From IMG/VR virus record IMGVR_UViG_3300043427_002950, positions 1 through 64,000 of that record: a stretch of DNA of 64,000 nt. The stretch is one strand, 5' to 3'. Shown here piece after piece: positions 1 to 64,000 of this stretch. Numbering within the stretch: the first letter of the stretch is position 1; the number at the start of each line of letters is the position of its first letter. Below the pieces are notes generated by a model. That model was given only the letters and a program-made list of their open reading frames with translations. It was not told where the DNA came from and ran no database searches. The stretch comes from an uncultured virus (IMG/VR IMGVR_UViG_3300043427_002950). Its lineage: Duplodnaviria; Heunggongvirae; Uroviricota; Caudoviricetes. The position numbers and the translations under genes were made by a program.

Positions 1-2
1 CT

Positions 3-704
3 GCTTATAAGTCGGAAATCCTTGACTTCTTCCAAGTTGCTGGTGCTCCTGGTGTCTATAACAAGGCAACTGGTGCTGGTGTTGGTGCTCAGTATGTCGG
101 CAAAGGTGGATTCGTTGCTGGTCTGAACTATGTTGCCGAGAATGGTGAAGATAGTTCCACTGGTGTCTTTGATTCCGAAGGTGCTCTGAACTTCATTGCC
201 CAACTCGGTTACAAAGGATCTAACTGGGGTGTTGGTGCTGGTTATCGTTATGGTTCTGAGGGCACCCGTCCTCGCACCTACAATGGTCTCCTGGGTGCCA
301 ATGGTGCTCTTGTAGATGGTCAGGAGTCTAATGCCATTGCTCTTAACGCATATTGGCAACCTTCTGAATCTGGTTGGGTTCCCTCCATCAGTGCTGGTTA
401 CGGATATAACTTCGTAAGTGGTACTACTGGTGCTACCGATGCTACCGATTCGGATTCCTGGTTCGTTGGTCTTCAGTGGGCAGATGCTTTTGTTGCTGGT
501 AATACTGCTGGTATTGCTGTCGGTCAAGCACCTTCTGCTGAAACCGCTGGCGTATCTGATGCTACGATGCTTGAGTTCTTCTACAAGTTCCAAGTTACCG
601 ATAACATCAGCATCACTCCTGCTCTGTTCTATGTTGACAACAATCAGCGTTACCAGGACAGCAGCAAGTGGGGTGGTGTAATTCAGACCAAGTTCACGTT
701 CTGA
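3..704 (+). CDS. Cyanobacterial outer-membrane porin (Som/OprB-like), 5' truncated by window edge
   Basis: Not in ORF track. Frame 3 reads open: AYKSEILDFFQVAGAPGVYNKATGAG...WFVGLQW...EFFYKFQVTDNISITPALFYV...WGGVIQTKFTF*. Cyanobacterial porin C-terminus with terminal Phe. Confidence 0.85.
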   Translation, partial: AYKSEILDFFQVAGAPGVYNKATGAGVGAQYVGKGGFVAGLNYVAENGEDSSTGVFDSEGALNFIAQLGYKGSNWGVGAGYRYGSEGTRPRTYNGLLGANGALVDGQESNAIALNAYWQPSESGWVPSISAGYGYNFVSGTTGATDATDSDSWFVGLQWADAFVAGNTAGIAVGQAPSAETAGVSDATMLEFFYKFQVTDNISITPALFYVDNNQRYQDSSKWGGVIQTKFTF

Positions 705-727
705 TAAATCACTCATAACCTGAGTGG

Positions 728-754
728 AACCACCTCTTCTTGGGGTGGTTTTTT
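728..754 (+). terminator. Intrinsic terminator after porin
   Basis: AACCACCTC-ttctt-GGGGTGGTT then T-run; a second hairpin CACTCA-taacc-TGAGTG lies at 710-726. Confidence 0.75.
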
Positions 755-787
755 ATTGACTACATAAAATAGATTACTTTTTAATAT

Positions 788-1708
788 ATGAAAGCATTAG
801 TAACTGGTGGAGCTGGTTTTATTGGTTCCAATCTTGTAGATAAACTTTTGGAAATGGGTCATGAAGTTGTCGTAATTGACAATGAGAGTTCTGAATGTAA
901 CGAGGAGTTTTATTGGAATGAAAGCGCGATTAATGCTAAATTTGATATTGCCGATTATACTAATACTCGGTCTCTTTACGATGCTGTTGATGTAGTATTT
1001 CACCTTGCCGCAGAATCACGAATTCAACCTGCGATTGAAAATCCCATTCTTGCAGTTGCAACAAATTGTGTAGGGACTTGTACGGTTCTTCAATGTGCAA
1101 GAGAAGCAGGAGTTAAAAGAGTCATTTATTCATCCACATCCTCAGCATATGGAAGAAACATTCCTCCATGTGTAGAAACTATGATTGAAGATTGCTTGAA
1201 TCCATATTCTGTATCAAAAGTTTCTGGTGAAAAACTTTGTGAAATGTATTATGAATTGTACGGATTGGAAACGATCATATTCAGATATTTTAATGTTTAT
1301 GGTGAAAGACAACCACTTAAGGGACACTATGCTCCTGTAATTGGATTGTTCTTAAGACAAGCAGAAAATGGAGAATCATTGACAATTGTGGGTGATGGTG
1401 AACAACGTAGAGATTTTACACACGTATCTGATGTTGTAAATGCAAATATTATGGCTGCAATTTCTAATCTAGAACCAAATGCATTTGGTAGAATTTATAA
1501 TGTTGGTACTGGAAAAAATTATTCAATAAATGAAATTGCCAACATGATTTCTGATAATCAAATCAAAATTTCTCCAAGACCAGGGGAGTCAAGAGAAACT
1601 CTTGCAGATAATAATAGGATTAAAAAAACCTTTGGATGGTCTCCAAAGGTATCAATTGATACTTGGATCGAGACACAGGTTAGGAAACCCGTACAGATTG
1701 GTTCTTGA
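788..1708 (+). CDS. NAD-dependent nucleotide-sugar epimerase/dehydratase
   Basis: VTGGAGFIGSNL Rossmann motif, YSVSK (YxxxK), RYFNVYG, GDGEQRRDF. Confidence 0.93.
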   Translation: MKALVTGGAGFIGSNLVDKLLEMGHEVVVIDNESSECNEEFYWNESAINAKFDIADYTNTRSLYDAVDVVFHLAAESRIQPAIENPILAVATNCVGTCTVLQCAREAGVKRVIYSSTSSAYGRNIPPCVETMIEDCLNPYSVSKVSGEKLCEMYYELYGLETIIFRYFNVYGERQPLKGHYAPVIGLFLRQAENGESLTIVGDGEQRRDFTHVSDVVNANIMAAISNLEPNAFGRIYNVGTGKNYSINEIANMISDNQIKISPRPGESRETLADNNRIKKTFGWSPKVSIDTWIETQVRKPVQIGS

Positions 1709-1733
1709 CAAAACTTTACAAAACCTATATACT
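1705..1733 (+). promoter_or_regulatory. Sigma70-type promoter for the hli cluster, with HLR1-like repeat over the -35
   Basis: TTGACA-17 bp-TATACT; TTGACAAA-ac-TTTACAAA at 1705-1722. Confidence 0.75.
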
Positions 1734-1760
1734 ATTGTTGTAAATCGTTACAAAACTACA

Positions 1761-1964
1761 ATGACAGTAACCACGAATGAATTTGGTCAACAAAATATGT
1801 GGGCCAAAGAACCTGAAATGGTTTACCAAGAATATCACCGCAAAGGTCTTATGACCCCTATGCAAACTACCGAGATGTATAATGGACGTTGGGCAATGGT
1901 CGGCATTATTGCTGGTGCTATTTCTTATATCAGCACTGGCAAACTCTTCTTCGGAATCTTCTGA
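1761..1964 (+). CDS. hli: High-light-inducible protein
   Basis: EMYNGRWAMVG (ExxNGRxAMxG) motif; start placed at ATG 1761, downstream of the promoter, not at 1602. Confidence 0.9.
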   Translation: MTVTTNEFGQQNMWAKEPEMVYQEYHRKGLMTPMQTTEMYNGRWAMVGIIAGAISYISTGKLFFGIF

Positions 1965-2050
1965 TGACTGAACTTATTTGGACAGTGACTTCGGTTGCTT
2001 TTTTAGTGACTCTATGCTATGCTGTGGAGAACCTTGCTGAAACTTACTGA
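1964..2050 (+). CDS. Small hydrophobic peptide (28 aa)
   Basis: MTELIWTVTSVAFLVTLCYAVENLAETY*; TGATG coupling to both neighbouring genes. Confidence 0.6.
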   Translation: MTELIWTVTSVAFLVTLCYAVENLAETY

Positions 2051-2250
2051 TGATTGGAAATCTTGAACCAGAAGAAAATGTAATGTCTAAAAGTAATTGG
2101 TTAGTAGATCTGACAATTGCTCTTCAACAACTTCAAGACGAATGCGATTGGTCTAGCGATGATGAACTTAAAGTTTGCATCGCAGGCACCTTAAAAAAAG
2201 ACAAATTTATTGTTATTCAAAACACTACTAAAAGAGGAGAAACAAAATGA
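2050..2250 (+). CDS. Hypothetical protein
   Basis: 66-aa ORF, translationally coupled within the hli cluster. Confidence 0.65.
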   Translation: MIGNLEPEENVMSKSNWLVDLTIALQQLQDECDWSSDDELKVCIAGTLKKDKFIVIQNTTKRGETK

Positions 2251-2366
2251 AATTCGGATTCACCCCTGAGGCAGAGATCCTCAATGCTCGCCTGGCAATG
2301 CTCGGTTTCGTCGTTGCTGTAGGCACATATCTCACCACTGGTCAGATTATTCCAGGTATTTTCTGA
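2247..2366 (+). CDS. hli: High-light-inducible protein (39 aa)
   Basis: Not in ORF track: MKFGFTPEAEILNARLAMLGFVVAVGTYLTTGQIIPGIF*; AGGAG SD; TGQIIPGIF tail typical of phage-type Hli. Confidence 0.93.
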   Translation: MKFGFTPEAEILNARLAMLGFVVAVGTYLTTGQIIPGIF

Positions 2367-2383
2367 AATTAGGAGAGTAATTT

Positions 2384-2902
2384 ATGGAACCTAATAAGCG
2401 TCTTGCCGAATATGAATTCGTCTTCCGAGAAGACGGAGAATTTATTACTAAAAAAACTTCGGATATTATTGGCGGAAAAAGAGTAATTATTTTTAGCCTT
2501 CCTGGTGCATTTACTCCAACCTGTACAAATTATCAACTTCCTGGATTTGATGATCTTTATGATGAGTTCAAAAAGCAAGGTATTGATGACATCTTTTGCA
2601 TTTCTGTAAATGATGGGTTTGTTATGAATGCTTGGGCAAAAGAACTTGGAATTGAAAATGTGAAGATGATTCCAGATGGAAATGCCGATTTCACAGATTA
2701 CATGGGTATGCTTGTAGGAAAGTATAACTGTGGTTTTGGTGAAAGGTCTTGGCGTTATGCGATGGTTGTCGATGATATGGTAGTTGAAAAAATGTTCATC
2801 GAATCTGGAAAGTGTGATGATGCAATTGAAGATCCTTACGAAGAAACAACACCAACCAAACTCCTTGAATATGTAAAGTCGAGGCAAATAGTTTCTGTGT
2901 GA
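2384..2902 (+). CDS. Peroxiredoxin (type II / Prx5 family)
   Basis: PGAFTPTC, SVNDGFVMNAW, GERSWRY motifs. Confidence 0.92.
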   Translation: MEPNKRLAEYEFVFREDGEFITKKTSDIIGGKRVIIFSLPGAFTPTCTNYQLPGFDDLYDEFKKQGIDDIFCISVNDGFVMNAWAKELGIENVKMIPDGNADFTDYMGMLVGKYNCGFGERSWRYAMVVDDMVVEKMFIESGKCDDAIEDPYEETTPTKLLEYVKSRQIVSV

Positions 2903-2915
2903 AATACAAAACTAT

Positions 2916-2940
2916 GGAGGGTTTAATCCCTCCTTTTTTT
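2916..2940 (+). terminator. Intrinsic terminator
   Basis: GGAGGG-tttaat-CCCTCC followed by T-run. Confidence 0.75.
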
Positions 2941-2947
2941 ATAAATA
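2940..2947 (+). promoter_or_regulatory. T4-type late promoter
   Basis: TATAAATA 25 nt upstream of the lysin-like gene pair. Confidence 0.7.
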
Positions 2948-2972
2948 CGGGTAGGTTGTTGAGATATAAGAA

Positions 2973-3650
2973 ATGAAAATAGATCTGCATGATTTTTTCG
3001 TGCATTACGATGAAGAGAATCCAAAACATAAGGCTGCGATTGATGAATTAGAGGCAAAGTTGCCCGCAGAATTTTTGGATGATCAGTCAAATTGGGTTAG
3101 AATTTTTAGAACAAAGATAGCAAAAGCAATATTAGATGTTCCTTGGTTTCCTCAAACCGATAACTTTACTCAACCAAATAGAACATGCAACTCTTCGTGT
3201 TCTGCAATGTTCTTAGAATATTTTAAACCAGGAACTCTTAAGGGACCAAAGGGAGATGATACTTACTTAAAAAAATTATTTTCTTTTGGTGACACCACAG
3301 ATCACGGAGCACAAACAAGAGCACTTCAATCTTTTGGTCTCAATTCCGAATTTAGAAATAACTTAGGATTTGCAGATCTTGATAGGGAATTGAAAGAACA
3401 AAGACCAGTTGTAATTGGTGTTAAGCATAGGGGATCATTGTCATATCCTACTGGTGGACATATGGTTGTCGTGATTGGTAAAACACCTCAAGGCGATTAT
3501 GTTGTAAATGATCCTTATGGATCTTGGAATGATCGTTATACTGGACCAGTTACAAATGGTAAAGGTGCAGTTTACAAAGTAAATGACTTGAAGTATCGTT
3601 GGTTATGTGATGGTCCGAATGCGGGATGGGGTAGAGTATGGAAACCATAG
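2973..3650 (+). CDS. C39-like cysteine peptidase (putative lysin)
   Basis: VPWFPQ..RTCNSSCSAM (Cys), GGHMVVVIG (His), YVVNDPYG (Asp). Confidence 0.75.
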   Translation: MKIDLHDFFVHYDEENPKHKAAIDELEAKLPAEFLDDQSNWVRIFRTKIAKAILDVPWFPQTDNFTQPNRTCNSSCSAMFLEYFKPGTLKGPKGDDTYLKKLFSFGDTTDHGAQTRALQSFGLNSEFRNNLGFADLDRELKEQRPVVIGVKHRGSLSYPTGGHMVVVIGKTPQGDYVVNDPYGSWNDRYTGPVTNGKGAVYKVNDLKYRWLCDGPNAGWGRVWKP

Positions 3651-4270
3651 AATTTGAAGATGCGGCAGAAAATTTTAAAGGTTTGCCACATCAAAAGAAA
3701 GCATGGGATTTTTTGCAGAAGTCAGTTCATAAAGAAATCCTGGATGAATTTGCAAGAATTTATAGAGATGGTCCAAAGGTAAATTATCTTGTAGATCTTC
3801 CAAAATCTGGCGTTGATTTGATAAAGCAGTTTGAAGGATGTGAATTGAAGGCGTATTATGATCCTTTGAGTGGTGGATTGCCCATTACAATTGGGTGGGG
3901 TTCTACGAAGAGATTGAATGGAACTTCATTCAGAATTGGAGATAGAATTACGCAGCAAGAAGCAGATGAACTTCTTGCTAAAACTTTAAAAAAAGAATAT
4001 CTTCCAGCATTGCAAAAGATTCCATTTTGGAATGAAATGACTGATAATCAAAGAGGAGCACTTCTTTCCTTTTGTTATAATATGGGACCTAACTTCTACG
4101 GGAATAAAAACTTCGCAACCATTTCATTTGTTTTGAAAAATAAACAATGGCATAAAGTTCCAGAAGTACTTTATATGTACAGAAATCCAGGTACATCAGT
4201 GGAACCTGGATTGGCAAAACGTAGAAAAGCAGAGGGATACCTCTGGGAAATGGGAATGAAAAATAAATAA
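3638..4270 (+). CDS. Lysozyme, GH24 family (putative endolysin)
   Basis: LIKQFEG..AYYD..TIGWG, ALLSFCYNMG, GLAKRRKAE. Confidence 0.9.
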   Translation: METIEFEDAAENFKGLPHQKKAWDFLQKSVHKEILDEFARIYRDGPKVNYLVDLPKSGVDLIKQFEGCELKAYYDPLSGGLPITIGWGSTKRLNGTSFRIGDRITQQEADELLAKTLKKEYLPALQKIPFWNEMTDNQRGALLSFCYNMGPNFYGNKNFATISFVLKNKQWHKVPEVLYMYRNPGTSVEPGLAKRRKAEGYLWEMGMKNK

Positions 4271-4288
4271 CTAAACAACATAAAAATT

Positions 4289-5530
4289 ATGGAAGATCAG
4301 TTAGGATTACAAGGCGAAGAAACACTCAAGACGAGTCAGCAATCTCAGGATCAAATACCACATGATCCTACTGCTGCTGCTCGTTTTCCTGGTGGATATA
4401 CACCAGTAGGTGAGGGAGTAGATAACACTCCAGTAGAAACTGCACCATCAAGTAATGTTGGTGCAGTTGAAGTTACAACAGATACAGATCTTTTTAATCC
4501 TACATTGGAATCTTATGGTTCTTCTGGAGATAATGTGGTTCTAAGAAATATTACTCCAGCAGAAGCATTTAAAGCTTACGGAATAGATATCACACCAGTT
4601 CAGACAAATGGAATCTCTTTTAATCTTGATACTATATCTTTTGGGGGTGGGAATAATGTTGACGACAGCATTGTTGTTGGCGATCTACCAGAACAAGAAC
4701 CGCCTGTAAATCCTCCTGTAGATCCTCCTGTAGATCCTCCTGTAGATCCCGAAGACCCCGAAGACCCCGAAGATCCAGAAGACCCAGAAGACCCAGAGGA
4801 TCCCGAAGATCCAGAAGATCCAGAAGATCCAGAAGATCCCGAAGATCCAGAAGATCCCGAAGACCCAGAAGATCCAGAAGACCCAGAAGATCCCGAAGAT
4901 CCAGAAGATCCAGAAGATCCCGAAGATCCAGAAGATCCAGAAGACCCAGAGGATCCCGAAGATCCAGAAGATCCAGAAGATCCCGAAGATCCAGAAGATC
5001 CAGAAGACCCAGAGGATCCCGAAGACCCCGAAGATCCAGAAGATCCAGGCAGAGGTAATCCTGGCAATGATAAAGAAGTTGGAAACTCACCTTGGGATGG
5101 AGAAACTGGAGCATCAGACAATCCAGGCAAAGGCAATCATCAAGATGGACAAGACCCCGAATCAAACCAACCTCCAGGTGATTCAAAAAATGACGGAGGG
5201 CAAGATAATAATTCTGAAAATCCTCCTAATAATGGAGGAGGTAAAGGAGGAAATAATGGATGGGGAAATGGAGATCAGGATGCTCCAGGTAACTCGGGAC
5301 CTCATAACAACGCTGAAAATGATGGAAATTCAATTGCAGATGTTATTGATCGATTTGTAGAAGAACATCCAGGAAATAATTGGCATGAAAATATCCCCGA
5401 TGAATTTCATGGGGATCAGCACATCGACAATTCTTACGATGTTATTGATGATTTTGGATCACATAATTATGAAATTCCAATGGTTTATGATGATCATCAT
5501 GATACATCATTTCATCATGATTACAGTTGA
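4289..5530 (+). CDS. Acidic low-complexity protein with (DPE)33 repeat
   Basis: 413-aa ORF; synonymous third-position variation through the repeat supports coding in this frame. Confidence 0.75.
   Translation: MEDQLGLQGEETLKTSQQSQDQIPHDPTAAARFPGGYTPVGEGVDNTPVETAPSSNVGAVEVTTDTDLFNPTLESYGSSGDNVVLRNITPAEAFKAYGIDITPVQTNGISFNLDTISFGGGNNVDDSIVVGDLPEQEPPVNPPVDPPVDPPVDPEDPEDPEDPEDPEDPEDPEDPEDPEDPEDPEDPEDPEDPEDPEDPEDPEDPEDPEDPEDPEDPEDPEDPEDPEDPEDPEDPEDPEDPEDPEDPEDPEDPGRGNPGNDKEVGNSPWDGETGASDNPGKGNHQDGQDPESNQPPGDSKNDGGQDNNSENPPNNGGGKGGNNGWGNGDQDAPGNSGPHNNAENDGNSIADVIDRFVEEHPGNNWHENIPDEFHGDQHIDNSYDVIDDFGSHNYEIPMVYDDHHDTSFHHDYS
4745..5041 (+). repeat. 9-bp tandem repeat GAY-CCM-GAR, 33 copies
   Basis: Seen directly; preceded by VNPP/VDPP repeats. 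Confidence 0.95.
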
Positions 5531-5877
5531 TCTGTCATATAAGGTTCTGCTAACCCTTCATTAATTAATTGTTCGTTGAGGGTATTAGGTTCTCCAACAA
5601 AATATAACCAACCCAGTAATCTTCCGTACTTTTCTTCTTTTACGAATTTTACGATTAACTCTTTACCCTCAATATTACTCAAACGGTCTTGCATCCATGC
5701 TTTGGATTTGAGACCTTTTTCTTTTTCTTCTGGATCTGTGGTTCTTGTTTCTGGAGTATTAACTCCTGCTAAACGAACTTTATCACAAAGAGTCAAATGA
5801 AACCCCAAATCGATTTCAACTTCGACAGTATCACCGTCAATAACTCTTTTAATGCTTTTTACTTTGTAGTCGTACAT
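5521..5877 (-). CDS. Thermonuclease (SNase-like)
   Basis: RVIDGDT, VRLAGVNTPE, KYGRLLG, NEQLINEGLA; ATG start at 5877. Confidence 0.88.
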   Translation of the reverse strand: MYDYKVKSIKRVIDGDTVEVEIDLGFHLTLCDKVRLAGVNTPETRTTDPEEKEKGLKSKAWMQDRLSNIEGKELIVKFVKEEKYGRLLGWLYFVGEPNTLNEQLINEGLAEPYMTDQL

Positions 5878-6026
5878 TTCTTTGCTCCTTTTTTCCAAAC
5901 TCTACGAATTGAAGAACGAACTTCTGGTGGTTGAAGTTTGCTCCTGACGTTTCTGTTTTCATTAAAAAAACCATCATTGGTCAGAAGACGAATGATGATT
6001 ATGATCGGAAGAATTAGTTTCCTCAT
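5859..6026 (-). CDS. Small basic protein with hydrophobic N-terminus (55 aa)
   Basis: MRKLILPIIIIIRLLTNDGFF...KKCTTTK*; fills the operon gap. Confidence 0.45.
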   Translation of the reverse strand: MRKLILPIIIIIRLLTNDGFFNENRNVRSKLQPPEVRSSIRRVWKKGAKKCTTTK

Positions 6027-6132
6027 TATCCCAGATAAGAACTTTATAGATTACCCAAGATGTGCCAGCTAAACCAACTGAAAGAAGAATAATAACAGAC
6101 CAGACAACATCTCCACCAGTGAGTACATTCAT
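5974..6132 (-). CDS. Small single-TM membrane protein (52 aa)
   Basis: MNVLTGGDVVWSVIILLSVGLAGTSWVIYKVLIWD...*; ATGA coupling to upstream gene. Confidence 0.55.
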   Translation of the reverse strand: MNVLTGGDVVWSVIILLSVGLAGTSWVIYKVLIWDNEETNSSDHNHHSSSDQ

Positions 6133-6548
6133 TTTTTATGTTTTAATGAATCAGCAATACCTAAAATAGAACCAGAAATTGAATATAATTCTTGAACGTA
6201 ACTTGTTTTATCAAATTCCTCAAGAGAACTATATTCTCCAAAAGTCCTTTCGATATTTATGGCAGATTGTAACAATTCTTTTAAAAGATTTTCTTCATTT
6301 GAAGTGATCGCATCACCCACAACTTCTGAAAAAATATCCGCAATATATGCCATTCTTGCACATGTTTGGTGTGGATATTCATTTTTATTTAAATGAATTG
6401 CTATATCTTCTACGATACTGCCAAGATCATAAGTCCATTCTGCAATTTCTTTTCTTCTTTTAGAATTGAAGAATTTGTCTTTAAGATCTTTTAATGAAGA
6501 ACCTATAGAAATTAAAATACCAATTGCTTCTAATGTTTCAATTATCAT
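6129..6548 (-). CDS. Hypothetical protein
   Basis: ORF; likely ATG start at 6548 (MIIETLEAIG...). Confidence 0.6.
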   Translation of the reverse strand: MIIETLEAIGILISIGSSLKDLKDKFFNSKRRKEIAEWTYDLGSIVEDIAIHLNKNEYPHQTCARMAYIADIFSEVVGDAITSNEENLLKELLQSAINIERTFGEYSSLEEFDKTSYVQELYSISGSILGIADSLKHKK

Positions 6549-6831
6549 GTTCTTCTGGTTTTTTCTTAAGATCTGCTTTAAGTGCAATAATAGTAGCAAG
6601 CAAAGACATTAAAGTTTGTATAGATTCTGAAGTGTTATCGTCACATTTACTTGGTGGCTTTGTTGCTCCATTTCGATCAAATGCCTTTATTAAATACAAA
6701 TATTGTATACTATAAGTTATTTTAAAATTGCAAATTACAAAATTAGTAAATGTCATTCCAACAATAGATGCTGCAACAAATGCAACTAATATTGGAACTA
6801 TATTATCTAATGTTGGATATTTAAATTTCAT
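6538..6831 (-). CDS. Hypothetical membrane protein
   Basis: 97 aa with an N-terminal TM segment and a second hydrophobic helix. Confidence 0.6.
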   Translation of the reverse strand: MKFKYPTLDNIVPILVAFVAASIVGMTFTNFVICNFKITYSIQYLYLIKAFDRNGATKPPSKCDDNTSESIQTLMSLLATIIALKADLKKKPEEHDN

Positions 6832-6843
6832 ATTAAAAGTAAA

Positions 6844-6957
6844 TTATTTTTTCTTCCCACCATTCTTTGCTTTCTTGGCAGTAGCATTGCCAGAATTTTG
6901 TTTTGACTGCTTTCCGCCAGCAGAACCTTTTTTGCCCTTGTTTGCAGATTTTGCCAC
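6844..6957 (-). CDS. Small Lys/Gly-rich basic peptide (37 aa)
   Basis: GTG start, MAKSANKGKKGSAGGKQSKQNSGNATAKKAKNGGKKK*; GGAG SD and late promoters upstream. Confidence 0.6.
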   Translation of the reverse strand: MAKSANKGKKGSAGGKQSKQNSGNATAKKAKNGGKKK

Positions 6958-6982
6958 TGCGGTGCTCCAAATAACACTCAAA

Positions 6983-7011
6983 TATTTATAAAAAGGTGGT
7001 TTCTATTTATA
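6983..7011 (-). promoter_or_regulatory. Two T4 late promoters on the minus strand
   Basis: TATAAATA on - strand at 6983-6990 and 7004-7011. Confidence 0.65.
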
Positions 7012-7037
7012 CTGTGCCACTTAGGCAATTGGACCTA

Positions 7038-7071
7038 TTGACAGGGATTGCTGACAGTGTTATTATAAATA
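7038..7071 (+). promoter_or_regulatory. Overlapping sigma70 and T4 late promoters for psbA
   Basis: TTGACA-17-TATTAT overlapped by TATAAATA (7064-7071). Confidence 0.75.
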
Positions 7072-7110
7072 CATCAACAAGTTAAGGAATGTAAAGTTTC
7101 TTAAAGATTG

Positions 7111-7225
7111 TGCTCCCGTTAACCGAGACCTAAGGGAGGGTAAATACGTCTCTCATATCCCCGCTGAGGGTGCGGGGAGCATAGTAACTCCACCATGTCC
7201 CTGATGGTCTTACTACTTTTTAAAA
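7111..7225 (+). ncRNA. Structured psbA 5' leader, PhotoRC-II-like cis-regulatory RNA
   Basis: GAGAC/GTCTC pairing, CCCCGC-tgagggt-GCGGGG and ACCAT/ATGGT stems upstream of a phage psbA; resembles the cyanophage PhotoRC motif (from memory, not searched). Confidence 0.65.
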
Positions 7226-7227
7226 CA

Positions 7228-8307
7228 ATGACTGCTACAATTTCACAACAACGACAATCGAATACTTGGGAACAGTTCTGCAATTGGATCACCTCCACCG
7301 ATAACCGCATCTATGTTGGTTGGTTTGGAGTCCTTATGATCCCTTGCTTGCTTGCTGCTACGACTTGCTTCATTATCGCATTCATCGGTGCTCCTCCTGT
7401 GGACATTGATGGAATTCGTGAACCAGTTGCTGGTTCTCTGATGTACGGAAACAACATCATCTCTGGTGCCGTTGTTCCTTCTTCTAATGCGATTGGTCTG
7501 CACTTCTACCCCATCTGGGAAGCTGCATCTCTTGATGAATGGCTTTATAACGGTGGACCTTTCCAACTTGTTGTATTTCACTTCCTCATCGGCATCTATG
7601 CTTACATGGGACGTGAATGGGAACTCTCCTATCGTCTGGGTATGCGTCCTTGGATCTGCGTTGCTTATAGTGCTCCTGTTGCTGCTGCATCTGCTGTATT
7701 CCTGGTCTATCCTTTCGGTCAAGGTTCTTTCTCTGATGCGATGCCTTTGGGTATCTCTGGTACGTTTAACTACATGCTTGTCTTCCAAGCAGAACACAAT
7801 ATCCTGATGCACCCCTTCCACATGCTTGGAGTTGCTGGTGTGTTCGGTGGTTCACTCTTCAGTGCTATGCACGGTTCACTGGTGACTTCTTCACTGGTTC
7901 GTGAAACTACTGAAACCGAATCTCAGAACTATGGTTACAAGTTCGGTCAAGAAGAAGAGACCTACAACATTGTTGCTGCTCACGGGTATTTCGGTCGTCT
8001 GATCTTCCAATATGCTTCGTTCAACAACTCTCGTTCACTGCACTTCTTCCTTGCTGCCTGGCCTGTTGTAGGCATCTGGTTTACTGCTCTTGGTGTTAGC
8101 ACCATGGCATTCAACCTGAATGGTTTCAACTTCAACCAGAGCATCATTGATGGTCAGGGTCGTGTGCTCAACACTTGGGCAGATGTTCTGAACCGTGCTG
8201 GACTTGGAATGGAAGTAATGCACGAGCGCAATGCTCACAACTTCCCTCTGGACCTTGCTGCTGCTGAGTCAACTCCTGTTGCTCTGACTGCTCCTGCCAT
8301 TGGTTGA
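7228..8307 (+). CDS. psbA: Photosystem II D1 protein
   Basis: Full-length D1 (MTATISQQ...[23 protein letters not shown]), no intron; REWE (Glu130, high-light type). Confidence 0.99.
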
Positions 8308-8333
8308 TATAAAACTGAATAACTGATATAATT

Positions 8334-8360
8334 AAGAGGGTATAACAACCCTCTTTTTTT
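8334..8360 (+). terminator. Intrinsic terminator after psbA
   Basis: AAGAGGGT-ataaca-ACCCTCTT then T-run. Confidence 0.8.
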
Positions 8361-8483
8361 ATGTCTCATAATCCTCAACACGAACCTATGGAACCCTGGG
8401 TAATCTGGGCAGGAGTAGGTATGATGGTATTTACGATCCTTGTGTTTGTCCTGTTCACTCTCGGTCAGATTTATTGGGGATGA
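8361..8483 (+). CDS. Small single-TM protein (40 aa) between psbA and psbD
   Basis: MSHNPQHEPMEPWVIWAGVGMMVFTILVFVLFTLGQIYWG*. Confidence 0.55.
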   Translation: MSHNPQHEPMEPWVIWAGVGMMVFTILVFVLFTLGQIYWG

Positions 8484-8496
8484 GCACTAATACTCA

Positions 8497-8530
8497 TTGA
8501 CTTCTTTGTTAAGAAGTGTTAAGATAAATA
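8497..8530 (+). promoter_or_regulatory. psbD promoter with HLR1-like direct repeat
   Basis: TTGACT-17-TAAGAT; GTTAAGAA-gt-GTTAAGAT at 8508-8525; late-like GATAAATA. Confidence 0.6.
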
Positions 8531-8551
8531 CTGTAAATAAATGAGGAGGAT

Positions 8552-9613
8552 ATGGTTTCATCAGCACTAACACAATCAAATTCACAGAGAGGATGGTTCG
8601 ATGTACTCGATGACTGGCTTAAAAGAGATCGTTTCGTTTTTGTTGGCTGGTCTGGACTTCTTCTTTTTCCCACTGCTTACCTTGCTCTTGGTGGTTGGCT
8701 TACTGGGACAACTTTCGTTACGAGTTGGTATACTCACGGGTTGGCAAGTTCCTATCTGGAGGGTGCAAACTTTCTTACTGCGGCAGTTTCTACTCCAGCA
8801 GATTCTATGGGTCATTCTCTTATGCTTCTCTGGGGTCCTGAGTCTCAAGGGGATATCGTCAGGTGGTTCCAACTTGGGGGACTCTGGCCTTTTGTGGCAC
8901 TCCACGGGGCTTTCGCTCTAATTGGATTTATGCTTCGTCAGTTTGAGATTGCCCGTCTTGTAGGCATTCGTCCTTACAATGCAATCGCATTCTCTGGTCC
9001 TATTGCAGTATTCGTTTCTGTGTTCCTGATGTATCCACTGGGTCAATCCAGTTGGTTCTTTGCTCCCTCTTTTGGAGTCGCAGCAATCTTCAGGTTCCTT
9101 CTGTTTCTTCAGGGTTTCCACAACTGGACCCTCAACCCCTTCCATATGATGGGAGTTGCTGGTATACTGGGTGGAGCACTGCTCTGTGCTATTCACGGAG
9201 CAACTGTAGAAAACACACTATTTGAAGACAGTGAACAAGCAAACACATTCAAGGCATTTGAACCGACTCAAGAGGAAGAGACGTATTCTATGGTTACGGC
9301 TAACAGATTCTGGAGTCAGATCTTCGGTATTGCTTTTAGCAATAAGCGTTGGCTTCATTTCTTCATGTTATTTGTGCCTGTCATGGGTCTTTGGACTTCC
9401 AGCATTGGTATCATTGGTCTTGCCCTTAATCTTCGTGCTTACGATTTTGTGAGTCAGGAGATTCGTGCAGCAGAAGATCCTGAGTTTGAAACGTTCTACA
9501 CAAAGAATATTCTACTCAATGAAGGTCTTCGTGCCTGGATGGCACCAGTAGACCAACCTCATGAGAACTTTGTGTTCCCTGAGGAAGTTCTACCAAGAGG
9601 TAACGCACTTTAA
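8552..9613 (+). CDS. psbD: Photosystem II D2 protein
   Basis: [23 protein letters not shown]...[19 protein letters not shown]. Confidence 0.99.
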
Positions 9614-9622
9614 AATAAATAG

Positions 9623-9650
9623 AGGAGTTCCACAAGAACTCCTTTTTTTT
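9623..9650 (+). terminator. Intrinsic terminator after psbD
   Basis: AGGAGTTC-cacaa-GAACTCCT then T-run. Confidence 0.8.
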
Positions 9651-9754
9651 ATGCTTCTAATACTCGCAACTTTTATTGCTTTCGGGATTTTCATGTTTGT
9701 ATTGTCTATTGCACAAGACATATAATTATAATTATGTAAAACTTTTATATTTTT

Positions 9755-10645
9755 ATGAAACTCTGGATGTTATGTAATCGTCTCACAAAGGAAACTTATG
9801 AGAGAGATCGATTTATAGAAGAATCAAATAAATATGGTATCGATTTTTCTGTAGTTTATGCAGATGAATTGGATTTGATTGTATCGCGGGATGATCGTAA
9901 ATCAATTCGATATCTTAATGATGCTGTTGCTCTTCCTGATGTAGTTCTTGCTCGTACTGGAAGTAGTACTGGATATTATAATCTTTCCGTGCTTCGTCAG
10001 TTTGAAAGGTTGAATGTCCCTACACTTCCCAATTCAAATTCGATTGAAGCTGCAAAGGATAAGATGTATGCTATGCAAATTTTTGGGCAGGCGGGTCTTC
10101 CCATTCCCAAAACAATGCTTACTCGGTTTCCAAGTAATAGTGACTTAGTTGAAAAGCAAGTAGGTTTTCCCTGCGTTATGAAAGTTGTCACGGGATCTCA
10201 CGGTGCTGGAGTTTATCTTTGTGAAAATGCAAAGCAATTTGAAGATCTTTCAGAACTTATTTCATCAATAGATTTTAAAAGTTCCATGATTGTTCAAGAA
10301 TATATTGATCAATCGAAGGGACGAGATATTCGTGTGATTGTTGTAGGTGGTAGGGTTATTGGTGCGATGCAAAGGAAATCAGTTGATGGATCTTTTAAAG
10401 CAAATATATCCAGAGGTGGAGTTGGTGAAGGTATTGAAGTAGATGATCAGATGGAACTTTTGGCAATTCAAGTTGCTAAGGTTCTTGATCTTGATATTGC
10501 TGGTGTTGATCTTTTATTTCATGAGGATGGTTATAAAATTTGTGAGGCAAACTCTGCTCCAGGGTTTAAAGGATTTGAAGAAGCACTTGAGATCAATGTT
10601 CCTCAAAAGATTTTTGATTATGCGAAGCTTAGATCAAAGGAATAA
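9755..10645 (+). CDS. rimK: RimK-family ATP-grasp ligase
   Basis: AKDKMYA, GSHGAGV, QEYI..GRDIRVIVVG, FKANISRGG, AGVDLL, CEANSAPGF. Confidence 0.88.
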   Translation: MKLWMLCNRLTKETYERDRFIEESNKYGIDFSVVYADELDLIVSRDDRKSIRYLNDAVALPDVVLARTGSSTGYYNLSVLRQFERLNVPTLPNSNSIEAAKDKMYAMQIFGQAGLPIPKTMLTRFPSNSDLVEKQVGFPCVMKVVTGSHGAGVYLCENAKQFEDLSELISSIDFKSSMIVQEYIDQSKGRDIRVIVVGGRVIGAMQRKSVDGSFKANISRGGVGEGIEVDDQMELLAIQVAKVLDLDIAGVDLLFHEDGYKICEANSAPGFKGFEEALEINVPQKIFDYAKLRSKE

Positions 10646-10661
10646 ATAAGTTAAAAAATAA

Positions 10662-12953
10662 GTGATTTGTAAAATGATTGAAGATATTAGAGTTTTGTTT
10701 TTGGATGAAAATAAAGAAAAGGTATGGGAAACTGATTATATTGTAGATACTTTATTGCCATCGGACAAAAATAAAGAATTGACCTTCTCACCTACAATAG
10801 AAAATGTTCATGGATTGTTTGATGTTTTAGTTTTTAATTGTAGAAAGAAATCATTTAATGAAATCATAAACATTGTAAACATAGTAAACCCCAAAATAAT
10901 AATTCAATTATCCGATGAATATAAGAATGAAGATTTAAATCATTACAATAGATTATCAAAATATTGTAATCTTTATCTCAGACAATATCATCATGAAGGA
11001 TATGAGTATTTTGAAAATACTGCTCATATCCCTTTGGGTTATTGTAATGATGCTGGTTTAGATTTTATGGATTTTTTCCCAGATTCATTTGAAAAAATAC
11101 CAAAAATAAAAAATAGATCTTATAATTGGGGATGGGTGGGAGATATGAAAAATGATAGATGGGAGATGTTGGATAAATTTTCCCAAATACATTCTCATAC
11201 CTATGCCACTAATACTTCAAAAGATGATATGATTGAAAGATATCTTCAATCAAAATTTGTTCCTTGTGGACGAGGAAATTCTACTTTAGATTGCTATAGA
11301 TTGTACGAAGCATCAATGTGTGGGTCTATACCATGCGTAGTTGGATCCGTTAATGAAATATCGCAAACTTTTAAATATGAAGAATCTCCTCCATGGATTT
11401 TGGGCAGAAGTTGGGATGAAGTAGTTCATAAATGCAAACTTCTTTTACATGATGAGGAAAAATTACAAGAAGTTCAAAATGAAGTTCTTAAATGGTGGCA
11501 TAATAGAATAATGAAAATTAATAAAAAGGTTTCTAATTCTTTAAATGAAAACAGAATAGATTTAGAAAATATTGAAGATGAAATAGCATTAGATCATTAT
11601 TGGCAAGATGATAGTATTTTTGGAGAAAACTGGTTTTCATATCCAAATTTGTATAAGAACGTAGTTAATTTGGCGAAAGATGGTGATATTTTTGTTGAAG
11701 TTGGTGCATGGAAAGGTAGATCAACTTCCTGCCTTGCTGTAGAAATTGCTAATTCCAAAAAAGATATTACTTTATACGTTATTGATACGTGGGAAGGTAG
11801 CATAGAGCATTTAAATAATTCGGAAAAAGAATCTTTGCCAACTCTTTATGAAACATTCATGGCAAATATGAAGCCAGTTGAAAAATATTATTTTCCTCTA
11901 AAAATGACATCCGAAGAAGCATCAAAAAAATTCAAAGATAAGTCTTTAAAATTTGTTTTCTTGGATGCTTCTCATGAATATGAAGATGTAAAAAGAGATA
12001 TTCAAAATTGGATTTCAAAAGTAAAGCCTGGTGGAATATTGGCAGGACATGATTATTATCCAGATGATGGAAGATATGATTGGTTTCCTGGGGTAAAACA
12101 AGCAGTTAATGAAACGATCAAAGATTTTGATATTAGTGAACTCTGTTTTATTCATAATGTAATTGATGATAATAAGATAAAGTTTGAAGGATTTCCATCT
12201 GTAAATTATATAAGCATAGAAGAAACGGAAGATAGAAGAAATATTTTACATAAAAAATTTGAAGAATATGGGATTGAAAATGTAACTCCCAGAATATATA
12301 AAAGATATAATGATGAAGAACATAAAATAGAATCTCAACTTTTACACAGATTAAGTATTGGAAGTAGAGGTCCAGTTACTTCCCATTTGAAGGCCATTAA
12401 AGAATGGTATTATGAAACCAATGAACCGTATACTTTTATTTGTGAGGATGACTTGGGATTTCAAACTGTAAAGTATTGGAACTTTACATGGAAAGAATTT
12501 TTTAATTCTCTGCCAGAGGATTGGGAATGTGTTCAGTTGTGTTTATTGCGAGAAGATTTTCACAGATTCAGCATTGGATTCAGAAACAGATGTTGGTGTG
12601 ATTGGTCTGGATGTGCCTACTTAATAAGTAGAGAACATGCAAGAAAATTGGTAGAAACATATTATCCAAATGATACCTTTACTCTAGATTATGTTGGACA
12701 GGATATGTTTGCCAGAGAGGAATGGGCTAGAATACCTGTGATTGAAACTATAATATATTCAAACTTTGGGAAAGTTTATTCGTTCCCATTATTTGTTGAG
12801 GATATTCAAAATTGCCCTTCAAGTTATTTTAATGCCACTGGAATAAGAACTGGAGAAACTGATCATCATCATCAAAATTCATTTAATATTTCCTTAGAAT
12901 GGTGGAGATCAAATGCACAATTTAAAACTATAGACCAGTTAAAAGTCATTTGA
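10662..12953 (+). CDS. Fusion protein: exostosin/GT47-like + class I SAM methyltransferase + GT25-like glycosyltransferase
   Basis: SKFVPCGRGN..DCYRLYEASMCGSIP; VEVGAWKGRS..FLDASHEYEDV..GGILAGHDY; YISIEETEDRR..SHLKAI..ICEDDL. Confidence 0.75.
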   Translation: MICKMIEDIRVLFLDENKEKVWETDYIVDTLLPSDKNKELTFSPTIENVHGLFDVLVFNCRKKSFNEIINIVNIVNPKIIIQLSDEYKNEDLNHYNRLSKYCNLYLRQYHHEGYEYFENTAHIPLGYCNDAGLDFMDFFPDSFEKIPKIKNRSYNWGWVGDMKNDRWEMLDKFSQIHSHTYATNTSKDDMIERYLQSKFVPCGRGNSTLDCYRLYEASMCGSIPCVVGSVNEISQTFKYEESPPWILGRSWDEVVHKCKLLLHDEEKLQEVQNEVLKWWHNRIMKINKKVSNSLNENRIDLENIEDEIALDHYWQDDSIFGENWFSYPNLYKNVVNLAKDGDIFVEVGAWKGRSTSCLAVEIANSKKDITLYVIDTWEGSIEHLNNSEKESLPTLYETFMANMKPVEKYYFPLKMTSEEASKKFKDKSLKFVFLDASHEYEDVKRDIQNWISKVKPGGILAGHDYYPDDGRYDWFPGVKQAVNETIKDFDISELCFIHNVIDDNKIKFEGFPSVNYISIEETEDRRNILHKKFEEYGIENVTPRIYKRYNDEEHKIESQLLHRLSIGSRGPVTSHLKAIKEWYYETNEPYTFICEDDLGFQTVKYWNFTWKEFFNSLPEDWECVQLCLLREDFHRFSIGFRNRCWCDWSGCAYLISREHARKLVETYYPNDTFTLDYVGQDMFAREEWARIPVIETIIYSNFGKVYSFPLFVEDIQNCPSSYFNATGIRTGETDHHHQNSFNISLEWWRSNAQFKTIDQLKVI

Positions 12954-13001
12954 TCATTTGTTTTTTATGTGCTATAATTCCATCTCAACCTTAAAACTAA
13001 A

Positions 13002-13244
13002 ATGAAATTTACTGTATATTCAAAAAATGGATGCCCATACTGTGAAAAAATTCAAAGGGTATTGGGTTTGACAAATGTTGATCACACGATTTATTATTTG
13101 GATGAAGACTTTACTAAAGAAGAATTTTTAGAAAAATTTGGAAGTGAATCTTCCTTTCCTCAGGTAATTTTAGATAATGATGTTTCTCTGGGGGGATGTA
13201 TTGAAACCGTAAAATTTTTAAAAGAAAATAAAATAGTAAGTTGA
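13002..13244 (+). CDS. nrdC: Glutaredoxin
   Basis: CPYC active site, SFPQV, GG motifs. Confidence 0.88.
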   Translation: MKFTVYSKNGCPYCEKIQRVLGLTNVDHTIYYLDEDFTKEEFLEKFGSESSFPQVILDNDVSLGGCIETVKFLKENKIVS

Positions 13245-13447
13245 TGCAAGAAAACAATGATAAAACAGATCTAAATAAAGAAGAACCTCACATAAATCGG
13301 GGGTTTGAATTAATGTTACGGCAACATGGAGGGAAAAAAGTTTTCAAATCTAAAACATTTAATTTTAGATTTGAAAAAACATTATCTCTCCTAAAAAGAG
13401 AGATACAAATAAACTTTGATTTCGGAATTGATATTAAAAAAAAGTAA
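13241..13447 (+). CDS. Hypothetical protein
   Basis: Coupled ORF in operon. Confidence 0.6.
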   Translation: MMQENNDKTDLNKEEPHINRGFELMLRQHGGKKVFKSKTFNFRFEKTLSLLKREIQINFDFGIDIKKK

Positions 13448-13467
13448 CTCTCTAAGGAGGAAAACCA

Positions 13468-13710
13468 ATGGAAGTACTGCCTTTTGTTGTAACCTTTACT
13501 GTTTTATTCACAGTAATGTTTTTTATTCTTGGGGGAGTTGTTGGTTGGATAGCAAAAGAATTTTTAAATGAAAAATTCTTTAAGTTGCCTCATAACATAC
13601 ATCCAGAAATGCTCGACGAAAATGGCAATATATTGCCAGATCAAACTATAGCTGTTAATTTTTATCCTGAATCATACTATGACTACAACGAAGACGAAGA
13701 CGAAGATTGA
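13468..13710 (+). CDS. Hypothetical membrane protein (cyanophage-type)
   Basis: AGGAGG SD; N-terminal TM, HPEMLDENG motif, acidic tail. Confidence 0.7.
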   Translation: MEVLPFVVTFTVLFTVMFFILGGVVGWIAKEFLNEKFFKLPHNIHPEMLDENGNILPDQTIAVNFYPESYYDYNEDEDED

Positions 13711-14263
13711 ATGGTCTGTTCCAAAACTTCAGCCAAATCCATTCATGCACGAAATTCTTGGAGCTGTTTCTAAGCAAAGAACAGTAGCTCAAAAAGTAGA
13801 GACTCTCCAAGCATATAAAAATCCTGCTCTCACTACGATTCTTATTATGAATTTTGATGAGAGTGTTGTCTCTATTTTGCCAGAGGGAGATGTTCCTTAT
13901 GCTGGTGTTGATGAGCAAACTTCTGTTGGCGGAAACCTTAGTGATCTTGTCAATAGTAAAACTAAGAATCAAGGTTTAAAGACCAGTGGTTATTATGGAA
14001 CTGAAGATTTTGTAGAAGAAAAAAACAAAACTTCCATTCGTAATGAATATCAAAATTTTTATATTTATTGCAGAAACGGCAATAATCAAATTACTCAAAT
14101 GAAAAAAGAAACCATGTTTATTAACATGCTTTCTGGATTGCATCCGTTTGAAGCTGAAATTATGATTTTGGTAAAAGATAAGAAGTTGCAAAATAAATAT
14201 AAAATAACAAAGGACATTATATCCCAAGCCTATCCTGAAATTACTTGGGGAGGAAGGTCTTGA
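13679..14263 (+). CDS. Conserved T4-like cyanophage hypothetical protein
   Basis: NFDESV.S.LPEGDVPY and KKETMFINMLSGLHPFEAEI motifs. Confidence 0.75.
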   Translation: MTTTKTKTKIEWSVPKLQPNPFMHEILGAVSKQRTVAQKVETLQAYKNPALTTILIMNFDESVVSILPEGDVPYAGVDEQTSVGGNLSDLVNSKTKNQGLKTSGYYGTEDFVEEKNKTSIRNEYQNFYIYCRNGNNQITQMKKETMFINMLSGLHPFEAEIMILVKDKKLQNKYKITKDIISQAYPEITWGGRS

Positions 14264-14595
14264 ATGTAAATACGGAGGTAGACGTAAAAATGGAATCTTG
14301 GTCTTCTGAAGAAAAGAAAAATCTGCCTCCAAAATATGGTTGCACTATTTTAGTTGAAAACGCAACCATGGAACAATTGAAAGATCCATCATGGCCTCTT
14401 GATGCATACATTATAAAGTATGAGATAGAAAATAAAATTTTTATGGACCTTTGTAGAGGTACAAGAGTAAAAATATTTGATTTATATTATGATAAGTTTG
14501 GTCCTGGAGTTGTTCGGGACATTGGATGGGGATATGGAAAAGTTAACCCAAAACTTTGGGGGTATCAATCAAAAAGTAAAAATAAAAAGAAATGA
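14245..14595 (+). CDS. Hypothetical protein
   Basis: IFDLYYDKFG, GYGKVNPKLWG motifs; start uncertain. Confidence 0.7.
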   Translation: MGRKVLNVNTEVDVKMESWSSEEKKNLPPKYGCTILVENATMEQLKDPSWPLDAYIIKYEIENKIFMDLCRGTRVKIFDLYYDKFGPGVVRDIGWGYGKVNPKLWGYQSKSKNKKK

Positions 14596-14798
14596 AAGGA
14601 TTCTCGGATAAAAAGGAAGAAGAGGTTGGAAAAATTCAATCTATTATCAATCAAGCAGAAGTAACTAAATTAATTAAAAGATATAAAAAAATTAGAAAAT
14701 TTAAAAAATCTAATATCCATACTATAAATAAACTCGACGGAAGAGAAGATATCGTCCAAAAATTAGTAAATGAATATATGGAGAATAATCCAGAATAA
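14592..14798 (+). CDS. Hypothetical protein
   Basis: Coupled ORF. Confidence 0.6.
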   Translation: MKGFSDKKEEEVGKIQSIINQAEVTKLIKRYKKIRKFKKSNIHTINKLDGREDIVQKLVNEYMENNPE

Positions 14799-15124
14799 TG
14801 GGCAAGCATTACTTACTCAATCTCTACGGATGCTCATTCGTTCTTTTGAACGATGAGCATTTTCTTATTGATCTACTTGAAAATGCAGCGGCAGCAAGTG
14901 GAGCAACTGTATGTCAAACGATTTATAAGAAGTTTGATCCTCAAGGGGTTACGGTAATTTGTTTACTTTCAGAAAGTCATATTAGTATTCATACATGGCC
15001 AGAGGAAGGAAAGGCAGCATGTGATGTTTATACTTGTGGTGATTGTCAACCAAAAATTGGATGTGATATAATCATTCAACAACTCTACGCAACCAATCAT
15101 ACATTGAGTTATATTGAAAGGTAA
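14798..15124 (+). CDS. speD: S-adenosylmethionine decarboxylase proenzyme family
   Basis: GKHYLLNLYGC, PQGVT, LSESHISIHTWPE (pyruvoyl cleavage site), DVYTCG. Confidence 0.92.
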   Translation: MGKHYLLNLYGCSFVLLNDEHFLIDLLENAAAASGATVCQTIYKKFDPQGVTVICLLSESHISIHTWPEEGKAACDVYTCGDCQPKIGCDIIIQQLYATNHTLSYIER

Positions 15125-15125
15125 T

Positions 15126-15141
15126 TGTAACAAGTGTTACA
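15126..15141 (+). promoter_or_regulatory. NtcA-box-like palindrome
   Basis: TGTA-acaagtgt-TACA, matching GTA-N8-TAC, 7 bp upstream of a -35. Confidence 0.65.
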
Positions 15142-15148
15142 AACTGAC

Positions 15149-15177
15149 TTGACTACATAAATAATGAGGATTAGAAT
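15149..15177 (+). promoter_or_regulatory. Sigma70-type promoter for the riboswitch operon
   Basis: TTGACT-17-TAGAAT; predicted start of transcription falls at the 5' end of the first aptamer; late-like CATAAATA in the spacer. Confidence 0.7.
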
Positions 15178-15184
15178 GCCTCTA

Positions 15185-15235
15185 CGTTCATTTGCTATTT
15201 GCAAATAGCAAACGGAAGTAAGCCGACTCGGAACG
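15185..15235 (+). ncRNA. Glutamine riboswitch aptamer 1 (glnA/Downstream-peptide-like)
   Basis: P1 CGTTC/GAACG; perfect P2 TTTGCTATTT-gc-AAATAGCAAA; CGGAAGTAAGCCGAC junction. Confidence 0.75.
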
Positions 15236-15238
15236 GAT

Positions 15239-15407
15239 CGTTCATCTATGGAAGCACTCATTCTAACTTGTTTACAAGCACAATTGATTGTTTCTCGGGT
15301 TAATGCATACTCATTGCCAAAGCAGATCCGAAATGATTTGATTTGGGAGGTGAAGCAAATATCTCCGAAGGAGTGCAAAATAGACGCAAAAGCCGACTGA
15401 AGGAACG
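15239..15407 (+). ncRNA. Glutamine riboswitch aptamer 2 (Downstream-peptide/glutamine-II-like) with about 130-nt P2 loop
   Basis: CGTTCA-TCTAT...ATAGA-CGCAAAAGCCGACTGAAGGAACG; shares AAGCCGACT core with aptamer 1; lies upstream of a YRG peptide gene. Confidence 0.7.
15248..15400 (+). CDS. 50-aa ORF nested inside aptamer 2
   Basis: MEALILTCLQAQLIVSRVNAYSLPKQIRNDLIWEVKQISPKECKIDAKAD*; not in ORF track. Confidence 0.6.
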   Translation: MEALILTCLQAQLIVSRVNAYSLPKQIRNDLIWEVKQISPKECKIDAKAD

Positions 15408-15439
15408 CTCTTTAACCTAAAAACTAAGGAGAAAACCTA

Positions 15440-15598
15440 ATGTCACAAGCAACTTATAGGGGTTGTCAGTATAATACCGACACACCTAAAGAAGAATATC
15501 GTAAGTGGTATTCTAAAACACATGCACCAGCACATCCACAAAATACATACCGTGGAATTCCCTATCGTCCTTGCAATAATGGGGAGGTGGCAAAATGA
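15440..15598 (+). CDS. DUF4278-like YRG-motif peptide (52 aa)
   Basis: MSQATYRGCQY...NTYRGIPY...*; AAGGAG SD; two YRG motifs. Confidence 0.8.
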   Translation: MSQATYRGCQYNTDTPKEEYRKWYSKTHAPAHPQNTYRGIPYRPCNNGEVAK

Positions 15599-15702
15599 TT
15601 GTCAAATTAAATCCTCTTCAGATTATTAAAGATAAAAAAGAAAAAGACGAAAAACTTAAAGAAGCACAATTGAATATGGCAAAGCAACCACAAGTTGCTT
15701 AA
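15595..15702 (+). CDS. Small basic helical peptide (35 aa)
   Basis: MIVKLNPLQIIKDKKEKDEKLKEAQLNMAKQPQVA*; GGAGG SD, ATGA coupling. Confidence 0.6.
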   Translation: MIVKLNPLQIIKDKKEKDEKLKEAQLNMAKQPQVA

Positions 15703-15709
15703 TAAATTA

Positions 15710-15738
15710 GAGAGGGACTTGACTCCCTCTCTTTTTTT
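15710..15738 (+). terminator. Intrinsic terminator ending the riboswitch operon
   Basis: GAGAGGGA-cttgac-TCCCTCTC then T-run. Confidence 0.8.
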
Positions 15739-15771
15739 GTGTAAAATGTACATGTCGAACAAATATATTTC

Positions 15772-15921
15772 ATGGATAAAGAAAAGGTTTCGTGGATAAT
15801 AGAAAACATGGAAATTCTTATTTCCATGCTTAAAGAAGAAGTTAAAACCGAATCAAATGATTTTCAAACTTTTCTTCCACCAGATCTTGATGATGACATT
15901 GAATACTACGAGGAGGATTAA
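15772..15921 (+). CDS. Hypothetical protein (49 aa)
   Basis: MDKEKVSWIIENMEILISMLKEEV...YYEED*. Confidence 0.6.
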   Translation: MDKEKVSWIIENMEILISMLKEEVKTESNDFQTFLPPDLDDDIEYYEED

Positions 15922-15923
15922 AA

Positions 15924-16112
15924 ATGTACGAAACATTAACTGAATTTGAAAGAGCACTTGCTCGATTTGGAGATAAAGTTCAATATATTGTTGGACTTGA
16001 AGTATCTGATAAAATGTCTCCCGAAGTTGCATATCAGGAGATTAAAGATATGATGAAGGAACTCAAAAAACTTCGTAAAAAAGAAAAAGATAGTTGGGAG
16101 ATTGAAGAATGA
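15924..16112 (+). CDS. Hypothetical protein
   Basis: GAGGAGG SD; 62-aa helical ORF. Confidence 0.7.
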   Translation: MYETLTEFERALARFGDKVQYIVGLEVSDKMSPEVAYQEIKDMMKELKKLRKKEKDSWEIEE

Positions 16113-16783
16113 ATACAAAACTAATTGCTATCACTCAGGGTGCTGGTGATCTGATTGAACAGAATGCTCAAGAGGTAATCTCTTACATTGCCCGTGTCAG
16201 CAACCCAAACAATCAACTCAACTTTGATACTGCTGCTGGATTGCTTCGGTATTGTATCAAGCATGAGCACTGGAGCATCTTTGAACATGCCTTTATGACC
16301 CTGGAGATCAACACTACCAGGGGCATTGCTGCCCAGATCCTCAGGCATCGTTCATTCACCTTCCAGGAGTTCTCACAGAGGTATGCTGATAGCTCTTTGC
16401 TTGGGAATATTCCCGTTCCTGAACTTCGTCGTCAGGACACCAAGAATCGTCAGAATAGTATTGATGATGTAGATCCTTTCGTTCTTCAAAAGTATGAAAT
16501 GTTGAATCAAGATTATTTCAAAAGAGGAATGGATCTTTATAAGCAAATGTTGAATGATGGTATTGCTAAAGAATGTGCTAGATTCATTCTTCCTCTTGCA
16601 ACTCCTACACGAATTTACATGACTGGTTCTTGTCGTTCTTGGATTCATTATATTCAACTTCGTTCTGAAAATGGAACACAGCAGGAGCATATGGATATTG
16701 CTAAAGAATGTCAGTGTATTTTTGCTGGACAATTTCCCAATGTTGCAGAAGCATTGGAGTGGAATACACATAATAAATACTGA
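16109..16783 (+). CDS. thyX: FAD-dependent thymidylate synthase
   Basis: HWSIFEH, QILRHRSFTFQEFSQRY (RHRx7S motif), ECARFILP. Confidence 0.96.
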   Translation: MNTKLIAITQGAGDLIEQNAQEVISYIARVSNPNNQLNFDTAAGLLRYCIKHEHWSIFEHAFMTLEINTTRGIAAQILRHRSFTFQEFSQRYADSSLLGNIPVPELRRQDTKNRQNSIDDVDPFVLQKYEMLNQDYFKRGMDLYKQMLNDGIAKECARFILPLATPTRIYMTGSCRSWIHYIQLRSENGTQQEHMDIAKECQCIFAGQFPNVAEALEWNTHNKY

Positions 16784-16802
16784 TACACATTATTATTAGA
16801 AA

Positions 16803-17054
16803 ATGGCAACATATCCTGTTATTCACATTACAACTGGTGAACAAAAAGAAGTGGAAATGAGTATCCATGATTGGGATCAATGGAAAAAAGATAACCCAGA
16901 ATGGACACGGGATTGGTCTGATCCATCAACTTGCCCTTCAGCAGGGGAAGTTGGTGAATGGCGTGATAAACTTGAAAATAAACATTCTGGTTGGAAAGAA
17001 GTTTTAGATAAAGCTGCAAAATCTGCTGGATCCAAAAATCAAATTAGAAGGTAA
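16803..17054 (+). CDS. Conserved cyanophage hypothetical protein
   Basis: MATYPV..TGEQKE.., between thyX and phoH. Confidence 0.75.
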   Translation: MATYPVIHITTGEQKEVEMSIHDWDQWKKDNPEWTRDWSDPSTCPSAGEVGEWRDKLENKHSGWKEVLDKAAKSAGSKNQIRR

Positions 17055-17062
17055 GAAATTCT

Positions 17063-17821
17063 ATGGCAAGAAAAAGAAGGGGACCGACCGAAAATCAAGT
17101 TGGTGTTGGGTTGACACCGAAACAATTAAGAAGAAAAAAACCAATCAATGTAGATCTTTTAAAAGATATTACCCCCTTAACAGATAATCAAGAACGATTA
17201 TTCAATGCCTATGAAGAAAATAAACATTTAGTTGCATATGGCGCAGCAGGAACTGGAAAAACATTTATCACACTCTATAATTCTTTATGTGATGTTTTGG
17301 ATGAAAGATCACCATACGAAAAGATTTATTTGGTAAGGTCACTAGTTCCCACAAGGGAAATTGGATTTCTTCCAGGATCTCATGATGACAAAGCAGATCT
17401 TTATCAGATCCCATATAAAAACATGGTAAAAGCAATGTTTGATGTGTATGATGAAGCTGCAGAAGAGATGCTCTATGCAAATCTGAAGACACAAGGAACT
17501 ATTAGTTTTTGGTCAACTTCATTTATTCGTGGAACGACATTTGAAAATGCGATTATTATTGTTGATGAATTTCAAAACTTGAACTTTCATGAGCTTGATA
17601 GTATAATTACAAGAGTTGGAGAAAACTCTAAGATCATGTTCTGTGGAGACACAAGGCAAAGTGATCTCACAAAACAATACGAACGATCTGGAGTTGTTGA
17701 TTTTATGAGGATCTTGCAGCAAATGCCTTCCTTTGAAATGATTCATTTTGAAGTTGATGACATTGTAAGATCTGGACTTGTTAAAGAATACCTTACTAAA
17801 AAAACGGAGCTTGATCTTTAA
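17063..17821 (+). CDS. phoH: PhoH-family ATPase
   Basis: GAAGTGKT, REIGFLPG, RGTTF, DEFQN, GDTRQSD. Confidence 0.95.
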   Translation: MARKRRGPTENQVGVGLTPKQLRRKKPINVDLLKDITPLTDNQERLFNAYEENKHLVAYGAAGTGKTFITLYNSLCDVLDERSPYEKIYLVRSLVPTREIGFLPGSHDDKADLYQIPYKNMVKAMFDVYDEAAEEMLYANLKTQGTISFWSTSFIRGTTFENAIIIVDEFQNLNFHELDSIITRVGENSKIMFCGDTRQSDLTKQYERSGVVDFMRILQQMPSFEMIHFEVDDIVRSGLVKEYLTKKTELDL

Positions 17822-18519
17822 TGTTTACACATGTTGATTTGAATCTTCCCAATCTTAAAAGGGAAACTATAGATGGAATTCGATATTATAAAATCCCAGG
17901 ACAAGAAAATCTCCAAAGGCTGGTGTCGATTACTTCAGTCACCAGCCATTATAATAAAGAAAAATTTTCTGAATGGAGAGAAAAGGTAGGAGAAAAAGAA
18001 GCAAATCGTATCTGTAAAGAATCTACTTCTATTGGAACAGATACTCATACACTTACTGAACAATATCTTAAAAATCTTGATTGCAATTCTGATGTTCTTC
18101 CTATGTCTGAAATGCTATTTCAGATTATGGTTCCTGCCCTAAACAACATAAATAATATTCACGCACTTGAAGGTTCCCTTTATAGCTCATCTCTCGGGAT
18201 TGCTGGAACTACCGATTGTATCGGAGAATATACTGGAGATAATGGAATACCAGAATTAGCAATAATTGACTTCAAAACCTCAAAGTATCCAAAACCAAGA
18301 AAATGGATTGAAGATTATTTCGTCCAATGTTGTGCGTATGCATGTATGCTTCATGAATTAACAGGTCTTTCTGTTAAAAAATTTGTTATTATCATGGGTT
18401 GCCGAGATGGCGAACTCCGTGTTTATGAAGAGTACGATAAGAAAAAATATTTTAATCTCTTGCTTAAATATATCAAAAAATTTGTTAATGATAAGGTAAT
18501 GGATTATGAGTGTATTTGA
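17821..18519 (+). CDS. PD-(D/E)xK exonuclease
   Basis: SITSV, GTDTH, AGTTDCI, IIDFKTS, QCCAYA. Confidence 0.85.
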   Translation: MFTHVDLNLPNLKRETIDGIRYYKIPGQENLQRLVSITSVTSHYNKEKFSEWREKVGEKEANRICKESTSIGTDTHTLTEQYLKNLDCNSDVLPMSEMLFQIMVPALNNINNIHALEGSLYSSSLGIAGTTDCIGEYTGDNGIPELAIIDFKTSKYPKPRKWIEDYFVQCCAYACMLHELTGLSVKKFVIIMGCRDGELRVYEEYDKKKYFNLLLKYIKKFVNDKVMDYECI

Positions 18520-18817
18520 CAATTTCATAGATTTAAATTTAGAAAATACAATGGATAAAGAATATAAACAGGAAATTAAAAAAGTCCTACAGGAAAAATT
18601 TTATTGTCCGTCCAGGTTTGCTCAAGAAATTGAGAAAGTTGTTCAAGAAGAAAAAGTTTCTTACATTGATGCTATCATTTATTTCTGCGATAGAAATAAA
18701 ATTGATTTGGAATCAGTTCCAAAACTTCTTTCAAAACCATTGAAAGAAAAGATTAAATGCGAAGCAATTCATCTTAATTTTCTAAAGAAAACCTCTAAAG
18801 CACGATTGGTATTTTGA
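18506..18817 (+). CDS. gp33: Late transcription coactivator gp33
   Basis: SYIDAI..KLLSKPLKEKIKCEA..LNFL; synteny. Confidence 0.85.
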   Translation: MSVFDNFIDLNLENTMDKEYKQEIKKVLQEKFYCPSRFAQEIEKVVQEEKVSYIDAIIYFCDRNKIDLESVPKLLSKPLKEKIKCEAIHLNFLKKTSKARLVF

Positions 18818-19410
18818 ATCTTAATCCGTTAGAATGTTATAGGACTTATATTGCAATTAAGAATCACTTTACTCAGAAAAAATATGATTTTCACAAATAC
18901 AATGGTAAAGTGAAAGCTTCTTTGCAATCTTTTTACAATCGAAAAGACAGGTTCTGGTTTGAAAAAATGTCCAGAACAAAAACTGAAGAAGAAATTAAAA
19001 ACTTTTTTGTTGCCAATTTTGCATCTTGTGATGATCCCCAGACCTTATGGATTGGGGAAATCATTAAGAATGGAGAGCAGAACTATAAGAACTGGCAAAA
19101 GAAACTTCAATCTTTAACTTATATCTTCAAAGAAGAATTGGATGTTATATTTTCTGATGGAGATTTTGTTTCCAACTTCAAAGTCATTGGATCTAAACAC
19201 CCACGTATAATTAAACTTTATCTATCTGGAAAAGTTTCATTAGAAACTCTTGTTATTCTCAACAGGGTTTTAAAATACAAATCAAATTATGACAAGAATC
19301 TTATCGATCCAATATGGGAATTTACTTCCATGAAGATAGAAAAGTATTCTCCTTTTATACATATTGACATGGATAAGTACAAAAATATAATTAAGGAGTT
19401 TATCAAGTGA
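18814..19410 (+). CDS. gp59: Helicase loader gp59
   Basis: YIAIKNHFT..YDFHKYNGK, RKDRFWFEK, SLETLVIL. Confidence 0.9.
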   Translation: MNLNPLECYRTYIAIKNHFTQKKYDFHKYNGKVKASLQSFYNRKDRFWFEKMSRTKTEEEIKNFFVANFASCDDPQTLWIGEIIKNGEQNYKNWQKKLQSLTYIFKEELDVIFSDGDFVSNFKVIGSKHPRIIKLYLSGKVSLETLVILNRVLKYKSNYDKNLIDPIWEFTSMKIEKYSPFIHIDMDKYKNIIKEFIK

Positions 19411-19733
19411 GTTTTTTTAATTCTGAAATTGTACGAGCAGAAATGACTGAGATTACAATTCTCCAGGAAGATATCTATAAAAATATTTTTAAATTTCCAA
19501 CAATGAATTTAGATGAAAAGAAGTTTCATGTTGGGTTACTTGAAAAACTTCTTGAAAAGCAAAGGATTTTATATACCAGATTATCTCTTTCTGATGACCC
19601 AGAAGCAATTGAATTTAAAGAAAAAATTCAAAGGCAAGCAGTGATGATGGGAATGCAAGAGAATATAGATATTGGTGTGATTTTTAATAATATGGAATCC
19701 ATGATTAAAGTCATGAAAGATGTTTTATCATAA
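19407..19733 (+). CDS. DUF1825-like conserved cyanophage protein
   Basis: FFNSEIVR, KQRILYTRLSLSDDPEA. Confidence 0.75.
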   Translation: MSFFNSEIVRAEMTEITILQEDIYKNIFKFPTMNLDEKKFHVGLLEKLLEKQRILYTRLSLSDDPEAIEFKEKIQRQAVMMGMQENIDIGVIFNNMESMIKVMKDVLS

Positions 19734-19741
19734 AATAAATT

Positions 19742-20470
19742 ATGACGTATAATATAAGTAATACATGTCAAATAGAAAATCTTTCAAATATCTATGAGCA
19801 TGTTTTTGGATTTCCTTATGAGGGGTTTTTTGTTGAAGTTGGAGCTTATGACGGAGAATTCTGCTCCAATACAAGTGGACTTTCTGATTTTGGGTGGAAT
19901 GGATTATACATAGAACCAATTCAAAGGTCGTATGAACTTTGTTATAATAGGCATTATTATAACAAAGCCGAAGTAATTCGTTGTTCTATTGGGTCTGTTG
20001 AGGGAGAAATAAATTTCTATAACTCTTACAGTAGATCAATGGACAAAGATAGTCAAGATTGTTTATATTATCAATATTCAACATCAGATATGTCTGAAGT
20101 TTTAAGAACTCCAGACATAGAATGGATGAGTCATATATCTTATGATATTGTAAAGGTTCCTCAATATAGACTGGAAGTAATTTTAAAAGAACACAATGTA
20201 CCAAAAAATTTTGATATCTTAGTAGTTGATGTTGAAGGGAATGAGTACGATGTTATGAAATCTTTTTCTATTGATTTTTGGAAACCAAAAATGATTATAA
20301 TAGAATTAAAAGAATTAAATGAAAAATATCAAAACTTTTTGGATTACATAGAAGAATGTAAATTGATAAGAAAAAAAATAATTTCTCATGGATATAAAGA
20401 AATATATAAAGATGATATAAACACTATATTTTTAGATACAGGGCTTGACATCCCTTCTTGCCACTGGTAG
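19742..20470 (+). CDS. FkbM-family methyltransferase
   Basis: FVEVGAYDG..SNT, GWNGLYIEP, VVDVEGNE. Confidence 0.85.
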   Translation: MTYNISNTCQIENLSNIYEHVFGFPYEGFFVEVGAYDGEFCSNTSGLSDFGWNGLYIEPIQRSYELCYNRHYYNKAEVIRCSIGSVEGEINFYNSYSRSMDKDSQDCLYYQYSTSDMSEVLRTPDIEWMSHISYDIVKVPQYRLEVILKEHNVPKNFDILVVDVEGNEYDVMKSFSIDFWKPKMIIIELKELNEKYQNFLDYIEECKLIRKKIISHGYKEIYKDDINTIFLDTGLDIPSCHW

Positions 20471-20473
20471 GAT
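20445..20473 (+). promoter_or_regulatory. Sigma70-type promoter for gp32
   Basis: TTGACA-17-TAGGAT. Confidence 0.7.
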
Positions 20474-20516
20474 AAAGTCGTCGTAAAGGCCAAATCTCAA
20501 ACAATCCGTAAAACAC

Positions 20517-21464
20517 ATGTCTGATTTTTCTAAACTCAAAAAGCAATCCTCTCTTGGTTCTCTCACCGAAAAACTGGTGAAAGAAGTTGAAAAACTGAAT
20601 AGTGGAAATGGCACTGATGATCGTCTCTGGAAACCTGCAATGGGTAAGGACGGTGTTGGTTCTGCCGTTATCCGATTCCTGCCTGCCCCTCCCGATGAAG
20701 ATCTTCCTTGGGTGAAGATGTATTCTCATGGATTCCAAGGTCCTGGTGGATGGTACATCGAAAATTCTCTCACCACAATTAGCAAAGAAGATCCCGTTGC
20801 AAAACTGAATCGTGGTCTTTGGAACACTGGTGATCCTAAAGATCAGGAAACAGTCCGTAAGCAAAAGCGTAAACTGTCCTACTACAGCAACATCTACGTT
20901 GTAAAGGATCCCGCAAATCCTCAGAATGAAGGTAAAGTATTTCTCTTCAAGTATGGTAAAAAGATCTTTGATAAGATCCTGAATGCAATGCAACCAGAGT
21001 TTGAAGACGAAGAACCCATCAATCCTTTTGATTTTTGGGCAGGAGCAAACTTCCGTCTGAAGATTCGTAAGGTGGAAGGTTACTGGAACTACGACAAATC
21101 TGAATTTGATACTGCTGGTCCTCTTCTTGAAGACGATGAAGCACTGGAAGCAATCTGGAAGAAAGAGTATTCTCTTTCTGCAATCCTTGCTCCTGATCAA
21201 TTCAAGTCCTATGAAGAACTTGAGAAGCGCATGAATTATGTCCTTGGCATCAATCGTGTTGCTCCCAAAGCATCTACTCACGATGAAGAGGAAGAGTATG
21301 AATCTTATGCTCCTAAGAAAACTAGTGAGGAAGATGTTCTGAGGGAACTTGAAAATTCTTACAAGAAGAGTAAGGATGTTGCTCCTGCAAAACAAACTGA
21401 TCTAGAAGAAAATGATGATGAAGACGATTATCTTCGCAAGTTCCAAGGTCTTCTTGATGATTGA
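20517..21464 (+). CDS. gp32: Single-stranded DNA-binding protein gp32
   Basis: DDRLWK, AVIRFLPA, HGFQGPGGWYIENS, NPFDFW.GANF, acidic tail. Confidence 0.95.
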   Translation: MSDFSKLKKQSSLGSLTEKLVKEVEKLNSGNGTDDRLWKPAMGKDGVGSAVIRFLPAPPDEDLPWVKMYSHGFQGPGGWYIENSLTTISKEDPVAKLNRGLWNTGDPKDQETVRKQKRKLSYYSNIYVVKDPANPQNEGKVFLFKYGKKIFDKILNAMQPEFEDEEPINPFDFWAGANFRLKIRKVEGYWNYDKSEFDTAGPLLEDDEALEAIWKKEYSLSAILAPDQFKSYEELEKRMNYVLGINRVAPKASTHDEEEEYESYAPKKTSEEDVLRELENSYKKSKDVAPAKQTDLEENDDEDDYLRKFQGLLDD

Positions 21465-22256
21465 TTAATCTTCAAAATCTACAGTAGATCCTCTTTTCAA
21501 GGTTCCAGACACATACTGTTTGGAACCTTTTTTGTATTCAAGATTTTCTTCCATTTGATCTATAAGAATTCCCAAATATTCTCTCTTTAAAACAAAGATC
21601 TGTCTTTTTTCTTCGTTAATTTTTAATTCATACTCATAATTTGATACTTCTTTTATCACACTATTGTAGAGAACATCTTTACCAGTTCCGTAGTCAAAAA
21701 ATTGAAGATACGTTGGTTTAAGTTTCAAATAATTTGGGTTTGGAACTTCTACATCAATAATTGTAGTTATTTCAGTTCTGGGGTCAAATACTTCTTGCTT
21801 TTCTATAATAGTTTGTTCAAAATCAATGTATTGATTTGAAACTTGAAGTCCAGCTGGAACTATGACAACTCCTTGACTATCTTTTATTTCTAAAGTTTCA
21901 TAATATCTCGGTGAATATAATTCTTGAAAATTGCCATACTTCTCCATTAAATATGCTTCAAAATTTAATTGAGATAATGGCCATTCAGAATACATGTCAA
22001 TAATATTATTTGATAGTAAAATAACCCAGTCCAGATTTTGATCTTCATAAACTTTATATGCAACATTATCTGGTCTATCATCGCCTTCAATAATATAACG
22101 ATCAAATACTGTGAGGTTATTAAACAAATCTTCTCTTATGCTTCCCCTCACGAAAAAATTTTTAACTTTGATGAAGTCTGAGGAACCTATTTTGCCTGGA
22201 CCTCTTGAGATGTATTCAAAATCTGGAATATATCTGAAATAGTTGTTATCTGACAT
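21465..22256 (-). CDS. gp53: Baseplate wedge protein gp53
   Basis: DDRPDNVAYKVY..LDWVILLSNNI..EWPL, SNYEYE..NEEKRQI. Confidence 0.88.
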   Translation of the reverse strand: MSDNNYFRYIPDFEYISRGPGKIGSSDFIKVKNFFVRGSIREDLFNNLTVFDRYIIEGDDRPDNVAYKVYEDQNLDWVILLSNNIIDMYSEWPLSQLNFEAYLMEKYGNFQELYSPRYYETLEIKDSQGVVIVPAGLQVSNQYIDFEQTIIEKQEVFDPRTEITTIIDVEVPNPNYLKLKPTYLQFFDYGTGKDVLYNSVIKEVSNYEYELKINEEKRQIFVLKREYLGILIDQMEENLEYKKGSKQYVSGTLKRGSTVDFED

Positions 22257-22257
22257 T

Positions 22258-23481
22258 TTAGTAACCTATTGCATGATTGTCTTCAAAGTAATCTGTATCA
22301 TAAAGTGGTTCTATTTCTTGAAACTGTAAGTTTAATGTATATGCCACCATAGTTCCTTCCGAATCATTATATGTTGCATACTGTCCAAGTGGAGTATAAT
22401 CAGTAGTAAAAGAAAGTAACGCACATGCTTTTGTTTTGCCAGAAATTTTTGGACTTATTTTCCCAATTGATGGGTGAATTTGGGATCCTTTTAAATACTG
22501 AATTGTGAATACGTGAGGTGCTTTTAAAAAGGCAGCACTGGCATCTCTTCTTACTGCCATATGCCTCTTAAAATATTTTATAATTGTTTTTATGGTAGCT
22601 GCTTCAGTTTTATCCCTTGCACTCATCTTAAAAGTCATTTGGAACTGTCTTAACTGTGGACCTTGAAATAACAACTCAAGGTTGGGGTTTAATATTTTTG
22701 CTGCTGTTCTTGCTAATATATCAGGTCTTCCGACAGCAGCTCCAGCAGCAAGTTCTCTCATTTCAGCTTGTTGCTGCTGAAGAAAGTTTGCTGCTTGTGT
22801 TTGAGATTCTTGTGCAACTACGGTAGGTTCTTTTCCTTCTGCTATTAATTGTCTAGCTTTATCTAATCCAGCCTGCTCTGCTGGATTTAATGTTCCCTCA
22901 CCCCATTTAACAACATTTGTATCTGTTATTGGTCCTTGAACTGCAATATAGATTGAAGCATCTTTAATAAGAAATTCAGATTTTTTTCCTGGTATAATTT
23001 CGACCGCAGTAAATCTTACTTTATCTTGAGCATCAGTCATATTGACTGGATACTGGAATCTTTTTCCAGCCGCAGTAGTTTGGGATTGTTGGGTTACTGT
23101 TGGTTCTACTTTTCTCGCATCTTGCTCCAAATTAGTGGGATCTATTCCACTATTAGATTGAGATTTGAATGAATTTGAATTATTAGCTGCAGTTTTCTGT
23201 GCGTCTGAACCATTGGATGAGATTAATCTATATGTCAATCCATTTGCAGTTGATTGTAATGTTGTTTTATTTGATCCTATTTGCTGATCTAAAGCATTAT
23301 TTTTTGTGGTCCAGGATGTATCATTTAAATTTCTTTCGTATATTACATTACTAGTTCCCTTTTGAACTATTTGCTGCTTTCCGTCTAAGGTTGTTATAAG
23401 TTCCGTCTGAACATTTTGAGATCCTATTACTCCGATTCTATAAGATGATCCTTCTTGTTTCCAACCTATTGGAAGAGCCAT
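22258..23481 (-). CDS. gp48: Baseplate tail-tube cap gp48
   Basis: NPNLELLFQGPQLRQF, LQFQEIEP; synteny. Confidence 0.82.
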   Translation of the reverse strand: MALPIGWKQEGSSYRIGVIGSQNVQTELITTLDGKQQIVQKGTSNVIYERNLNDTSWTTKNNALDQQIGSNKTTLQSTANGLTYRLISSNGSDAQKTAANNSNSFKSQSNSGIDPTNLEQDARKVEPTVTQQSQTTAAGKRFQYPVNMTDAQDKVRFTAVEIIPGKKSEFLIKDASIYIAVQGPITDTNVVKWGEGTLNPAEQAGLDKARQLIAEGKEPTVVAQESQTQAANFLQQQQAEMRELAAGAAVGRPDILARTAAKILNPNLELLFQGPQLRQFQMTFKMSARDKTEAATIKTIIKYFKRHMAVRRDASAAFLKAPHVFTIQYLKGSQIHPSIGKISPKISGKTKACALLSFTTDYTPLGQYATYNDSEGTMVAYTLNLQFQEIEPLYDTDYFEDNHAIGY

Positions 23482-23498
23482 TTTTTAGTTTATTGCAG

Positions 23499-23512
23499 TA
23501 TTTATATTTATA
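23499..23512 (-). promoter_or_regulatory. Overlapping T4 late promoters for gp48-gp53
   Basis: TATAAATA twice on - strand (23499-23506, 23505-23512). Confidence 0.65.
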
Positions 23513-23963
23513 GTCCCAAATCGTCTTCCGTTATTACCTTAAAATGAATTAATCTGCTTTCACAAAAATCTTGTGCTGCCTTCCATTTTGCTTTATTTTT
23601 TTCGTAAGTTAATACTTCATTAATGTATGTTTTATTTCTTTTTCCTGTAGTTTTTTGTGGCTTTACCGTCTGCCTTTTTGGTTTAACTTCTATAATGTAT
23701 CTACTTATTTTTCCATCAGATTCTTCAATTTTCATATAGAAATCTGGGAAATATCTACGAACTCTTTCTGTAGTTGGGTCATAATAAGGTATAAAAAATT
23801 CCTCACTTCCCCACTCAAGTATATTTTCTTTTCTATCACAATACTTCATGAATTTCAATTCCCATGAAGATCTGTATATAATATTATTTACATCGCCCTT
23901 GTATTTTTCTGGATTCCTTGGGTGAAATTTTCCTTGATGATATTTACCTTCTCTTTCTCGCAT
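23508..23963 (-). CDS. gp4: Head completion nuclease gp4
   Basis: NPEKYKGD..YRSSWE, WGSEE, RYFPDF, IEVKP, NKAKWKAA. Confidence 0.92.
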   Translation of the reverse strand: MREREGKYHQGKFHPRNPEKYKGDVNNIIYRSSWELKFMKYCDRKENILEWGSEEFFIPYYDPTTERVRRYFPDFYMKIEESDGKISRYIIEVKPKRQTVKPQKTTGKRNKTYINEVLTYEKNKAKWKAAQDFCESRLIHFKVITEDDLGL

Positions 23964-23987
23964 ACATATTATATAAGTCTTTAATCG

Positions 23988-23995
23988 TATTTATA
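23988..23995 (-). promoter_or_regulatory. T4 late promoter for gp4
   Basis: TATAAATA on - strand 24 nt upstream of the ATG. Confidence 0.65.
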
Positions 23996-23996
23996 G

Positions 23997-24809
23997 ATGC
24001 CTTTACGAGCACCTAAACCAGATGTTGCAAGGACAGATGTAACTTATTGGAAAGGTATATTTGCAAAACCTTCCTTAACATCGTTTTATCAATGTTGGTT
24101 TTATCCTACAGAAAAATCTAAATCGTGGATAAAAGAAAGAGGATTAGATTTTAAGAGCCTTGAAGAAAACATATCATTTCTCTGTTCAGAAGCTTCTCTT
24201 CCTGGGTCCCAACTTGCTACTAATGAAATTCTTTCGGACTATACTGGAGTTACAGAAAGACATCCATATAGGAGGCAATTTGATGAAAGAATGGACTTTA
24301 CATTTTATGTTGATCATTATGGAGCTAGAGGAGCTGGTGGTTCGGGAAATAGTCATAACATAATTTGGTTTTTTGAAAATTGGATACAACATGTAGTAGA
24401 TGAGTCGATTATTCCAGTTGGAGACAGACCATCAAGTGAAGATGGAAATTATTTTTATAGAGTTGCTTTTCCAACAGACTATCAAACTGATATTTTTATT
24501 AATAAGTTTGAACGAGATTTTACTGGAACTTATTTGTCATATAGATTTCATAAAGCCTATCCAATTTCCATAGCATCGATGCCAGTTTCTTATGATTCTT
24601 CTCAAATTTTAAAATGTACGGTTTCTTTTTCATTCACAAGATATACTGTCAATAGATACGTTTATAATATTGCCAGTCAGGTCAGAGATAATCCATTACT
24701 TAATAATCTCCCAGCAACTCTTAATCCATTGAGAAGAAGAGTTGATGAGAATATTGTTGACACGACTAGAGCCGTTATTGACAGTGTTGCAGGATTCCTT
24801 AGATACTGA
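23997..24809 (+). CDS. gp54: Tail tube initiator gp54-like (tube-fold protein)
   Basis: CSEASLPG, FTFYVD, FFENW, AYPISIASMPVSY..CTVSFSF; synteny. Confidence 0.65.
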   Translation: MPLRAPKPDVARTDVTYWKGIFAKPSLTSFYQCWFYPTEKSKSWIKERGLDFKSLEENISFLCSEASLPGSQLATNEILSDYTGVTERHPYRRQFDERMDFTFYVDHYGARGAGGSGNSHNIIWFFENWIQHVVDESIIPVGDRPSSEDGNYFYRVAFPTDYQTDIFINKFERDFTGTYLSYRFHKAYPISIASMPVSYDSSQILKCTVSFSFTRYTVNRYVYNIASQVRDNPLLNNLPATLNPLRRRVDENIVDTTRAVIDSVAGFLRY

Positions 24810-24850
24810 TATATATAATAAACACATTGCCTGAATTGGTTTAACTAATT

Positions 24851-25573
24851 ATGCCATTACCTAAAATTTCTACACCATCATACGAATTATCTTTACCTTC
24901 TTCTGGTCAAAAAGTTTCATATAGACCATTTTTGGTTAGAGAAGAAAAGCTTTTAGTTCTTGCTTTAGAATCTGAAGATAATAAAGAAATTACTACAGCA
25001 GTGAAGCAAGTAATTAAAAATTGTATTGAATCTCCAAAAAGTATAAAAGTTGAATCTTTACCGACATTTGACATTGAATATTTGTTTTTAAATATTAGAG
25101 GAAAGTCTGTAGGAGAAGTCGTTGAAGTTAATATTATCTGTCCAGACGATAATGTGACGCAAGTTCCTATTGAAATTCCCATCAATCAAATTGAAGTTGA
25201 AAAAAACGAAAAGCATACTACAAAAATCAAAGTAGATGATTCTATTACTATGGAAATGAAGTATCCATCCTTGGATCAATTTATTAAAACAAATTTTGAT
25301 TTTTCTCAAGACAATAATGTGGAGCAATCTTTTGAATTGATTGCCTCATGCATCGATAAAATTTACACTGAAGAAGAGGTTTGGGATTCTGCAGATGTCA
25401 CTAAAAAAGAACTTGTAGACTTCCTGGATCAAATGAATTCTGTTCAATTTAAGCAAATTGAAACATTCTTTGAAACTATGCCCAAATTGACTCATAAGGT
25501 AAAAATAACAAATCCAAACACAAAAGTTAAGAGTGAAGTCATTCTGGAGGGACTTTCTGCTTTTTTCGCGTAG
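24851..25573 (+). CDS. gp26: Baseplate hub assembly protein gp26
   Basis: MPLPKI.TP.YEL.LPS, YRPFLVREEK, FDIEYLFLNIRGKSVGE. Confidence 0.88.
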   Translation: MPLPKISTPSYELSLPSSGQKVSYRPFLVREEKLLVLALESEDNKEITTAVKQVIKNCIESPKSIKVESLPTFDIEYLFLNIRGKSVGEVVEVNIICPDDNVTQVPIEIPINQIEVEKNEKHTTKIKVDDSITMEMKYPSLDQFIKTNFDFSQDNNVEQSFELIASCIDKIYTEEEVWDSADVTKKELVDFLDQMNSVQFKQIETFFETMPKLTHKVKITNPNTKVKSEVILEGLSAFFA

Positions 25574-25575
25574 GC

Positions 25576-25761
25576 ATGTCTCATATGGATTTGGAAAATT
25601 ATTATAGATTAAATTTTGCCTTAATCCAATTCCATAAATATTCTTTGACTGAAATAGAAAATATGATGCCTTGGGAAAGAGACATCTATGTTATGATGTT
25701 AGAAGAGCATCTTGAAGAAGAAGAATTAAAACGCAAGACAGCAAACAAAAATGGATTCTAA
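25576..25761 (+). CDS. gp51: Baseplate hub assembly catalyst gp51-like (possibly a -1 frameshift extension of gp26)
   Basis: NFALIQFHKYSLTEIENMMPWERDIY. Confidence 0.8.
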   Translation: MSHMDLENYYRLNFALIQFHKYSLTEIENMMPWERDIYVMMLEEHLEEEELKRKTANKNGF

Positions 25762-28700
25762 AAGCCCAGCAACTCAAGTAATAGATCAATATCTTATTGA
25801 CTTGCTGGGTCTTCAAGATGAATACGAACTTAATTGGGAAGATTATTTTCGATCATTAAGAGAAGCATCTATTGCTGCTCGCATGAGTGATACAAAATAT
25901 ACTTCAGATCAATCTAAATTAATTACGGATGAATTAAAAAGAGTAAAATCTGAAGATAAGTCTACAGTATTTACAACTGGTGTAAAGAAAAAGAAAGTAA
26001 ATAAAACAAAAGTAAACGCATCAAAAGTAACTTCAATAAGTACTTTTGTTCAAAAGCAAAGAAAAAGCCCTGCTGCAAATATAAAGCCAGCACAAAATTT
26101 ACTTCCACCTTCTTTTGAACAGAAAGAACCCCCTCAAAATTTATTACCACAATCAAAAAAAGAAAATATTTCTGCTCCTACTGAAAAAAGGGGAGAAAGG
26201 ATTTCTTTAATAAAATTGTTACAAAGTATTGATAAGACTTTAGGATCAATATTAAAAACTCTTCAAGATGGATTTAAATTTGATCAAAAAAGTTCTGAAG
26301 AAGATAGAAAAGGTAGAGAGAGAGGAAGAAGATCAGAAAGTGAAAAACGATTAGAAGGTGGACTTGGTAAAGGTTTAAAGACAATTATAGGTGCAGCTTC
26401 TAAAGCATTATCTCCACTCCAGGATATATTTGACAGAATTAAAAACTTTATAGTATGGGTTTTGCTTGGAAAAGCATTTAATATGTTTATTAAATGGTTT
26501 AGTGATCCTGCAAACCAAAAAACTTTTAACACAATTGTAAAATTTCTTTCAGATCATTGGCTTCTTTTAGTTGGTTCCTATCTGGCATTCGGAACTTCAA
26601 TAGGAAGATTAGTTACTGGTCTTATTGGTAAATTAGCTGGATTTACTATTAAAATGGGCATAGTTATTGCCCAAAAACTCCTTCCATTAATAGGAAAAAT
26701 GGGAGGTAAAGGTAAACTTGCTTTACTTGCTGCGGGTGGATTGGCTGTTGCTGGTGCAGCTCGTGCCTTAGGTGGAAATAAAAACACTGAAGTAGATACT
26801 CCAAGCAAGGAAGAAACTGCTCCAATACCAAAACCAGAAACACCCTCTACAAGTGGATATGCTAAAGGTGGATTAATTGGTTCTGAAAAATCTTCTCCTT
26901 CTGAGAAAAAAGTTAAAGAATTTGGACTTCCTATTCCACTTGAACTTTTACTTGGAGGACCAGCATATCTTCCATTCCTTGCAGCTAAAAAAGGTTTAGA
27001 AAATTTTGATGGCATTAAAGAAGCTGGGTTAAGTGCTACTAAAAAAGCATCTAAATTTAATCCAATATCTTTGTTAGCAAATCAATTCGGTGCGTTTGGG
27101 AAAGATAAAAATCAAAAATCTTCAGTACCTAAATTTGAATCTGGTGGAGTTGTAGGAGAAAGAAATAAAAAATCTTTCCCATTATTAGAAGCTTTAAAAT
27201 ATACACCACTTGGATTAGCATTTCAATCGGGAAAATTTGGTGCAGAAAATTTAGGAAAGGCAGTATCTGGCGGTGCTGGATTAGTAGGTAAGGGTTTAGA
27301 ACTTGGAGGAAAGGCATCTAAAAAAGCACTTGAATTTAGTCCTTTGGGATTACTGCTAAAAGCAGGAAAATTTGGTGCCGAAAATTTGGGCAAAGGTTTA
27401 GAACTTGGAGGAAAGGCATCTAAAAAAGCACTTGAATTTAGTCCTTTAGGATTAGCATTTAAAGCAGGAAAATTTGGTGCAGAAAATTTAGGGAAGGCAG
27501 TATCTAGTGCTGCTGGATTGGCAGGTAAAGCATTTTCGGGATTTGGGAAAGTTGCTTCTGGAGCTGGAGATTTAGTAAAAAGTGGAATAAAAAATACTGT
27601 AAAATTATCCACTTTACCATTAACAGTTGGACTATCTGGATTAAAAGGCGCATCGGATATAGTAAAAGGTGGTATTCTTAAAAATCCAAAAATACAATCA
27701 GAATTAGATAAACTTTCAAAACAAGCAAAAGCAACTGGATTAAATCAAGATCCTAAATTTATTGCTTTAGGTGGAATTGGAGGACTTGCATCAATCATTG
27801 CAGAAAAGTCTGGTCCATTAATTTCACAGCAAGTAAAAAATCAAAATTCCCAGACAAAAACAGGAGGATTTGCTTCTGGTGGCGTGATTGGAACAGACTT
27901 GACAAATGGAATTCCAATTACTGGCGCTGGAAAAGATAATACTCTCATAAAAGCAAAAACTGGTGATGCAGTTCTTACTGAAAAAGATCAGAGTGTATTA
28001 TCAAAAGTAATAAGTGGTGGTGGAATTGGTGCATTTGGTGGACCACTTGGTTCAATGATGGGTGGAGGAATGGGTCTTCTCGGAAATAAGAATAGAGAAG
28101 ATACTACAATTGCTGTAAGAAAAGGAGAAGCAATTTTAACTCCAGAACATCAAACTTCTATATTTCAAAAATTTGGAGTCAATATTCCAGAATGGTTATC
28201 GGGAAGAAAACCAAATAAAGTTGATTCTGATAAAATAAAAACCAAAACTGGGGTTGGATTTTCCAATGGAGGAATTGTTGGTGGATATGCTTCTGGTGGT
28301 ATAGTTGGTGGAACTTCGGTATTAGATCTTGGAAAAAAAATGTCTGGTGATCCAGATCATAAATTTGATCCAACATTAGCACAGTCAATCCCTCTTCTTT
28401 ATAGAATGCTTCAAAGTGGAAGATTTAAGGAGAAGGGTTGGGGAGATAAAAAATTCATGGATCAATTGACCGCAAGGTTACTTGTGGAATCTAAGAATTT
28501 TAGTAGAGCTAAAGAAATGTACAATTCGGATCCAAGAGATCCGAAAGGAAAGGAAGGTTATCATTATTTTTCTGGTTATTCTGGAATGATTGGAAATAAA
28601 AATGCAGATGATGCATATAATTTCCGTGGAAGAGGAGCAATACAATTAACTGGAAGAGATAATTATCAGGGATTTAATAAATGGTTAGCAAGAAATGGTC

Positions 28701-31513
28701 ATAAGGGAGTTGATGTAATTAAAAATCCAGATCTTTTATCTAAAGATCCAAAAGTTCAAGCATTATCCACACTATATTATCTTGAAGATAGAGAGAAAAC
28801 ATTTGGTGTTAATTTTGCCGATATGGCAAAAAAGGGTGATAGCAAATCATTTACTTACAATATAAATGGTGGATATAATCATCTTGCCGAAACTCAAGAT
28901 AATCTACGAAGAATTCAAGGATTATCTGGTGGTGTAAACTATGGCAAAGGTTTTGCACCAGCAGCACCAAAACCTGCAGCACCAGCACCAAGAAATCCAA
29001 TAATGAACATTGCTTCCAGGGCAATGTCATCTATTGGAAATTTCTTTGCTCCTCCAGCATCTGCAGCACCAAAACCTGCAGCACCAAAACCTGCAGCACC
29101 AAAACCAAAAAGATGGGCAATAGATCCTAGAGGGTGGGTTGGCAAGCAAGGTGGTGGAATCGTTAAAAAGCAAGGTGGTGGCATCGTTAAGAAGCAAGGT
29201 GGTGGATTGTCTTCTGGAAAAACAAAAAATATAATGGAAATATTGAGAGAACTTTATGGAATGAGATCTGATTCCTTAGAAAGGCAGGGAAGAACGAATG
29301 ATGCTTATGGACTGAGAGCATCTAAATTAGAAAATTCAAATAAAAACTTCAACGATAAAATTCTAGATTTTTATAATAAATTTATTTTTAATAGAAATAA
29401 ATCTTTCAACGCAAACAAACCTGTTGCTAAAAATGTTCCAAAGAATAGAGGTCCATTTGGTGCAGATTTGGGATTGAAAATAAATCCAATAAAAACAAAT
29501 TATAATTTTAAACCAAGTCAAAATAAGAACCTTGTAAGTACGGCATTTAATCCAAATGTAAAATTAAATGTTCAGCAACCTAAGAAGCAATCTATATCTG
29601 ATAGTTTAAGGGAACTTCGTGAAATGAGAGCAAGGTCACTTGATAGACAAGGTGACACATTGGGTGCATTGGGAGTAAGAGCATCTAATTATAATTTGCC
29701 AAAAATTGATACAAGTAAGTTAAAAGTAGATCCTAAAAAGGCTTATGGAAGTAATTTAAATCTTTCAACTCCCACACCTTCAGCACCACCTCCTCCATCA
29801 ATAGATTCTGCAACAAACTTGCCGATTAAAACAACTACTGATGCCCCACCTCCACCGATTCAACAGAAAGCTGGTGGTGGAATAATTAAAAAAATTACGT
29901 CAGGGATTGGTGGGTTTTTTCAACAAAATAGAAAGAGAGACATTGCTAGAAAAGCTATTAAAAAAACTACTAGCAAATCTTCAGGTATAAAATCTGGAGT
30001 TTCTACTATTACTGGAAAAAAATCTCCATCAGAAAATCAAAAGAAAGGATTTTGGGGAAATGTTTCCGATACAATATCTGGAATAAATTCTGGAGTAAAA
30101 ACAACAAAAGAATCACTTGAAAAAGGAAAATATTTAAAATCTGCAGCAAATTTTTTTGGAGGAATCCCTAAACGAGTTTCAAATATTGGATCTGGAATAG
30201 CAAAAAATCCAAAAATGATGAAAATTGGTGGGGCATTTGGCAAGTTTGGTGGAAGAATGGTTCCTGGTTTAGGCGTTGCTGCAAGTGCTGCTGATGCTGC
30301 GGCAAGAGCAGAGAGGGGTGATAAATTTGGTGCTGCCTTAGCTGGATTTGGTGCTGCATCTGGAGCAACAACACTTGCAACATCTGGTGCGTCATTGACT
30401 GGAGTTGGTGCTGCAATTCCTGCAATTGCTGAAGCAGCATCTATGGTATCTGATGTAGCATTATTAGGAAAAGATATCTGGGACATTTCTACAGCAAAAG
30501 ATCCAGTAAATAAGAAAAAAGATTCTGATGAAAAAAATAAAAAGCAAACGAGTAGATTATACAAAGATACTCTTACATCTAAGGCTGCTAGAATGCAAGG
30601 GGGTGGATTAGTTAATTTTGGTGGAGGTAGAGTTAATATTGCAAATCCCGAAAAATATTATCAGAATCAATTAGAGTCTATGCTTGGTTCTCAATTTGGA
30701 GTTAATTTAAGTACACCACAATCAAGACCAGATAGCATTCAACCATTCCAGCAATTTGGATCTGGACTTGGATCCTTAGGTGAAAGGGCAAGAAATATAT
30801 TTTCACCACTTACTAATTTATTTGGAGGGAGAAGAAATCAAGCATTCCCACAACCACAATCTGCTCCAATAGCACCTACATTACCACAAATGCCACAGGT
30901 TGTTCCTTCTCCCCCAAAGTCAATTCAACCTTCTCCATCAACTTTGTTAGCACCTGTTAAAAAATCCTTGATGCAACAGCAGGCAGATGAACTTCGTGCC
31001 ATGAGAGCAAATTCTTTAGAAAGACAGGGGAGAAGTGCAGATGCTTATGGATTGAAAGCATTTGGAAGTGGAAAGGATTTTTCATCATTTTTTGCGAGGG
31101 GAATGATAATGGAAAATACTGGTATGAATATGCCAGGAGGAACTGCAGACAGACAACTAACTGCTTTACAACCTGGAGAATATGTAGTTCCTAAAGATAC
31201 TGTCGATAGAGTTGGTAAAGGTTTCCTAGATAGTATAGTTGGATCAACAGATTCAAATTCTGCTGCATCTAAAATTGGCGTAAAACCAAATAATGTTGGG
31301 AATAAAATAAAACCATATACATCTAATGGTGGTGGATTACCATCAATGATTAAATTGCCACCCATCACCGAAAACCTACCCACTCAATCAGTACCAGGAG
31401 GAGCAGTCCAAGGGCAACAAGAAGTTGCATTTAATTCAATTTGTACAAACAAAAGTGCTGCAATTGAAAGAAAACGAATTATGGATACTTTAGGATTCAT
31501 TAATCACATTTAG
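25751..31513 (+). CDS. Tape-measure-like virion protein with GH19 lysozyme/chitinase-like domain
   Basis: 1920 aa; hydrophobic helices, repeated FAxGG motifs, LVES..FRGRGAIQLTGRDNY..INGG (GH19). Confidence 0.7.
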   Translation: MDSKSPATQVIDQYLIDLLGLQDEYELNWEDYFRSLREASIAARMSDTKYTSDQSKLITDELKRVKSEDKSTVFTTGVKKKKVNKTKVNASKVTSISTFVQKQRKSPAANIKPAQNLLPPSFEQKEPPQNLLPQSKKENISAPTEKRGERISLIKLLQSIDKTLGSILKTLQDGFKFDQKSSEEDRKGRERGRRSESEKRLEGGLGKGLKTIIGAASKALSPLQDIFDRIKNFIVWVLLGKAFNMFIKWFSDPANQKTFNTIVKFLSDHWLLLVGSYLAFGTSIGRLVTGLIGKLAGFTIKMGIVIAQKLLPLIGKMGGKGKLALLAAGGLAVAGAARALGGNKNTEVDTPSKEETAPIPKPETPSTSGYAKGGLIGSEKSSPSEKKVKEFGLPIPLELLLGGPAYLPFLAAKKGLENFDGIKEAGLSATKKASKFNPISLLANQFGAFGKDKNQKSSVPKFESGGVVGERNKKSFPLLEALKYTPLGLAFQSGKFGAENLGKAVSGGAGLVGKGLELGGKASKKALEFSPLGLLLKAGKFGAENLGKGLELGGKASKKALEFSPLGLAFKAGKFGAENLGKAVSSAAGLAGKAFSGFGKVASGAGDLVKSGIKNTVKLSTLPLTVGLSGLKGASDIVKGGILKNPKIQSELDKLSKQAKATGLNQDPKFIALGGIGGLASIIAEKSGPLISQQVKNQNSQTKTGGFASGGVIGTDLTNGIPITGAGKDNTLIKAKTGDAVLTEKDQSVLSKVISGGGIGAFGGPLGSMMGGGMGLLGNKNREDTTIAVRKGEAILTPEHQTSIFQKFGVNIPEWLSGRKPNKVDSDKIKTKTGVGFSNGGIVGGYASGGIVGGTSVLDLGKKMSGDPDHKFDPTLAQSIPLLYRMLQSGRFKEKGWGDKKFMDQLTARLLVESKNFSRAKEMYNSDPRDPKGKEGYHYFSGYSGMIGNKNADDAYNFRGRGAIQLTGRDNYQGFNKWLARNGHKGVDVIKNPDLLSKDPKVQALSTLYYLEDREKTFGVNFADMAKKGDSKSFTYNINGGYNHLAETQDNLRRIQGLSGGVNYGKGFAPAAPKPAAPAPRNPIMNIASRAMSSIGNFFAPPASAAPKPAAPKPAAPKPKRWAIDPRGWVGKQGGGIVKKQGGGIVKKQGGGLSSGKTKNIMEILRELYGMRSDSLERQGRTNDAYGLRASKLENSNKNFNDKILDFYNKFIFNRNKSFNANKPVAKNVPKNRGPFGADLGLKINPIKTNYNFKPSQNKNLVSTAFNPNVKLNVQQPKKQSISDSLRELREMRARSLDRQGDTLGALGVRASNYNLPKIDTSKLKVDPKKAYGSNLNLSTPTPSAPPPPSIDSATNLPIKTTTDAPPPPIQQKAGGGIIKKITSGIGGFFQQNRKRDIARKAIKKTTSKSSGIKSGVSTITGKKSPSENQKKGFWGNVSDTISGINSGVKTTKESLEKGKYLKSAANFFGGIPKRVSNIGSGIAKNPKMMKIGGAFGKFGGRMVPGLGVAASAADAAARAERGDKFGAALAGFGAASGATTLATSGASLTGVGAAIPAIAEAASMVSDVALLGKDIWDISTAKDPVNKKKDSDEKNKKQTSRLYKDTLTSKAARMQGGGLVNFGGGRVNIANPEKYYQNQLESMLGSQFGVNLSTPQSRPDSIQPFQQFGSGLGSLGERARNIFSPLTNLFGGRRNQAFPQPQSAPIAPTLPQMPQVVPSPPKSIQPSPSTLLAPVKKSLMQQQADELRAMRANSLERQGRSADAYGLKAFGSGKDFSSFFARGMIMENTGMNMPGGTADRQLTALQPGEYVVPKDTVDRVGKGFLDSIVGSTDSNSAASKIGVKPNNVGNKIKPYTSNGGGLPSMIKLPPITENLPTQSVPGGAVQGQQEVAFNSICTNKSAAIERKRIMDTLGFINHI

Positions 31514-31531
31514 CAGAGGAATTAAAGAAAA

Positions 31532-34500
31532 ATGGCTGCAGGAGCTTTAGTAAAAATAACTGGCACAGCAATAAAATCTTCCAAGTTTTTGGGAAAAAAC
31601 ACAGTTAAAAATACTGGCGCAATTACTACAGCTCAAAAAACAAAAAAAATTCCGACCGAAAATTCTTCTAAATTGACAAAGAGAAATATTTCTCAGGGGT
31701 TTGATTTTGCTAGTGGAGTTTATGATGCTTTTAAAAAGAAAGAAGAAGCACCCCAAAAAACTTCTTCCAGTAATGATATTTTAAAAATTGTACAATCGAT
31801 CGAAAAAAAAGTAATTAAAATTGATTTATTATTGAAAAATAAATTAGAATTTTTCAAAAAAAATCAATCCAAAAAAAGAACGGATGCTGAAAGGGAAAGA
31901 TTTAAATCGCAAGAAGAAAAATTAGAATCCCCCAAAAAGTTTGATGTAAAAGAAAATCTCTCTAAATCTTTACCAAAAACTTCACTTTTTGATATAGTAA
32001 AGAGATTTATTTTCTTCACTACATTGGGTTGGTTATATGATAAAATTATTCCATTAGTTCCCGCACTTATAAAAACTTTTGGCAAGATTATGCAAGTAGC
32101 ATATTTTGCCATGGAAGTCTTTGGCGGACTGGCAAATATTTTAACTAAATTTGTAGCTGGTGGAATAAGGTTAGTTAATGGTTTAACAAAAACATTAGCA
32201 GTAATATCGGGAGCAAGAACTGATAAAGAAATTCAAGACTTTGAGAAGAAATTTAATAGGATGATTGATCTTACCATATTGGCAGCAATGCTTGCTGGTG
32301 ATATGGGATTTGATATTTTTGATTTTCTTAAAAAAGGCAACAAAGGAAAAGGAGGTGCTCAAGCAGCGAGAGGGGCAAAGGGTGTTCTTAAGGGAGGAGT
32401 CGGTAGATCAATAAAAAGAATAGCAATAAAACTAGGAGGAAAGGGAGGAGGAAAAGTTGCTCAAAGGTTAACAAAAGGCGTTTCATCTTTTGCAAATAAA
32501 GCAACTGGAGGAATTTTTGCCAGGGGTGGTGGAAGAGCACTTACGAGACTTGCGATAAAGGTAGGTGGAAAAGGTGGTGGGCAATTTGTAAAGGGAGCTG
32601 GAAAGTTTTTAGGTAAAGCTGCTGGACCAATTGCTGCTGTAGCAATGGCAGCATGGGATTTTACCAGCAGAAAAGCATCTGGACAAAGTAATTTACAAGC
32701 TGGAGTTGGAACTGCTGCTGGAGTTGGTGGAGCACTTGCTGGTGCCAAAGGTGGGGCAGTCGTTGGAGCAGCAATAGGAAGTATTATTCCAGGTCTTGGA
32801 ACTGTTTTAGGTGGTATAATAGGCGGGGCAATAGGTGCTGGTGCAGGTGCATGGGCAGCAAGTGGTATTGCAGATAAAGCTACTGGGGCAAATAAAGCAG
32901 TTCCAAAGGAACCAACAATTCCAAATGCTGGATACAGTCTTGGTGGAATAATTAGAAAGTATGAGAACGGTGGAGTTATAAGACCGACAAGACAAAAACC
33001 ACAAGAAACACAAGTAGGAAAAGATGTTGGTGGTTATAATGAAATATCAAAACTTTTCCCAGATCCAACTGGAGCAGGGAAAGGTACTGGGGGAGGAAGT
33101 ACTGAAGGTATTAAATCAAACAATCAAATGGTTTGGTGGAATCCTTTTACTTGGGGAAGTAAAGAACAACCTCAACAAACACAAGAATCTGAGCCAACTA
33201 TAGATGGACCATCTGGTGGTGCTTTAAAATCATTAAAAGATACTTCATCTACTTTCAAAAAAATTCCATTTGTAGGTGAATTGATGGGCATCTCAGTTGA
33301 TATTGCGATGGGACAAAAACCAGACAAATCTTTTTATTCAAGAATTTCTAAAGGACTTGTTTTTCTAGCTCAAAAATTATCAACTACAAAATCTTTGAAT
33401 CTTGTTTCAGATGTGGGTGGAGAAGTTCAGAGATTGGCAACAGGTGGAATTGCAGAAACTGTAAATCAAGATTTTACAAACATAAGATTTACTGAAAAGT
33501 CTGTAGAGGAAGTTTCAGATACTTTGTCAGTTATAATGGAAAAGGGTGCAAATGATGCATTAACTGATATTAGAAAAGAAATTTTAAGATCAAAAATTTC
33601 TATTTCTAAAAAAAGTGTTGATGACTCTAGAGGTGGAAGTAGTGGTGGAGGAAGTGATCCAAATTTTGGTGGAGGTGCTGAAGTAACACCTGGAGATGAT
33701 TCTGGTGGTAATTACGATGATACTCCCCATGGACAACCTGGAGGAGCTCCTGTAAAAACAACATCTGGATTTAATGGCGGCAAAGGAAATAAAAGTAGAA
33801 AAATATTTTTACATTGGACCGCAGGATCGTATTCTACTCCATTTAGTAATTATCACACTACATTTTTGGGGGATGGTCGTGCTGTTAGATACACACCTTA
33901 TGGTGAAGATAAGGGAACGCATACTGGAGGAGGAAATACAAATTCGGTAGGTCTTTCTATTGCTGCAATGGGTGGAGAAGGGACGGGCCCAAATAATTTT
34001 GGAAAGTACCCCCCAACATCTGCCCAAGTAAGTGCTATGGCACTTGAAGCAGCAAGATTAGCAGTTGCTTGGGGATGGGACGAATCTACAATTGATTCTA
34101 ATGTAAGAACTCATGGAGAATGGGAAAGATTTGGAACTAGTACTGGAATTCTTTCTGGAAAACCACAGAGATGGGATTTAGATAAACTTCAACAATCTGA
34201 CCAAAACAATAGTGGAGGAAATAAACTCCGCAAGATGATAAAAGGATACTTTAAACAATTAAAGAAAGGATCATCCACAGATTCTTCTACTGGAACTACT
34301 AAAGTAACCTCAAGCGGTGCTACTTTACGAGAGATGTCTTTAGCATCGGCGACAGAAGTTGTTGGTGATATTAAATCTGGAGCTGGAGCTGGATCTAGAG
34401 GTGTTGAAGTATCTGGTGGTGGAGCAGATTTTTGGGCTCTTGCTGCTATTGCTTCTCTTGAAAATGGAAATCCTCAAGGACAAGCAGATGTTGCTCAGTC

Positions 34501-37500
34501 AATTTATAACAGATTATTATCAAAATTAAATTTTGGGCAATCTTCTAATACTATTAAAGGACATATTATAGCACCAAAACAGTATTCACCTGTTCATGAA
34601 AGTAACCCAGCATTATGGGCAGCAATTGTTGATAAAGAAAGTGCTATAAAAGCCGTAGAGTCTCATAAAAATGGTAAAGGAAGAGGTAAAAAAATAGTAG
34701 AAGAAGCATCTAAAAATATAAAGAATCCAGGATTGCAGCAATCTGCAAAAGAATTTATTGGTGGAAGAACAGATTTTTGGGCAACAAGTATTGGTATGCC
34801 CTCTTCTGGACATAGTTTTATAGTAAGACATGGACACAGATTTGGTTATTTTGCTGGACCAGCTGCGATAGCATACGGAAGAAAAAATCCACCAGTTGCT
34901 GAGGTTCCATCTCTTGGAGTAAATGTAACTATAAAACCAGGAAAACCCCAAAAACCCGAATCCAACGCTGATGCAGGTGATAAATCAAATAAACCTTCTG
35001 GACCTAAAACATTTCCACTTCCTAAGGGAAGGGTAGGAACTGATTCTGGGCAAGTATGGGGAGCACCAAGATCTTATGGACCACATGCTGGAGTTGATGT
35101 TGTTGAAAATCCACCTTATGGTGATCCTAAAATACCAGTAGTTGCATATAGATCTGGAAAAGTAATTAATTCTACCCCAGATTATCCATATCAAAGGTCT
35201 GGATATACATCAAACTTATCGATTGATCATGGAGGTGGATTAAAAGTAACATACTTGCACATGACACCTGGATTAAAACCAGGAGATACAGTCCAATCGG
35301 GTCAAAAACTTGGTAAGTTGATACCACTGGGATCCGCTCCTGATTTTATGCAAACTCATTTGCATTTCCAAGCATATCAAGATAACAAATTAATAAATCC
35401 AACTAATATTTTAAAATCTGCATTCCATGGTAGTTTTGTTTCCAAGGAAGGAACTTATCAACTTCATGAAGGTGAGTTTGTCGTAGATAAAGATAGTGTT
35501 AATCTTTTGGGAATTGATTTTTTTAAATCCCTTAACTCAATTGAAAATAAAATTTCTCTAAATAAAATCGCTCCAGATTTAATCTCAAGGATACAAGAAA
35601 CAACAAGAGGAGGAGCATATTTAAGTCAGCATTATCCAGATGAAAAACATGCAGAAGAAATTGATTCTTCCAATCCAAGTTCATCAAAAGAAACATCGTC
35701 AAATCTTGAGTTAGCTATCAAAAATGAAGAATCAAAGGCAGAAAAAGAAGATGAGAAGGAAGATGAAAAAGAAGATGATAAGAATCAAAGAGTAAAAGTA
35801 ATCCCAGCAAGTCACCCCCAAACGGGAAGAGGATTTGCAATTAAAGGAGTTACTGATGGTAATGGAAGACCTTTAATTCTTTCTAAGGGTGGAATAAAAG
35901 CATTTGGTGAAATGATGCAGGACTCAAAAGGTGCTGTAAAGGGATCTGACGTTGCAAGTGGAAAAAGAAGTGTTGCTCATAATAGGAAAGTTGGTGGAGT
36001 TCCAAATTCAAATCATCTTGGAGGGAACGCTTTAGATATTCATGGAACATCAGAACCATGGATGAGAAGACATGGAAAGACATATGGTTGGATAGTTAAT
36101 GATTACCCAGGATCTCATGGAGGTCACTTTGATTATAAAGGTGATGATAAAGATTCTGGGGGAGATACTTTAGCAACAATGTCTTCAGACTCTACAATTG
36201 ATTCTGTAACTGATTACAGTACGTCTCCTTCTCGGGGAGGCGGAAGTGGTGGTGGAGGGGGAGGTGGTGCCCCTTCTGGTGGTGGAGGGGGAGGTGGTGC
36301 CCCTCCTGGGAATGATCCAGTAGACATTGAAGCAGAGCCAACTGAGACATTGATACCTGGAAAACCATCAAAATCAAAACCAGGATCAAAAGGTGAAGAA
36401 GATTTAACTTTAGATATACTTGGAAGTTATGAAGGTCTTAGACTTGAAGCATATCCAGATGCAATTTATGGATGGGGGGTTCCGACAATTGGATTTGGTG
36501 CTACAAAAATAAATGGAAGACCAGTAAAGGCAGGGGATAAAATTACAAAAGAGCAAGCATATGCATTGAAAAAACATGATATGGAAAGGCATAAAGATAG
36601 AGTTGTTCAACAATTGGGCAAAGAATCTTTAGATAAACTTCCAGCACATGTTAGAATTCCTCTTATGTCAATAGCATTTAATTATGGAAGCCTTCCATCT
36701 GGTGTTTCTGAAAGAGTTAAATCTGGATTGGCTAAAGGAGATTACACTGAACTCGCTGATTATATTGAAAATAGATTGGGACGCCATGATAAGGGAATTA
36801 ATCAATGGAGAAGAAGTGACGAAGCAAAAATTATAAGAACTGGAAAAAGTGGCAGGTTGCAAGGATTTGATGCAAGTCCAAATGCAATAGCAAAACTTGA
36901 AAGAGATGAAAAATCAAAGGATGGAGAAAGACCCACAGAAGCTGGTGGAGATCCTGGTGACATTGAAAAGGATCAGCAGATTGCAGGATCAACAAAGGAT
37001 AAAAGATATGGAAGATTAGGAGTTCCAAATACCGATGGTCAAGATACTGGTGCTGACCTTGAATTGTTTGGAAGAAGAGGTGAAATTGGAAAAAGCTTTG
37101 GCGATAATGATAAGAGTGGGCCATATGGAAATAGAGGTGTAGAAATTTCTTTCCCATATGAATTGGTCTACTTAGATAAAATTCCAGGAGGAAGAAATGC
37201 TGGAAGGAAATCTATAGATGTTGATGGCACTCAAAGAAGAGTTTATAAAGGTGCAGAAGGTTCTGCTGGATTTGGAAATGTTGGATCTTATTTTTATAAG
37301 GACCCAAGAACTGGAAAAATGTTTGAAGTTATGATGGGACATGGAAATAAACCATTTAAGAAATTTAAAAATGGTGAAAAAATCCCAGCAGGAACAGTTG
37401 TTGGATGGCAGGGTGCTTCTGGATCTAGTGACAGTATGCAGGGTGGTGTCTATGATCACGTATCTTTCCATGTTAATGCAGTTGATGGTGGTGATCCTGG

Positions 37501-37990
37501 TCCAATTTTTGACAAGTTTGTTAATTCTTTATTAGGTGGTGAAGGTGCAAGAATAACTGCAAGAAGAAGGGAAGAGAAAAAAGCACAAGCAGAAATTGCA
37601 AAGAAAAAAGCAAAAGAAGAAAAGAAAAGTCCTATTGCTAAAGCACAAAAGGCAGGAGGAAATCTTGTTTCTAGCATTGCTTCATCGGTTTCATCTTTCT
37701 TCGGATTTGGAAATAAATCCAAAAAACCATCTGCAGCAAAACCATCGGGCAAACCAAAAATTGTAAAGGCGCAGGGTGGTGGTCAAATAGGATCATCTAA
37801 TATTAAAGAAAAGCAAATAAATAAATTTGCAGACTATGAAAATCCATTTGAATCTGGAACAGTATATTATCAAGAAAAGATTAAATATATTACAGTCCCA
37901 CAGCAGAATACTTCTAGAGGGCAAATGAAAGTATCATCAGGAGCAAAACCTGAACAAACAGACAACTCTTATAATTTAAGAAGACAGTAA
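31532..37990 (+). CDS. Tape-measure-like virion protein carrying multiple peptidoglycan hydrolase domains
   Basis: 2152 aa; N-terminus paralogous to the upstream gene; amidase, SleB-like, M23, M15, GH24 and a second M23-like motif. Confidence 0.75.
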   Translation: MAAGALVKITGTAIKSSKFLGKNTVKNTGAITTAQKTKKIPTENSSKLTKRNISQGFDFASGVYDAFKKKEEAPQKTSSSNDILKIVQSIEKKVIKIDLLLKNKLEFFKKNQSKKRTDAERERFKSQEEKLESPKKFDVKENLSKSLPKTSLFDIVKRFIFFTTLGWLYDKIIPLVPALIKTFGKIMQVAYFAMEVFGGLANILTKFVAGGIRLVNGLTKTLAVISGARTDKEIQDFEKKFNRMIDLTILAAMLAGDMGFDIFDFLKKGNKGKGGAQAARGAKGVLKGGVGRSIKRIAIKLGGKGGGKVAQRLTKGVSSFANKATGGIFARGGGRALTRLAIKVGGKGGGQFVKGAGKFLGKAAGPIAAVAMAAWDFTSRKASGQSNLQAGVGTAAGVGGALAGAKGGAVVGAAIGSIIPGLGTVLGGIIGGAIGAGAGAWAASGIADKATGANKAVPKEPTIPNAGYSLGGIIRKYENGGVIRPTRQKPQETQVGKDVGGYNEISKLFPDPTGAGKGTGGGSTEGIKSNNQMVWWNPFTWGSKEQPQQTQESEPTIDGPSGGALKSLKDTSSTFKKIPFVGELMGISVDIAMGQKPDKSFYSRISKGLVFLAQKLSTTKSLNLVSDVGGEVQRLATGGIAETVNQDFTNIRFTEKSVEEVSDTLSVIMEKGANDALTDIRKEILRSKISISKKSVDDSRGGSSGGGSDPNFGGGAEVTPGDDSGGNYDDTPHGQPGGAPVKTTSGFNGGKGNKSRKIFLHWTAGSYSTPFSNYHTTFLGDGRAVRYTPYGEDKGTHTGGGNTNSVGLSIAAMGGEGTGPNNFGKYPPTSAQVSAMALEAARLAVAWGWDESTIDSNVRTHGEWERFGTSTGILSGKPQRWDLDKLQQSDQNNSGGNKLRKMIKGYFKQLKKGSSTDSSTGTTKVTSSGATLREMSLASATEVVGDIKSGAGAGSRGVEVSGGGADFWALAAIASLENGNPQGQADVAQSIYNRLLSKLNFGQSSNTIKGHIIAPKQYSPVHESNPALWAAIVDKESAIKAVESHKNGKGRGKKIVEEASKNIKNPGLQQSAKEFIGGRTDFWATSIGMPSSGHSFIVRHGHRFGYFAGPAAIAYGRKNPPVAEVPSLGVNVTIKPGKPQKPESNADAGDKSNKPSGPKTFPLPKGRVGTDSGQVWGAPRSYGPHAGVDVVENPPYGDPKIPVVAYRSGKVINSTPDYPYQRSGYTSNLSIDHGGGLKVTYLHMTPGLKPGDTVQSGQKLGKLIPLGSAPDFMQTHLHFQAYQDNKLINPTNILKSAFHGSFVSKEGTYQLHEGEFVVDKDSVNLLGIDFFKSLNSIENKISLNKIAPDLISRIQETTRGGAYLSQHYPDEKHAEEIDSSNPSSSKETSSNLELAIKNEESKAEKEDEKEDEKEDDKNQRVKVIPASHPQTGRGFAIKGVTDGNGRPLILSKGGIKAFGEMMQDSKGAVKGSDVASGKRSVAHNRKVGGVPNSNHLGGNALDIHGTSEPWMRRHGKTYGWIVNDYPGSHGGHFDYKGDDKDSGGDTLATMSSDSTIDSVTDYSTSPSRGGGSGGGGGGGAPSGGGGGGGAPPGNDPVDIEAEPTETLIPGKPSKSKPGSKGEEDLTLDILGSYEGLRLEAYPDAIYGWGVPTIGFGATKINGRPVKAGDKITKEQAYALKKHDMERHKDRVVQQLGKESLDKLPAHVRIPLMSIAFNYGSLPSGVSERVKSGLAKGDYTELADYIENRLGRHDKGINQWRRSDEAKIIRTGKSGRLQGFDASPNAIAKLERDEKSKDGERPTEAGGDPGDIEKDQQIAGSTKDKRYGRLGVPNTDGQDTGADLELFGRRGEIGKSFGDNDKSGPYGNRGVEISFPYELVYLDKIPGGRNAGRKSIDVDGTQRRVYKGAEGSAGFGNVGSYFYKDPRTGKMFEVMMGHGNKPFKKFKNGEKIPAGTVVGWQGASGSSDSMQGGVYDHVSFHVNAVDGGDPGPIFDKFVNSLLGGEGARITARRREEKKAQAEIAKKKAKEEKKSPIAKAQKAGGNLVSSIASSVSSFFGFGNKSKKPSAAKPSGKPKIVKAQGGGQIGSSNIKEKQINKFADYENPFESGTVYYQEKIKYITVPQQNTSRGQMKVSSGAKPEQTDNSYNLRRQ

Positions 37991-37991
37991 A

Positions 37992-39332
37992 ATGGGAGTA
38001 AATGCAGCTGCTCAGGGTGGAGAATGTCAAATAGATGTATTTGATATAACTTCAAATTATTCTGGAAAAAGTGTAGACATTAGAGAAGGAGTAATTTCCT
38101 TAGCAATATATGAAAGTTTGCTTGATAGCACAGTTAGAGTTAATGTAGCATATATTGATACTGGTTATGGTGGGGGGAAGGCATTAAGTGAATCTGGATT
38201 CAATAACAGTGTTGGGGAAAAAACTGAACTTGTAGTAAGGCAATTTTTAGATGGTAAAATTATAAAATTAATTTTTAAAGGTGACTATCAATTAAGAACT
38301 TCTAATAATTCTAGAGAAGCCATGAATGGTGGAAGTACAACTATGACTTCTGTTAATACATGGTTTTATTCAAAAGAATCTATGGATAATCATTTAATTG
38401 ATAAAAGAGTTGTAAAAAAATATGAACGAAAAATATCTGATAATGTATTTACGATTCTGAAAGATGTATTAGGAACAAAAAAATCAATATACACAGATGC
38501 GTCAAAAAATGATTTTAATTTTTTAGGTGGGAATGAAAAGCCATTTCATAAAGTAACTTGGTTATGTAAAAGAACTGTCCCTGAAGGAATTGGAGGGCAA
38601 GGAATATTGGCGGGATATTTATTTTATGAAATTGCTAATGATAATGTTCGTAATGCTGGAGGATATTATTTTAAATCCGTAGACATATTATTTTCTCAGG
38701 CTCCAGTGAAGAAATTTATTTTATCAAATACGAATGAAATTCCTAATGGATATGATGCAAAAATTATCAATCACGTAGAGAAAACAAGTATAGATTTAGA
38801 TGATCATTTAGTTTCTGGATCTTTATTTAAACGTAATTTAGAAACTTTTGAACCTTTTAAGAACAAATATTCAAAGGATGATTTCGATTACAAGGCACAA
38901 AATCTTATAGTTAATAATGGTGGTAAAGAATTTTGGAAAATTGCAACTGATATAAATTTCCAAAATAATGTTACAAGATATTCTAGTAAAATGTTTGATA
39001 CTGGAACTTTGCCAACGGGAAGGACTTGGGGGGAACAGAAAAAAGAATCCAAAGAAATTAATTTCGACATGGATGAAATATTGAGGCAGTCAACAAATAG
39101 ATATAATCAATTAGGAACGATAAGATTAGATATAACTATAGCAATAGATTTGACTTTACATGTGGGAGATATGATTTTTTGCGATTTCCCAGAAATTGGG
39201 GATTCAAAAACACAAAGGCCAAGTAAGAATAAAAGTGGACTATATATGATAATGGATCTTTGTCATAGAATTACAGATAAGGGATCGTGGACGGGTTTGC
39301 ATTTAGTTAGAGATACAATTTACAGAAAATAG
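37992..39332 (+). CDS. Baseplate hub protein, gp27-like
   Basis: YESLLD, GYLFYE..YYFKSVD, LHVGDMIFC, SGLYMIMDLCH..LVRD; directly upstream of gp5. Confidence 0.6.
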   Translation: MGVNAAAQGGECQIDVFDITSNYSGKSVDIREGVISLAIYESLLDSTVRVNVAYIDTGYGGGKALSESGFNNSVGEKTELVVRQFLDGKIIKLIFKGDYQLRTSNNSREAMNGGSTTMTSVNTWFYSKESMDNHLIDKRVVKKYERKISDNVFTILKDVLGTKKSIYTDASKNDFNFLGGNEKPFHKVTWLCKRTVPEGIGGQGILAGYLFYEIANDNVRNAGGYYFKSVDILFSQAPVKKFILSNTNEIPNGYDAKIINHVEKTSIDLDDHLVSGSLFKRNLETFEPFKNKYSKDDFDYKAQNLIVNNGGKEFWKIATDINFQNNVTRYSSKMFDTGTLPTGRTWGEQKKESKEINFDMDEILRQSTNRYNQLGTIRLDITIAIDLTLHVGDMIFCDFPEIGDSKTQRPSKNKSGLYMIMDLCHRITDKGSWTGLHLVRDTIYRK

Positions 39333-39350
39333 TAACTAAGGAGGAATCTT

Positions 39351-39563
39351 ATGGAAAGCATAGAAAAGCACATTGAAGTAGACAAAGATATTCTTGATAA
39401 TCCCACGACTTCACCTCAAACTCGCAGGCATATTGAAGGTGAATTGGAGCAATTAGAGATGTATCATGAAAGACATCCAGAAGATCATCACGATCCATCA
39501 TCTCTTGAATTATATTGTGATTCAAATCCAGATGCTTTAGAGTGTAGAATTTACGAAGATTAA
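39351..39563 (+). CDS. cp12: CP12 Calvin-cycle inhibitor (phage type)
   Basis: C-terminal LELYCDSNPDALECRIYED; AGGAGG SD. Confidence 0.88.
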   Translation: MESIEKHIEVDKDILDNPTTSPQTRRHIEGELEQLEMYHERHPEDHHDPSSLELYCDSNPDALECRIYED

Positions 39564-39568
39564 TCTTT

Positions 39569-42500
39569 ATGTCAGGACAAGGAACTTTATTTAATTCCGA
39601 TTCAAGTGGAGTGAATTTGACTTACATGTGGTTTGGTCAAATAGTTGACGAATCTACATGGGTTGAGAATCTTGCTAGAGAAGATGGAAAACATAGCCTT
39701 AGATCTAGAGATGATTTTCAAGGTTATGGATATAGGTATAAAGTAAGAATTTTTGGTAGAGATTTGGAGGATAAAGAAAAAGGAACTCCAGATGAAGAGC
39801 TTTATATGGCAGAAGTCTCACTTCCAGTAACTGCTGGAAGTGGTCATGGGGGGTCTGTCCAAACTCCAAATTTAAGACAAGGAAATTATGTATTTGGTTT
39901 TTACAAAGATGGTGTAGAAGCAACAGAGCCCATTATATTTGGATTGCTGCCAAATCATGCACAGACAAGACTTTTTGGTGGAGATCCAGATAAAGGATTT
40001 TTCTCAAGAACTGGATTTGTTGGAAGAAATGGATCCGATGATGTTGCCACTAAAAATTTATTAGGAGAAGGTCCAGACGCGGGAGTTCCTTTTAGTGAAT
40101 CTGCTGGAGGAAATTATGTATTGGATGTTAGAGATATTGACATTTTAAAAGAACAACGAACTCATTATCTTCCAAAAACATATGCATGTGATGCAAAATC
40201 GGGAGGTGCTCTTTCTGCAATTCAAAAAGTTATAAAGGATGTTCAGGCACTTATTAATAAGATAAAAGCAGCTGCAGATACTTTTGCTGGAGCAGTTTCT
40301 GATGTAATAAATGGCATCAATTCACTTATCGAAGATGTCGCATTATTAGTAACTGATCTCATGAAAGGCATTATTGATAAAATGAGAGGATTTGCAGAAA
40401 ATATTCTCAATAAAACTTTAATTTTAATCCAAGCAAATCTTCCCCCAAACTTAACACCAGCAGCTAATGAAGGTGCTCAAGTAGTTGTTGATATCTTAGC
40501 ATGTGTTTTTAATAAGATAATTAAAGGTCTTTTGGGTGCAGTATTTAAACTCTTAAATGGTCTTCTTGGCAAGGCCATGGATACCGCACAATGTTTAATT
40601 GAGTCATTTATGGGAAGTTTATTGGGCGGAATATTGGGCCCAATAGCAAATGCTCTTTCTCAAATAGGTGATGTTTTGGGATCTATTTTGGGGGGCCTTA
40701 GTGGAATAATGAGTGGAATATTTAATGCACTGAGTTCGATTTTGGGAATCATTGCATTTTTGACTTGTGATGAAGATGCTGATTGTAGTGCTGGAGATGG
40801 TTGGAGTTTTTGGTATGGTGATTCATCTAGTAATATTAGCATACCAAATCTAAGTAACATAATACAATTAAACGCATTTAGTGGTGGAGTAACTGGTGGT
40901 GTATCAGCATGTCTTGCAAACTCCAAAAAACCAAAGAAAGCAAAACCACCAAAAGTTAAGTTTATAGGTGGTGGTGGAATTGGTGCGATTGGAAATCCAA
41001 TTATTAGCCCACAGGGAGAAATATTGGGAGTAGATATTATTGATGGGGGAACAGGATATACATCATCACCAACTGTAGTATTAAGTGATGATGGTCCTGG
41101 AAGTGGAACCGTTTTATATGCAAGATTAGAGAATGATAATACGTTTTTTGGAGGAACTGGTGGAGAAACTAGTAGAAATCCAGATTCTGCAAATACACAA
41201 ACAGAACCTACTGTAAGGGATGTTCCTTTAAAGATAAATTCAAAATCAACCCTGCCAACTTTTACAGTAAATCCAATTTCACCTCCATCTGGAGCAACTC
41301 CTTTAGGGACTGGAGAACCTTTAACATATTCAAATGTCCCAGTAAATGTTGGGGGAAATGGCGGAACTCCTATTACCGTTGGGGGATCTGGGGGAAATCC
41401 ATTAACATATAATCAAAGACCTGTGACTGATGGAGGAACTGGGTTTTCATTATTTGTAGGTGGTGATGGAACTCCAGTCATTACAAATGCTGGACCTTTA
41501 GTTCTCGGTGGAACTGGAGGAACACCAGTTAATGTTGGAGGTAATGGAGGATCTCAACTTCAAGGACTGACAAACAATCAAAATATAATAGCAAGTGTAG
41601 ATATACCATTATTTGAAGGCGTAGAAAATATTGTTATTTTGCAAGGTCCATATACTGGAGAATTTAATGGAAGAGGCACATATGAAAATGGATCTTTCAA
41701 AGGCAATGGAACATTAAATGGAAAAACTAATTTGGGTCAAGATTTTAGTTTAGGTGGATCCTTTAGTGGATTCGATACTTTATTAGTTGGTTCTGGTCAA
41801 GGTTCTTTCAAAGGAACTGGTCAGGTTATAAACAGTAGATTTGTTGGTGAGGGAATATTTACTGCCGACGTAAAAAATATCTCAAATTTGTTAAATAATT
41901 CTCCAAATTCTGAAGATCAATTTGGAAAAAATATTACTACATTGCCAAATGGAACTAAAATTGAATCTAATCCAGATGGAACTGGGTCAATAACAACACC
42001 AAATGGAAATATAACAGCAGTATCATTTGTAAAAATTGGAGCCACCTCTGGATCTCCAGTCACTGTAAATGGGGTTCCCGTCATTTTAAATGGAGAACTC
42101 GCCACAGTCGGTGGAAATGGCGGAACTATACTTAGAGTAGATTTACAATGCACTGGCAATTTAGCAACTTCTGGGGGATATCCTGTACAAGTTGCTGGAA
42201 TAAATGTCTGTAGTGGAAATTCTGGAATACCTTTAGTCGCAGGAGCAAATTCTTTAAATTCTCCTGCAGTCGCAAATGGAGTCCCATTAAATTCTAATGC
42301 GGGCGTAATAAGATCAGCAGAAGATTTGGGATCATCTGCTGGTGGAGTAAGTGTTCCAGGAACTTTTTCTGGTCCAGATGGTTCTCCGATCCAGGAAGTT
42401 GTTGTTATAGATCCTGGAGTTGGTTATTTGCCAGCACCAGATGGATCCATTTATGCCGATGGGGTTAAGTTTTCAAATCCAGAAGATACAATAATATTCG

Positions 42501-43108
42501 ATGAAAATAGTGGATATAGTGTTTATCCACCAAATACTACAATTCCTGTTCTTGTTGGAAATGTGGCATATTTACCAACAGGAACACTTGCTGGAGTATA
42601 TGATAATGAAGGCAATGAACTTCAATCATTAACTGGATTTGGACAAGAAACGGGGATAACAATCCAAAACAATGGACTGATAACTACACCAAATACAAAT
42701 ATAGTTGATTTAAGTAATCAAATCACTAATCCATCTTCTAGTGATGGATCTTATCCTGTCGTTTTGATATTAAATGATGTTTTAATAGCAAATCCTGGAA
42801 TTAATTATTCAGCAAATGATAAAATTGAATTGCAACCAAATTCTGGTTCTATATTAGAACCGAAATATGATAAGTTTGGAAGACTTGAATCGGTAAATAT
42901 TGTAAATCCAGGAATAGGATTTACAAGTGTACCTAAAATCTTTATTAGATCCAATACTGGAATTAATGCAGTTATTAAGCCAATATTTGGAGTTAAGAGA
43001 ATTGGTAATGATCTAAATGAATTAACTGACGAAAGAATTGGAACAGATCCCAATGTGTCTTTGATCCAAATTATAGATTGTGTAGGAAAAATTTCTAGGA
43101 GACCTTAA
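39569..43108 (+). CDS. gp5: Baseplate central spike gp5-like protein (OB-fold N-terminus, no lysozyme domain seen)
   Basis: WFGQIVD, RYKVRIFG, GNYVFGFYKDG..PIIFG; GxGY repeat modules; C-terminal IIDCVG. Confidence 0.7.
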   Translation: MSGQGTLFNSDSSGVNLTYMWFGQIVDESTWVENLAREDGKHSLRSRDDFQGYGYRYKVRIFGRDLEDKEKGTPDEELYMAEVSLPVTAGSGHGGSVQTPNLRQGNYVFGFYKDGVEATEPIIFGLLPNHAQTRLFGGDPDKGFFSRTGFVGRNGSDDVATKNLLGEGPDAGVPFSESAGGNYVLDVRDIDILKEQRTHYLPKTYACDAKSGGALSAIQKVIKDVQALINKIKAAADTFAGAVSDVINGINSLIEDVALLVTDLMKGIIDKMRGFAENILNKTLILIQANLPPNLTPAANEGAQVVVDILACVFNKIIKGLLGAVFKLLNGLLGKAMDTAQCLIESFMGSLLGGILGPIANALSQIGDVLGSILGGLSGIMSGIFNALSSILGIIAFLTCDEDADCSAGDGWSFWYGDSSSNISIPNLSNIIQLNAFSGGVTGGVSACLANSKKPKKAKPPKVKFIGGGGIGAIGNPIISPQGEILGVDIIDGGTGYTSSPTVVLSDDGPGSGTVLYARLENDNTFFGGTGGETSRNPDSANTQTEPTVRDVPLKINSKSTLPTFTVNPISPPSGATPLGTGEPLTYSNVPVNVGGNGGTPITVGGSGGNPLTYNQRPVTDGGTGFSLFVGGDGTPVITNAGPLVLGGTGGTPVNVGGNGGSQLQGLTNNQNIIASVDIPLFEGVENIVILQGPYTGEFNGRGTYENGSFKGNGTLNGKTNLGQDFSLGGSFSGFDTLLVGSGQGSFKGTGQVINSRFVGEGIFTADVKNISNLLNNSPNSEDQFGKNITTLPNGTKIESNPDGTGSITTPNGNITAVSFVKIGATSGSPVTVNGVPVILNGELATVGGNGGTILRVDLQCTGNLATSGGYPVQVAGINVCSGNSGIPLVAGANSLNSPAVANGVPLNSNAGVIRSAEDLGSSAGGVSVPGTFSGPDGSPIQEVVVIDPGVGYLPAPDGSIYADGVKFSNPEDTIIFDENSGYSVYPPNTTIPVLVGNVAYLPTGTLAGVYDNEGNELQSLTGFGQETGITIQNNGLITTPNTNIVDLSNQITNPSSSDGSYPVVLILNDVLIANPGINYSANDKIELQPNSGSILEPKYDKFGRLESVNIVNPGIGFTSVPKIFIRSNTGINAVIKPIFGVKRIGNDLNELTDERIGTDPNVSLIQIIDCVGKISRRP

Positions 43109-43785
43109 TGACAAAAAAAATTAATGAGCAAAAGAAAACATCTCAAAGTGGAGCTAAAACAAATCAGAATCATTTAGTATATGGAAATAAAAATGGTCAA
43201 ATAGAATTTGGACATCTCCATTTGGCAAGTGGAAGTAAAGTTGATGCTGACGTAACTTCTGGGGTGATGCTTCAAGCACATGACTCTAGGCATTATATGA
43301 CAATGGATAATGACGGGGCAAGGCCAGGATGGACATCAAATCGTTCTCCTGGTCCATATCAAATTTGGTGTGCTTCAGATCATGCTGGAAAAATTGGTGC
43401 AAGTGCTGTAGGTGGGGATTGGCCTGGAGTTGGATTTTTCTTACTGGCAGAAAATGGAGATATAATTATTCGTGCTCCTAAGGGCAGAATTCGTATGTCT
43501 GCAATGGACATAGATATAAGAGCAGAAGGACCAGATCTGACAAGAGGAACAATAAATCTTGATTCAAATGAATCGGTAAATATTAAAACTGGAAACTTTG
43601 ATGTTAAGGCTCAAAAGGGAATAACAATATTTTGCCCCAAATCTATTAATATAGCATCAAATACTTCATTAAATTTTATTGGAAATTTCGTATCTGGATT
43701 AACAGCTGGATGTCAATTTAAACCTGATAAATTGAATCCAGTTACAACTTTAACAATGTTACTTAAGCAAAATTATTTTGGTTAA
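43108..43785 (+). CDS. gp5 C-terminal-like beta-rich structural protein
   Basis: AENGDIIIRAPKGRIRMSAMDIDI beta-repeat; position after gp5. Confidence 0.55.
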   Translation: MTKKINEQKKTSQSGAKTNQNHLVYGNKNGQIEFGHLHLASGSKVDADVTSGVMLQAHDSRHYMTMDNDGARPGWTSNRSPGPYQIWCASDHAGKIGASAVGGDWPGVGFFLLAENGDIIIRAPKGRIRMSAMDIDIRAEGPDLTRGTINLDSNESVNIKTGNFDVKAQKGITIFCPKSINIASNTSLNFIGNFVSGLTAGCQFKPDKLNPVTTLTMLLKQNYFG

Positions 43786-43788
43786 TTT

Positions 43789-44607
43789 ATGGCATACGCA
43801 GTAGACGATATTACAGCATCCCATCAATTGAATGTGGGAGCTGGATATCCCCCAGCTTTATTGTTGGGACCAGCAAGAATTAGAGGTTCTAGTTTTATTG
43901 AGGGTCCGTCTGTATTTGGAAATCCTTTTATTTGGCCAAATGTTTGGGCAACTGTAATGATTGGTCCAAATACAAATTTAGATTCTCCACCTACTTTTGC
44001 CCCAGGTGCTTTATGTTGGGGTGGACCAGCATTGAATAATCCATATTCTTTAGCAACTATTGGAAATTCTGGTTTTTTTGGCAACGTTGATGTAGCTGGA
44101 AATGTTTGTGCTGGATTTAATATAGTAGCACAGGGAGAAGTTGTTTCTAGGTGCGGTGCTCACATTCTATCGTTGAAAAAGAATTTTGATATTAAACATC
44201 CAACAAAAAATGGATGGAGATTGAGACATACTTGCCCAGAAGGTCCAAGTAATGATGTTTATATTAGAGGAAAAGTTGCAAGTAAAGATTACATTGAATT
44301 ACCAGAATATTGGAGGGGGTTAGTTGATCACACAACAATCACTGTAAATTTGACTCCAATCGGTGCCCATCAAGATGTAATCGTAAAAAGAATCGATGAG
44401 AATAAAGTGTATCTTCAATCAAAAGGAGGTATGCCAATCAATTGCTTCTATCACATTTATGGTGAAAGAAAAGATGGTGATAAATTAATCCCCGAATATA
44501 AAGGATTTAATCCCCAAGATTATCCAGGAGACAATACAGAATATTCTATTGTTGGATGGAATTACGACCAACGTGAAGATCAAACAACTAATCTTAAGAG
44601 GGCATAA
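43789..44607 (+). CDS. Structural protein with C-terminal chaperone-like domain
   Basis: KNFDIKHPTKNGWRLRHTCPEGP..VYIRG..LPEYW..TVNLTPIG. Confidence 0.6.
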   Translation: MAYAVDDITASHQLNVGAGYPPALLLGPARIRGSSFIEGPSVFGNPFIWPNVWATVMIGPNTNLDSPPTFAPGALCWGGPALNNPYSLATIGNSGFFGNVDVAGNVCAGFNIVAQGEVVSRCGAHILSLKKNFDIKHPTKNGWRLRHTCPEGPSNDVYIRGKVASKDYIELPEYWRGLVDHTTITVNLTPIGAHQDVIVKRIDENKVYLQSKGGMPINCFYHIYGERKDGDKLIPEYKGFNPQDYPGDNTEYSIVGWNYDQREDQTTNLKRA

Positions 44608-44609
44608 TT

Positions 44610-45272
44610 ATGGCTGGAACAAATATGACTCCAAGAACGGTTGCAAAACCGAACTGCAGACCAAAACAAATATGGGCAATACCATATGGAAGTTTTATAA
44701 GACCTCTACTTCCATATACGGGGGATGACAATAGAAGTTTTGATGTTTTCAATGGGTGCCAATTATATTATCATGATAGAGTTTTCGTTAATGATTTGAG
44801 ATGGACTGATGGATGTGGTGGGACATTATCATCAAGATCTTGCGTTTGGAATGCTAAAAAAAGTTTTGATATTCCCCATCCAACAAGAGATGGGCATAGA
44901 TTAAGGCATGTATGTTTAGAAGGTCCAGATGCTGATGTTTATATTAAAGGAAAATTGGCAGAAGGAAATGTTATTAAACTTCCCGACTATTGGCCAAAAT
45001 TAGTTAATTTAGATACTATAAATGTTACTTTAACACCGATTGGTGTATATCAAGAATTATTTGTTGAAGCAGTCCAATGGGGAACAAGAGTAATTGTTAA
45101 AAATAATTTGGGCGGACCAATAAATTGTTACTATCAAATTATGGCAGAACGAATTGATGTTGAGAAAAATATTTCAGAATATGAGGGGTTGACGCCAATG
45201 GCATATCCAGGAGATAATAGTGGTAGTACTATTAATGAAGGTCTGATATTTGATGGAGAATACAATTCATGA
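44610..45272 (+). CDS. Paralog of the upstream protein (same C-terminal domain)
   Basis: KSFDIPHPTRDGHRLRHVCLEGP..VYIKG..LPDYW..NVTLTPIG. Confidence 0.6.
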   Translation: MAGTNMTPRTVAKPNCRPKQIWAIPYGSFIRPLLPYTGDDNRSFDVFNGCQLYYHDRVFVNDLRWTDGCGGTLSSRSCVWNAKKSFDIPHPTRDGHRLRHVCLEGPDADVYIKGKLAEGNVIKLPDYWPKLVNLDTINVTLTPIGVYQELFVEAVQWGTRVIVKNNLGGPINCYYQIMAERIDVEKNISEYEGLTPMAYPGDNSGSTINEGLIFDGEYNS

Positions 45273-45936
45273 GGTATGTCCTCTAATTGTTTATCAAGGT
45301 ACAATTAGAACACACAAAGAATTTAAAGAAAAATATCTTGATGAACTTCGTGATTATTGGTTTAATGGATATGTACATGAAAGTCCAGAATGCTCTGGTA
45401 AAATTTTTGCACATTTGAATGAAAACTATTCCGATTTTTTTTCCGAATTGAAAAGGAATGTTGATGGTTATTTTGATACACTCTCAGTTGATCATTCAAA
45501 ATTATCTTACCATGTAGTCAAAACTTGGGTAGGTTATCATGGAGATAATGAAACTCCATCAGTATCCCCACATACGCATAACGAATCGAATTTAAGTTTT
45601 GTTTATTATCTCAAAACAGATCCAACTTCAGATAAATTTTGCGTTTCTGTTCAGGGAGATAATAAAAATGAATGCATACGTGGACTTTTTGAAACTGCAG
45701 AAAAGCATAATTTAATTAAGCAATATAATAGATACAATTGTAGTGTCTATACGATTACTCCTGTTGAAGGAACTGTTGTAATTTTTCCAAGCAATATTGG
45801 ACACTTCACTCAACAATATATTGATAGAGCAGATGAACGAATTGTTGTTGCTGGAGATATTAGAATAACTTTATCTGAAGATTCTTTCTATCATCATCAA
45901 GGATCTACTCACCCGTCTCAGTGGCTTTCATTATAA
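45250..45936 (+). CDS. 2OG-Fe(II) oxygenase-like protein
   Basis: PHTH..LSFVYYL, PVEGTVVIFPSNIGH, ERIVVA. Confidence 0.78.
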   Translation: MMENTIHEVCPLIVYQGTIRTHKEFKEKYLDELRDYWFNGYVHESPECSGKIFAHLNENYSDFFSELKRNVDGYFDTLSVDHSKLSYHVVKTWVGYHGDNETPSVSPHTHNESNLSFVYYLKTDPTSDKFCVSVQGDNKNECIRGLFETAEKHNLIKQYNRYNCSVYTITPVEGTVVIFPSNIGHFTQQYIDRADERIVVAGDIRITLSEDSFYHHQGSTHPSQWLSL

Positions 45937-46741
45937 AATCAAGTTCTTCCTGAGTAATTTGCCCATGTTCAAACCATCCCAATGGATTGTCCATTTGAGT
46001 CATAAATTGCATCTCTCTTAATTGGGTTGACCATTCGGTATCTTTATATCTCCATTCTATTTCGGGATCCATGCAAATATTATCCAAACCAATATATTTT
46101 TTGACATAATCCATTAGGGTCATTTCTCTTACCGAAATATCAGTCAACCCCTTTGAATGCATTTCTTGTAACTTTTCGTAAGTTGCAAGATATTTTTGCA
46201 TATATTTTGAATTTCCATATGCGAAATCTGGATATAATCCTTCATTTATTGTACATGGACCTGGATCTACGCATAAATCTGGTATTACTAAGTTTTCGTT
46301 TCTATACAATTTTATATTTCTAACATATACATCTGGCCTAGCTCTAATAATAATATCATAATCTTCCAAATTTATTAATTCAAGGGAGAGATATACTGTA
46401 TGCCAACTTAAAATATTTCTTTCTGCCCACTCTCTAGGAATTCTTTCAATGGAAATGGTGTTAAACTTAAAATCTAACTGATAATTATCATCTCTAAAAA
46501 TATATTTTTTTGGTTTATAATATTCCAAGATTTTTGCTATATTAAAATATTCCAAATCATCCTTTCGATCATCAATAATATGACCTTCTTCAGTGTCATA
46601 TTCTCTTATACTATCCAAATTATGATTAAATGATGAGATATATACATCGGGATTGTATCTATCAAGTATTTCCTGTTTAATAGTTGGGAAAAAATCTTCC
46701 CAGTCTCTCATATGTCCAGTAAGGATCAACGCAACTTTCAT
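45905..46741 (-). CDS. Hypothetical protein, possibly glycosyltransferase-like
   Basis: MKVALILTGHMR, YDIIIRARPD, DFAYG; start moved to ATG 46741. Confidence 0.6.
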   Translation of the reverse strand: MKVALILTGHMRDWEDFFPTIKQEILDRYNPDVYISSFNHNLDSIREYDTEEGHIIDDRKDDLEYFNIAKILEYYKPKKYIFRDDNYQLDFKFNTISIERIPREWAERNILSWHTVYLSLELINLEDYDIIIRARPDVYVRNIKLYRNENLVIPDLCVDPGPCTINEGLYPDFAYGNSKYMQKYLATYEKLQEMHSKGLTDISVREMTLMDYVKKYIGLDNICMDPEIEWRYKDTEWSTQLREMQFMTQMDNPLGWFEHGQITQEELDFIMKATETGE

Positions 46742-46746
46742 GGGGC

Positions 46747-46775
46747 TTGACGACGGGCAAGGGGTGTAGTACAAT
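46747..46775 (+). promoter_or_regulatory. Sigma70-type promoter
   Basis: TTGACG-17-TACAAT. Confidence 0.7.
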
Positions 46776-46806
46776 ATGTAGGTACTCAACTGACGGACCC
46801 CCCTCA

Positions 46807-46971
46807 ATGCAAGTGGATAGAGAAGTCAGCAATGATCTTGTCGCAATGCAAGAAGACGTAGCAGCACACTTCACACAGGAAAATTTCCCTCTAAGTGGTG
46901 AAGCATACTGGACTATGGTAGAATGCATTGCACATGCAAAGCTGAAACAAATTCAAGGTTTTATTGACTGA
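46807..46971 (+). CDS. Hypothetical protein
   Basis: MQVDREVSNDL..SGEAYWTMVEC..; start downstream of the promoter. Confidence 0.65.
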   Translation: MQVDREVSNDLVAMQEDVAAHFTQENFPLSGEAYWTMVECIAHAKLKQIQGFID

Positions 46972-47163
46972 ATGAATTACAAAGAACTTAAAGAAATCCC
47001 AACAAAGACAACTCCAGAAAATGTAAGAGAAGCAAACGAAGCATTATTCAATTGCAAAATGACTCTTCCTGCTGCAGCAAAACATTGCGGTATGACTCAA
47101 AAAGAAATGAAATTAACTTTCTTTGAATACTTGAAGTATAATCCTCCCACTTACTCAAGTTGA
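46972..47163 (+). CDS. Hypothetical protein, HTH-like
   Basis: MTLPAAAKHCGMTQKEMKLTF. Confidence 0.65.
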   Translation: MNYKELKEIPTKTTPENVREANEALFNCKMTLPAAAKHCGMTQKEMKLTFFEYLKYNPPTYSS

Positions 47164-47192
47164 ATTTAAATACTCGGTTTCCGAGTATTCTT

Positions 47193-47268
47193 GCTCCTTT
47201 AGCTATCTGGTGAAAGCACCCGACTCATAATCGGTATCAGGTGGGTTCGATCCCCTCAAGGAGCACCA
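47193..47268 (+). tRNA. tRNA with CAT anticodon (Met or Ile2), CCA encoded
   Basis: GCTCCTT/AAGGAGC acceptor stem, CT-CAT-AA loop, GTTCGAT T-loop. Confidence 0.88.
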
Positions 47269-47349
47269 GCCCCTGTGGTGAAACGGTAAACACAGTTGAC
47301 TCAAAATCAACCGCCTACGGGTTTGTCAGTTCAAATCTGACTAGGGGCA
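47269..47349 (+). tRNA. tRNA-Leu(CAA)
   Basis: GCCCCT/AGGGGC acceptor, GTTGA-CTCAAAA-TCAAC anticodon arm, long variable arm. Confidence 0.88.
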
Positions 47350-47350
47350 C

Positions 47351-47379
47351 TTGACAATCAAAGCAAGACCTGCTATGAT
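47351..47379 (+). promoter_or_regulatory. Sigma70-type promoter inside the tRNA cluster
   Basis: TTGACA-17-TATGAT. Confidence 0.75.
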
Positions 47380-47396
47380 TGTCATATACGAGAAAT

Positions 47397-47468
47397 GCTT
47401 CTGTCGCCTATAGGTTAAGGCCCTCTGCTTATAACGGAGTGAACGGGGTTCAAGTCCCTGCAGAAGCA
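47397..47468 (+). tRNA. tRNA-Ile(TAT)
   Basis: GCTTCTG/CAGAAGC acceptor, CTCTG-CTTATAA-CGGAG anticodon arm, GTTCAAG T-loop. Confidence 0.85.
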
Positions 47469-47472
47469 CCTC

Positions 47473-47555
47473 GGGACGGTGGTGGAATCGGTAGACACAC
47501 CAGACTTAAAATCTGTCGGGCATTGCCTGTGGGGGTTCAAGTCCCCCTCGTCCTA
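47473..47555 (+). tRNA. tRNA-Leu(TAA)
   Basis: GGGACGG/TCGTCCT acceptor, CAGA-CTTAAAA-TCTG, long variable arm. Confidence 0.88.
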
Positions 47556-47556
47556 C

Positions 47557-47564
47557 TATAAATA
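47557..47564 (+). promoter_or_regulatory. T4 late promoter
   Basis: TATAAATA upstream of the 47589 ORF. Confidence 0.6.
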
Positions 47565-47588
47565 CTTAAAATAAGATCCAAGAATCTT

Positions 47589-47873
47589 ATGATATACCGA
47601 GTAAGTACTTGTTTTTGCTGGTATGATCCACAAGAACCTGGATCAAAAAAATACGTTGTTAAAATGTATTTTATTGAAAACTATCCTTATACATTCGATG
47701 ATATTCCAGAAATCTCTCTTTGGGATCCAACTTTAGAGATGGAAGCTAATAAATATAAAGTATTCACACCACATGATCTTTATATGTCTTCTTCATATTT
47801 AATAGCAGAAGAAGCACACCCATGTTTATTTCCAATTGAAGTTGATTACCCAGACCTCGTTCCAAAAGATTGA
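47589..47873 (+). CDS. Hypothetical protein
   Basis: 94-aa ORF with VKMYFI..PYTFDD and SSYLIAEEAHP. Confidence 0.7.
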   Translation: MIYRVSTCFCWYDPQEPGSKKYVVKMYFIENYPYTFDDIPEISLWDPTLEMEANKYKVFTPHDLYMSSSYLIAEEAHPCLFPIEVDYPDLVPKD

Positions 47874-47877
47874 GGAC

Positions 47878-47906
47878 TTGACAAAAAACCACAAGTGTCT
47901 TATAGT
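47878..47906 (+). promoter_or_regulatory. Sigma70-type promoter
   Basis: TTGACA-17-TATAGT. Confidence 0.75.
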
Positions 47907-47990
47907 ATACAAGTAACTGAGAAATCGGTTGCAATCTCCTAAGACAAAGGGGGAGTACAAAAGGTCCAGTTTATACGGACGCCCCCAATT

Positions 47991-48065
47991 GCCTCTTTAG
48001 CTCAGTGGTAGAGCAACGGTTTTGTAAACCGTTGGTCATCGGTTCAAATCCGATAGGGGGCTCCA
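47991..48065 (+). tRNA. tRNA-Thr(TGT), CCA encoded
   Basis: Cloverleaf, ACGGT-TTTGTAA-ACCGT anticodon arm. Confidence 0.92.
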
Positions 48066-48142
<77 letters not shown>

Positions 48143-48159
48143 ATAAAATCTATCATCAA

Positions 48160-48318
48160 ATGAAAATTAATCTCTGGCACTGTAAAGATATGAACTTGTG
48201 GAGATGGTCTCTTGTTGATGATAGAAGACCAATCTGTAAACAAGAAACTGGGCAAAGAGAAGATCTTAGATTAGCAATGCAAGACATTGCTGACACCGTA
48301 GAGTATTTAATAAAATAA
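48160..48318 (+). CDS. Hypothetical protein
   Basis: MKINLWHCKDMNLWRWSL..; start placed after tRNA-Pro. Confidence 0.65.
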   Translation: MKINLWHCKDMNLWRWSLVDDRRPICKQETGQREDLRLAMQDIADTVEYLIK

Positions 48319-48381
48319 AAAATAAATTTCTATTTTGTTTTCGACTAAATAATCAGTAACGAAAACAAGTACGTTAATAAA

Positions 48382-51300
48382 ATGGGTCTCTCTAGATTAA
48401 GCAATTTTCTGAAGAATGTAAAGGGAAATATCATTTATGTAGATCCAAATAGTTTAGACTCTACAGATAGTGTAGAAAATCAGGGCAATTCTTTAACTAG
48501 ACCCTTTAAAACTATCCAAAGGGCACTTCTTGAGGCAGCTAGATTTTCTTATCAAAGAGGAAAGAAAAACGATAGATTTTTAAAAACTACAATCTTGTTA
48601 TATCCAGGAGATCATTATATTGATAACAGGCCAGGATATATACCAACTGGATCAAGTTTATTTTCTACCAGAAGTGGATTGGTAAATATCAATGCAAGTT
48701 TAGAGTTAGATTTTGAAAGTAATTTTGATATTTTAGATTCAGTAAATGATCTCTATAAATTTAACAGTGTTTATGGTGGAGTTATTGTACCAAGAGGTAC
48801 ATCTATTGTGGGATTAGATCTTAGAAAAACTAAAATTCGTCCCCTATATGTTCCAAATCCAGAAAATAATGAGATTGAAAGAACTGCTCTTTTCAGAGTA
48901 ACTGGTGGTTGTTATTTTTGGCAGTTTACTGTTTTAGATGGAGATCCTAATGGATTAATTTTTTCGGATTATACTGGAAATCAAACTGTACCAAACTTCT
49001 CTCACCACAAATTAACAGTATTTGAATATGCGGATGGAATAAATTCGGTTAAAATTGAAGATGACTTTTTAACATATTCTACAGATCGAACTGATCTACA
49101 AATGTATTATGAAAAAATTGGATTAGGATATGGCGCAGGTAGAACAATATCCCCAGACTATCCATCAGATGTTGATATTGAACCAGTTGTTGATGAATTC
49201 CGAGTGGTTGGTTCTAGAGGATCTGAAGTAGGAATAAGTCAAATAAGATCTGGAAATGGAATAGTAGGAACAACTGAAATTACTGTTACTTTAGATAGAG
49301 AAGTAAATGAATTAAGTGTAGATACTGCTATACAAATTAGTGGAGTTACTGAGCCTGGTTATAATGGACAATATGCTGTTTCTGAAGTTGTAGATAATCA
49401 AACATTTAAATATATTGTTGCAACAGTACCAGAGCAAATAAACCCCAATGCATCAAATGCAAGAGTAAGTATTACTGTAGATACTGTAAGTTCAGCATCT
49501 CCATATATTTTTAACTGTTCTCTTAGATCAGTATATGGAATGTGTGGATTACATGCCGATGGAAAAAATGCCACAGGATTCCAAAGCATGGTTGTTGCAC
49601 AGTTCACTGGAATTGGACTTCAAAAAGATGATAGAGCTTTCGTAAGATATGATAAAGCACAGGGAATTTATATTTCAAATGAACCAAATGGACATACAAA
49701 TTCCTTATCTAGATTTAAACCTTCATATGAAAACTATCACATTAAAGCATCTAATAATGCTTTCTTACAGTTAGTTTCTGTATTTGCTATTGGTTTTGCA
49801 AATCATTTCTTAGCAGAATCTGGTGGTGATCATTCAATTACAAACTCAAACTCCAACTTTGGAGCCAAATCTTTAGTCTCAAACGGATTTAGAGATTCAT
49901 CTTTCATAAGAGATGATTGCGGTTATATTACTCATATTGTAGCACCAAAAGAAATAGATTCTGAAGAGCAAACTCTTGAGTATGTTCCTATAGACGTTCA
50001 ATTAACTCGTACAATCAACAACGCATCTAGATTGTATATTTACAATGAGAATGATATCAATAGCCCACCAGATTATATTTTAAATGGATATAGATTTGGT
50101 GCTTCAAAAAATGAAAAATTATACCTTCAAATAAATGATCCTTCATCTGGTCTGGGTATTTTCACCGCAGACGTTGTTATGGGTGATACTCAAAGTACTA
50201 CTGCCAATCCAGATCTTTTCAATATTGTTGCAGAAAAAACATACAGAGTAGGACAAAGCAATGTTGGCATCAATTCTATCGTAAATAATACAATAGAATT
50301 TATTTCTGAACATTCATTTAGACCAGGAGAATCTGTTACATTAGTGCCAAAGAGTGGATCACTTCCAGATGGCATTTCCCCTGGAAAAACTTATTATGTA
50401 ATTAATGACTCATTAAGAACTATCAAATTATCATCAAATCAACAAGATGCTATTAATGGTGCTGAGCAAGTAGTCTTTAATAATAAAGGTGGAATAATAG
50501 ATGTTATTAGTAGAGTTACAGACAAAAAACCAAATGATCCTGGAAGTCCATTAAAATTTGACTCATCTGCTGTTGTATCTTTAGGAGGAAAAACAGCTGG
50601 GTGGTATATTTTATGTAATCCATTGACTAACACAGTCTTTACTAAATATCAGTCCTTATATCCATCTGGACCATTCCCAGAAGTAGTTTCTTCCAGAACT
50701 TTTATAAAAAGAACTCCAGATAAAAGGTCTAATGATGATAAAATTTATAAATTTAGATATGTTCTTCCAAAAGACAGTACATTTACTTCTAGACCTCCTT
50801 TGGATGGATATATTTTACAAGATTCATCATCAACAAATGCATCAGATGTTGTAGAATTATCAAAATATTTTCCACAAGCATCGGTAACTTTGACAAACCC
50901 CACTGAATTAAGAAATCTTAGATATATTTCAAATGCAGTTTGGGTATCTAACACTGTTACAGTCACGACCGAACTCCCCCACAACTTAAACGAAGGTTCT
51001 CAAGTTTCAATTTATAATATTATTACCGACAACAATCCTGAAGGAGAATTTAATAAAGGATATAATGGAACATTTGAAGTAATTGATGTAAGTAGTTCTA
51101 GAGAATTTTCTTATCTTTTGCCAGTTAATCCTGGGTTATTTGATAACAATATTAATACAAGAGATCCAGAATCTTTACCAAGATATGTAAATAGAAAATT
51201 AAAAAATACATATCAAATTTTTAGAAGTGAAGAAATACAACCTTATGAAAAAGACAGGCAAGATGGAATTTATCATATAACCTTAACAAATTCTTCCAAT

Positions 51301-54300
51301 TCACCTTCAGTATCTCCATTTACTGAGTTATCATTCTCTCAACCAATTCAAAATCTTTACCCACAATTAAATAGAGATAATCCAAATTCAGACCCAACTG
51401 AATCTTTCTGTTATGCATTGCCAGATCCTATCGGACAAGTTTCAATAAATGATCCCCAGAATAGCATAACAAAAGAAACACTTTATAAAAATCTACAAGA
51501 CCTTAAATTTGGGTTTGACATTTTCGATATCGGTTCTTCCTCTGGAACTTCACACACAATTTATACATCAAGAGAGCATAATTTAAATTCTATTCTAGAA
51601 GTATCAATTACCAATTCTGGACAAAATTATGTTCCTGGAACATATTATAATATTTCTTTAGTTGGATTCGCTGGTTCAACTACGGGAACAAAGGCAACAG
51701 CAATTGTTAATATTAATGCAAGTGGGGTTGTAAATTCTGTTACTATATTAGATGGCGGAAGTGCATACGGAATAGGAAACACATTATCTGCTGTAGGATT
51801 ATCTACAGGTGCATCATGGACAAATTCAAATTCAGCATTGTTTACGGTATCAAATATTAATAATTCGCAAGGAATTGTAATTAATGTTTCGTCAGTAAAA
51901 TCAGTATCAAAAACTTATGATCAATATAATGGTAATTATATTGTTACTTCTGTTAAAACTGGATTCCCCAAACAAATTGAAGTGGAATCCCAAAAAACTT
52001 TAACTCAAGTTTTACCTTCAATTGGAGATGCATCTGATAATGCCATTGGAAATATTTCTGGAACTGCGTTAAATGTAAATTCGATCTCTTATGATCGAAT
52101 TAGTGGTGTAGGAACTGTTGGTTTTACTACAACACATCCATTTAAATCTGGATCAACAATATCACTTTATGGAGCTACTAATAGTTTTTATAATGATAAA
52201 AACTTTGTTGTAACTAGAGTTAATAGTCAATTAAGTGTAAGAATTAATGTAGGAAAATCAAATTCTTCACAATCGACTAGTGGAACTATTAAAGCAATTC
52301 CAGTAAATTATGCTGCAAGTGGAGGGGATATTAATTTAAGAGATGAATACTCATCTGGAAGATTGAAGTATATTTATGATAAATTTACTGGATATGTAGG
52401 TACTCAACTTAATAACACTTCCAGTGACTCCACTCCTCTTGTTTTATATAACTCAACTTTAATTAGTGAATTAAAACTTGGCGATTATTTATTGGTTAAC
52501 AATGAGATAATGAGAATATCTCAAAGAGTTACAAGTAATAGTATTAGTGTTATTAGAGCTTTACTTGGAACTAAAAGAGAAACTCATCAAAGGAATTCTA
52601 CAGTTCAAAAAATTAAAGTATTCCCAATCGAGTTTAGAAGAAATTCAATTATTCGTGCATCTGGACATACTTTTGAATATCTTGGATTTGGTCCAGGTAA
52701 TTATTCAACTGCATTGCCCGAAAGACAAGATAGAGTATTAAGTCCTCAAGAAGTAATATTGTCCCAATCCACCAAAATTGATGGAGGAACTATCTTATAT
52801 TCAGCAATGAATAGTGATGGAGATTTTTATAATAATAACAGAAAATTAACAAGTACTGGAAAGGATCAGATTTTTGAGTCTCCTATCCCAACAGTAACTG
52901 GAGAAGAACCTCTAGAATTAACTTCTGAAGGTGGATATAATATAACTACACCAGAAGAAATTGTTGTAAACAGATCTATTAAAGTTAATGGAGGAAAAGA
53001 ATCAAATCTTATTTCCGAATTTAATGGTCCAACAATATTTAATGAGAAGATAACTTCCACTTCAGAGAATGGATTAGAATTGAGAAAACTGAATATTAGA
53101 GGTGATTTGGATATTTCCAGAGAAATTGGAATATCGACAACAAGACCAACAACTGCAGCAAACGTTGGAGATAGAGTTTTAAATGCACTTCCTCAGATTG
53201 GAGGTAATGTTGGGTGGGTATATGCCACAGATCCTACAGATAATCAAATAAAATGGCAAGAATATGGATGGATAAATGACAGTTTGTATGGCGTTGATGT
53301 AACATCCTCTGCATTAGTTGATGCTGAATTAACCAGAATTCTTAGATTTGAATCTGGCAATAATGTAAACATTACGCAGCAATATAATGAATCAACGGGA
53401 ATAACAACAGTTACATTTGCATTAACTCAAGGAGCTGCCAACAAAGTAGGTATTGTTACTGGAAACGATTTTGGTGAATATTTTCCAACTCTCACTCCAT
53501 CTGGCGCTCCAGCATTTGCAACTAAAGAGGTTATTAACTTTGTTGGTTCATCTTTAGGATTTGGTGTTAAAGTTATTTCGGAATATGGACAGGACCTAAA
53601 CTCTGTTGGTATTGCAACCATTAAATTCCAATCACCCGTTTTCCCAATTAATTTTGGTACTGGCACAGAACTTCCTGGAACAGCTCCAAATCAGGGACTT
53701 GGGGATCCAATTTTTGCAGTTAGAAGTAATGGAACAAGAATAATCTATGACCAAAAATTAACTTCAAGTGCTACAAACTATGCCGTAGGAAGAAATAATA
53801 ATGTTTTATGGTGGAGTGTTCCTCAAAATGTCAATAGTTTCGGATATATATGGTATGCAGGAATAAACAGAGTTGCAGATTTAATAGTAGGTTCTGCAAC
53901 TACAACATTTAATGTATACGGTGGAATTGTAGCAAGAGATGTTGTCGAATCTACAAGATTTAGATCTACTGTTAATGATGGATCAACACCACCCTTTACA
54001 GTTTCTAGTAGTGTTTTAGTTTCTAATTTAAATGCTTCAAGAGTTCAGGGAGAACAACCTGAAGATTTAAATACTAATGCGTCTATTCCATCCAGAATTA
54101 CAAATGCATCTAATCAGGTATATATTGCTGGAATTTCTACTGGATTACTAGATGGTCCTGGCGATGGAACTGGAACAGGAAGACCAGGATCTTTCTACAC
54201 AAATATACCCGCAAGATTGGGGTATAATCCTTTCAATAAGGCAGGAGATCAGGTAACTGGCATTTCCACATTCTTCCAAATCTCCGATGTTGTTAATACA

Positions 54301-54672
54301 ACATCCAGCACAGTTTCAAACGTAATATCAGTTTCATTTGCTAATGGACCAATATTCAGAGTGGATGGAACGATAGGTTCTGTTGATACCCTAAATATAA
54401 CATCAGTTCCAACTACTCCAAATAGAACATACAACTATACTGTCGTTCTTAATGTAAGTGGGACTAGCAATTTGATAACAAAACTTCAAATAAATTCGAC
54501 CATCATTCCAGCATCAAACTTGAGATGGCTGAACGGAAATATACCTCCTACTTCAGTAAGTGTTTCAGATTCTTATATTATAGGATTTACTTTCTTCTGT
54601 GATGCTTCTGGATCATTTACATCAAGTTCTTCTTATGTTTTGGGAGTATACGGTCAGTATTCTACATCATAA
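48382..54672 (+). CDS. Large virion structural / tail-fibre-like protein
   Basis: 2096 aa; MGLSRLSNFLKN, RPFKTIQRALLEAARFSY, PRGTSIVGLDLRKTKIRP beta-helix-like region; repeated beta modules. Confidence 0.75.
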   Translation: MGLSRLSNFLKNVKGNIIYVDPNSLDSTDSVENQGNSLTRPFKTIQRALLEAARFSYQRGKKNDRFLKTTILLYPGDHYIDNRPGYIPTGSSLFSTRSGLVNINASLELDFESNFDILDSVNDLYKFNSVYGGVIVPRGTSIVGLDLRKTKIRPLYVPNPENNEIERTALFRVTGGCYFWQFTVLDGDPNGLIFSDYTGNQTVPNFSHHKLTVFEYADGINSVKIEDDFLTYSTDRTDLQMYYEKIGLGYGAGRTISPDYPSDVDIEPVVDEFRVVGSRGSEVGISQIRSGNGIVGTTEITVTLDREVNELSVDTAIQISGVTEPGYNGQYAVSEVVDNQTFKYIVATVPEQINPNASNARVSITVDTVSSASPYIFNCSLRSVYGMCGLHADGKNATGFQSMVVAQFTGIGLQKDDRAFVRYDKAQGIYISNEPNGHTNSLSRFKPSYENYHIKASNNAFLQLVSVFAIGFANHFLAESGGDHSITNSNSNFGAKSLVSNGFRDSSFIRDDCGYITHIVAPKEIDSEEQTLEYVPIDVQLTRTINNASRLYIYNENDINSPPDYILNGYRFGASKNEKLYLQINDPSSGLGIFTADVVMGDTQSTTANPDLFNIVAEKTYRVGQSNVGINSIVNNTIEFISEHSFRPGESVTLVPKSGSLPDGISPGKTYYVINDSLRTIKLSSNQQDAINGAEQVVFNNKGGIIDVISRVTDKKPNDPGSPLKFDSSAVVSLGGKTAGWYILCNPLTNTVFTKYQSLYPSGPFPEVVSSRTFIKRTPDKRSNDDKIYKFRYVLPKDSTFTSRPPLDGYILQDSSSTNASDVVELSKYFPQASVTLTNPTELRNLRYISNAVWVSNTVTVTTELPHNLNEGSQVSIYNIITDNNPEGEFNKGYNGTFEVIDVSSSREFSYLLPVNPGLFDNNINTRDPESLPRYVNRKLKNTYQIFRSEEIQPYEKDRQDGIYHITLTNSSNSPSVSPFTELSFSQPIQNLYPQLNRDNPNSDPTESFCYALPDPIGQVSINDPQNSITKETLYKNLQDLKFGFDIFDIGSSSGTSHTIYTSREHNLNSILEVSITNSGQNYVPGTYYNISLVGFAGSTTGTKATAIVNINASGVVNSVTILDGGSAYGIGNTLSAVGLSTGASWTNSNSALFTVSNINNSQGIVINVSSVKSVSKTYDQYNGNYIVTSVKTGFPKQIEVESQKTLTQVLPSIGDASDNAIGNISGTALNVNSISYDRISGVGTVGFTTTHPFKSGSTISLYGATNSFYNDKNFVVTRVNSQLSVRINVGKSNSSQSTSGTIKAIPVNYAASGGDINLRDEYSSGRLKYIYDKFTGYVGTQLNNTSSDSTPLVLYNSTLISELKLGDYLLVNNEIMRISQRVTSNSISVIRALLGTKRETHQRNSTVQKIKVFPIEFRRNSIIRASGHTFEYLGFGPGNYSTALPERQDRVLSPQEVILSQSTKIDGGTILYSAMNSDGDFYNNNRKLTSTGKDQIFESPIPTVTGEEPLELTSEGGYNITTPEEIVVNRSIKVNGGKESNLISEFNGPTIFNEKITSTSENGLELRKLNIRGDLDISREIGISTTRPTTAANVGDRVLNALPQIGGNVGWVYATDPTDNQIKWQEYGWINDSLYGVDVTSSALVDAELTRILRFESGNNVNITQQYNESTGITTVTFALTQGAANKVGIVTGNDFGEYFPTLTPSGAPAFATKEVINFVGSSLGFGVKVISEYGQDLNSVGIATIKFQSPVFPINFGTGTELPGTAPNQGLGDPIFAVRSNGTRIIYDQKLTSSATNYAVGRNNNVLWWSVPQNVNSFGYIWYAGINRVADLIVGSATTTFNVYGGIVARDVVESTRFRSTVNDGSTPPFTVSSSVLVSNLNASRVQGEQPEDLNTNASIPSRITNASNQVYIAGISTGLLDGPGDGTGTGRPGSFYTNIPARLGYNPFNKAGDQVTGISTFFQISDVVNTTSSTVSNVISVSFANGPIFRVDGTIGSVDTLNITSVPTTPNRTYNYTVVLNVSGTSNLITKLQINSTIIPASNLRWLNGNIPPTSVSVSDSYIIGFTFFCDASGSFTSSSSYVLGVYGQYSTS

Positions 54673-54708
54673 TAAAAGTAAAATATATATTATAAAAGAA
54701 ATAATAAA

Positions 54709-57700
54709 ATGGCCTTTTACGGTTCTTCTGTTGCCAATTTATCACCTATTTTATTCAGAGGAAATTTATTTTCTGAAGGAGTAAACATAGTATTTTTTAC
54801 TGATGTTTCCTATTCAATGAATTTGGATTCCTCTGGAGTTAGTAATTATACTAGTCCCAGAACTAGTCCAGGTGGAAATATTTCAGTAGGATCAACTGTT
54901 TCTATGTTTTATGATGGAATATTTCCATCAACTCTTCAGAATGACTTATATACATTAAAAGTAGGAGCTCAGTTTCAATCATCACCAAATTTATATACGT
55001 ATATTGATCAAACATTTAGATCAAAATCTTTTACACAATCTTTAACTCTAAACACGGAAACTACGACTTTTCCAAATCATTTTATTGTAGCCGATTCAAA
55101 TTATTTCAACGAAAGAAGTTTTAAAAACCTTTGGAAAAATCAATATATTAATAGTGATGAGGGCGTTTTTAACCTTGGATCATTAAGATATAATATAGCA
55201 TCAAAAGTTTCAAGTGAGTCAACAGCAACAAGATTTAGTTCGTTTGATACTATAGATAATCCAGGACAGTATAGTGAAGACGTTCACGGAAATATTTGGT
55301 CTTTTTATTATAGTGGATCCAATAATGCTTCTGTTAATAATATAACAGAAGGATCTGTAAATACTTCATATATTGGTCAATTTTTAAATACTCCAATTAG
55401 AAGAAATTTACCGACATATGTAATTGCTGCATCTAATGAACAAGAAAATACCGCTTCAAATTTAATAGGTATTGGAATATCTACTAAAAATAATGTTGGT
55501 TATACAACTGACAAATATAAATACAATTCCTCTGGATTTTATGTTAGAAGATATAGAGGATATTTTTTAGACGATCCAGATTCTCCAGATCCAGAGTCTT
55601 CTATTGAAAGTTGGTTTACTAATAAAGCTATTCCACTTCCATTAGGTAATACTACAACTGGAGAATTTGAAGACGCTCCAGGTATGAACTGGTTTATTAA
55701 TGGAACTCCCAATTCAACAGCAACTGCAGCAGCTGATTTGGGAGGTCAACCCAAAATCATTTATGAAGGATATACTGGAGGAGGAACTGCTGTTCTTAAT
55801 ACAGATCCATCTTATGCAGGTATTGAAATTCCAAATTCTCAGATAACACCAGCAACCCAAAATTTAAGTTCTACGATTCAAAAGGGTGGATTTTGGGGAC
55901 CAATTTTTGAAATTGATCGATTAAGATCTGATATATCCAATTATACTATAATGATAGTTGGATACTTTGCTCCTCAGATATCGGGATCATTCACCTTTAG
56001 AATTCAATCAACTGGAACTAGCTGTTTTTGGATTGGATCCGATGCAACAGGAATTGACGGATTTGGTCCAGATTCTAAAGTTTATAGTGGATATACAGTA
56101 TCAAATTCTACAATTACTTGCCCAGATAACTCTGGCACAAGAGATAATTTACTACAGAATCCAGATAGTGATTTAAATGATGTTTTTTCGGTCACATCTG
56201 CTAATTTAAACTTTACTTCAGGAAGATATTATCCATTCAGATTAATATTAGGCAATCCCAATGTTGGAACAAATAACTTTACTCCTGACGGAAGTTTAAA
56301 TTTTAGTACTTCTTTAATAAATCCAAGTTTTGTTAGATTATTATTTGACGTTAATTCTGCTTCTGGAACTGGATCTAAAGAAAATTCTTACGTTCTTAAC
56401 GGATCTGGATATTTCTTTGGAGGACGGGAAGTTTGGGAAGAAGGATCTTTATTCTTTAGACCACCAATTCAAACAGTAACAAGAACGATAGAAGAAGAAG
56501 TACAATATAGAAATCTTAGAGTTATCGGAATTAGTGGATATGAATCCAATGATGGATATGATGCCGTATTTGTAAAAAAGGCAGGGCAAGAATACATATA
56601 TGCAAATCTATCAAAATATTCCTATACTTTTACAACATCACAAAATCCACCTTCTACTTGGAGATTCGCAAATTATTTTAAATCAATAGAGTATTCAATA
56701 ACTGATTCCACTTCTGGATTTACAAGACAAAACAATACGGTTACTGAAGATACAACTGTTGGAACTGGAGCATCTTTTAAAATTGATAAATTAAACGATA
56801 GATACATCATACAAGTGAGACCAGGATTTGCTGGAACTGATTACAGAATTGGAGATAAATTTACAATTTCTGCATCTTCTTTGGGAGAAGATAATATAGA
56901 AAATAATCTTGTAGTTGGAATTACAAGTGTGCAACCTTTAGAATATACTGTAACTGCTTTATTGAGTGATAATTTTGCAGAAAGAACGACTACAAATGCC
57001 ACATTTACTGTAAGAAAAAATGAATTCAATAATAATAATTATTCCTTAACTTTACTTAATGGTGGAACAAATTATGAAAATGGGGATAAATTATTAATAT
57101 CTGGAACGGAATTGGATGGAACATCGGCAAATAATATAACAATTACAGTAACTAATGTATTGTCGGGTGGTATAATAGATACTTATTCGGTATCGGGAAC
57201 GCCCACAAATTACATAGACTATCAAGTACCTTTAAATGCATATTATCCAAAAACTGCAACTTTTTCATATGAACCTATTGATATAAGTTCAGTATATTAT
57301 AGAAAAGGAACTAGTTTAGGAATAGGGTACACAACTGCAAGAATTACTGGTATTGCATATACAACTGGAAATATAATAGGATTAGCTCAAAGTTCATTTA
57401 ATATTTCTGGAATTGCATATACTAATATCACTTCTAGCACTACGGGTATTGCATACTCTACCTCCAATATAGTTGGAATAGGATATACTATACTTTCTGT
57501 TACAGGAGCTGGATTCACCCATGGAAATGTTGCAGGAATTGCTTACACGACATCTACGATTACAAATATTGGATTTACAAGTACTAGTGTAGTAAGTATT
57601 GGATATACTGCACCAAACATTGTAAGTATTGGATATACAGCATTTGCAATTTCCTTTATTACATATCCAGATGCATATACTATAGTTGAGTATGATCCAG

Positions 57701-60700
57701 CAAATGATCAATGTCTTATTACTCTCAATCCTTCAGGTGCAGCATTACCTGGAAATATTGGGATTGGGGGAAAAGTTCTTGTAGCAGGAACTGGAGAACC
57801 TGCTTTAGATAATCAAAGTCTTTCTATTATTAATGTATTGAGTGATTATGAGATAGAAGTTTCTGCTCCAGGTCTTGGTGCAGGGCCAGTACAGAATCCT
57901 TTACCTGCAAAATTAATTATTACTCAATTGGATAATGGGGTTAATAATAATGTTGGACTTGGTTCTGATGCATTATTACAAACATCAGCAGATCATACTT
58001 TTATAACTGGAGATTCTATAATTATAAGAGGAACAACAGATTCAGATTGGAATTCAACTTTTACTGTAAAATCTGTAGAAAGTCCAACTCAAATTAAAAT
58101 TGATAATACTGGAAGAACTGAATTATTTGCAGCAACGACTATAGGATCTGGGTCAACTGTAGGATATAACCAATCAGAATTGGAATTAGTAGTACCAGTA
58201 ACATTCAGAAATGTTGGAATTACAAGTATTGCTTATAATTTAAGAGAAGTATCTCCAGATAATGTAAATCCATATTTACTTAATTCATCACAAGGTTTTA
58301 ATCAATTTAATAATAACGGAGTAACTGCTAGTTATTTAGTTACAATTTTAGGGAATGGTTCAGGTTTAAATCTTGATAATTATTTACAAAATGGTGATAT
58401 TGTTTATATTTTTGGTACTGGAACTGTGTTTGATTATACAAATACGGGATATGGACTTACAGTTACAAGTGTACAAGATGCTGGCATTGGTCAAGATAGA
58501 TTTTCTTTTGAATTTGCAAGTCAAGGTGGAAGTGTTGCTTTTGGAAATGCGTCTGGAAGTTATTACATAGTCAACAAATTAATTCCAATTGTAGACGCAC
58601 CTTCTCATGGATTTAGCAATGGACAATTAGTTTCAATAAGTGGAAATGAAAATAGTGTCTATAATAAAATTTGGCAAGTAGCACAGGCAGGAATTAATAC
58701 TTTTAGACTTGCCGATTCTGTAACTGGCATTGTATCTACAGCAGCAGATTTAATTACAAATTTTGGAAATACTTTTAATCTTTCTGGCACTGCTTCTCAG
58801 TCAATTACTGAATATAAATTGTCAGTTGGAATGGCAATTACAGTATTTGGAGTCACTGGAGAATCAGCAATTTATAACGATGCATATGTAATTTCTGGAA
58901 TTAAATCTTCATTTACGGAACCTTATGCATTTATTCTTAAAGAAAATCAAACGCCATCGACACTTGCTTTACAGGGTTCTTCTGGCAAAATAGGCATTCA
59001 TACAATTTCTGGAATTGCTACGGTAACATCTACGTCTTCTTTTGGATCAGTAGGAAGTTTAATTTCTATAAAAATTCAAGATTCTCCATCTTCGTTCTTC
59101 AATAAAACATATACAAACGCAAGAATTCTAGATAGTACAAGAATTCTTCTCGGTTCTGATAGTTTTAGAAATCAAACTACACCAAATCCAAATGAATATG
59201 TAAGTTCTTCAAATGCAAATTCTAATACAATAGTTGGATTGGTTGGAGATTCATTGAAAGTAACTCATGGAACAATAACTCCATCTGGATATACTTTTGT
59301 CAATGGAGCATCAATTGACATTTATGGTACTACTAATTTTAATGGAACATATACTATTAATAATGTAAATGGAAATATACTTAGTTTAAATTCTACATCA
59401 AATAGCTCTACTAATTTTGCATTACGTGATACATCTGGAGGAATAGGTGTTAGAGGAATAGGTCCAGTTATATCATTTACGAATAGTTATTCTTTCCCGT
59501 CTCCGTATTTTGGACCCAATGGATCAAACATTCAAGTTAAATTGCAAGACACTGGAAAAACTGCATTAAACACGAATACGGCAAGAAATGCCAGAGTTAT
59601 ATCTCCAACAAGTATATTATTGACAGATAATGGACTCAATCCTGCAGACTATAGTAATCCAGGAGCTGGGGGAACAATTGGTTTAATTGGTGCAAATTAT
59701 TATATTACTGTAAGTTCTGGAGCAAATTCTATTCCTGTTGGATCAACTGTTGGAATACAAAATGTTTTAGATCAAAATGGAAATGCTTTAATTGCAGACA
59801 ATTTATTTACAATTCAATCAAATTTTGGAAACGATACAGGTCTCATTGCAATTCCATCAAGTTCGTCATCATCAACTTCCAGTACAAACTTTGGTCTTAG
59901 AGGAAACAGTGGTATTCTTGGATTGAGAGCAAATGCTGTTGTAACTACAAGTTCAAATCATCCTTTTATTAATGGAGATTCTGTTCAAATTGAAAATACA
60001 ACTGGAAATTTAGGAATATTTAATAATACATTCACAATAACTTACGTTTCTCCAACTCAATTTATATTAAACAGTACGAATTCGACTCAATACACTGATG
60101 ATTTTACGAATGCAAATGCAACGGGAGGAATTGCTGGATTGGAAAATTATCCAGCAACTGTCACATCAACAAATCATCCCTTTACAACAGATCAAAGTGT
60201 TCAAATAGAAGGAACTGCTAATTTTAATGGTTCTTATACAATTACAAAAATAGATAATGATAGATTTACTCTTAATGGTAAAACAAACCCAACTAGTTAC
60301 ACAGAAATATCGAATTCCACAATTGATCCAAATGGATTAATTACATTAAAAAATGCTGGACCAACAGTTACATATAATGGAACTCCAAGAGTTGTGGGAG
60401 GGACTGATGTAGACTTCAAAACTGGAGATCAAGTACGAATTCAAAATTCAACCACATTTAATGGAACTTATACTGTTAAAAGATATACTAGCACAACTTT
60501 TGGAATTACACGTACCGATCCAGTATCATTTACTGGAATTAATGAAGGTTCTGGATCAATTGCTGGATTAGTTGGATCTAGTGTAAGAATTAGAACAGGC
60601 ACCGCACATGGTTTAATCGATGGGCAATCAATAAAAATTCAAAATACTTCAACAGGATTTGATAATAAACTATATACTGTTACTACAGTAGACGCAAATT

Positions 60701-63633
60701 TATTTAATATTAGTAATACCGTAAGTACTGCTTCTACAAACTTTACAATAACATCCACTGTTGGATTGGTTGGTTATCAAAATTATCCAGCAATAGCAAC
60801 ATTTTCAAATATAATTCCAAGTTCTTTTGCAGTTGGTTCTCAAATTGATATTGTAAATAATGATGGAACTGATACAGCATCTTCCCAACAATTATCTCTT
60901 CCTGGTCCATATACAATTGCTTGGAGGACTGATACTGGAGGATTAACAAGAGTAGGTCTTCAAGAAGCAATCAATCCTTCTAATTATTCTACTGTTGAGA
61001 ATAATTCTGGTCTTGGTTATACTGCTGGACTTAGAAATTCTCCAGCAATAATTAGATTTAATTCTATAGAATTTTCAAATTTAACATTTGATCTTCCATT
61101 AATATTTGGGGATATTATATCAATTAATATCACTGGAACTGATAATTTTGATGGAGATTATAATGCAAAATATACTTCTTCAAATAGTTTAGAATTAATA
61201 TCACCATCAACAATAAATCCAAATGATTATTCTCCAAATGGAGATGTAAATGGAGTAGTTGGATTAGCAAATTCTGATAGAATTGTTCGTGTAAATGGAG
61301 GGCATGGATTTACTGCTGCAAATGTCGGTACAACTCAGGTGGATATTATAACTGGAAATATTACTTTGCAGAGTGATTTTGGAGGAACTTACTTTATTTC
61401 AGAAATATTAGACACTGAAAATTTTGCACTTTCTGGAACACAAAATCCTTCTGGATCTATTTCTTATACAACTATAGATACTGAAGGATATTATGTCATT
61501 TTTGATAGAGGTCCAATAGTTACGTCAACATTTTCTTTCGATGGATCTTTTGTATATCAGCAACATTTATTGGATCAAGGAGATGGAGTTACAATTACTA
61601 ATTCTTCACTTTCTGGATTTAATGGGAATAGGACAGTATTAAATGCACCAACTTCTACAGTATTTAGAATGAATGGCCCATATCCATCTCCAATTACATT
61701 GAATGGTAGGCCAGATTATAAGATTTCTGGAACTTTACTTTATAATCAAAGAATAGGTCTTTCAAATGGAAATAGTAATGCCGCTGCTTCTTTAATAATT
61801 CGTAGGAATGCAACTGGCATAACTTCTAGTTATACAATTCAATCAATAGTTTCCACTGGTTCAAATTATAAAACAAATGAACTTTATCTAATTCCTGGGT
61901 CAAATCTTGGTGGAACAACTGGAACTCGTAATGATGCATTAGTAAAAATTGGATCTGTTGATGTAAATGGAGGAATTCAATCCACAAACTTATCAATTTT
62001 AAGACAAACATCTAATCCCACAATCTCTGTTCCAGATTCAAGTCTCGATTATGAATCTGCAAAAACAGCTTCTATTATAACTGGAACAGGTTCTGGATCT
62101 CAATTCAGAATTGTTAGAGGGGGAATAAGAACTGCTGGGGTTACAACTTATTCTACAGTTGAGTTATTAAGTGGTGGATCTTTATATAATGTAAATGATG
62201 TTATTAGAATACCTGGAAATCTTCTTGGGGGACAATCTGGAGATGGAACTACAAATACTCTTAGAAATGATCTTTTAATTTATATAGAACAAGTAATTTC
62301 TGGTGGAAGTATTTCTGGAACTGGATTTACATTTAGAGGAATATCAAGAGATAGTGCCCCATTGGTAAACTCTGGATTATCCACAATTTATTTGGATGGA
62401 GGAATTTCTAGAAGATCTAGGCCATTTGGATTAGAAAAAGTGTGGGATAATGTTAATGATTCTGGGCCACCACCAAATCAAGGGTTGTTAAGTCAAACTC
62501 ATGATATGCTTACATTGGCAGAAGCAAATAAAGGTGGCGTTGTTAAAATTGATAAAGTTTATACTTATGGAGACATTGAGAAGAAAGCAGAGATTCAAGA
62601 ACTATTTTTCTATAGCACTTCTTCTATAGGACATAGAGATTTGGCAGCAACAAACTTTGAAGCATCTATATTATATGATACGGGTGGAAAGAGTGGGATT
62701 GCTACAATTATATTTGATAATGATGCATTTGATCAATCCGTATTTTCAAATATTGTGGCCAATGACAACTTATATTTTATAACCTCAAGAAGAAGTAATC
62801 CAAATTTAGGTGTTCCATATTTAGATTATAGATTAATTAATAAATCATTGAATGTTATTCGTGCTAATACTAATTCTTCTACCGATAGTGGTTTTGATTT
62901 AGTTGACGAAGGTACACAACAATTCATCCCTCCATTTGCAACTAATAATCCTGGATTTGCTTTTGGAAGTAGAATAGATCAAATAGTTATTCAAACGGAT
63001 AACACAATAACTGCTTCTATTTCCGATGATCTTCCTTCTGGGTATAAAGCAATAATCATAAATGATAAATCAGTTTTGACCGTTAGATCTGATAATCATC
63101 CATTTGTAAACGGGGAAATAGTCACTATTAGATTAAATAGATTATTTAATACAACTACATACGTTGAAGAGGGAACTGGAATAGCATATACTTCTTATAG
63201 AGTAAGAAATGCCACAACTTTTTCATTCCAATTAGAGGATGTTTCCACAGGAATCGGGTTAACTCCATCAACAATTATGCCTAATGGCAAAAAATTAATT
63301 GATTATTTTGCTGAAGCATATGTTCCAAACACAAGCATTGCTTTATCTCCATGGACAACTGCAAATCGTTCAGAATTGTATGGAAATTCAAATACTTGGT
63401 CTAGGGTGGGATATCCAGTAATTTATGCTTCCGTTGATGTAGATGGAAATGCACCATCAACTGGAACTGGTGAGGGAGATATACAAAACGTAACTAGGTC
63501 ACTTTTAAGTATTGAGGGGGAAGCATATAAGTTGATTCCAGGTGGAAAAGATCCAGTCGATAACAGAGTTGGATTGGCAAAATTAATTGCTAAAGTTATA
63601 TCAGACGCAACTCAGCAAAAATCAAATCCATAA
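54709..63633 (+). CDS. Giant structural/adhesin-like protein (vWA-like + PA14-like + repeated beta modules)
   Basis: 2974 aa; VFFTDVSYSM (DxSxS); GYFAPQISGSFTFRI..GRYYPFRL (PA14/GLEYA-like); about 15 H.F..GD.V.I.G...FNG.YT modules. Confidence 0.65.
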   Translation: MAFYGSSVANLSPILFRGNLFSEGVNIVFFTDVSYSMNLDSSGVSNYTSPRTSPGGNISVGSTVSMFYDGIFPSTLQNDLYTLKVGAQFQSSPNLYTYIDQTFRSKSFTQSLTLNTETTTFPNHFIVADSNYFNERSFKNLWKNQYINSDEGVFNLGSLRYNIASKVSSESTATRFSSFDTIDNPGQYSEDVHGNIWSFYYSGSNNASVNNITEGSVNTSYIGQFLNTPIRRNLPTYVIAASNEQENTASNLIGIGISTKNNVGYTTDKYKYNSSGFYVRRYRGYFLDDPDSPDPESSIESWFTNKAIPLPLGNTTTGEFEDAPGMNWFINGTPNSTATAAADLGGQPKIIYEGYTGGGTAVLNTDPSYAGIEIPNSQITPATQNLSSTIQKGGFWGPIFEIDRLRSDISNYTIMIVGYFAPQISGSFTFRIQSTGTSCFWIGSDATGIDGFGPDSKVYSGYTVSNSTITCPDNSGTRDNLLQNPDSDLNDVFSVTSANLNFTSGRYYPFRLILGNPNVGTNNFTPDGSLNFSTSLINPSFVRLLFDVNSASGTGSKENSYVLNGSGYFFGGREVWEEGSLFFRPPIQTVTRTIEEEVQYRNLRVIGISGYESNDGYDAVFVKKAGQEYIYANLSKYSYTFTTSQNPPSTWRFANYFKSIEYSITDSTSGFTRQNNTVTEDTTVGTGASFKIDKLNDRYIIQVRPGFAGTDYRIGDKFTISASSLGEDNIENNLVVGITSVQPLEYTVTALLSDNFAERTTTNATFTVRKNEFNNNNYSLTLLNGGTNYENGDKLLISGTELDGTSANNITITVTNVLSGGIIDTYSVSGTPTNYIDYQVPLNAYYPKTATFSYEPIDISSVYYRKGTSLGIGYTTARITGIAYTTGNIIGLAQSSFNISGIAYTNITSSTTGIAYSTSNIVGIGYTILSVTGAGFTHGNVAGIAYTTSTITNIGFTSTSVVSIGYTAPNIVSIGYTAFAISFITYPDAYTIVEYDPANDQCLITLNPSGAALPGNIGIGGKVLVAGTGEPALDNQSLSIINVLSDYEIEVSAPGLGAGPVQNPLPAKLIITQLDNGVNNNVGLGSDALLQTSADHTFITGDSIIIRGTTDSDWNSTFTVKSVESPTQIKIDNTGRTELFAATTIGSGSTVGYNQSELELVVPVTFRNVGITSIAYNLREVSPDNVNPYLLNSSQGFNQFNNNGVTASYLVTILGNGSGLNLDNYLQNGDIVYIFGTGTVFDYTNTGYGLTVTSVQDAGIGQDRFSFEFASQGGSVAFGNASGSYYIVNKLIPIVDAPSHGFSNGQLVSISGNENSVYNKIWQVAQAGINTFRLADSVTGIVSTAADLITNFGNTFNLSGTASQSITEYKLSVGMAITVFGVTGESAIYNDAYVISGIKSSFTEPYAFILKENQTPSTLALQGSSGKIGIHTISGIATVTSTSSFGSVGSLISIKIQDSPSSFFNKTYTNARILDSTRILLGSDSFRNQTTPNPNEYVSSSNANSNTIVGLVGDSLKVTHGTITPSGYTFVNGASIDIYGTTNFNGTYTINNVNGNILSLNSTSNSSTNFALRDTSGGIGVRGIGPVISFTNSYSFPSPYFGPNGSNIQVKLQDTGKTALNTNTARNARVISPTSILLTDNGLNPADYSNPGAGGTIGLIGANYYITVSSGANSIPVGSTVGIQNVLDQNGNALIADNLFTIQSNFGNDTGLIAIPSSSSSSTSSTNFGLRGNSGILGLRANAVVTTSSNHPFINGDSVQIENTTGNLGIFNNTFTITYVSPTQFILNSTNSTQYTDDFTNANATGGIAGLENYPATVTSTNHPFTTDQSVQIEGTANFNGSYTITKIDNDRFTLNGKTNPTSYTEISNSTIDPNGLITLKNAGPTVTYNGTPRVVGGTDVDFKTGDQVRIQNSTTFNGTYTVKRYTSTTFGITRTDPVSFTGINEGSGSIAGLVGSSVRIRTGTAHGLIDGQSIKIQNTSTGFDNKLYTVTTVDANLFNISNTVSTASTNFTITSTVGLVGYQNYPAIATFSNIIPSSFAVGSQIDIVNNDGTDTASSQQLSLPGPYTIAWRTDTGGLTRVGLQEAINPSNYSTVENNSGLGYTAGLRNSPAIIRFNSIEFSNLTFDLPLIFGDIISINITGTDNFDGDYNAKYTSSNSLELISPSTINPNDYSPNGDVNGVVGLANSDRIVRVNGGHGFTAANVGTTQVDIITGNITLQSDFGGTYFISEILDTENFALSGTQNPSGSISYTTIDTEGYYVIFDRGPIVTSTFSFDGSFVYQQHLLDQGDGVTITNSSLSGFNGNRTVLNAPTSTVFRMNGPYPSPITLNGRPDYKISGTLLYNQRIGLSNGNSNAAASLIIRRNATGITSSYTIQSIVSTGSNYKTNELYLIPGSNLGGTTGTRNDALVKIGSVDVNGGIQSTNLSILRQTSNPTISVPDSSLDYESAKTASIITGTGSGSQFRIVRGGIRTAGVTTYSTVELLSGGSLYNVNDVIRIPGNLLGGQSGDGTTNTLRNDLLIYIEQVISGGSISGTGFTFRGISRDSAPLVNSGLSTIYLDGGISRRSRPFGLEKVWDNVNDSGPPPNQGLLSQTHDMLTLAEANKGGVVKIDKVYTYGDIEKKAEIQELFFYSTSSIGHRDLAATNFEASILYDTGGKSGIATIIFDNDAFDQSVFSNIVANDNLYFITSRRSNPNLGVPYLDYRLINKSLNVIRANTNSSTDSGFDLVDEGTQQFIPPFATNNPGFAFGSRIDQIVIQTDNTITASISDDLPSGYKAIIINDKSVLTVRSDNHPFVNGEIVTIRLNRLFNTTTYVEEGTGIAYTSYRVRNATTFSFQLEDVSTGIGLTPSTIMPNGKKLIDYFAEAYVPNTSIALSPWTTANRSELYGNSNTWSRVGYPVIYASVDVDGNAPSTGTGEGDIQNVTRSLLSIEGEAYKLIPGGKDPVDNRVGLAKLIAKVISDATQQKSNP

Positions 63634-63679
63634 CTATGATAAATAAATAAGAATAAAAGAAGGGTGGATAGGGAAACCC

Positions 63680-64000
63680 ATGGCCTCAGTCAATAAAAAC
63701 TTTGTTGTTAGAAATGGTCTTGAGGTAAATACCAATTTAATTTATGCTGACATTGATACTCAAAGAGTTGGAATAGGTTTAACTCAACCTTTAGCATCTT
63801 TTCATGTTTTAGGCGATGCAATAATAAATCCAAATTTAACGGTTTCGCAAACGTTATCTGCTGGAAATGTTGATTCATCTTCTGGTTTATTTGGATCTCT
63901 TTCTGCAGGATCTGCAAGTTTAACTGGCGCAACTATTGGAAACCTATCAGTATCAAATAGCGCCTTAATTTCTAATGATCTTACAGTTGGAGATACTCTT
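63680..64000 (+). CDS. Tail-fibre-like protein, 3' truncated by window edge
   Basis: MASVNKNFVVRNGLEVNTNLIYAD..RVGIG..P..FHVLG; not in ORF track. Confidence 0.7.
   Translation, partial: MASVNKNFVVRNGLEVNTNLIYADIDTQRVGIGLTQPLASFHVLGDAIINPNLTVSQTLSAGNVDSSSGLFGSLSAGSASLTGATIGNLSVSNSALISNDLTVGDTL

Follow-up and report, generated by a model that had tools for sequence, protein, structure and literature searches.

How does a polypeptide chain fold when a run of short β-strands is followed by a comparable number of β-modules that all seem to lack their first strand? This question is raised by a 2974-residue protein encoded in a 64,000-nucleotide stretch of viral DNA (hereafter the window), taken from a virus record of 127,876 bases. 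A preliminary description of the sequence had suggested that each module is inserted into a loop of the previous one, such that the chain would run out as single strands and complete each domain on its way back. We followed up this proposal by comparing homologs and by inspecting structure models.

Genomic setting of the 2974-residue protein

The window contains photosystem II D1/D2-family genes and a gene for a T4-type single-strand binding protein, as well as tail genes encoding a tail tube, a baseplate hub and tail lysins (Pfam, PHROGs). The combination of T4-like tail genes and photosystem genes argues for a T4-like myophage, probably of cyanobacteria, as the source virus. Both neighbours of the gene under study match PHROG tail-fibre families, and the gene order around it was kept in all three distinct loci examined (L001, L002 and L003), of which L001 encodes an identical protein. 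The protein itself did not match any family in PHROGs or NCBIfam, and tblastn against 50,697 GenBank phage records, a set that possibly does not include near-identical ones, returned no match to it. Pfam searches with the whole protein found GLEYA and PA14 as the only domains (Table 1).

Several other features of the region deserve mention. Two photosystem II reaction-centre genes are followed by a RimK-type ATP-grasp gene (7195-10645). A 2152-residue tail protein (31532-37990) carries five Pfam peptidoglycan-hydrolase matches (amidase_2, hydrolase_2, M23, M15 and phage lysozyme) and is preceded by a 1920-residue protein with a weak GH19-like match (25751-31513). Directly upstream of the tail-fibre cluster lie about 1.6 kb without an open reading frame of at least 100 residues (46808-48381). 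Downstream of the window, the record encodes two collagen-like Gly-X-Gln fibre genes (G000:C1:68562-71258 and 78983-83524).

Table 1. Coordinates of the features discussed in the text; pairings of strands and bodies are those predicted by the models.
Feature	Window positions	Residues	Strand	Basis or remark
Neighbouring 2096-residue tail fibre protein, phrog_529	48382..54672		+	carries uninterrupted modules
2974-residue protein	54709..63633		+	list of open reading frames
GLEYA/PA14-type domain, outside the stalk	55942..56277	412-523	+	PF10528, E 3e-7, 31 bits, above cut-off
Candidate first strand of outer module	57214..57234	836-842	+	possible body at about 61747-62043, after the stalk
Block of 14 strand units of ten residues, numbered from S14 (outermost) to S1 (innermost)	57247..57669	847-987	+	periodicity, homologs
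Complete tip barrel M0	57673..57942	989-1078	+	structural alignment of window model
Body 1 (M1)	57964..58173		+	completed by S1 in both models
Body 2 (M4)	58174..59004		+	interrupted by the side branch after its second strand; partner S2 in homolog model
Optional side branch	58204..58800	1166-1364	+	200 residues, inside body 2
Bodies 3-14 (M5-M16)	59005..61746	1433-2346	+	69-85 residues each
Body 4	59242-59460		+	partner S4 in both models
Body 5	59461-59691		+	partner S5 in homolog model

Strands and bodies of the central region

The strand block consists of 14 consecutive units, which we numbered from the inside, S1 being closest to the modules. About 13 to 14 strands had been noticed before; the full count is 14, and the block begins roughly 25 bases upstream of the start given in the preliminary description. 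A typical unit follows the pattern hydrophobic, any, Gly/Ser, Ile, Gly/Ala, Tyr, Thr. Self-identity of the block is 0.32 at a lag of 10 residues and 0.28 at a lag of 20, and none of 10,000 shuffled sequences reached the observed lag-10 value (mean 0.10, maximum 0.215). Its 140 residues include 54 Thr, Ile or Val and only 3 Leu, 1 Glu and 2 Lys.

The strands are followed by a complete barrel, which we call the tip, and by 14 bodies (residues 1086-2346, window 57964-61746), each of which starts at the second strand of a complete module. The similar number of modules without a first strand that had been noticed after the strands is accounted for by these 14 bodies. Together with the tip and two barrels in the side branch, the protein contains 17 barrels; the earlier count of strands and modules is borne out, although it had not separated the tip and the two side-branch barrels. 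The tip is the least conserved segment of the protein, with a mean column conservation of 0.41 compared to 0.46-0.72 for the bodies.

For comparison, the neighbouring 2096-residue protein indeed carries the complete modules that had been quoted from it, with similar first strands at residues 849 and 1232 (window 50926 and 52075). We also searched the fronts of the bodies with a profile of first strands. In 13 of 14 cases the score was at most 2.2, with a background 95th percentile of 3.6, and the strand of the side branch scored 17.0. This test discriminates weakly: the profile also fails to recover genuine first strands, namely those of the tip (-6.0) and of three out of four modules of the neighbour.

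The side branch reproduces the design of the stalk with two levels. It comprises a stalk-type strand (residues 1171-1177), a complete barrel (1186-1291) and a body (1292-1364). We considered whether the stalk-type strand could be part of the inner barrel of the branch and rejected this, since that barrel is already complete from residue 1186; on the basis of the model, the strand was assigned to the outer body of the branch. The branch is present in 9 of 22 homologs, where the gap at this site measures 212-243 residues, compared to 15-24 in the others. Its presence or absence differs even among very close relatives (P0007 versus P0009 and P0003 versus P0004), always at the same loop, which resembles a swappable cassette.

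Strand and body numbers in homologs

The homolog search yielded 22 proteins, including that of the window, among 7989 candidates scored. Three and then one further full-length homolog were added to give 26; fragments were left out of the count, and no shorter homologs were found among 7986 scored candidates. Strand and body numbers agreed throughout: 19 proteins have 14 strands and 14 bodies, one has 16 of each and six have 12 of each, with no mismatch seen. This comparison had been proposed together with the nesting hypothesis, and the two numbers do move together at 12, 14 and 16. Within the first 22 homologs, the 19 proteins with 14 strands have a block of bodies 3-14 of 891-943 residues. 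The corresponding block measures 1108 residues in P0013, which has 16 strands, and 728 and 734 residues in P0021 and P0022, which have 12 strands each. P0023 to P0025 align to P0022 without module-sized gaps and were counted as 12/12, and P0026 was judged 12/12 by eye. Strand and body block lengths correlate with a Pearson r of 0.96 (n=22, rows not independent).

These numbers rest on landmarks, block lengths and alignments, because the strand profile alone undercounts (8-13 units per protein) and the body HMM misses some bodies. In P0017, 14 strand units are obtained when Met is allowed in the unit pattern. The homolog set used for the strand and body comparison has an effective depth of about 9.5. 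In a quick tree built on the last 620 residues, which also included two unrelated proteins (P0029 and P0035), the 12-level forms fall in two separate lineages. With the 12/12 state in two lineages and a single 16/16 protein, the data therefore represent three length events at most and not 26 independent observations. The side branch is an internal control for the co-variation: it adds two barrels, and the strand block stays unchanged because the branch brings its own strand.

Position of insertions and deletions

If strands and bodies pair in mirror order, levels that are lost or gained should affect the two blocks at mirrored positions. In a body-by-body alignment of P0021, body 3 runs straight to body 6, and bodies 4 and 5 are missing. 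Independently, and blind to the bodies, the strand units were scored with position-specific profiles built from the 19 proteins that have 14 strands. The best adjacent pair of missing strands was S5,S4 (rank 1 of 13), while the pair expected for the same order ranked 9th; the non-adjacent pair S6,S4 scored higher than S5,S4 (278.8 versus 276.4). P0013 revealed the opposite change. Its alignment shows a second copy of bodies 4 and 5, and its extra strands were mapped to units 10-11 (rank 1 of 15), with the three same-order pairs ranking 9th to 12th. In a power check of this mapping, for which close relatives were present in the profile, 209 of 247 artificial deletions were placed exactly and 241 within one unit. 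P0022 is too divergent for body mapping past the first three bodies, and its best adjacent strand pairs were S6,S5 and S5,S4. The outer 9 strands and the outer 9 bodies remain in step through these changes. At the level of sequence, the comparison of homologs demonstrates the strand and body counts, their co-variation and the mirror positions of the indels.

Every observed change in depth comprises two levels, and both mappable ones (P0013 and P0021) are located at levels 4 and 5. The structural repeat may be a pair of barrels, which three cases cannot establish.

Structure models

AlphaFold2 models were obtained for residues 885-2030 of the window protein and for residues 1020-1916 of a branch-less homolog encoded in L002. 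The alignments contained the fragment and the 19 fourteen-level proteins, and the three proteins of other depth were left out. Mean pLDDT was 67.5 and 70.2 for the window and homolog model, respectively, and overall confidence was low, with a pTM of 0.41 and 0.44. To deduce which strand pairs with which body, single solved barrels of 70-90 residues were aligned to the models, and the first and the last aligned residue were taken from each of the 50 alignments listed per model.

Among the 50 listed for the window model, seven reach from S1 through body 1 (model positions 93-271), including mouse FCCH 2v31 (Z 8.0, rmsd 2.2, 73 aligned), and nine reach from S4 through body 4. Four match the tip alone (human E1 FCCH 4p22, Z 9.0, rmsd 2.5, 78 aligned). 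The inner barrel of the branch is covered by 22, of which 19 lie at model positions 295/304-406/409 and three have an extension. Four alignments begin at S4 and stop some 60 residues inside body 5, and four are multi-domain with a high rmsd. In the homolog model, 28 of the 50 listed alignments span S1 and body 1 (81-272), two span S2 and body 2 (71-347/349), five span S4 and body 4 and two span S5 and body 5; six cover the tip alone, four run into the next body and three are multi-domain. The two alignments for S5 and body 5 are the top two for this model and are both with human UBA1 FCCH (Z 9.6 and 9.5, rmsd 2.2-2.4, 81-82 aligned). The first of them, UBA1 9mc4 (Z 9.6, rmsd 2.2, 82 aligned), extends over homolog model positions 37-594, about 557 residues. 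Since a domain of 82 residues is matched at 2.2 Å across 557 residues, it has to be discontinuous in the model.

An FCCH-like fold with the strands in mirror register is accordingly what the models predict, for levels 1 and 4 in the window protein and for levels 1, 2, 4 and 5 in the homolog. The anti-diagonal pairing that had been anticipated was found at these readable levels, whereas levels 3 and 6-14 were not placed; none of the 100 alignments listed for the two models covers level 3. Eight alignments, four per model, run from a strand to about 55-65 residues inside the next body. We read them as spill-over, the alternative being a shifted register. Searched as a whole with Foldseek, the models returned no fold-level match; TM values for the query were around or below 0.1, in line with expectation for long rods. 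Their top matches in BFVD included cyanophage baseplate and fibre proteins and one protein named as FCCH-containing.

Mirror-order complementation could also take place between the chains of a dimer or trimer, with the strands of one chain completing the bodies of its neighbour. Fibres of the T4 type are trimers and the gene lies between PHROG tail-fibre genes; moreover, co-variation of the counts would look identical in such an assembly. However, levels 1, 2, 4 and 5 come together within a single chain in the monomer models, and the side branch is a small-scale repetition of the design that is likewise confined to one chain. We regard pairing between chains as quite unlikely and favor a rod that is built from a single chain.

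The order of the strands declines outward in both models. Ordered strands near the tip were S4 to S1 in the window model and S5 to S1 in the homolog model, and S10 to S5 and S9 to S6, respectively, remained below a pLDDT of 50 despite the presence of their predicted partners in the construct. Strand partners of bodies 3-14 other than 4 and 5 were assigned by mirror order. Since the strands beyond the inner levels have a pLDDT below 50, levels 6-14 rest on comparative evidence, and we infer the pairing at levels 3 and 6-14. One may ask whether nesting stops after the inner four or five levels, with the outer strands forming a β-hairpin or solenoid of their own and the outer bodies being stable five-stranded barrels or borrowing a strand from a neighbour. 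AlphaFold2 did not place the outer strands, which appear as short, low-confidence strands in the window model, and the outer bodies were modelled at a pLDDT of about 50-80 without them, both of which would fit this arrangement. It is at odds with the match of the total counts at 12, 14 and 16 and with the outer 9 strands and bodies staying in step through indels. Likewise, unpaired strands reached a pLDDT of only 25-37 in both models and lacked secondary structure in the homolog model. Nesting confined to the inner levels is hence unlikely in our view, and we retain nesting over the whole length.

The preliminary description had named an independent solenoid followed by complete modules as the outcome that would contradict nesting. 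No such solenoid was predicted; the low pLDDT of the unpaired strands expresses low confidence and is not proof of absence. A repeat domain of the DotG/IcmE decapeptide or β-solenoid type, succeeded by a tandem array of complete barrels, receives some support from the family profile, which matches the Legionella IcmE/DotG repeats (E 1e-6, 28.7 bits), and 8 of the 11 matches listed carry repeats of this type. But the IcmE/DotG units are rich in Ala, Glu, Leu and Lys, unlike the Thr/Ile/Val-rich strand block, and the ordered units are strands inside barrels in the models. Independence would also leave the matched counts and the mirror indels unexplained, and we consider this arrangement highly improbable. 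A kinship with DotG/IcmE was rejected as well: what is shared is the period of 10 and a Gly-aromatic-Ser/Thr motif, and composition and modelled structure differ.

Proposed architecture

Taken together, the 14 repeats, the tip and the 14 modules likely fold as one self-nested rod. Insertion of each module into a loop of the previous one, as originally suggested, is supported by the matched counts, the mirror indels and the modelled pairings at levels 1, 2, 4 and 5. Each six-stranded FCCH-like barrel would sit, as a recursive insertion, in the turn that connects strand 1 to strand 2 of the next barrel outward. On its way out, the chain would contribute 14 successive first strands; it would then fold the complete tip barrel and return through the 14 bodies, with strand k, counted from the tip, completing body k. 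Neighbouring barrels would be tied by two passes of the chain, giving a stiff spacer. At a rise of about 0.33 nm per strand residue, 14 strands of 10 residues each would give it a length of no more than about 46 nm. Folding would begin at the tip and zip back inside-out.

Judging from the gene context, the rod is a putative virion appendage. It would hold the variable tip and the optional side branch away from a base with a PA14/GLEYA sugar-binding-type domain. With nesting, the rod would start and end at the same site, and it could therefore sit in a loop of another domain.

Long repeat proteins are usually built as beads on a string, and a 14-fold self-insertion would be a second route to a single-chain spacer. 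A self-nested rod, if true, would have two chain links per joint and both ends at the base. This raises the question of how folding proceeds when a first strand is synthesized up to 1500 residues ahead of its partner, how levels arise or vanish when two matched indels are required for every change, and why all three observed changes comprise two levels. The splitting of the domains would also explain why domain databases and phage annotation miss such proteins. Among the results listed by searches of the open-licence PubMed Central and bioRxiv literature, we found neither a description of this protein family or of nesting this deep, nor one of nested, recursive, telescopic or Russian-doll repeat rods.

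Flanking modules and N-terminal region

A second, different β-module occurs in four copies, two on each side of the stalk (window 56719-57243 and 61747-62358). Close to the C-terminus, an HMM match revealed a further barrel-like module, which is possibly split (window about 62956-63267). The candidate first strand in front of the strand block has an invariant I836 and Y838 in 19 of 19 aligned sequences. Judged by the sequence pattern, the strand and the body behind the stalk possibly form a 15th level, which would be the third of the four flanking copies.

Conserved motifs are also found at residues 32-36, 243-245, 604-609 and 2598-2614 (window 54781-54816, 55435-55443, 56518-56535 and 62500-62550), with D32, S34 and S36 being invariant in 19 of 19 sequences. 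The hallmark of vWA domains is an Asp-x-Ser-x-Ser motif after the first strand of a Rossmann-like fold, and the order of the conserved motifs is reminiscent of a split vWA domain. No library search of the 2974-residue protein returned a vWA family, and the N-terminal region had no match in the ESM Atlas. The vWA-like N-terminal part would be finished about 2000 residues later, and the lectin-type domain, the outer modules and the stalk would all be insertions.

Extended to the whole chain, this leads to an insertion hierarchy about 16 levels deep. A metal-binding vWA-like base (from residue 25 to about 2610) would enclose a lectin-type domain, the outer module and the 14-level rod with its nested branch, and evolution would tune the length of the rod in steps of two levels, through matched indels separated by 1.5-2 kb in the gene. 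We hold this extended reading only tentatively and give it slightly less than an even chance. If true, it would be a natural molecular ruler in which recursive insertion goes to a much greater depth than in Si3, whose structure is solved (see below), and a test object for folding, in which 140 residues await partners up to 1500 residues downstream.

Comparison with known systems

A chain that runs out and back and presents a variable tip far from its base is known from the D0-D3 domains of flagellin and hook proteins and from the stalk of the streptococcal antigen I/II. Flagellin consists of few, unlike domains and antigen I/II packs a helix against a polyproline stretch; neither is a recursive insertion of one barrel.

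The best single-domain structural matches of the models were FCCH and other six-stranded barrels, and 9jlf and 9n71 were among the matches of the two models. The likeness to the FCCH domain of E1 enzymes (PF16190; UBA1 4p22, 9mc4 and 2v31) lies in the six-stranded barrel, with Z 8.0-9.6, rmsd 2.2-2.6 and 73-82 aligned residues. FCCH is described as a six-stranded closed antiparallel barrel, and FCCH domains occur on phage tail tubes (PMC13576161). The protein scored below the PF16190 cut-off of 29.5 (best 21.9 bits, E 2e-4, and also 19.9), and its relatives P0003 and P0024 carry a precomputed PF16190 match. In the ESM Atlas, all matches stayed below 0.9; among the named clusters, E1_FCCH came closest with 0.83. 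With GLEYA and PA14 as its only Pfam domains, the protein is not a ubiquitin-activating E1 enzyme. The unit is FCCH-like, short of the Pfam cut-off. Unlike the FCCH cases compared, which are single and contiguous, 15 of the 17 copies in the phage protein are split.

The closest system is Si3 of the cyanobacterial RNA polymerase β' subunit (PDB 8EMB). Its eight SBHM repeats are not a simple tandem array, SBHM-2 to -5 being built from distant parts of the sequence (PMC10895346), and its boundaries are fin 424-478 and 884-973, body 478-619 and 729-884, and head 619-729 (PMC10120043). Both Si3 and the phage rod, as predicted, are elongated, loop-inserted arrays in which the chain runs out and back. 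Building in mirror order, as in Si3, is predicted for levels 1, 2, 4 and 5 of the rod and agrees with the mirror indels. With regard to the sandwich-barrel hybrid motif, 8emb appeared at a Foldseek E of 0.037 with a TM of 0.05-0.09. The phage protein has no polymerase domain and is encoded among tail genes, and is thus not, like Si3, an insertion in the trigger loop of RNA polymerase. Si3 has eight SBHM repeats, four of them discontinuous, over about 150 Å within an enzyme of solved structure. In contrast, the phage rod is predicted to have 14 levels with a strictly regular block of one strand per level; its unit would be an FCCH-like barrel, its number of levels varies, and it carries a side branch. 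In topology, the predicted rod works as Si3 does, and it stands outside the Si3 family.
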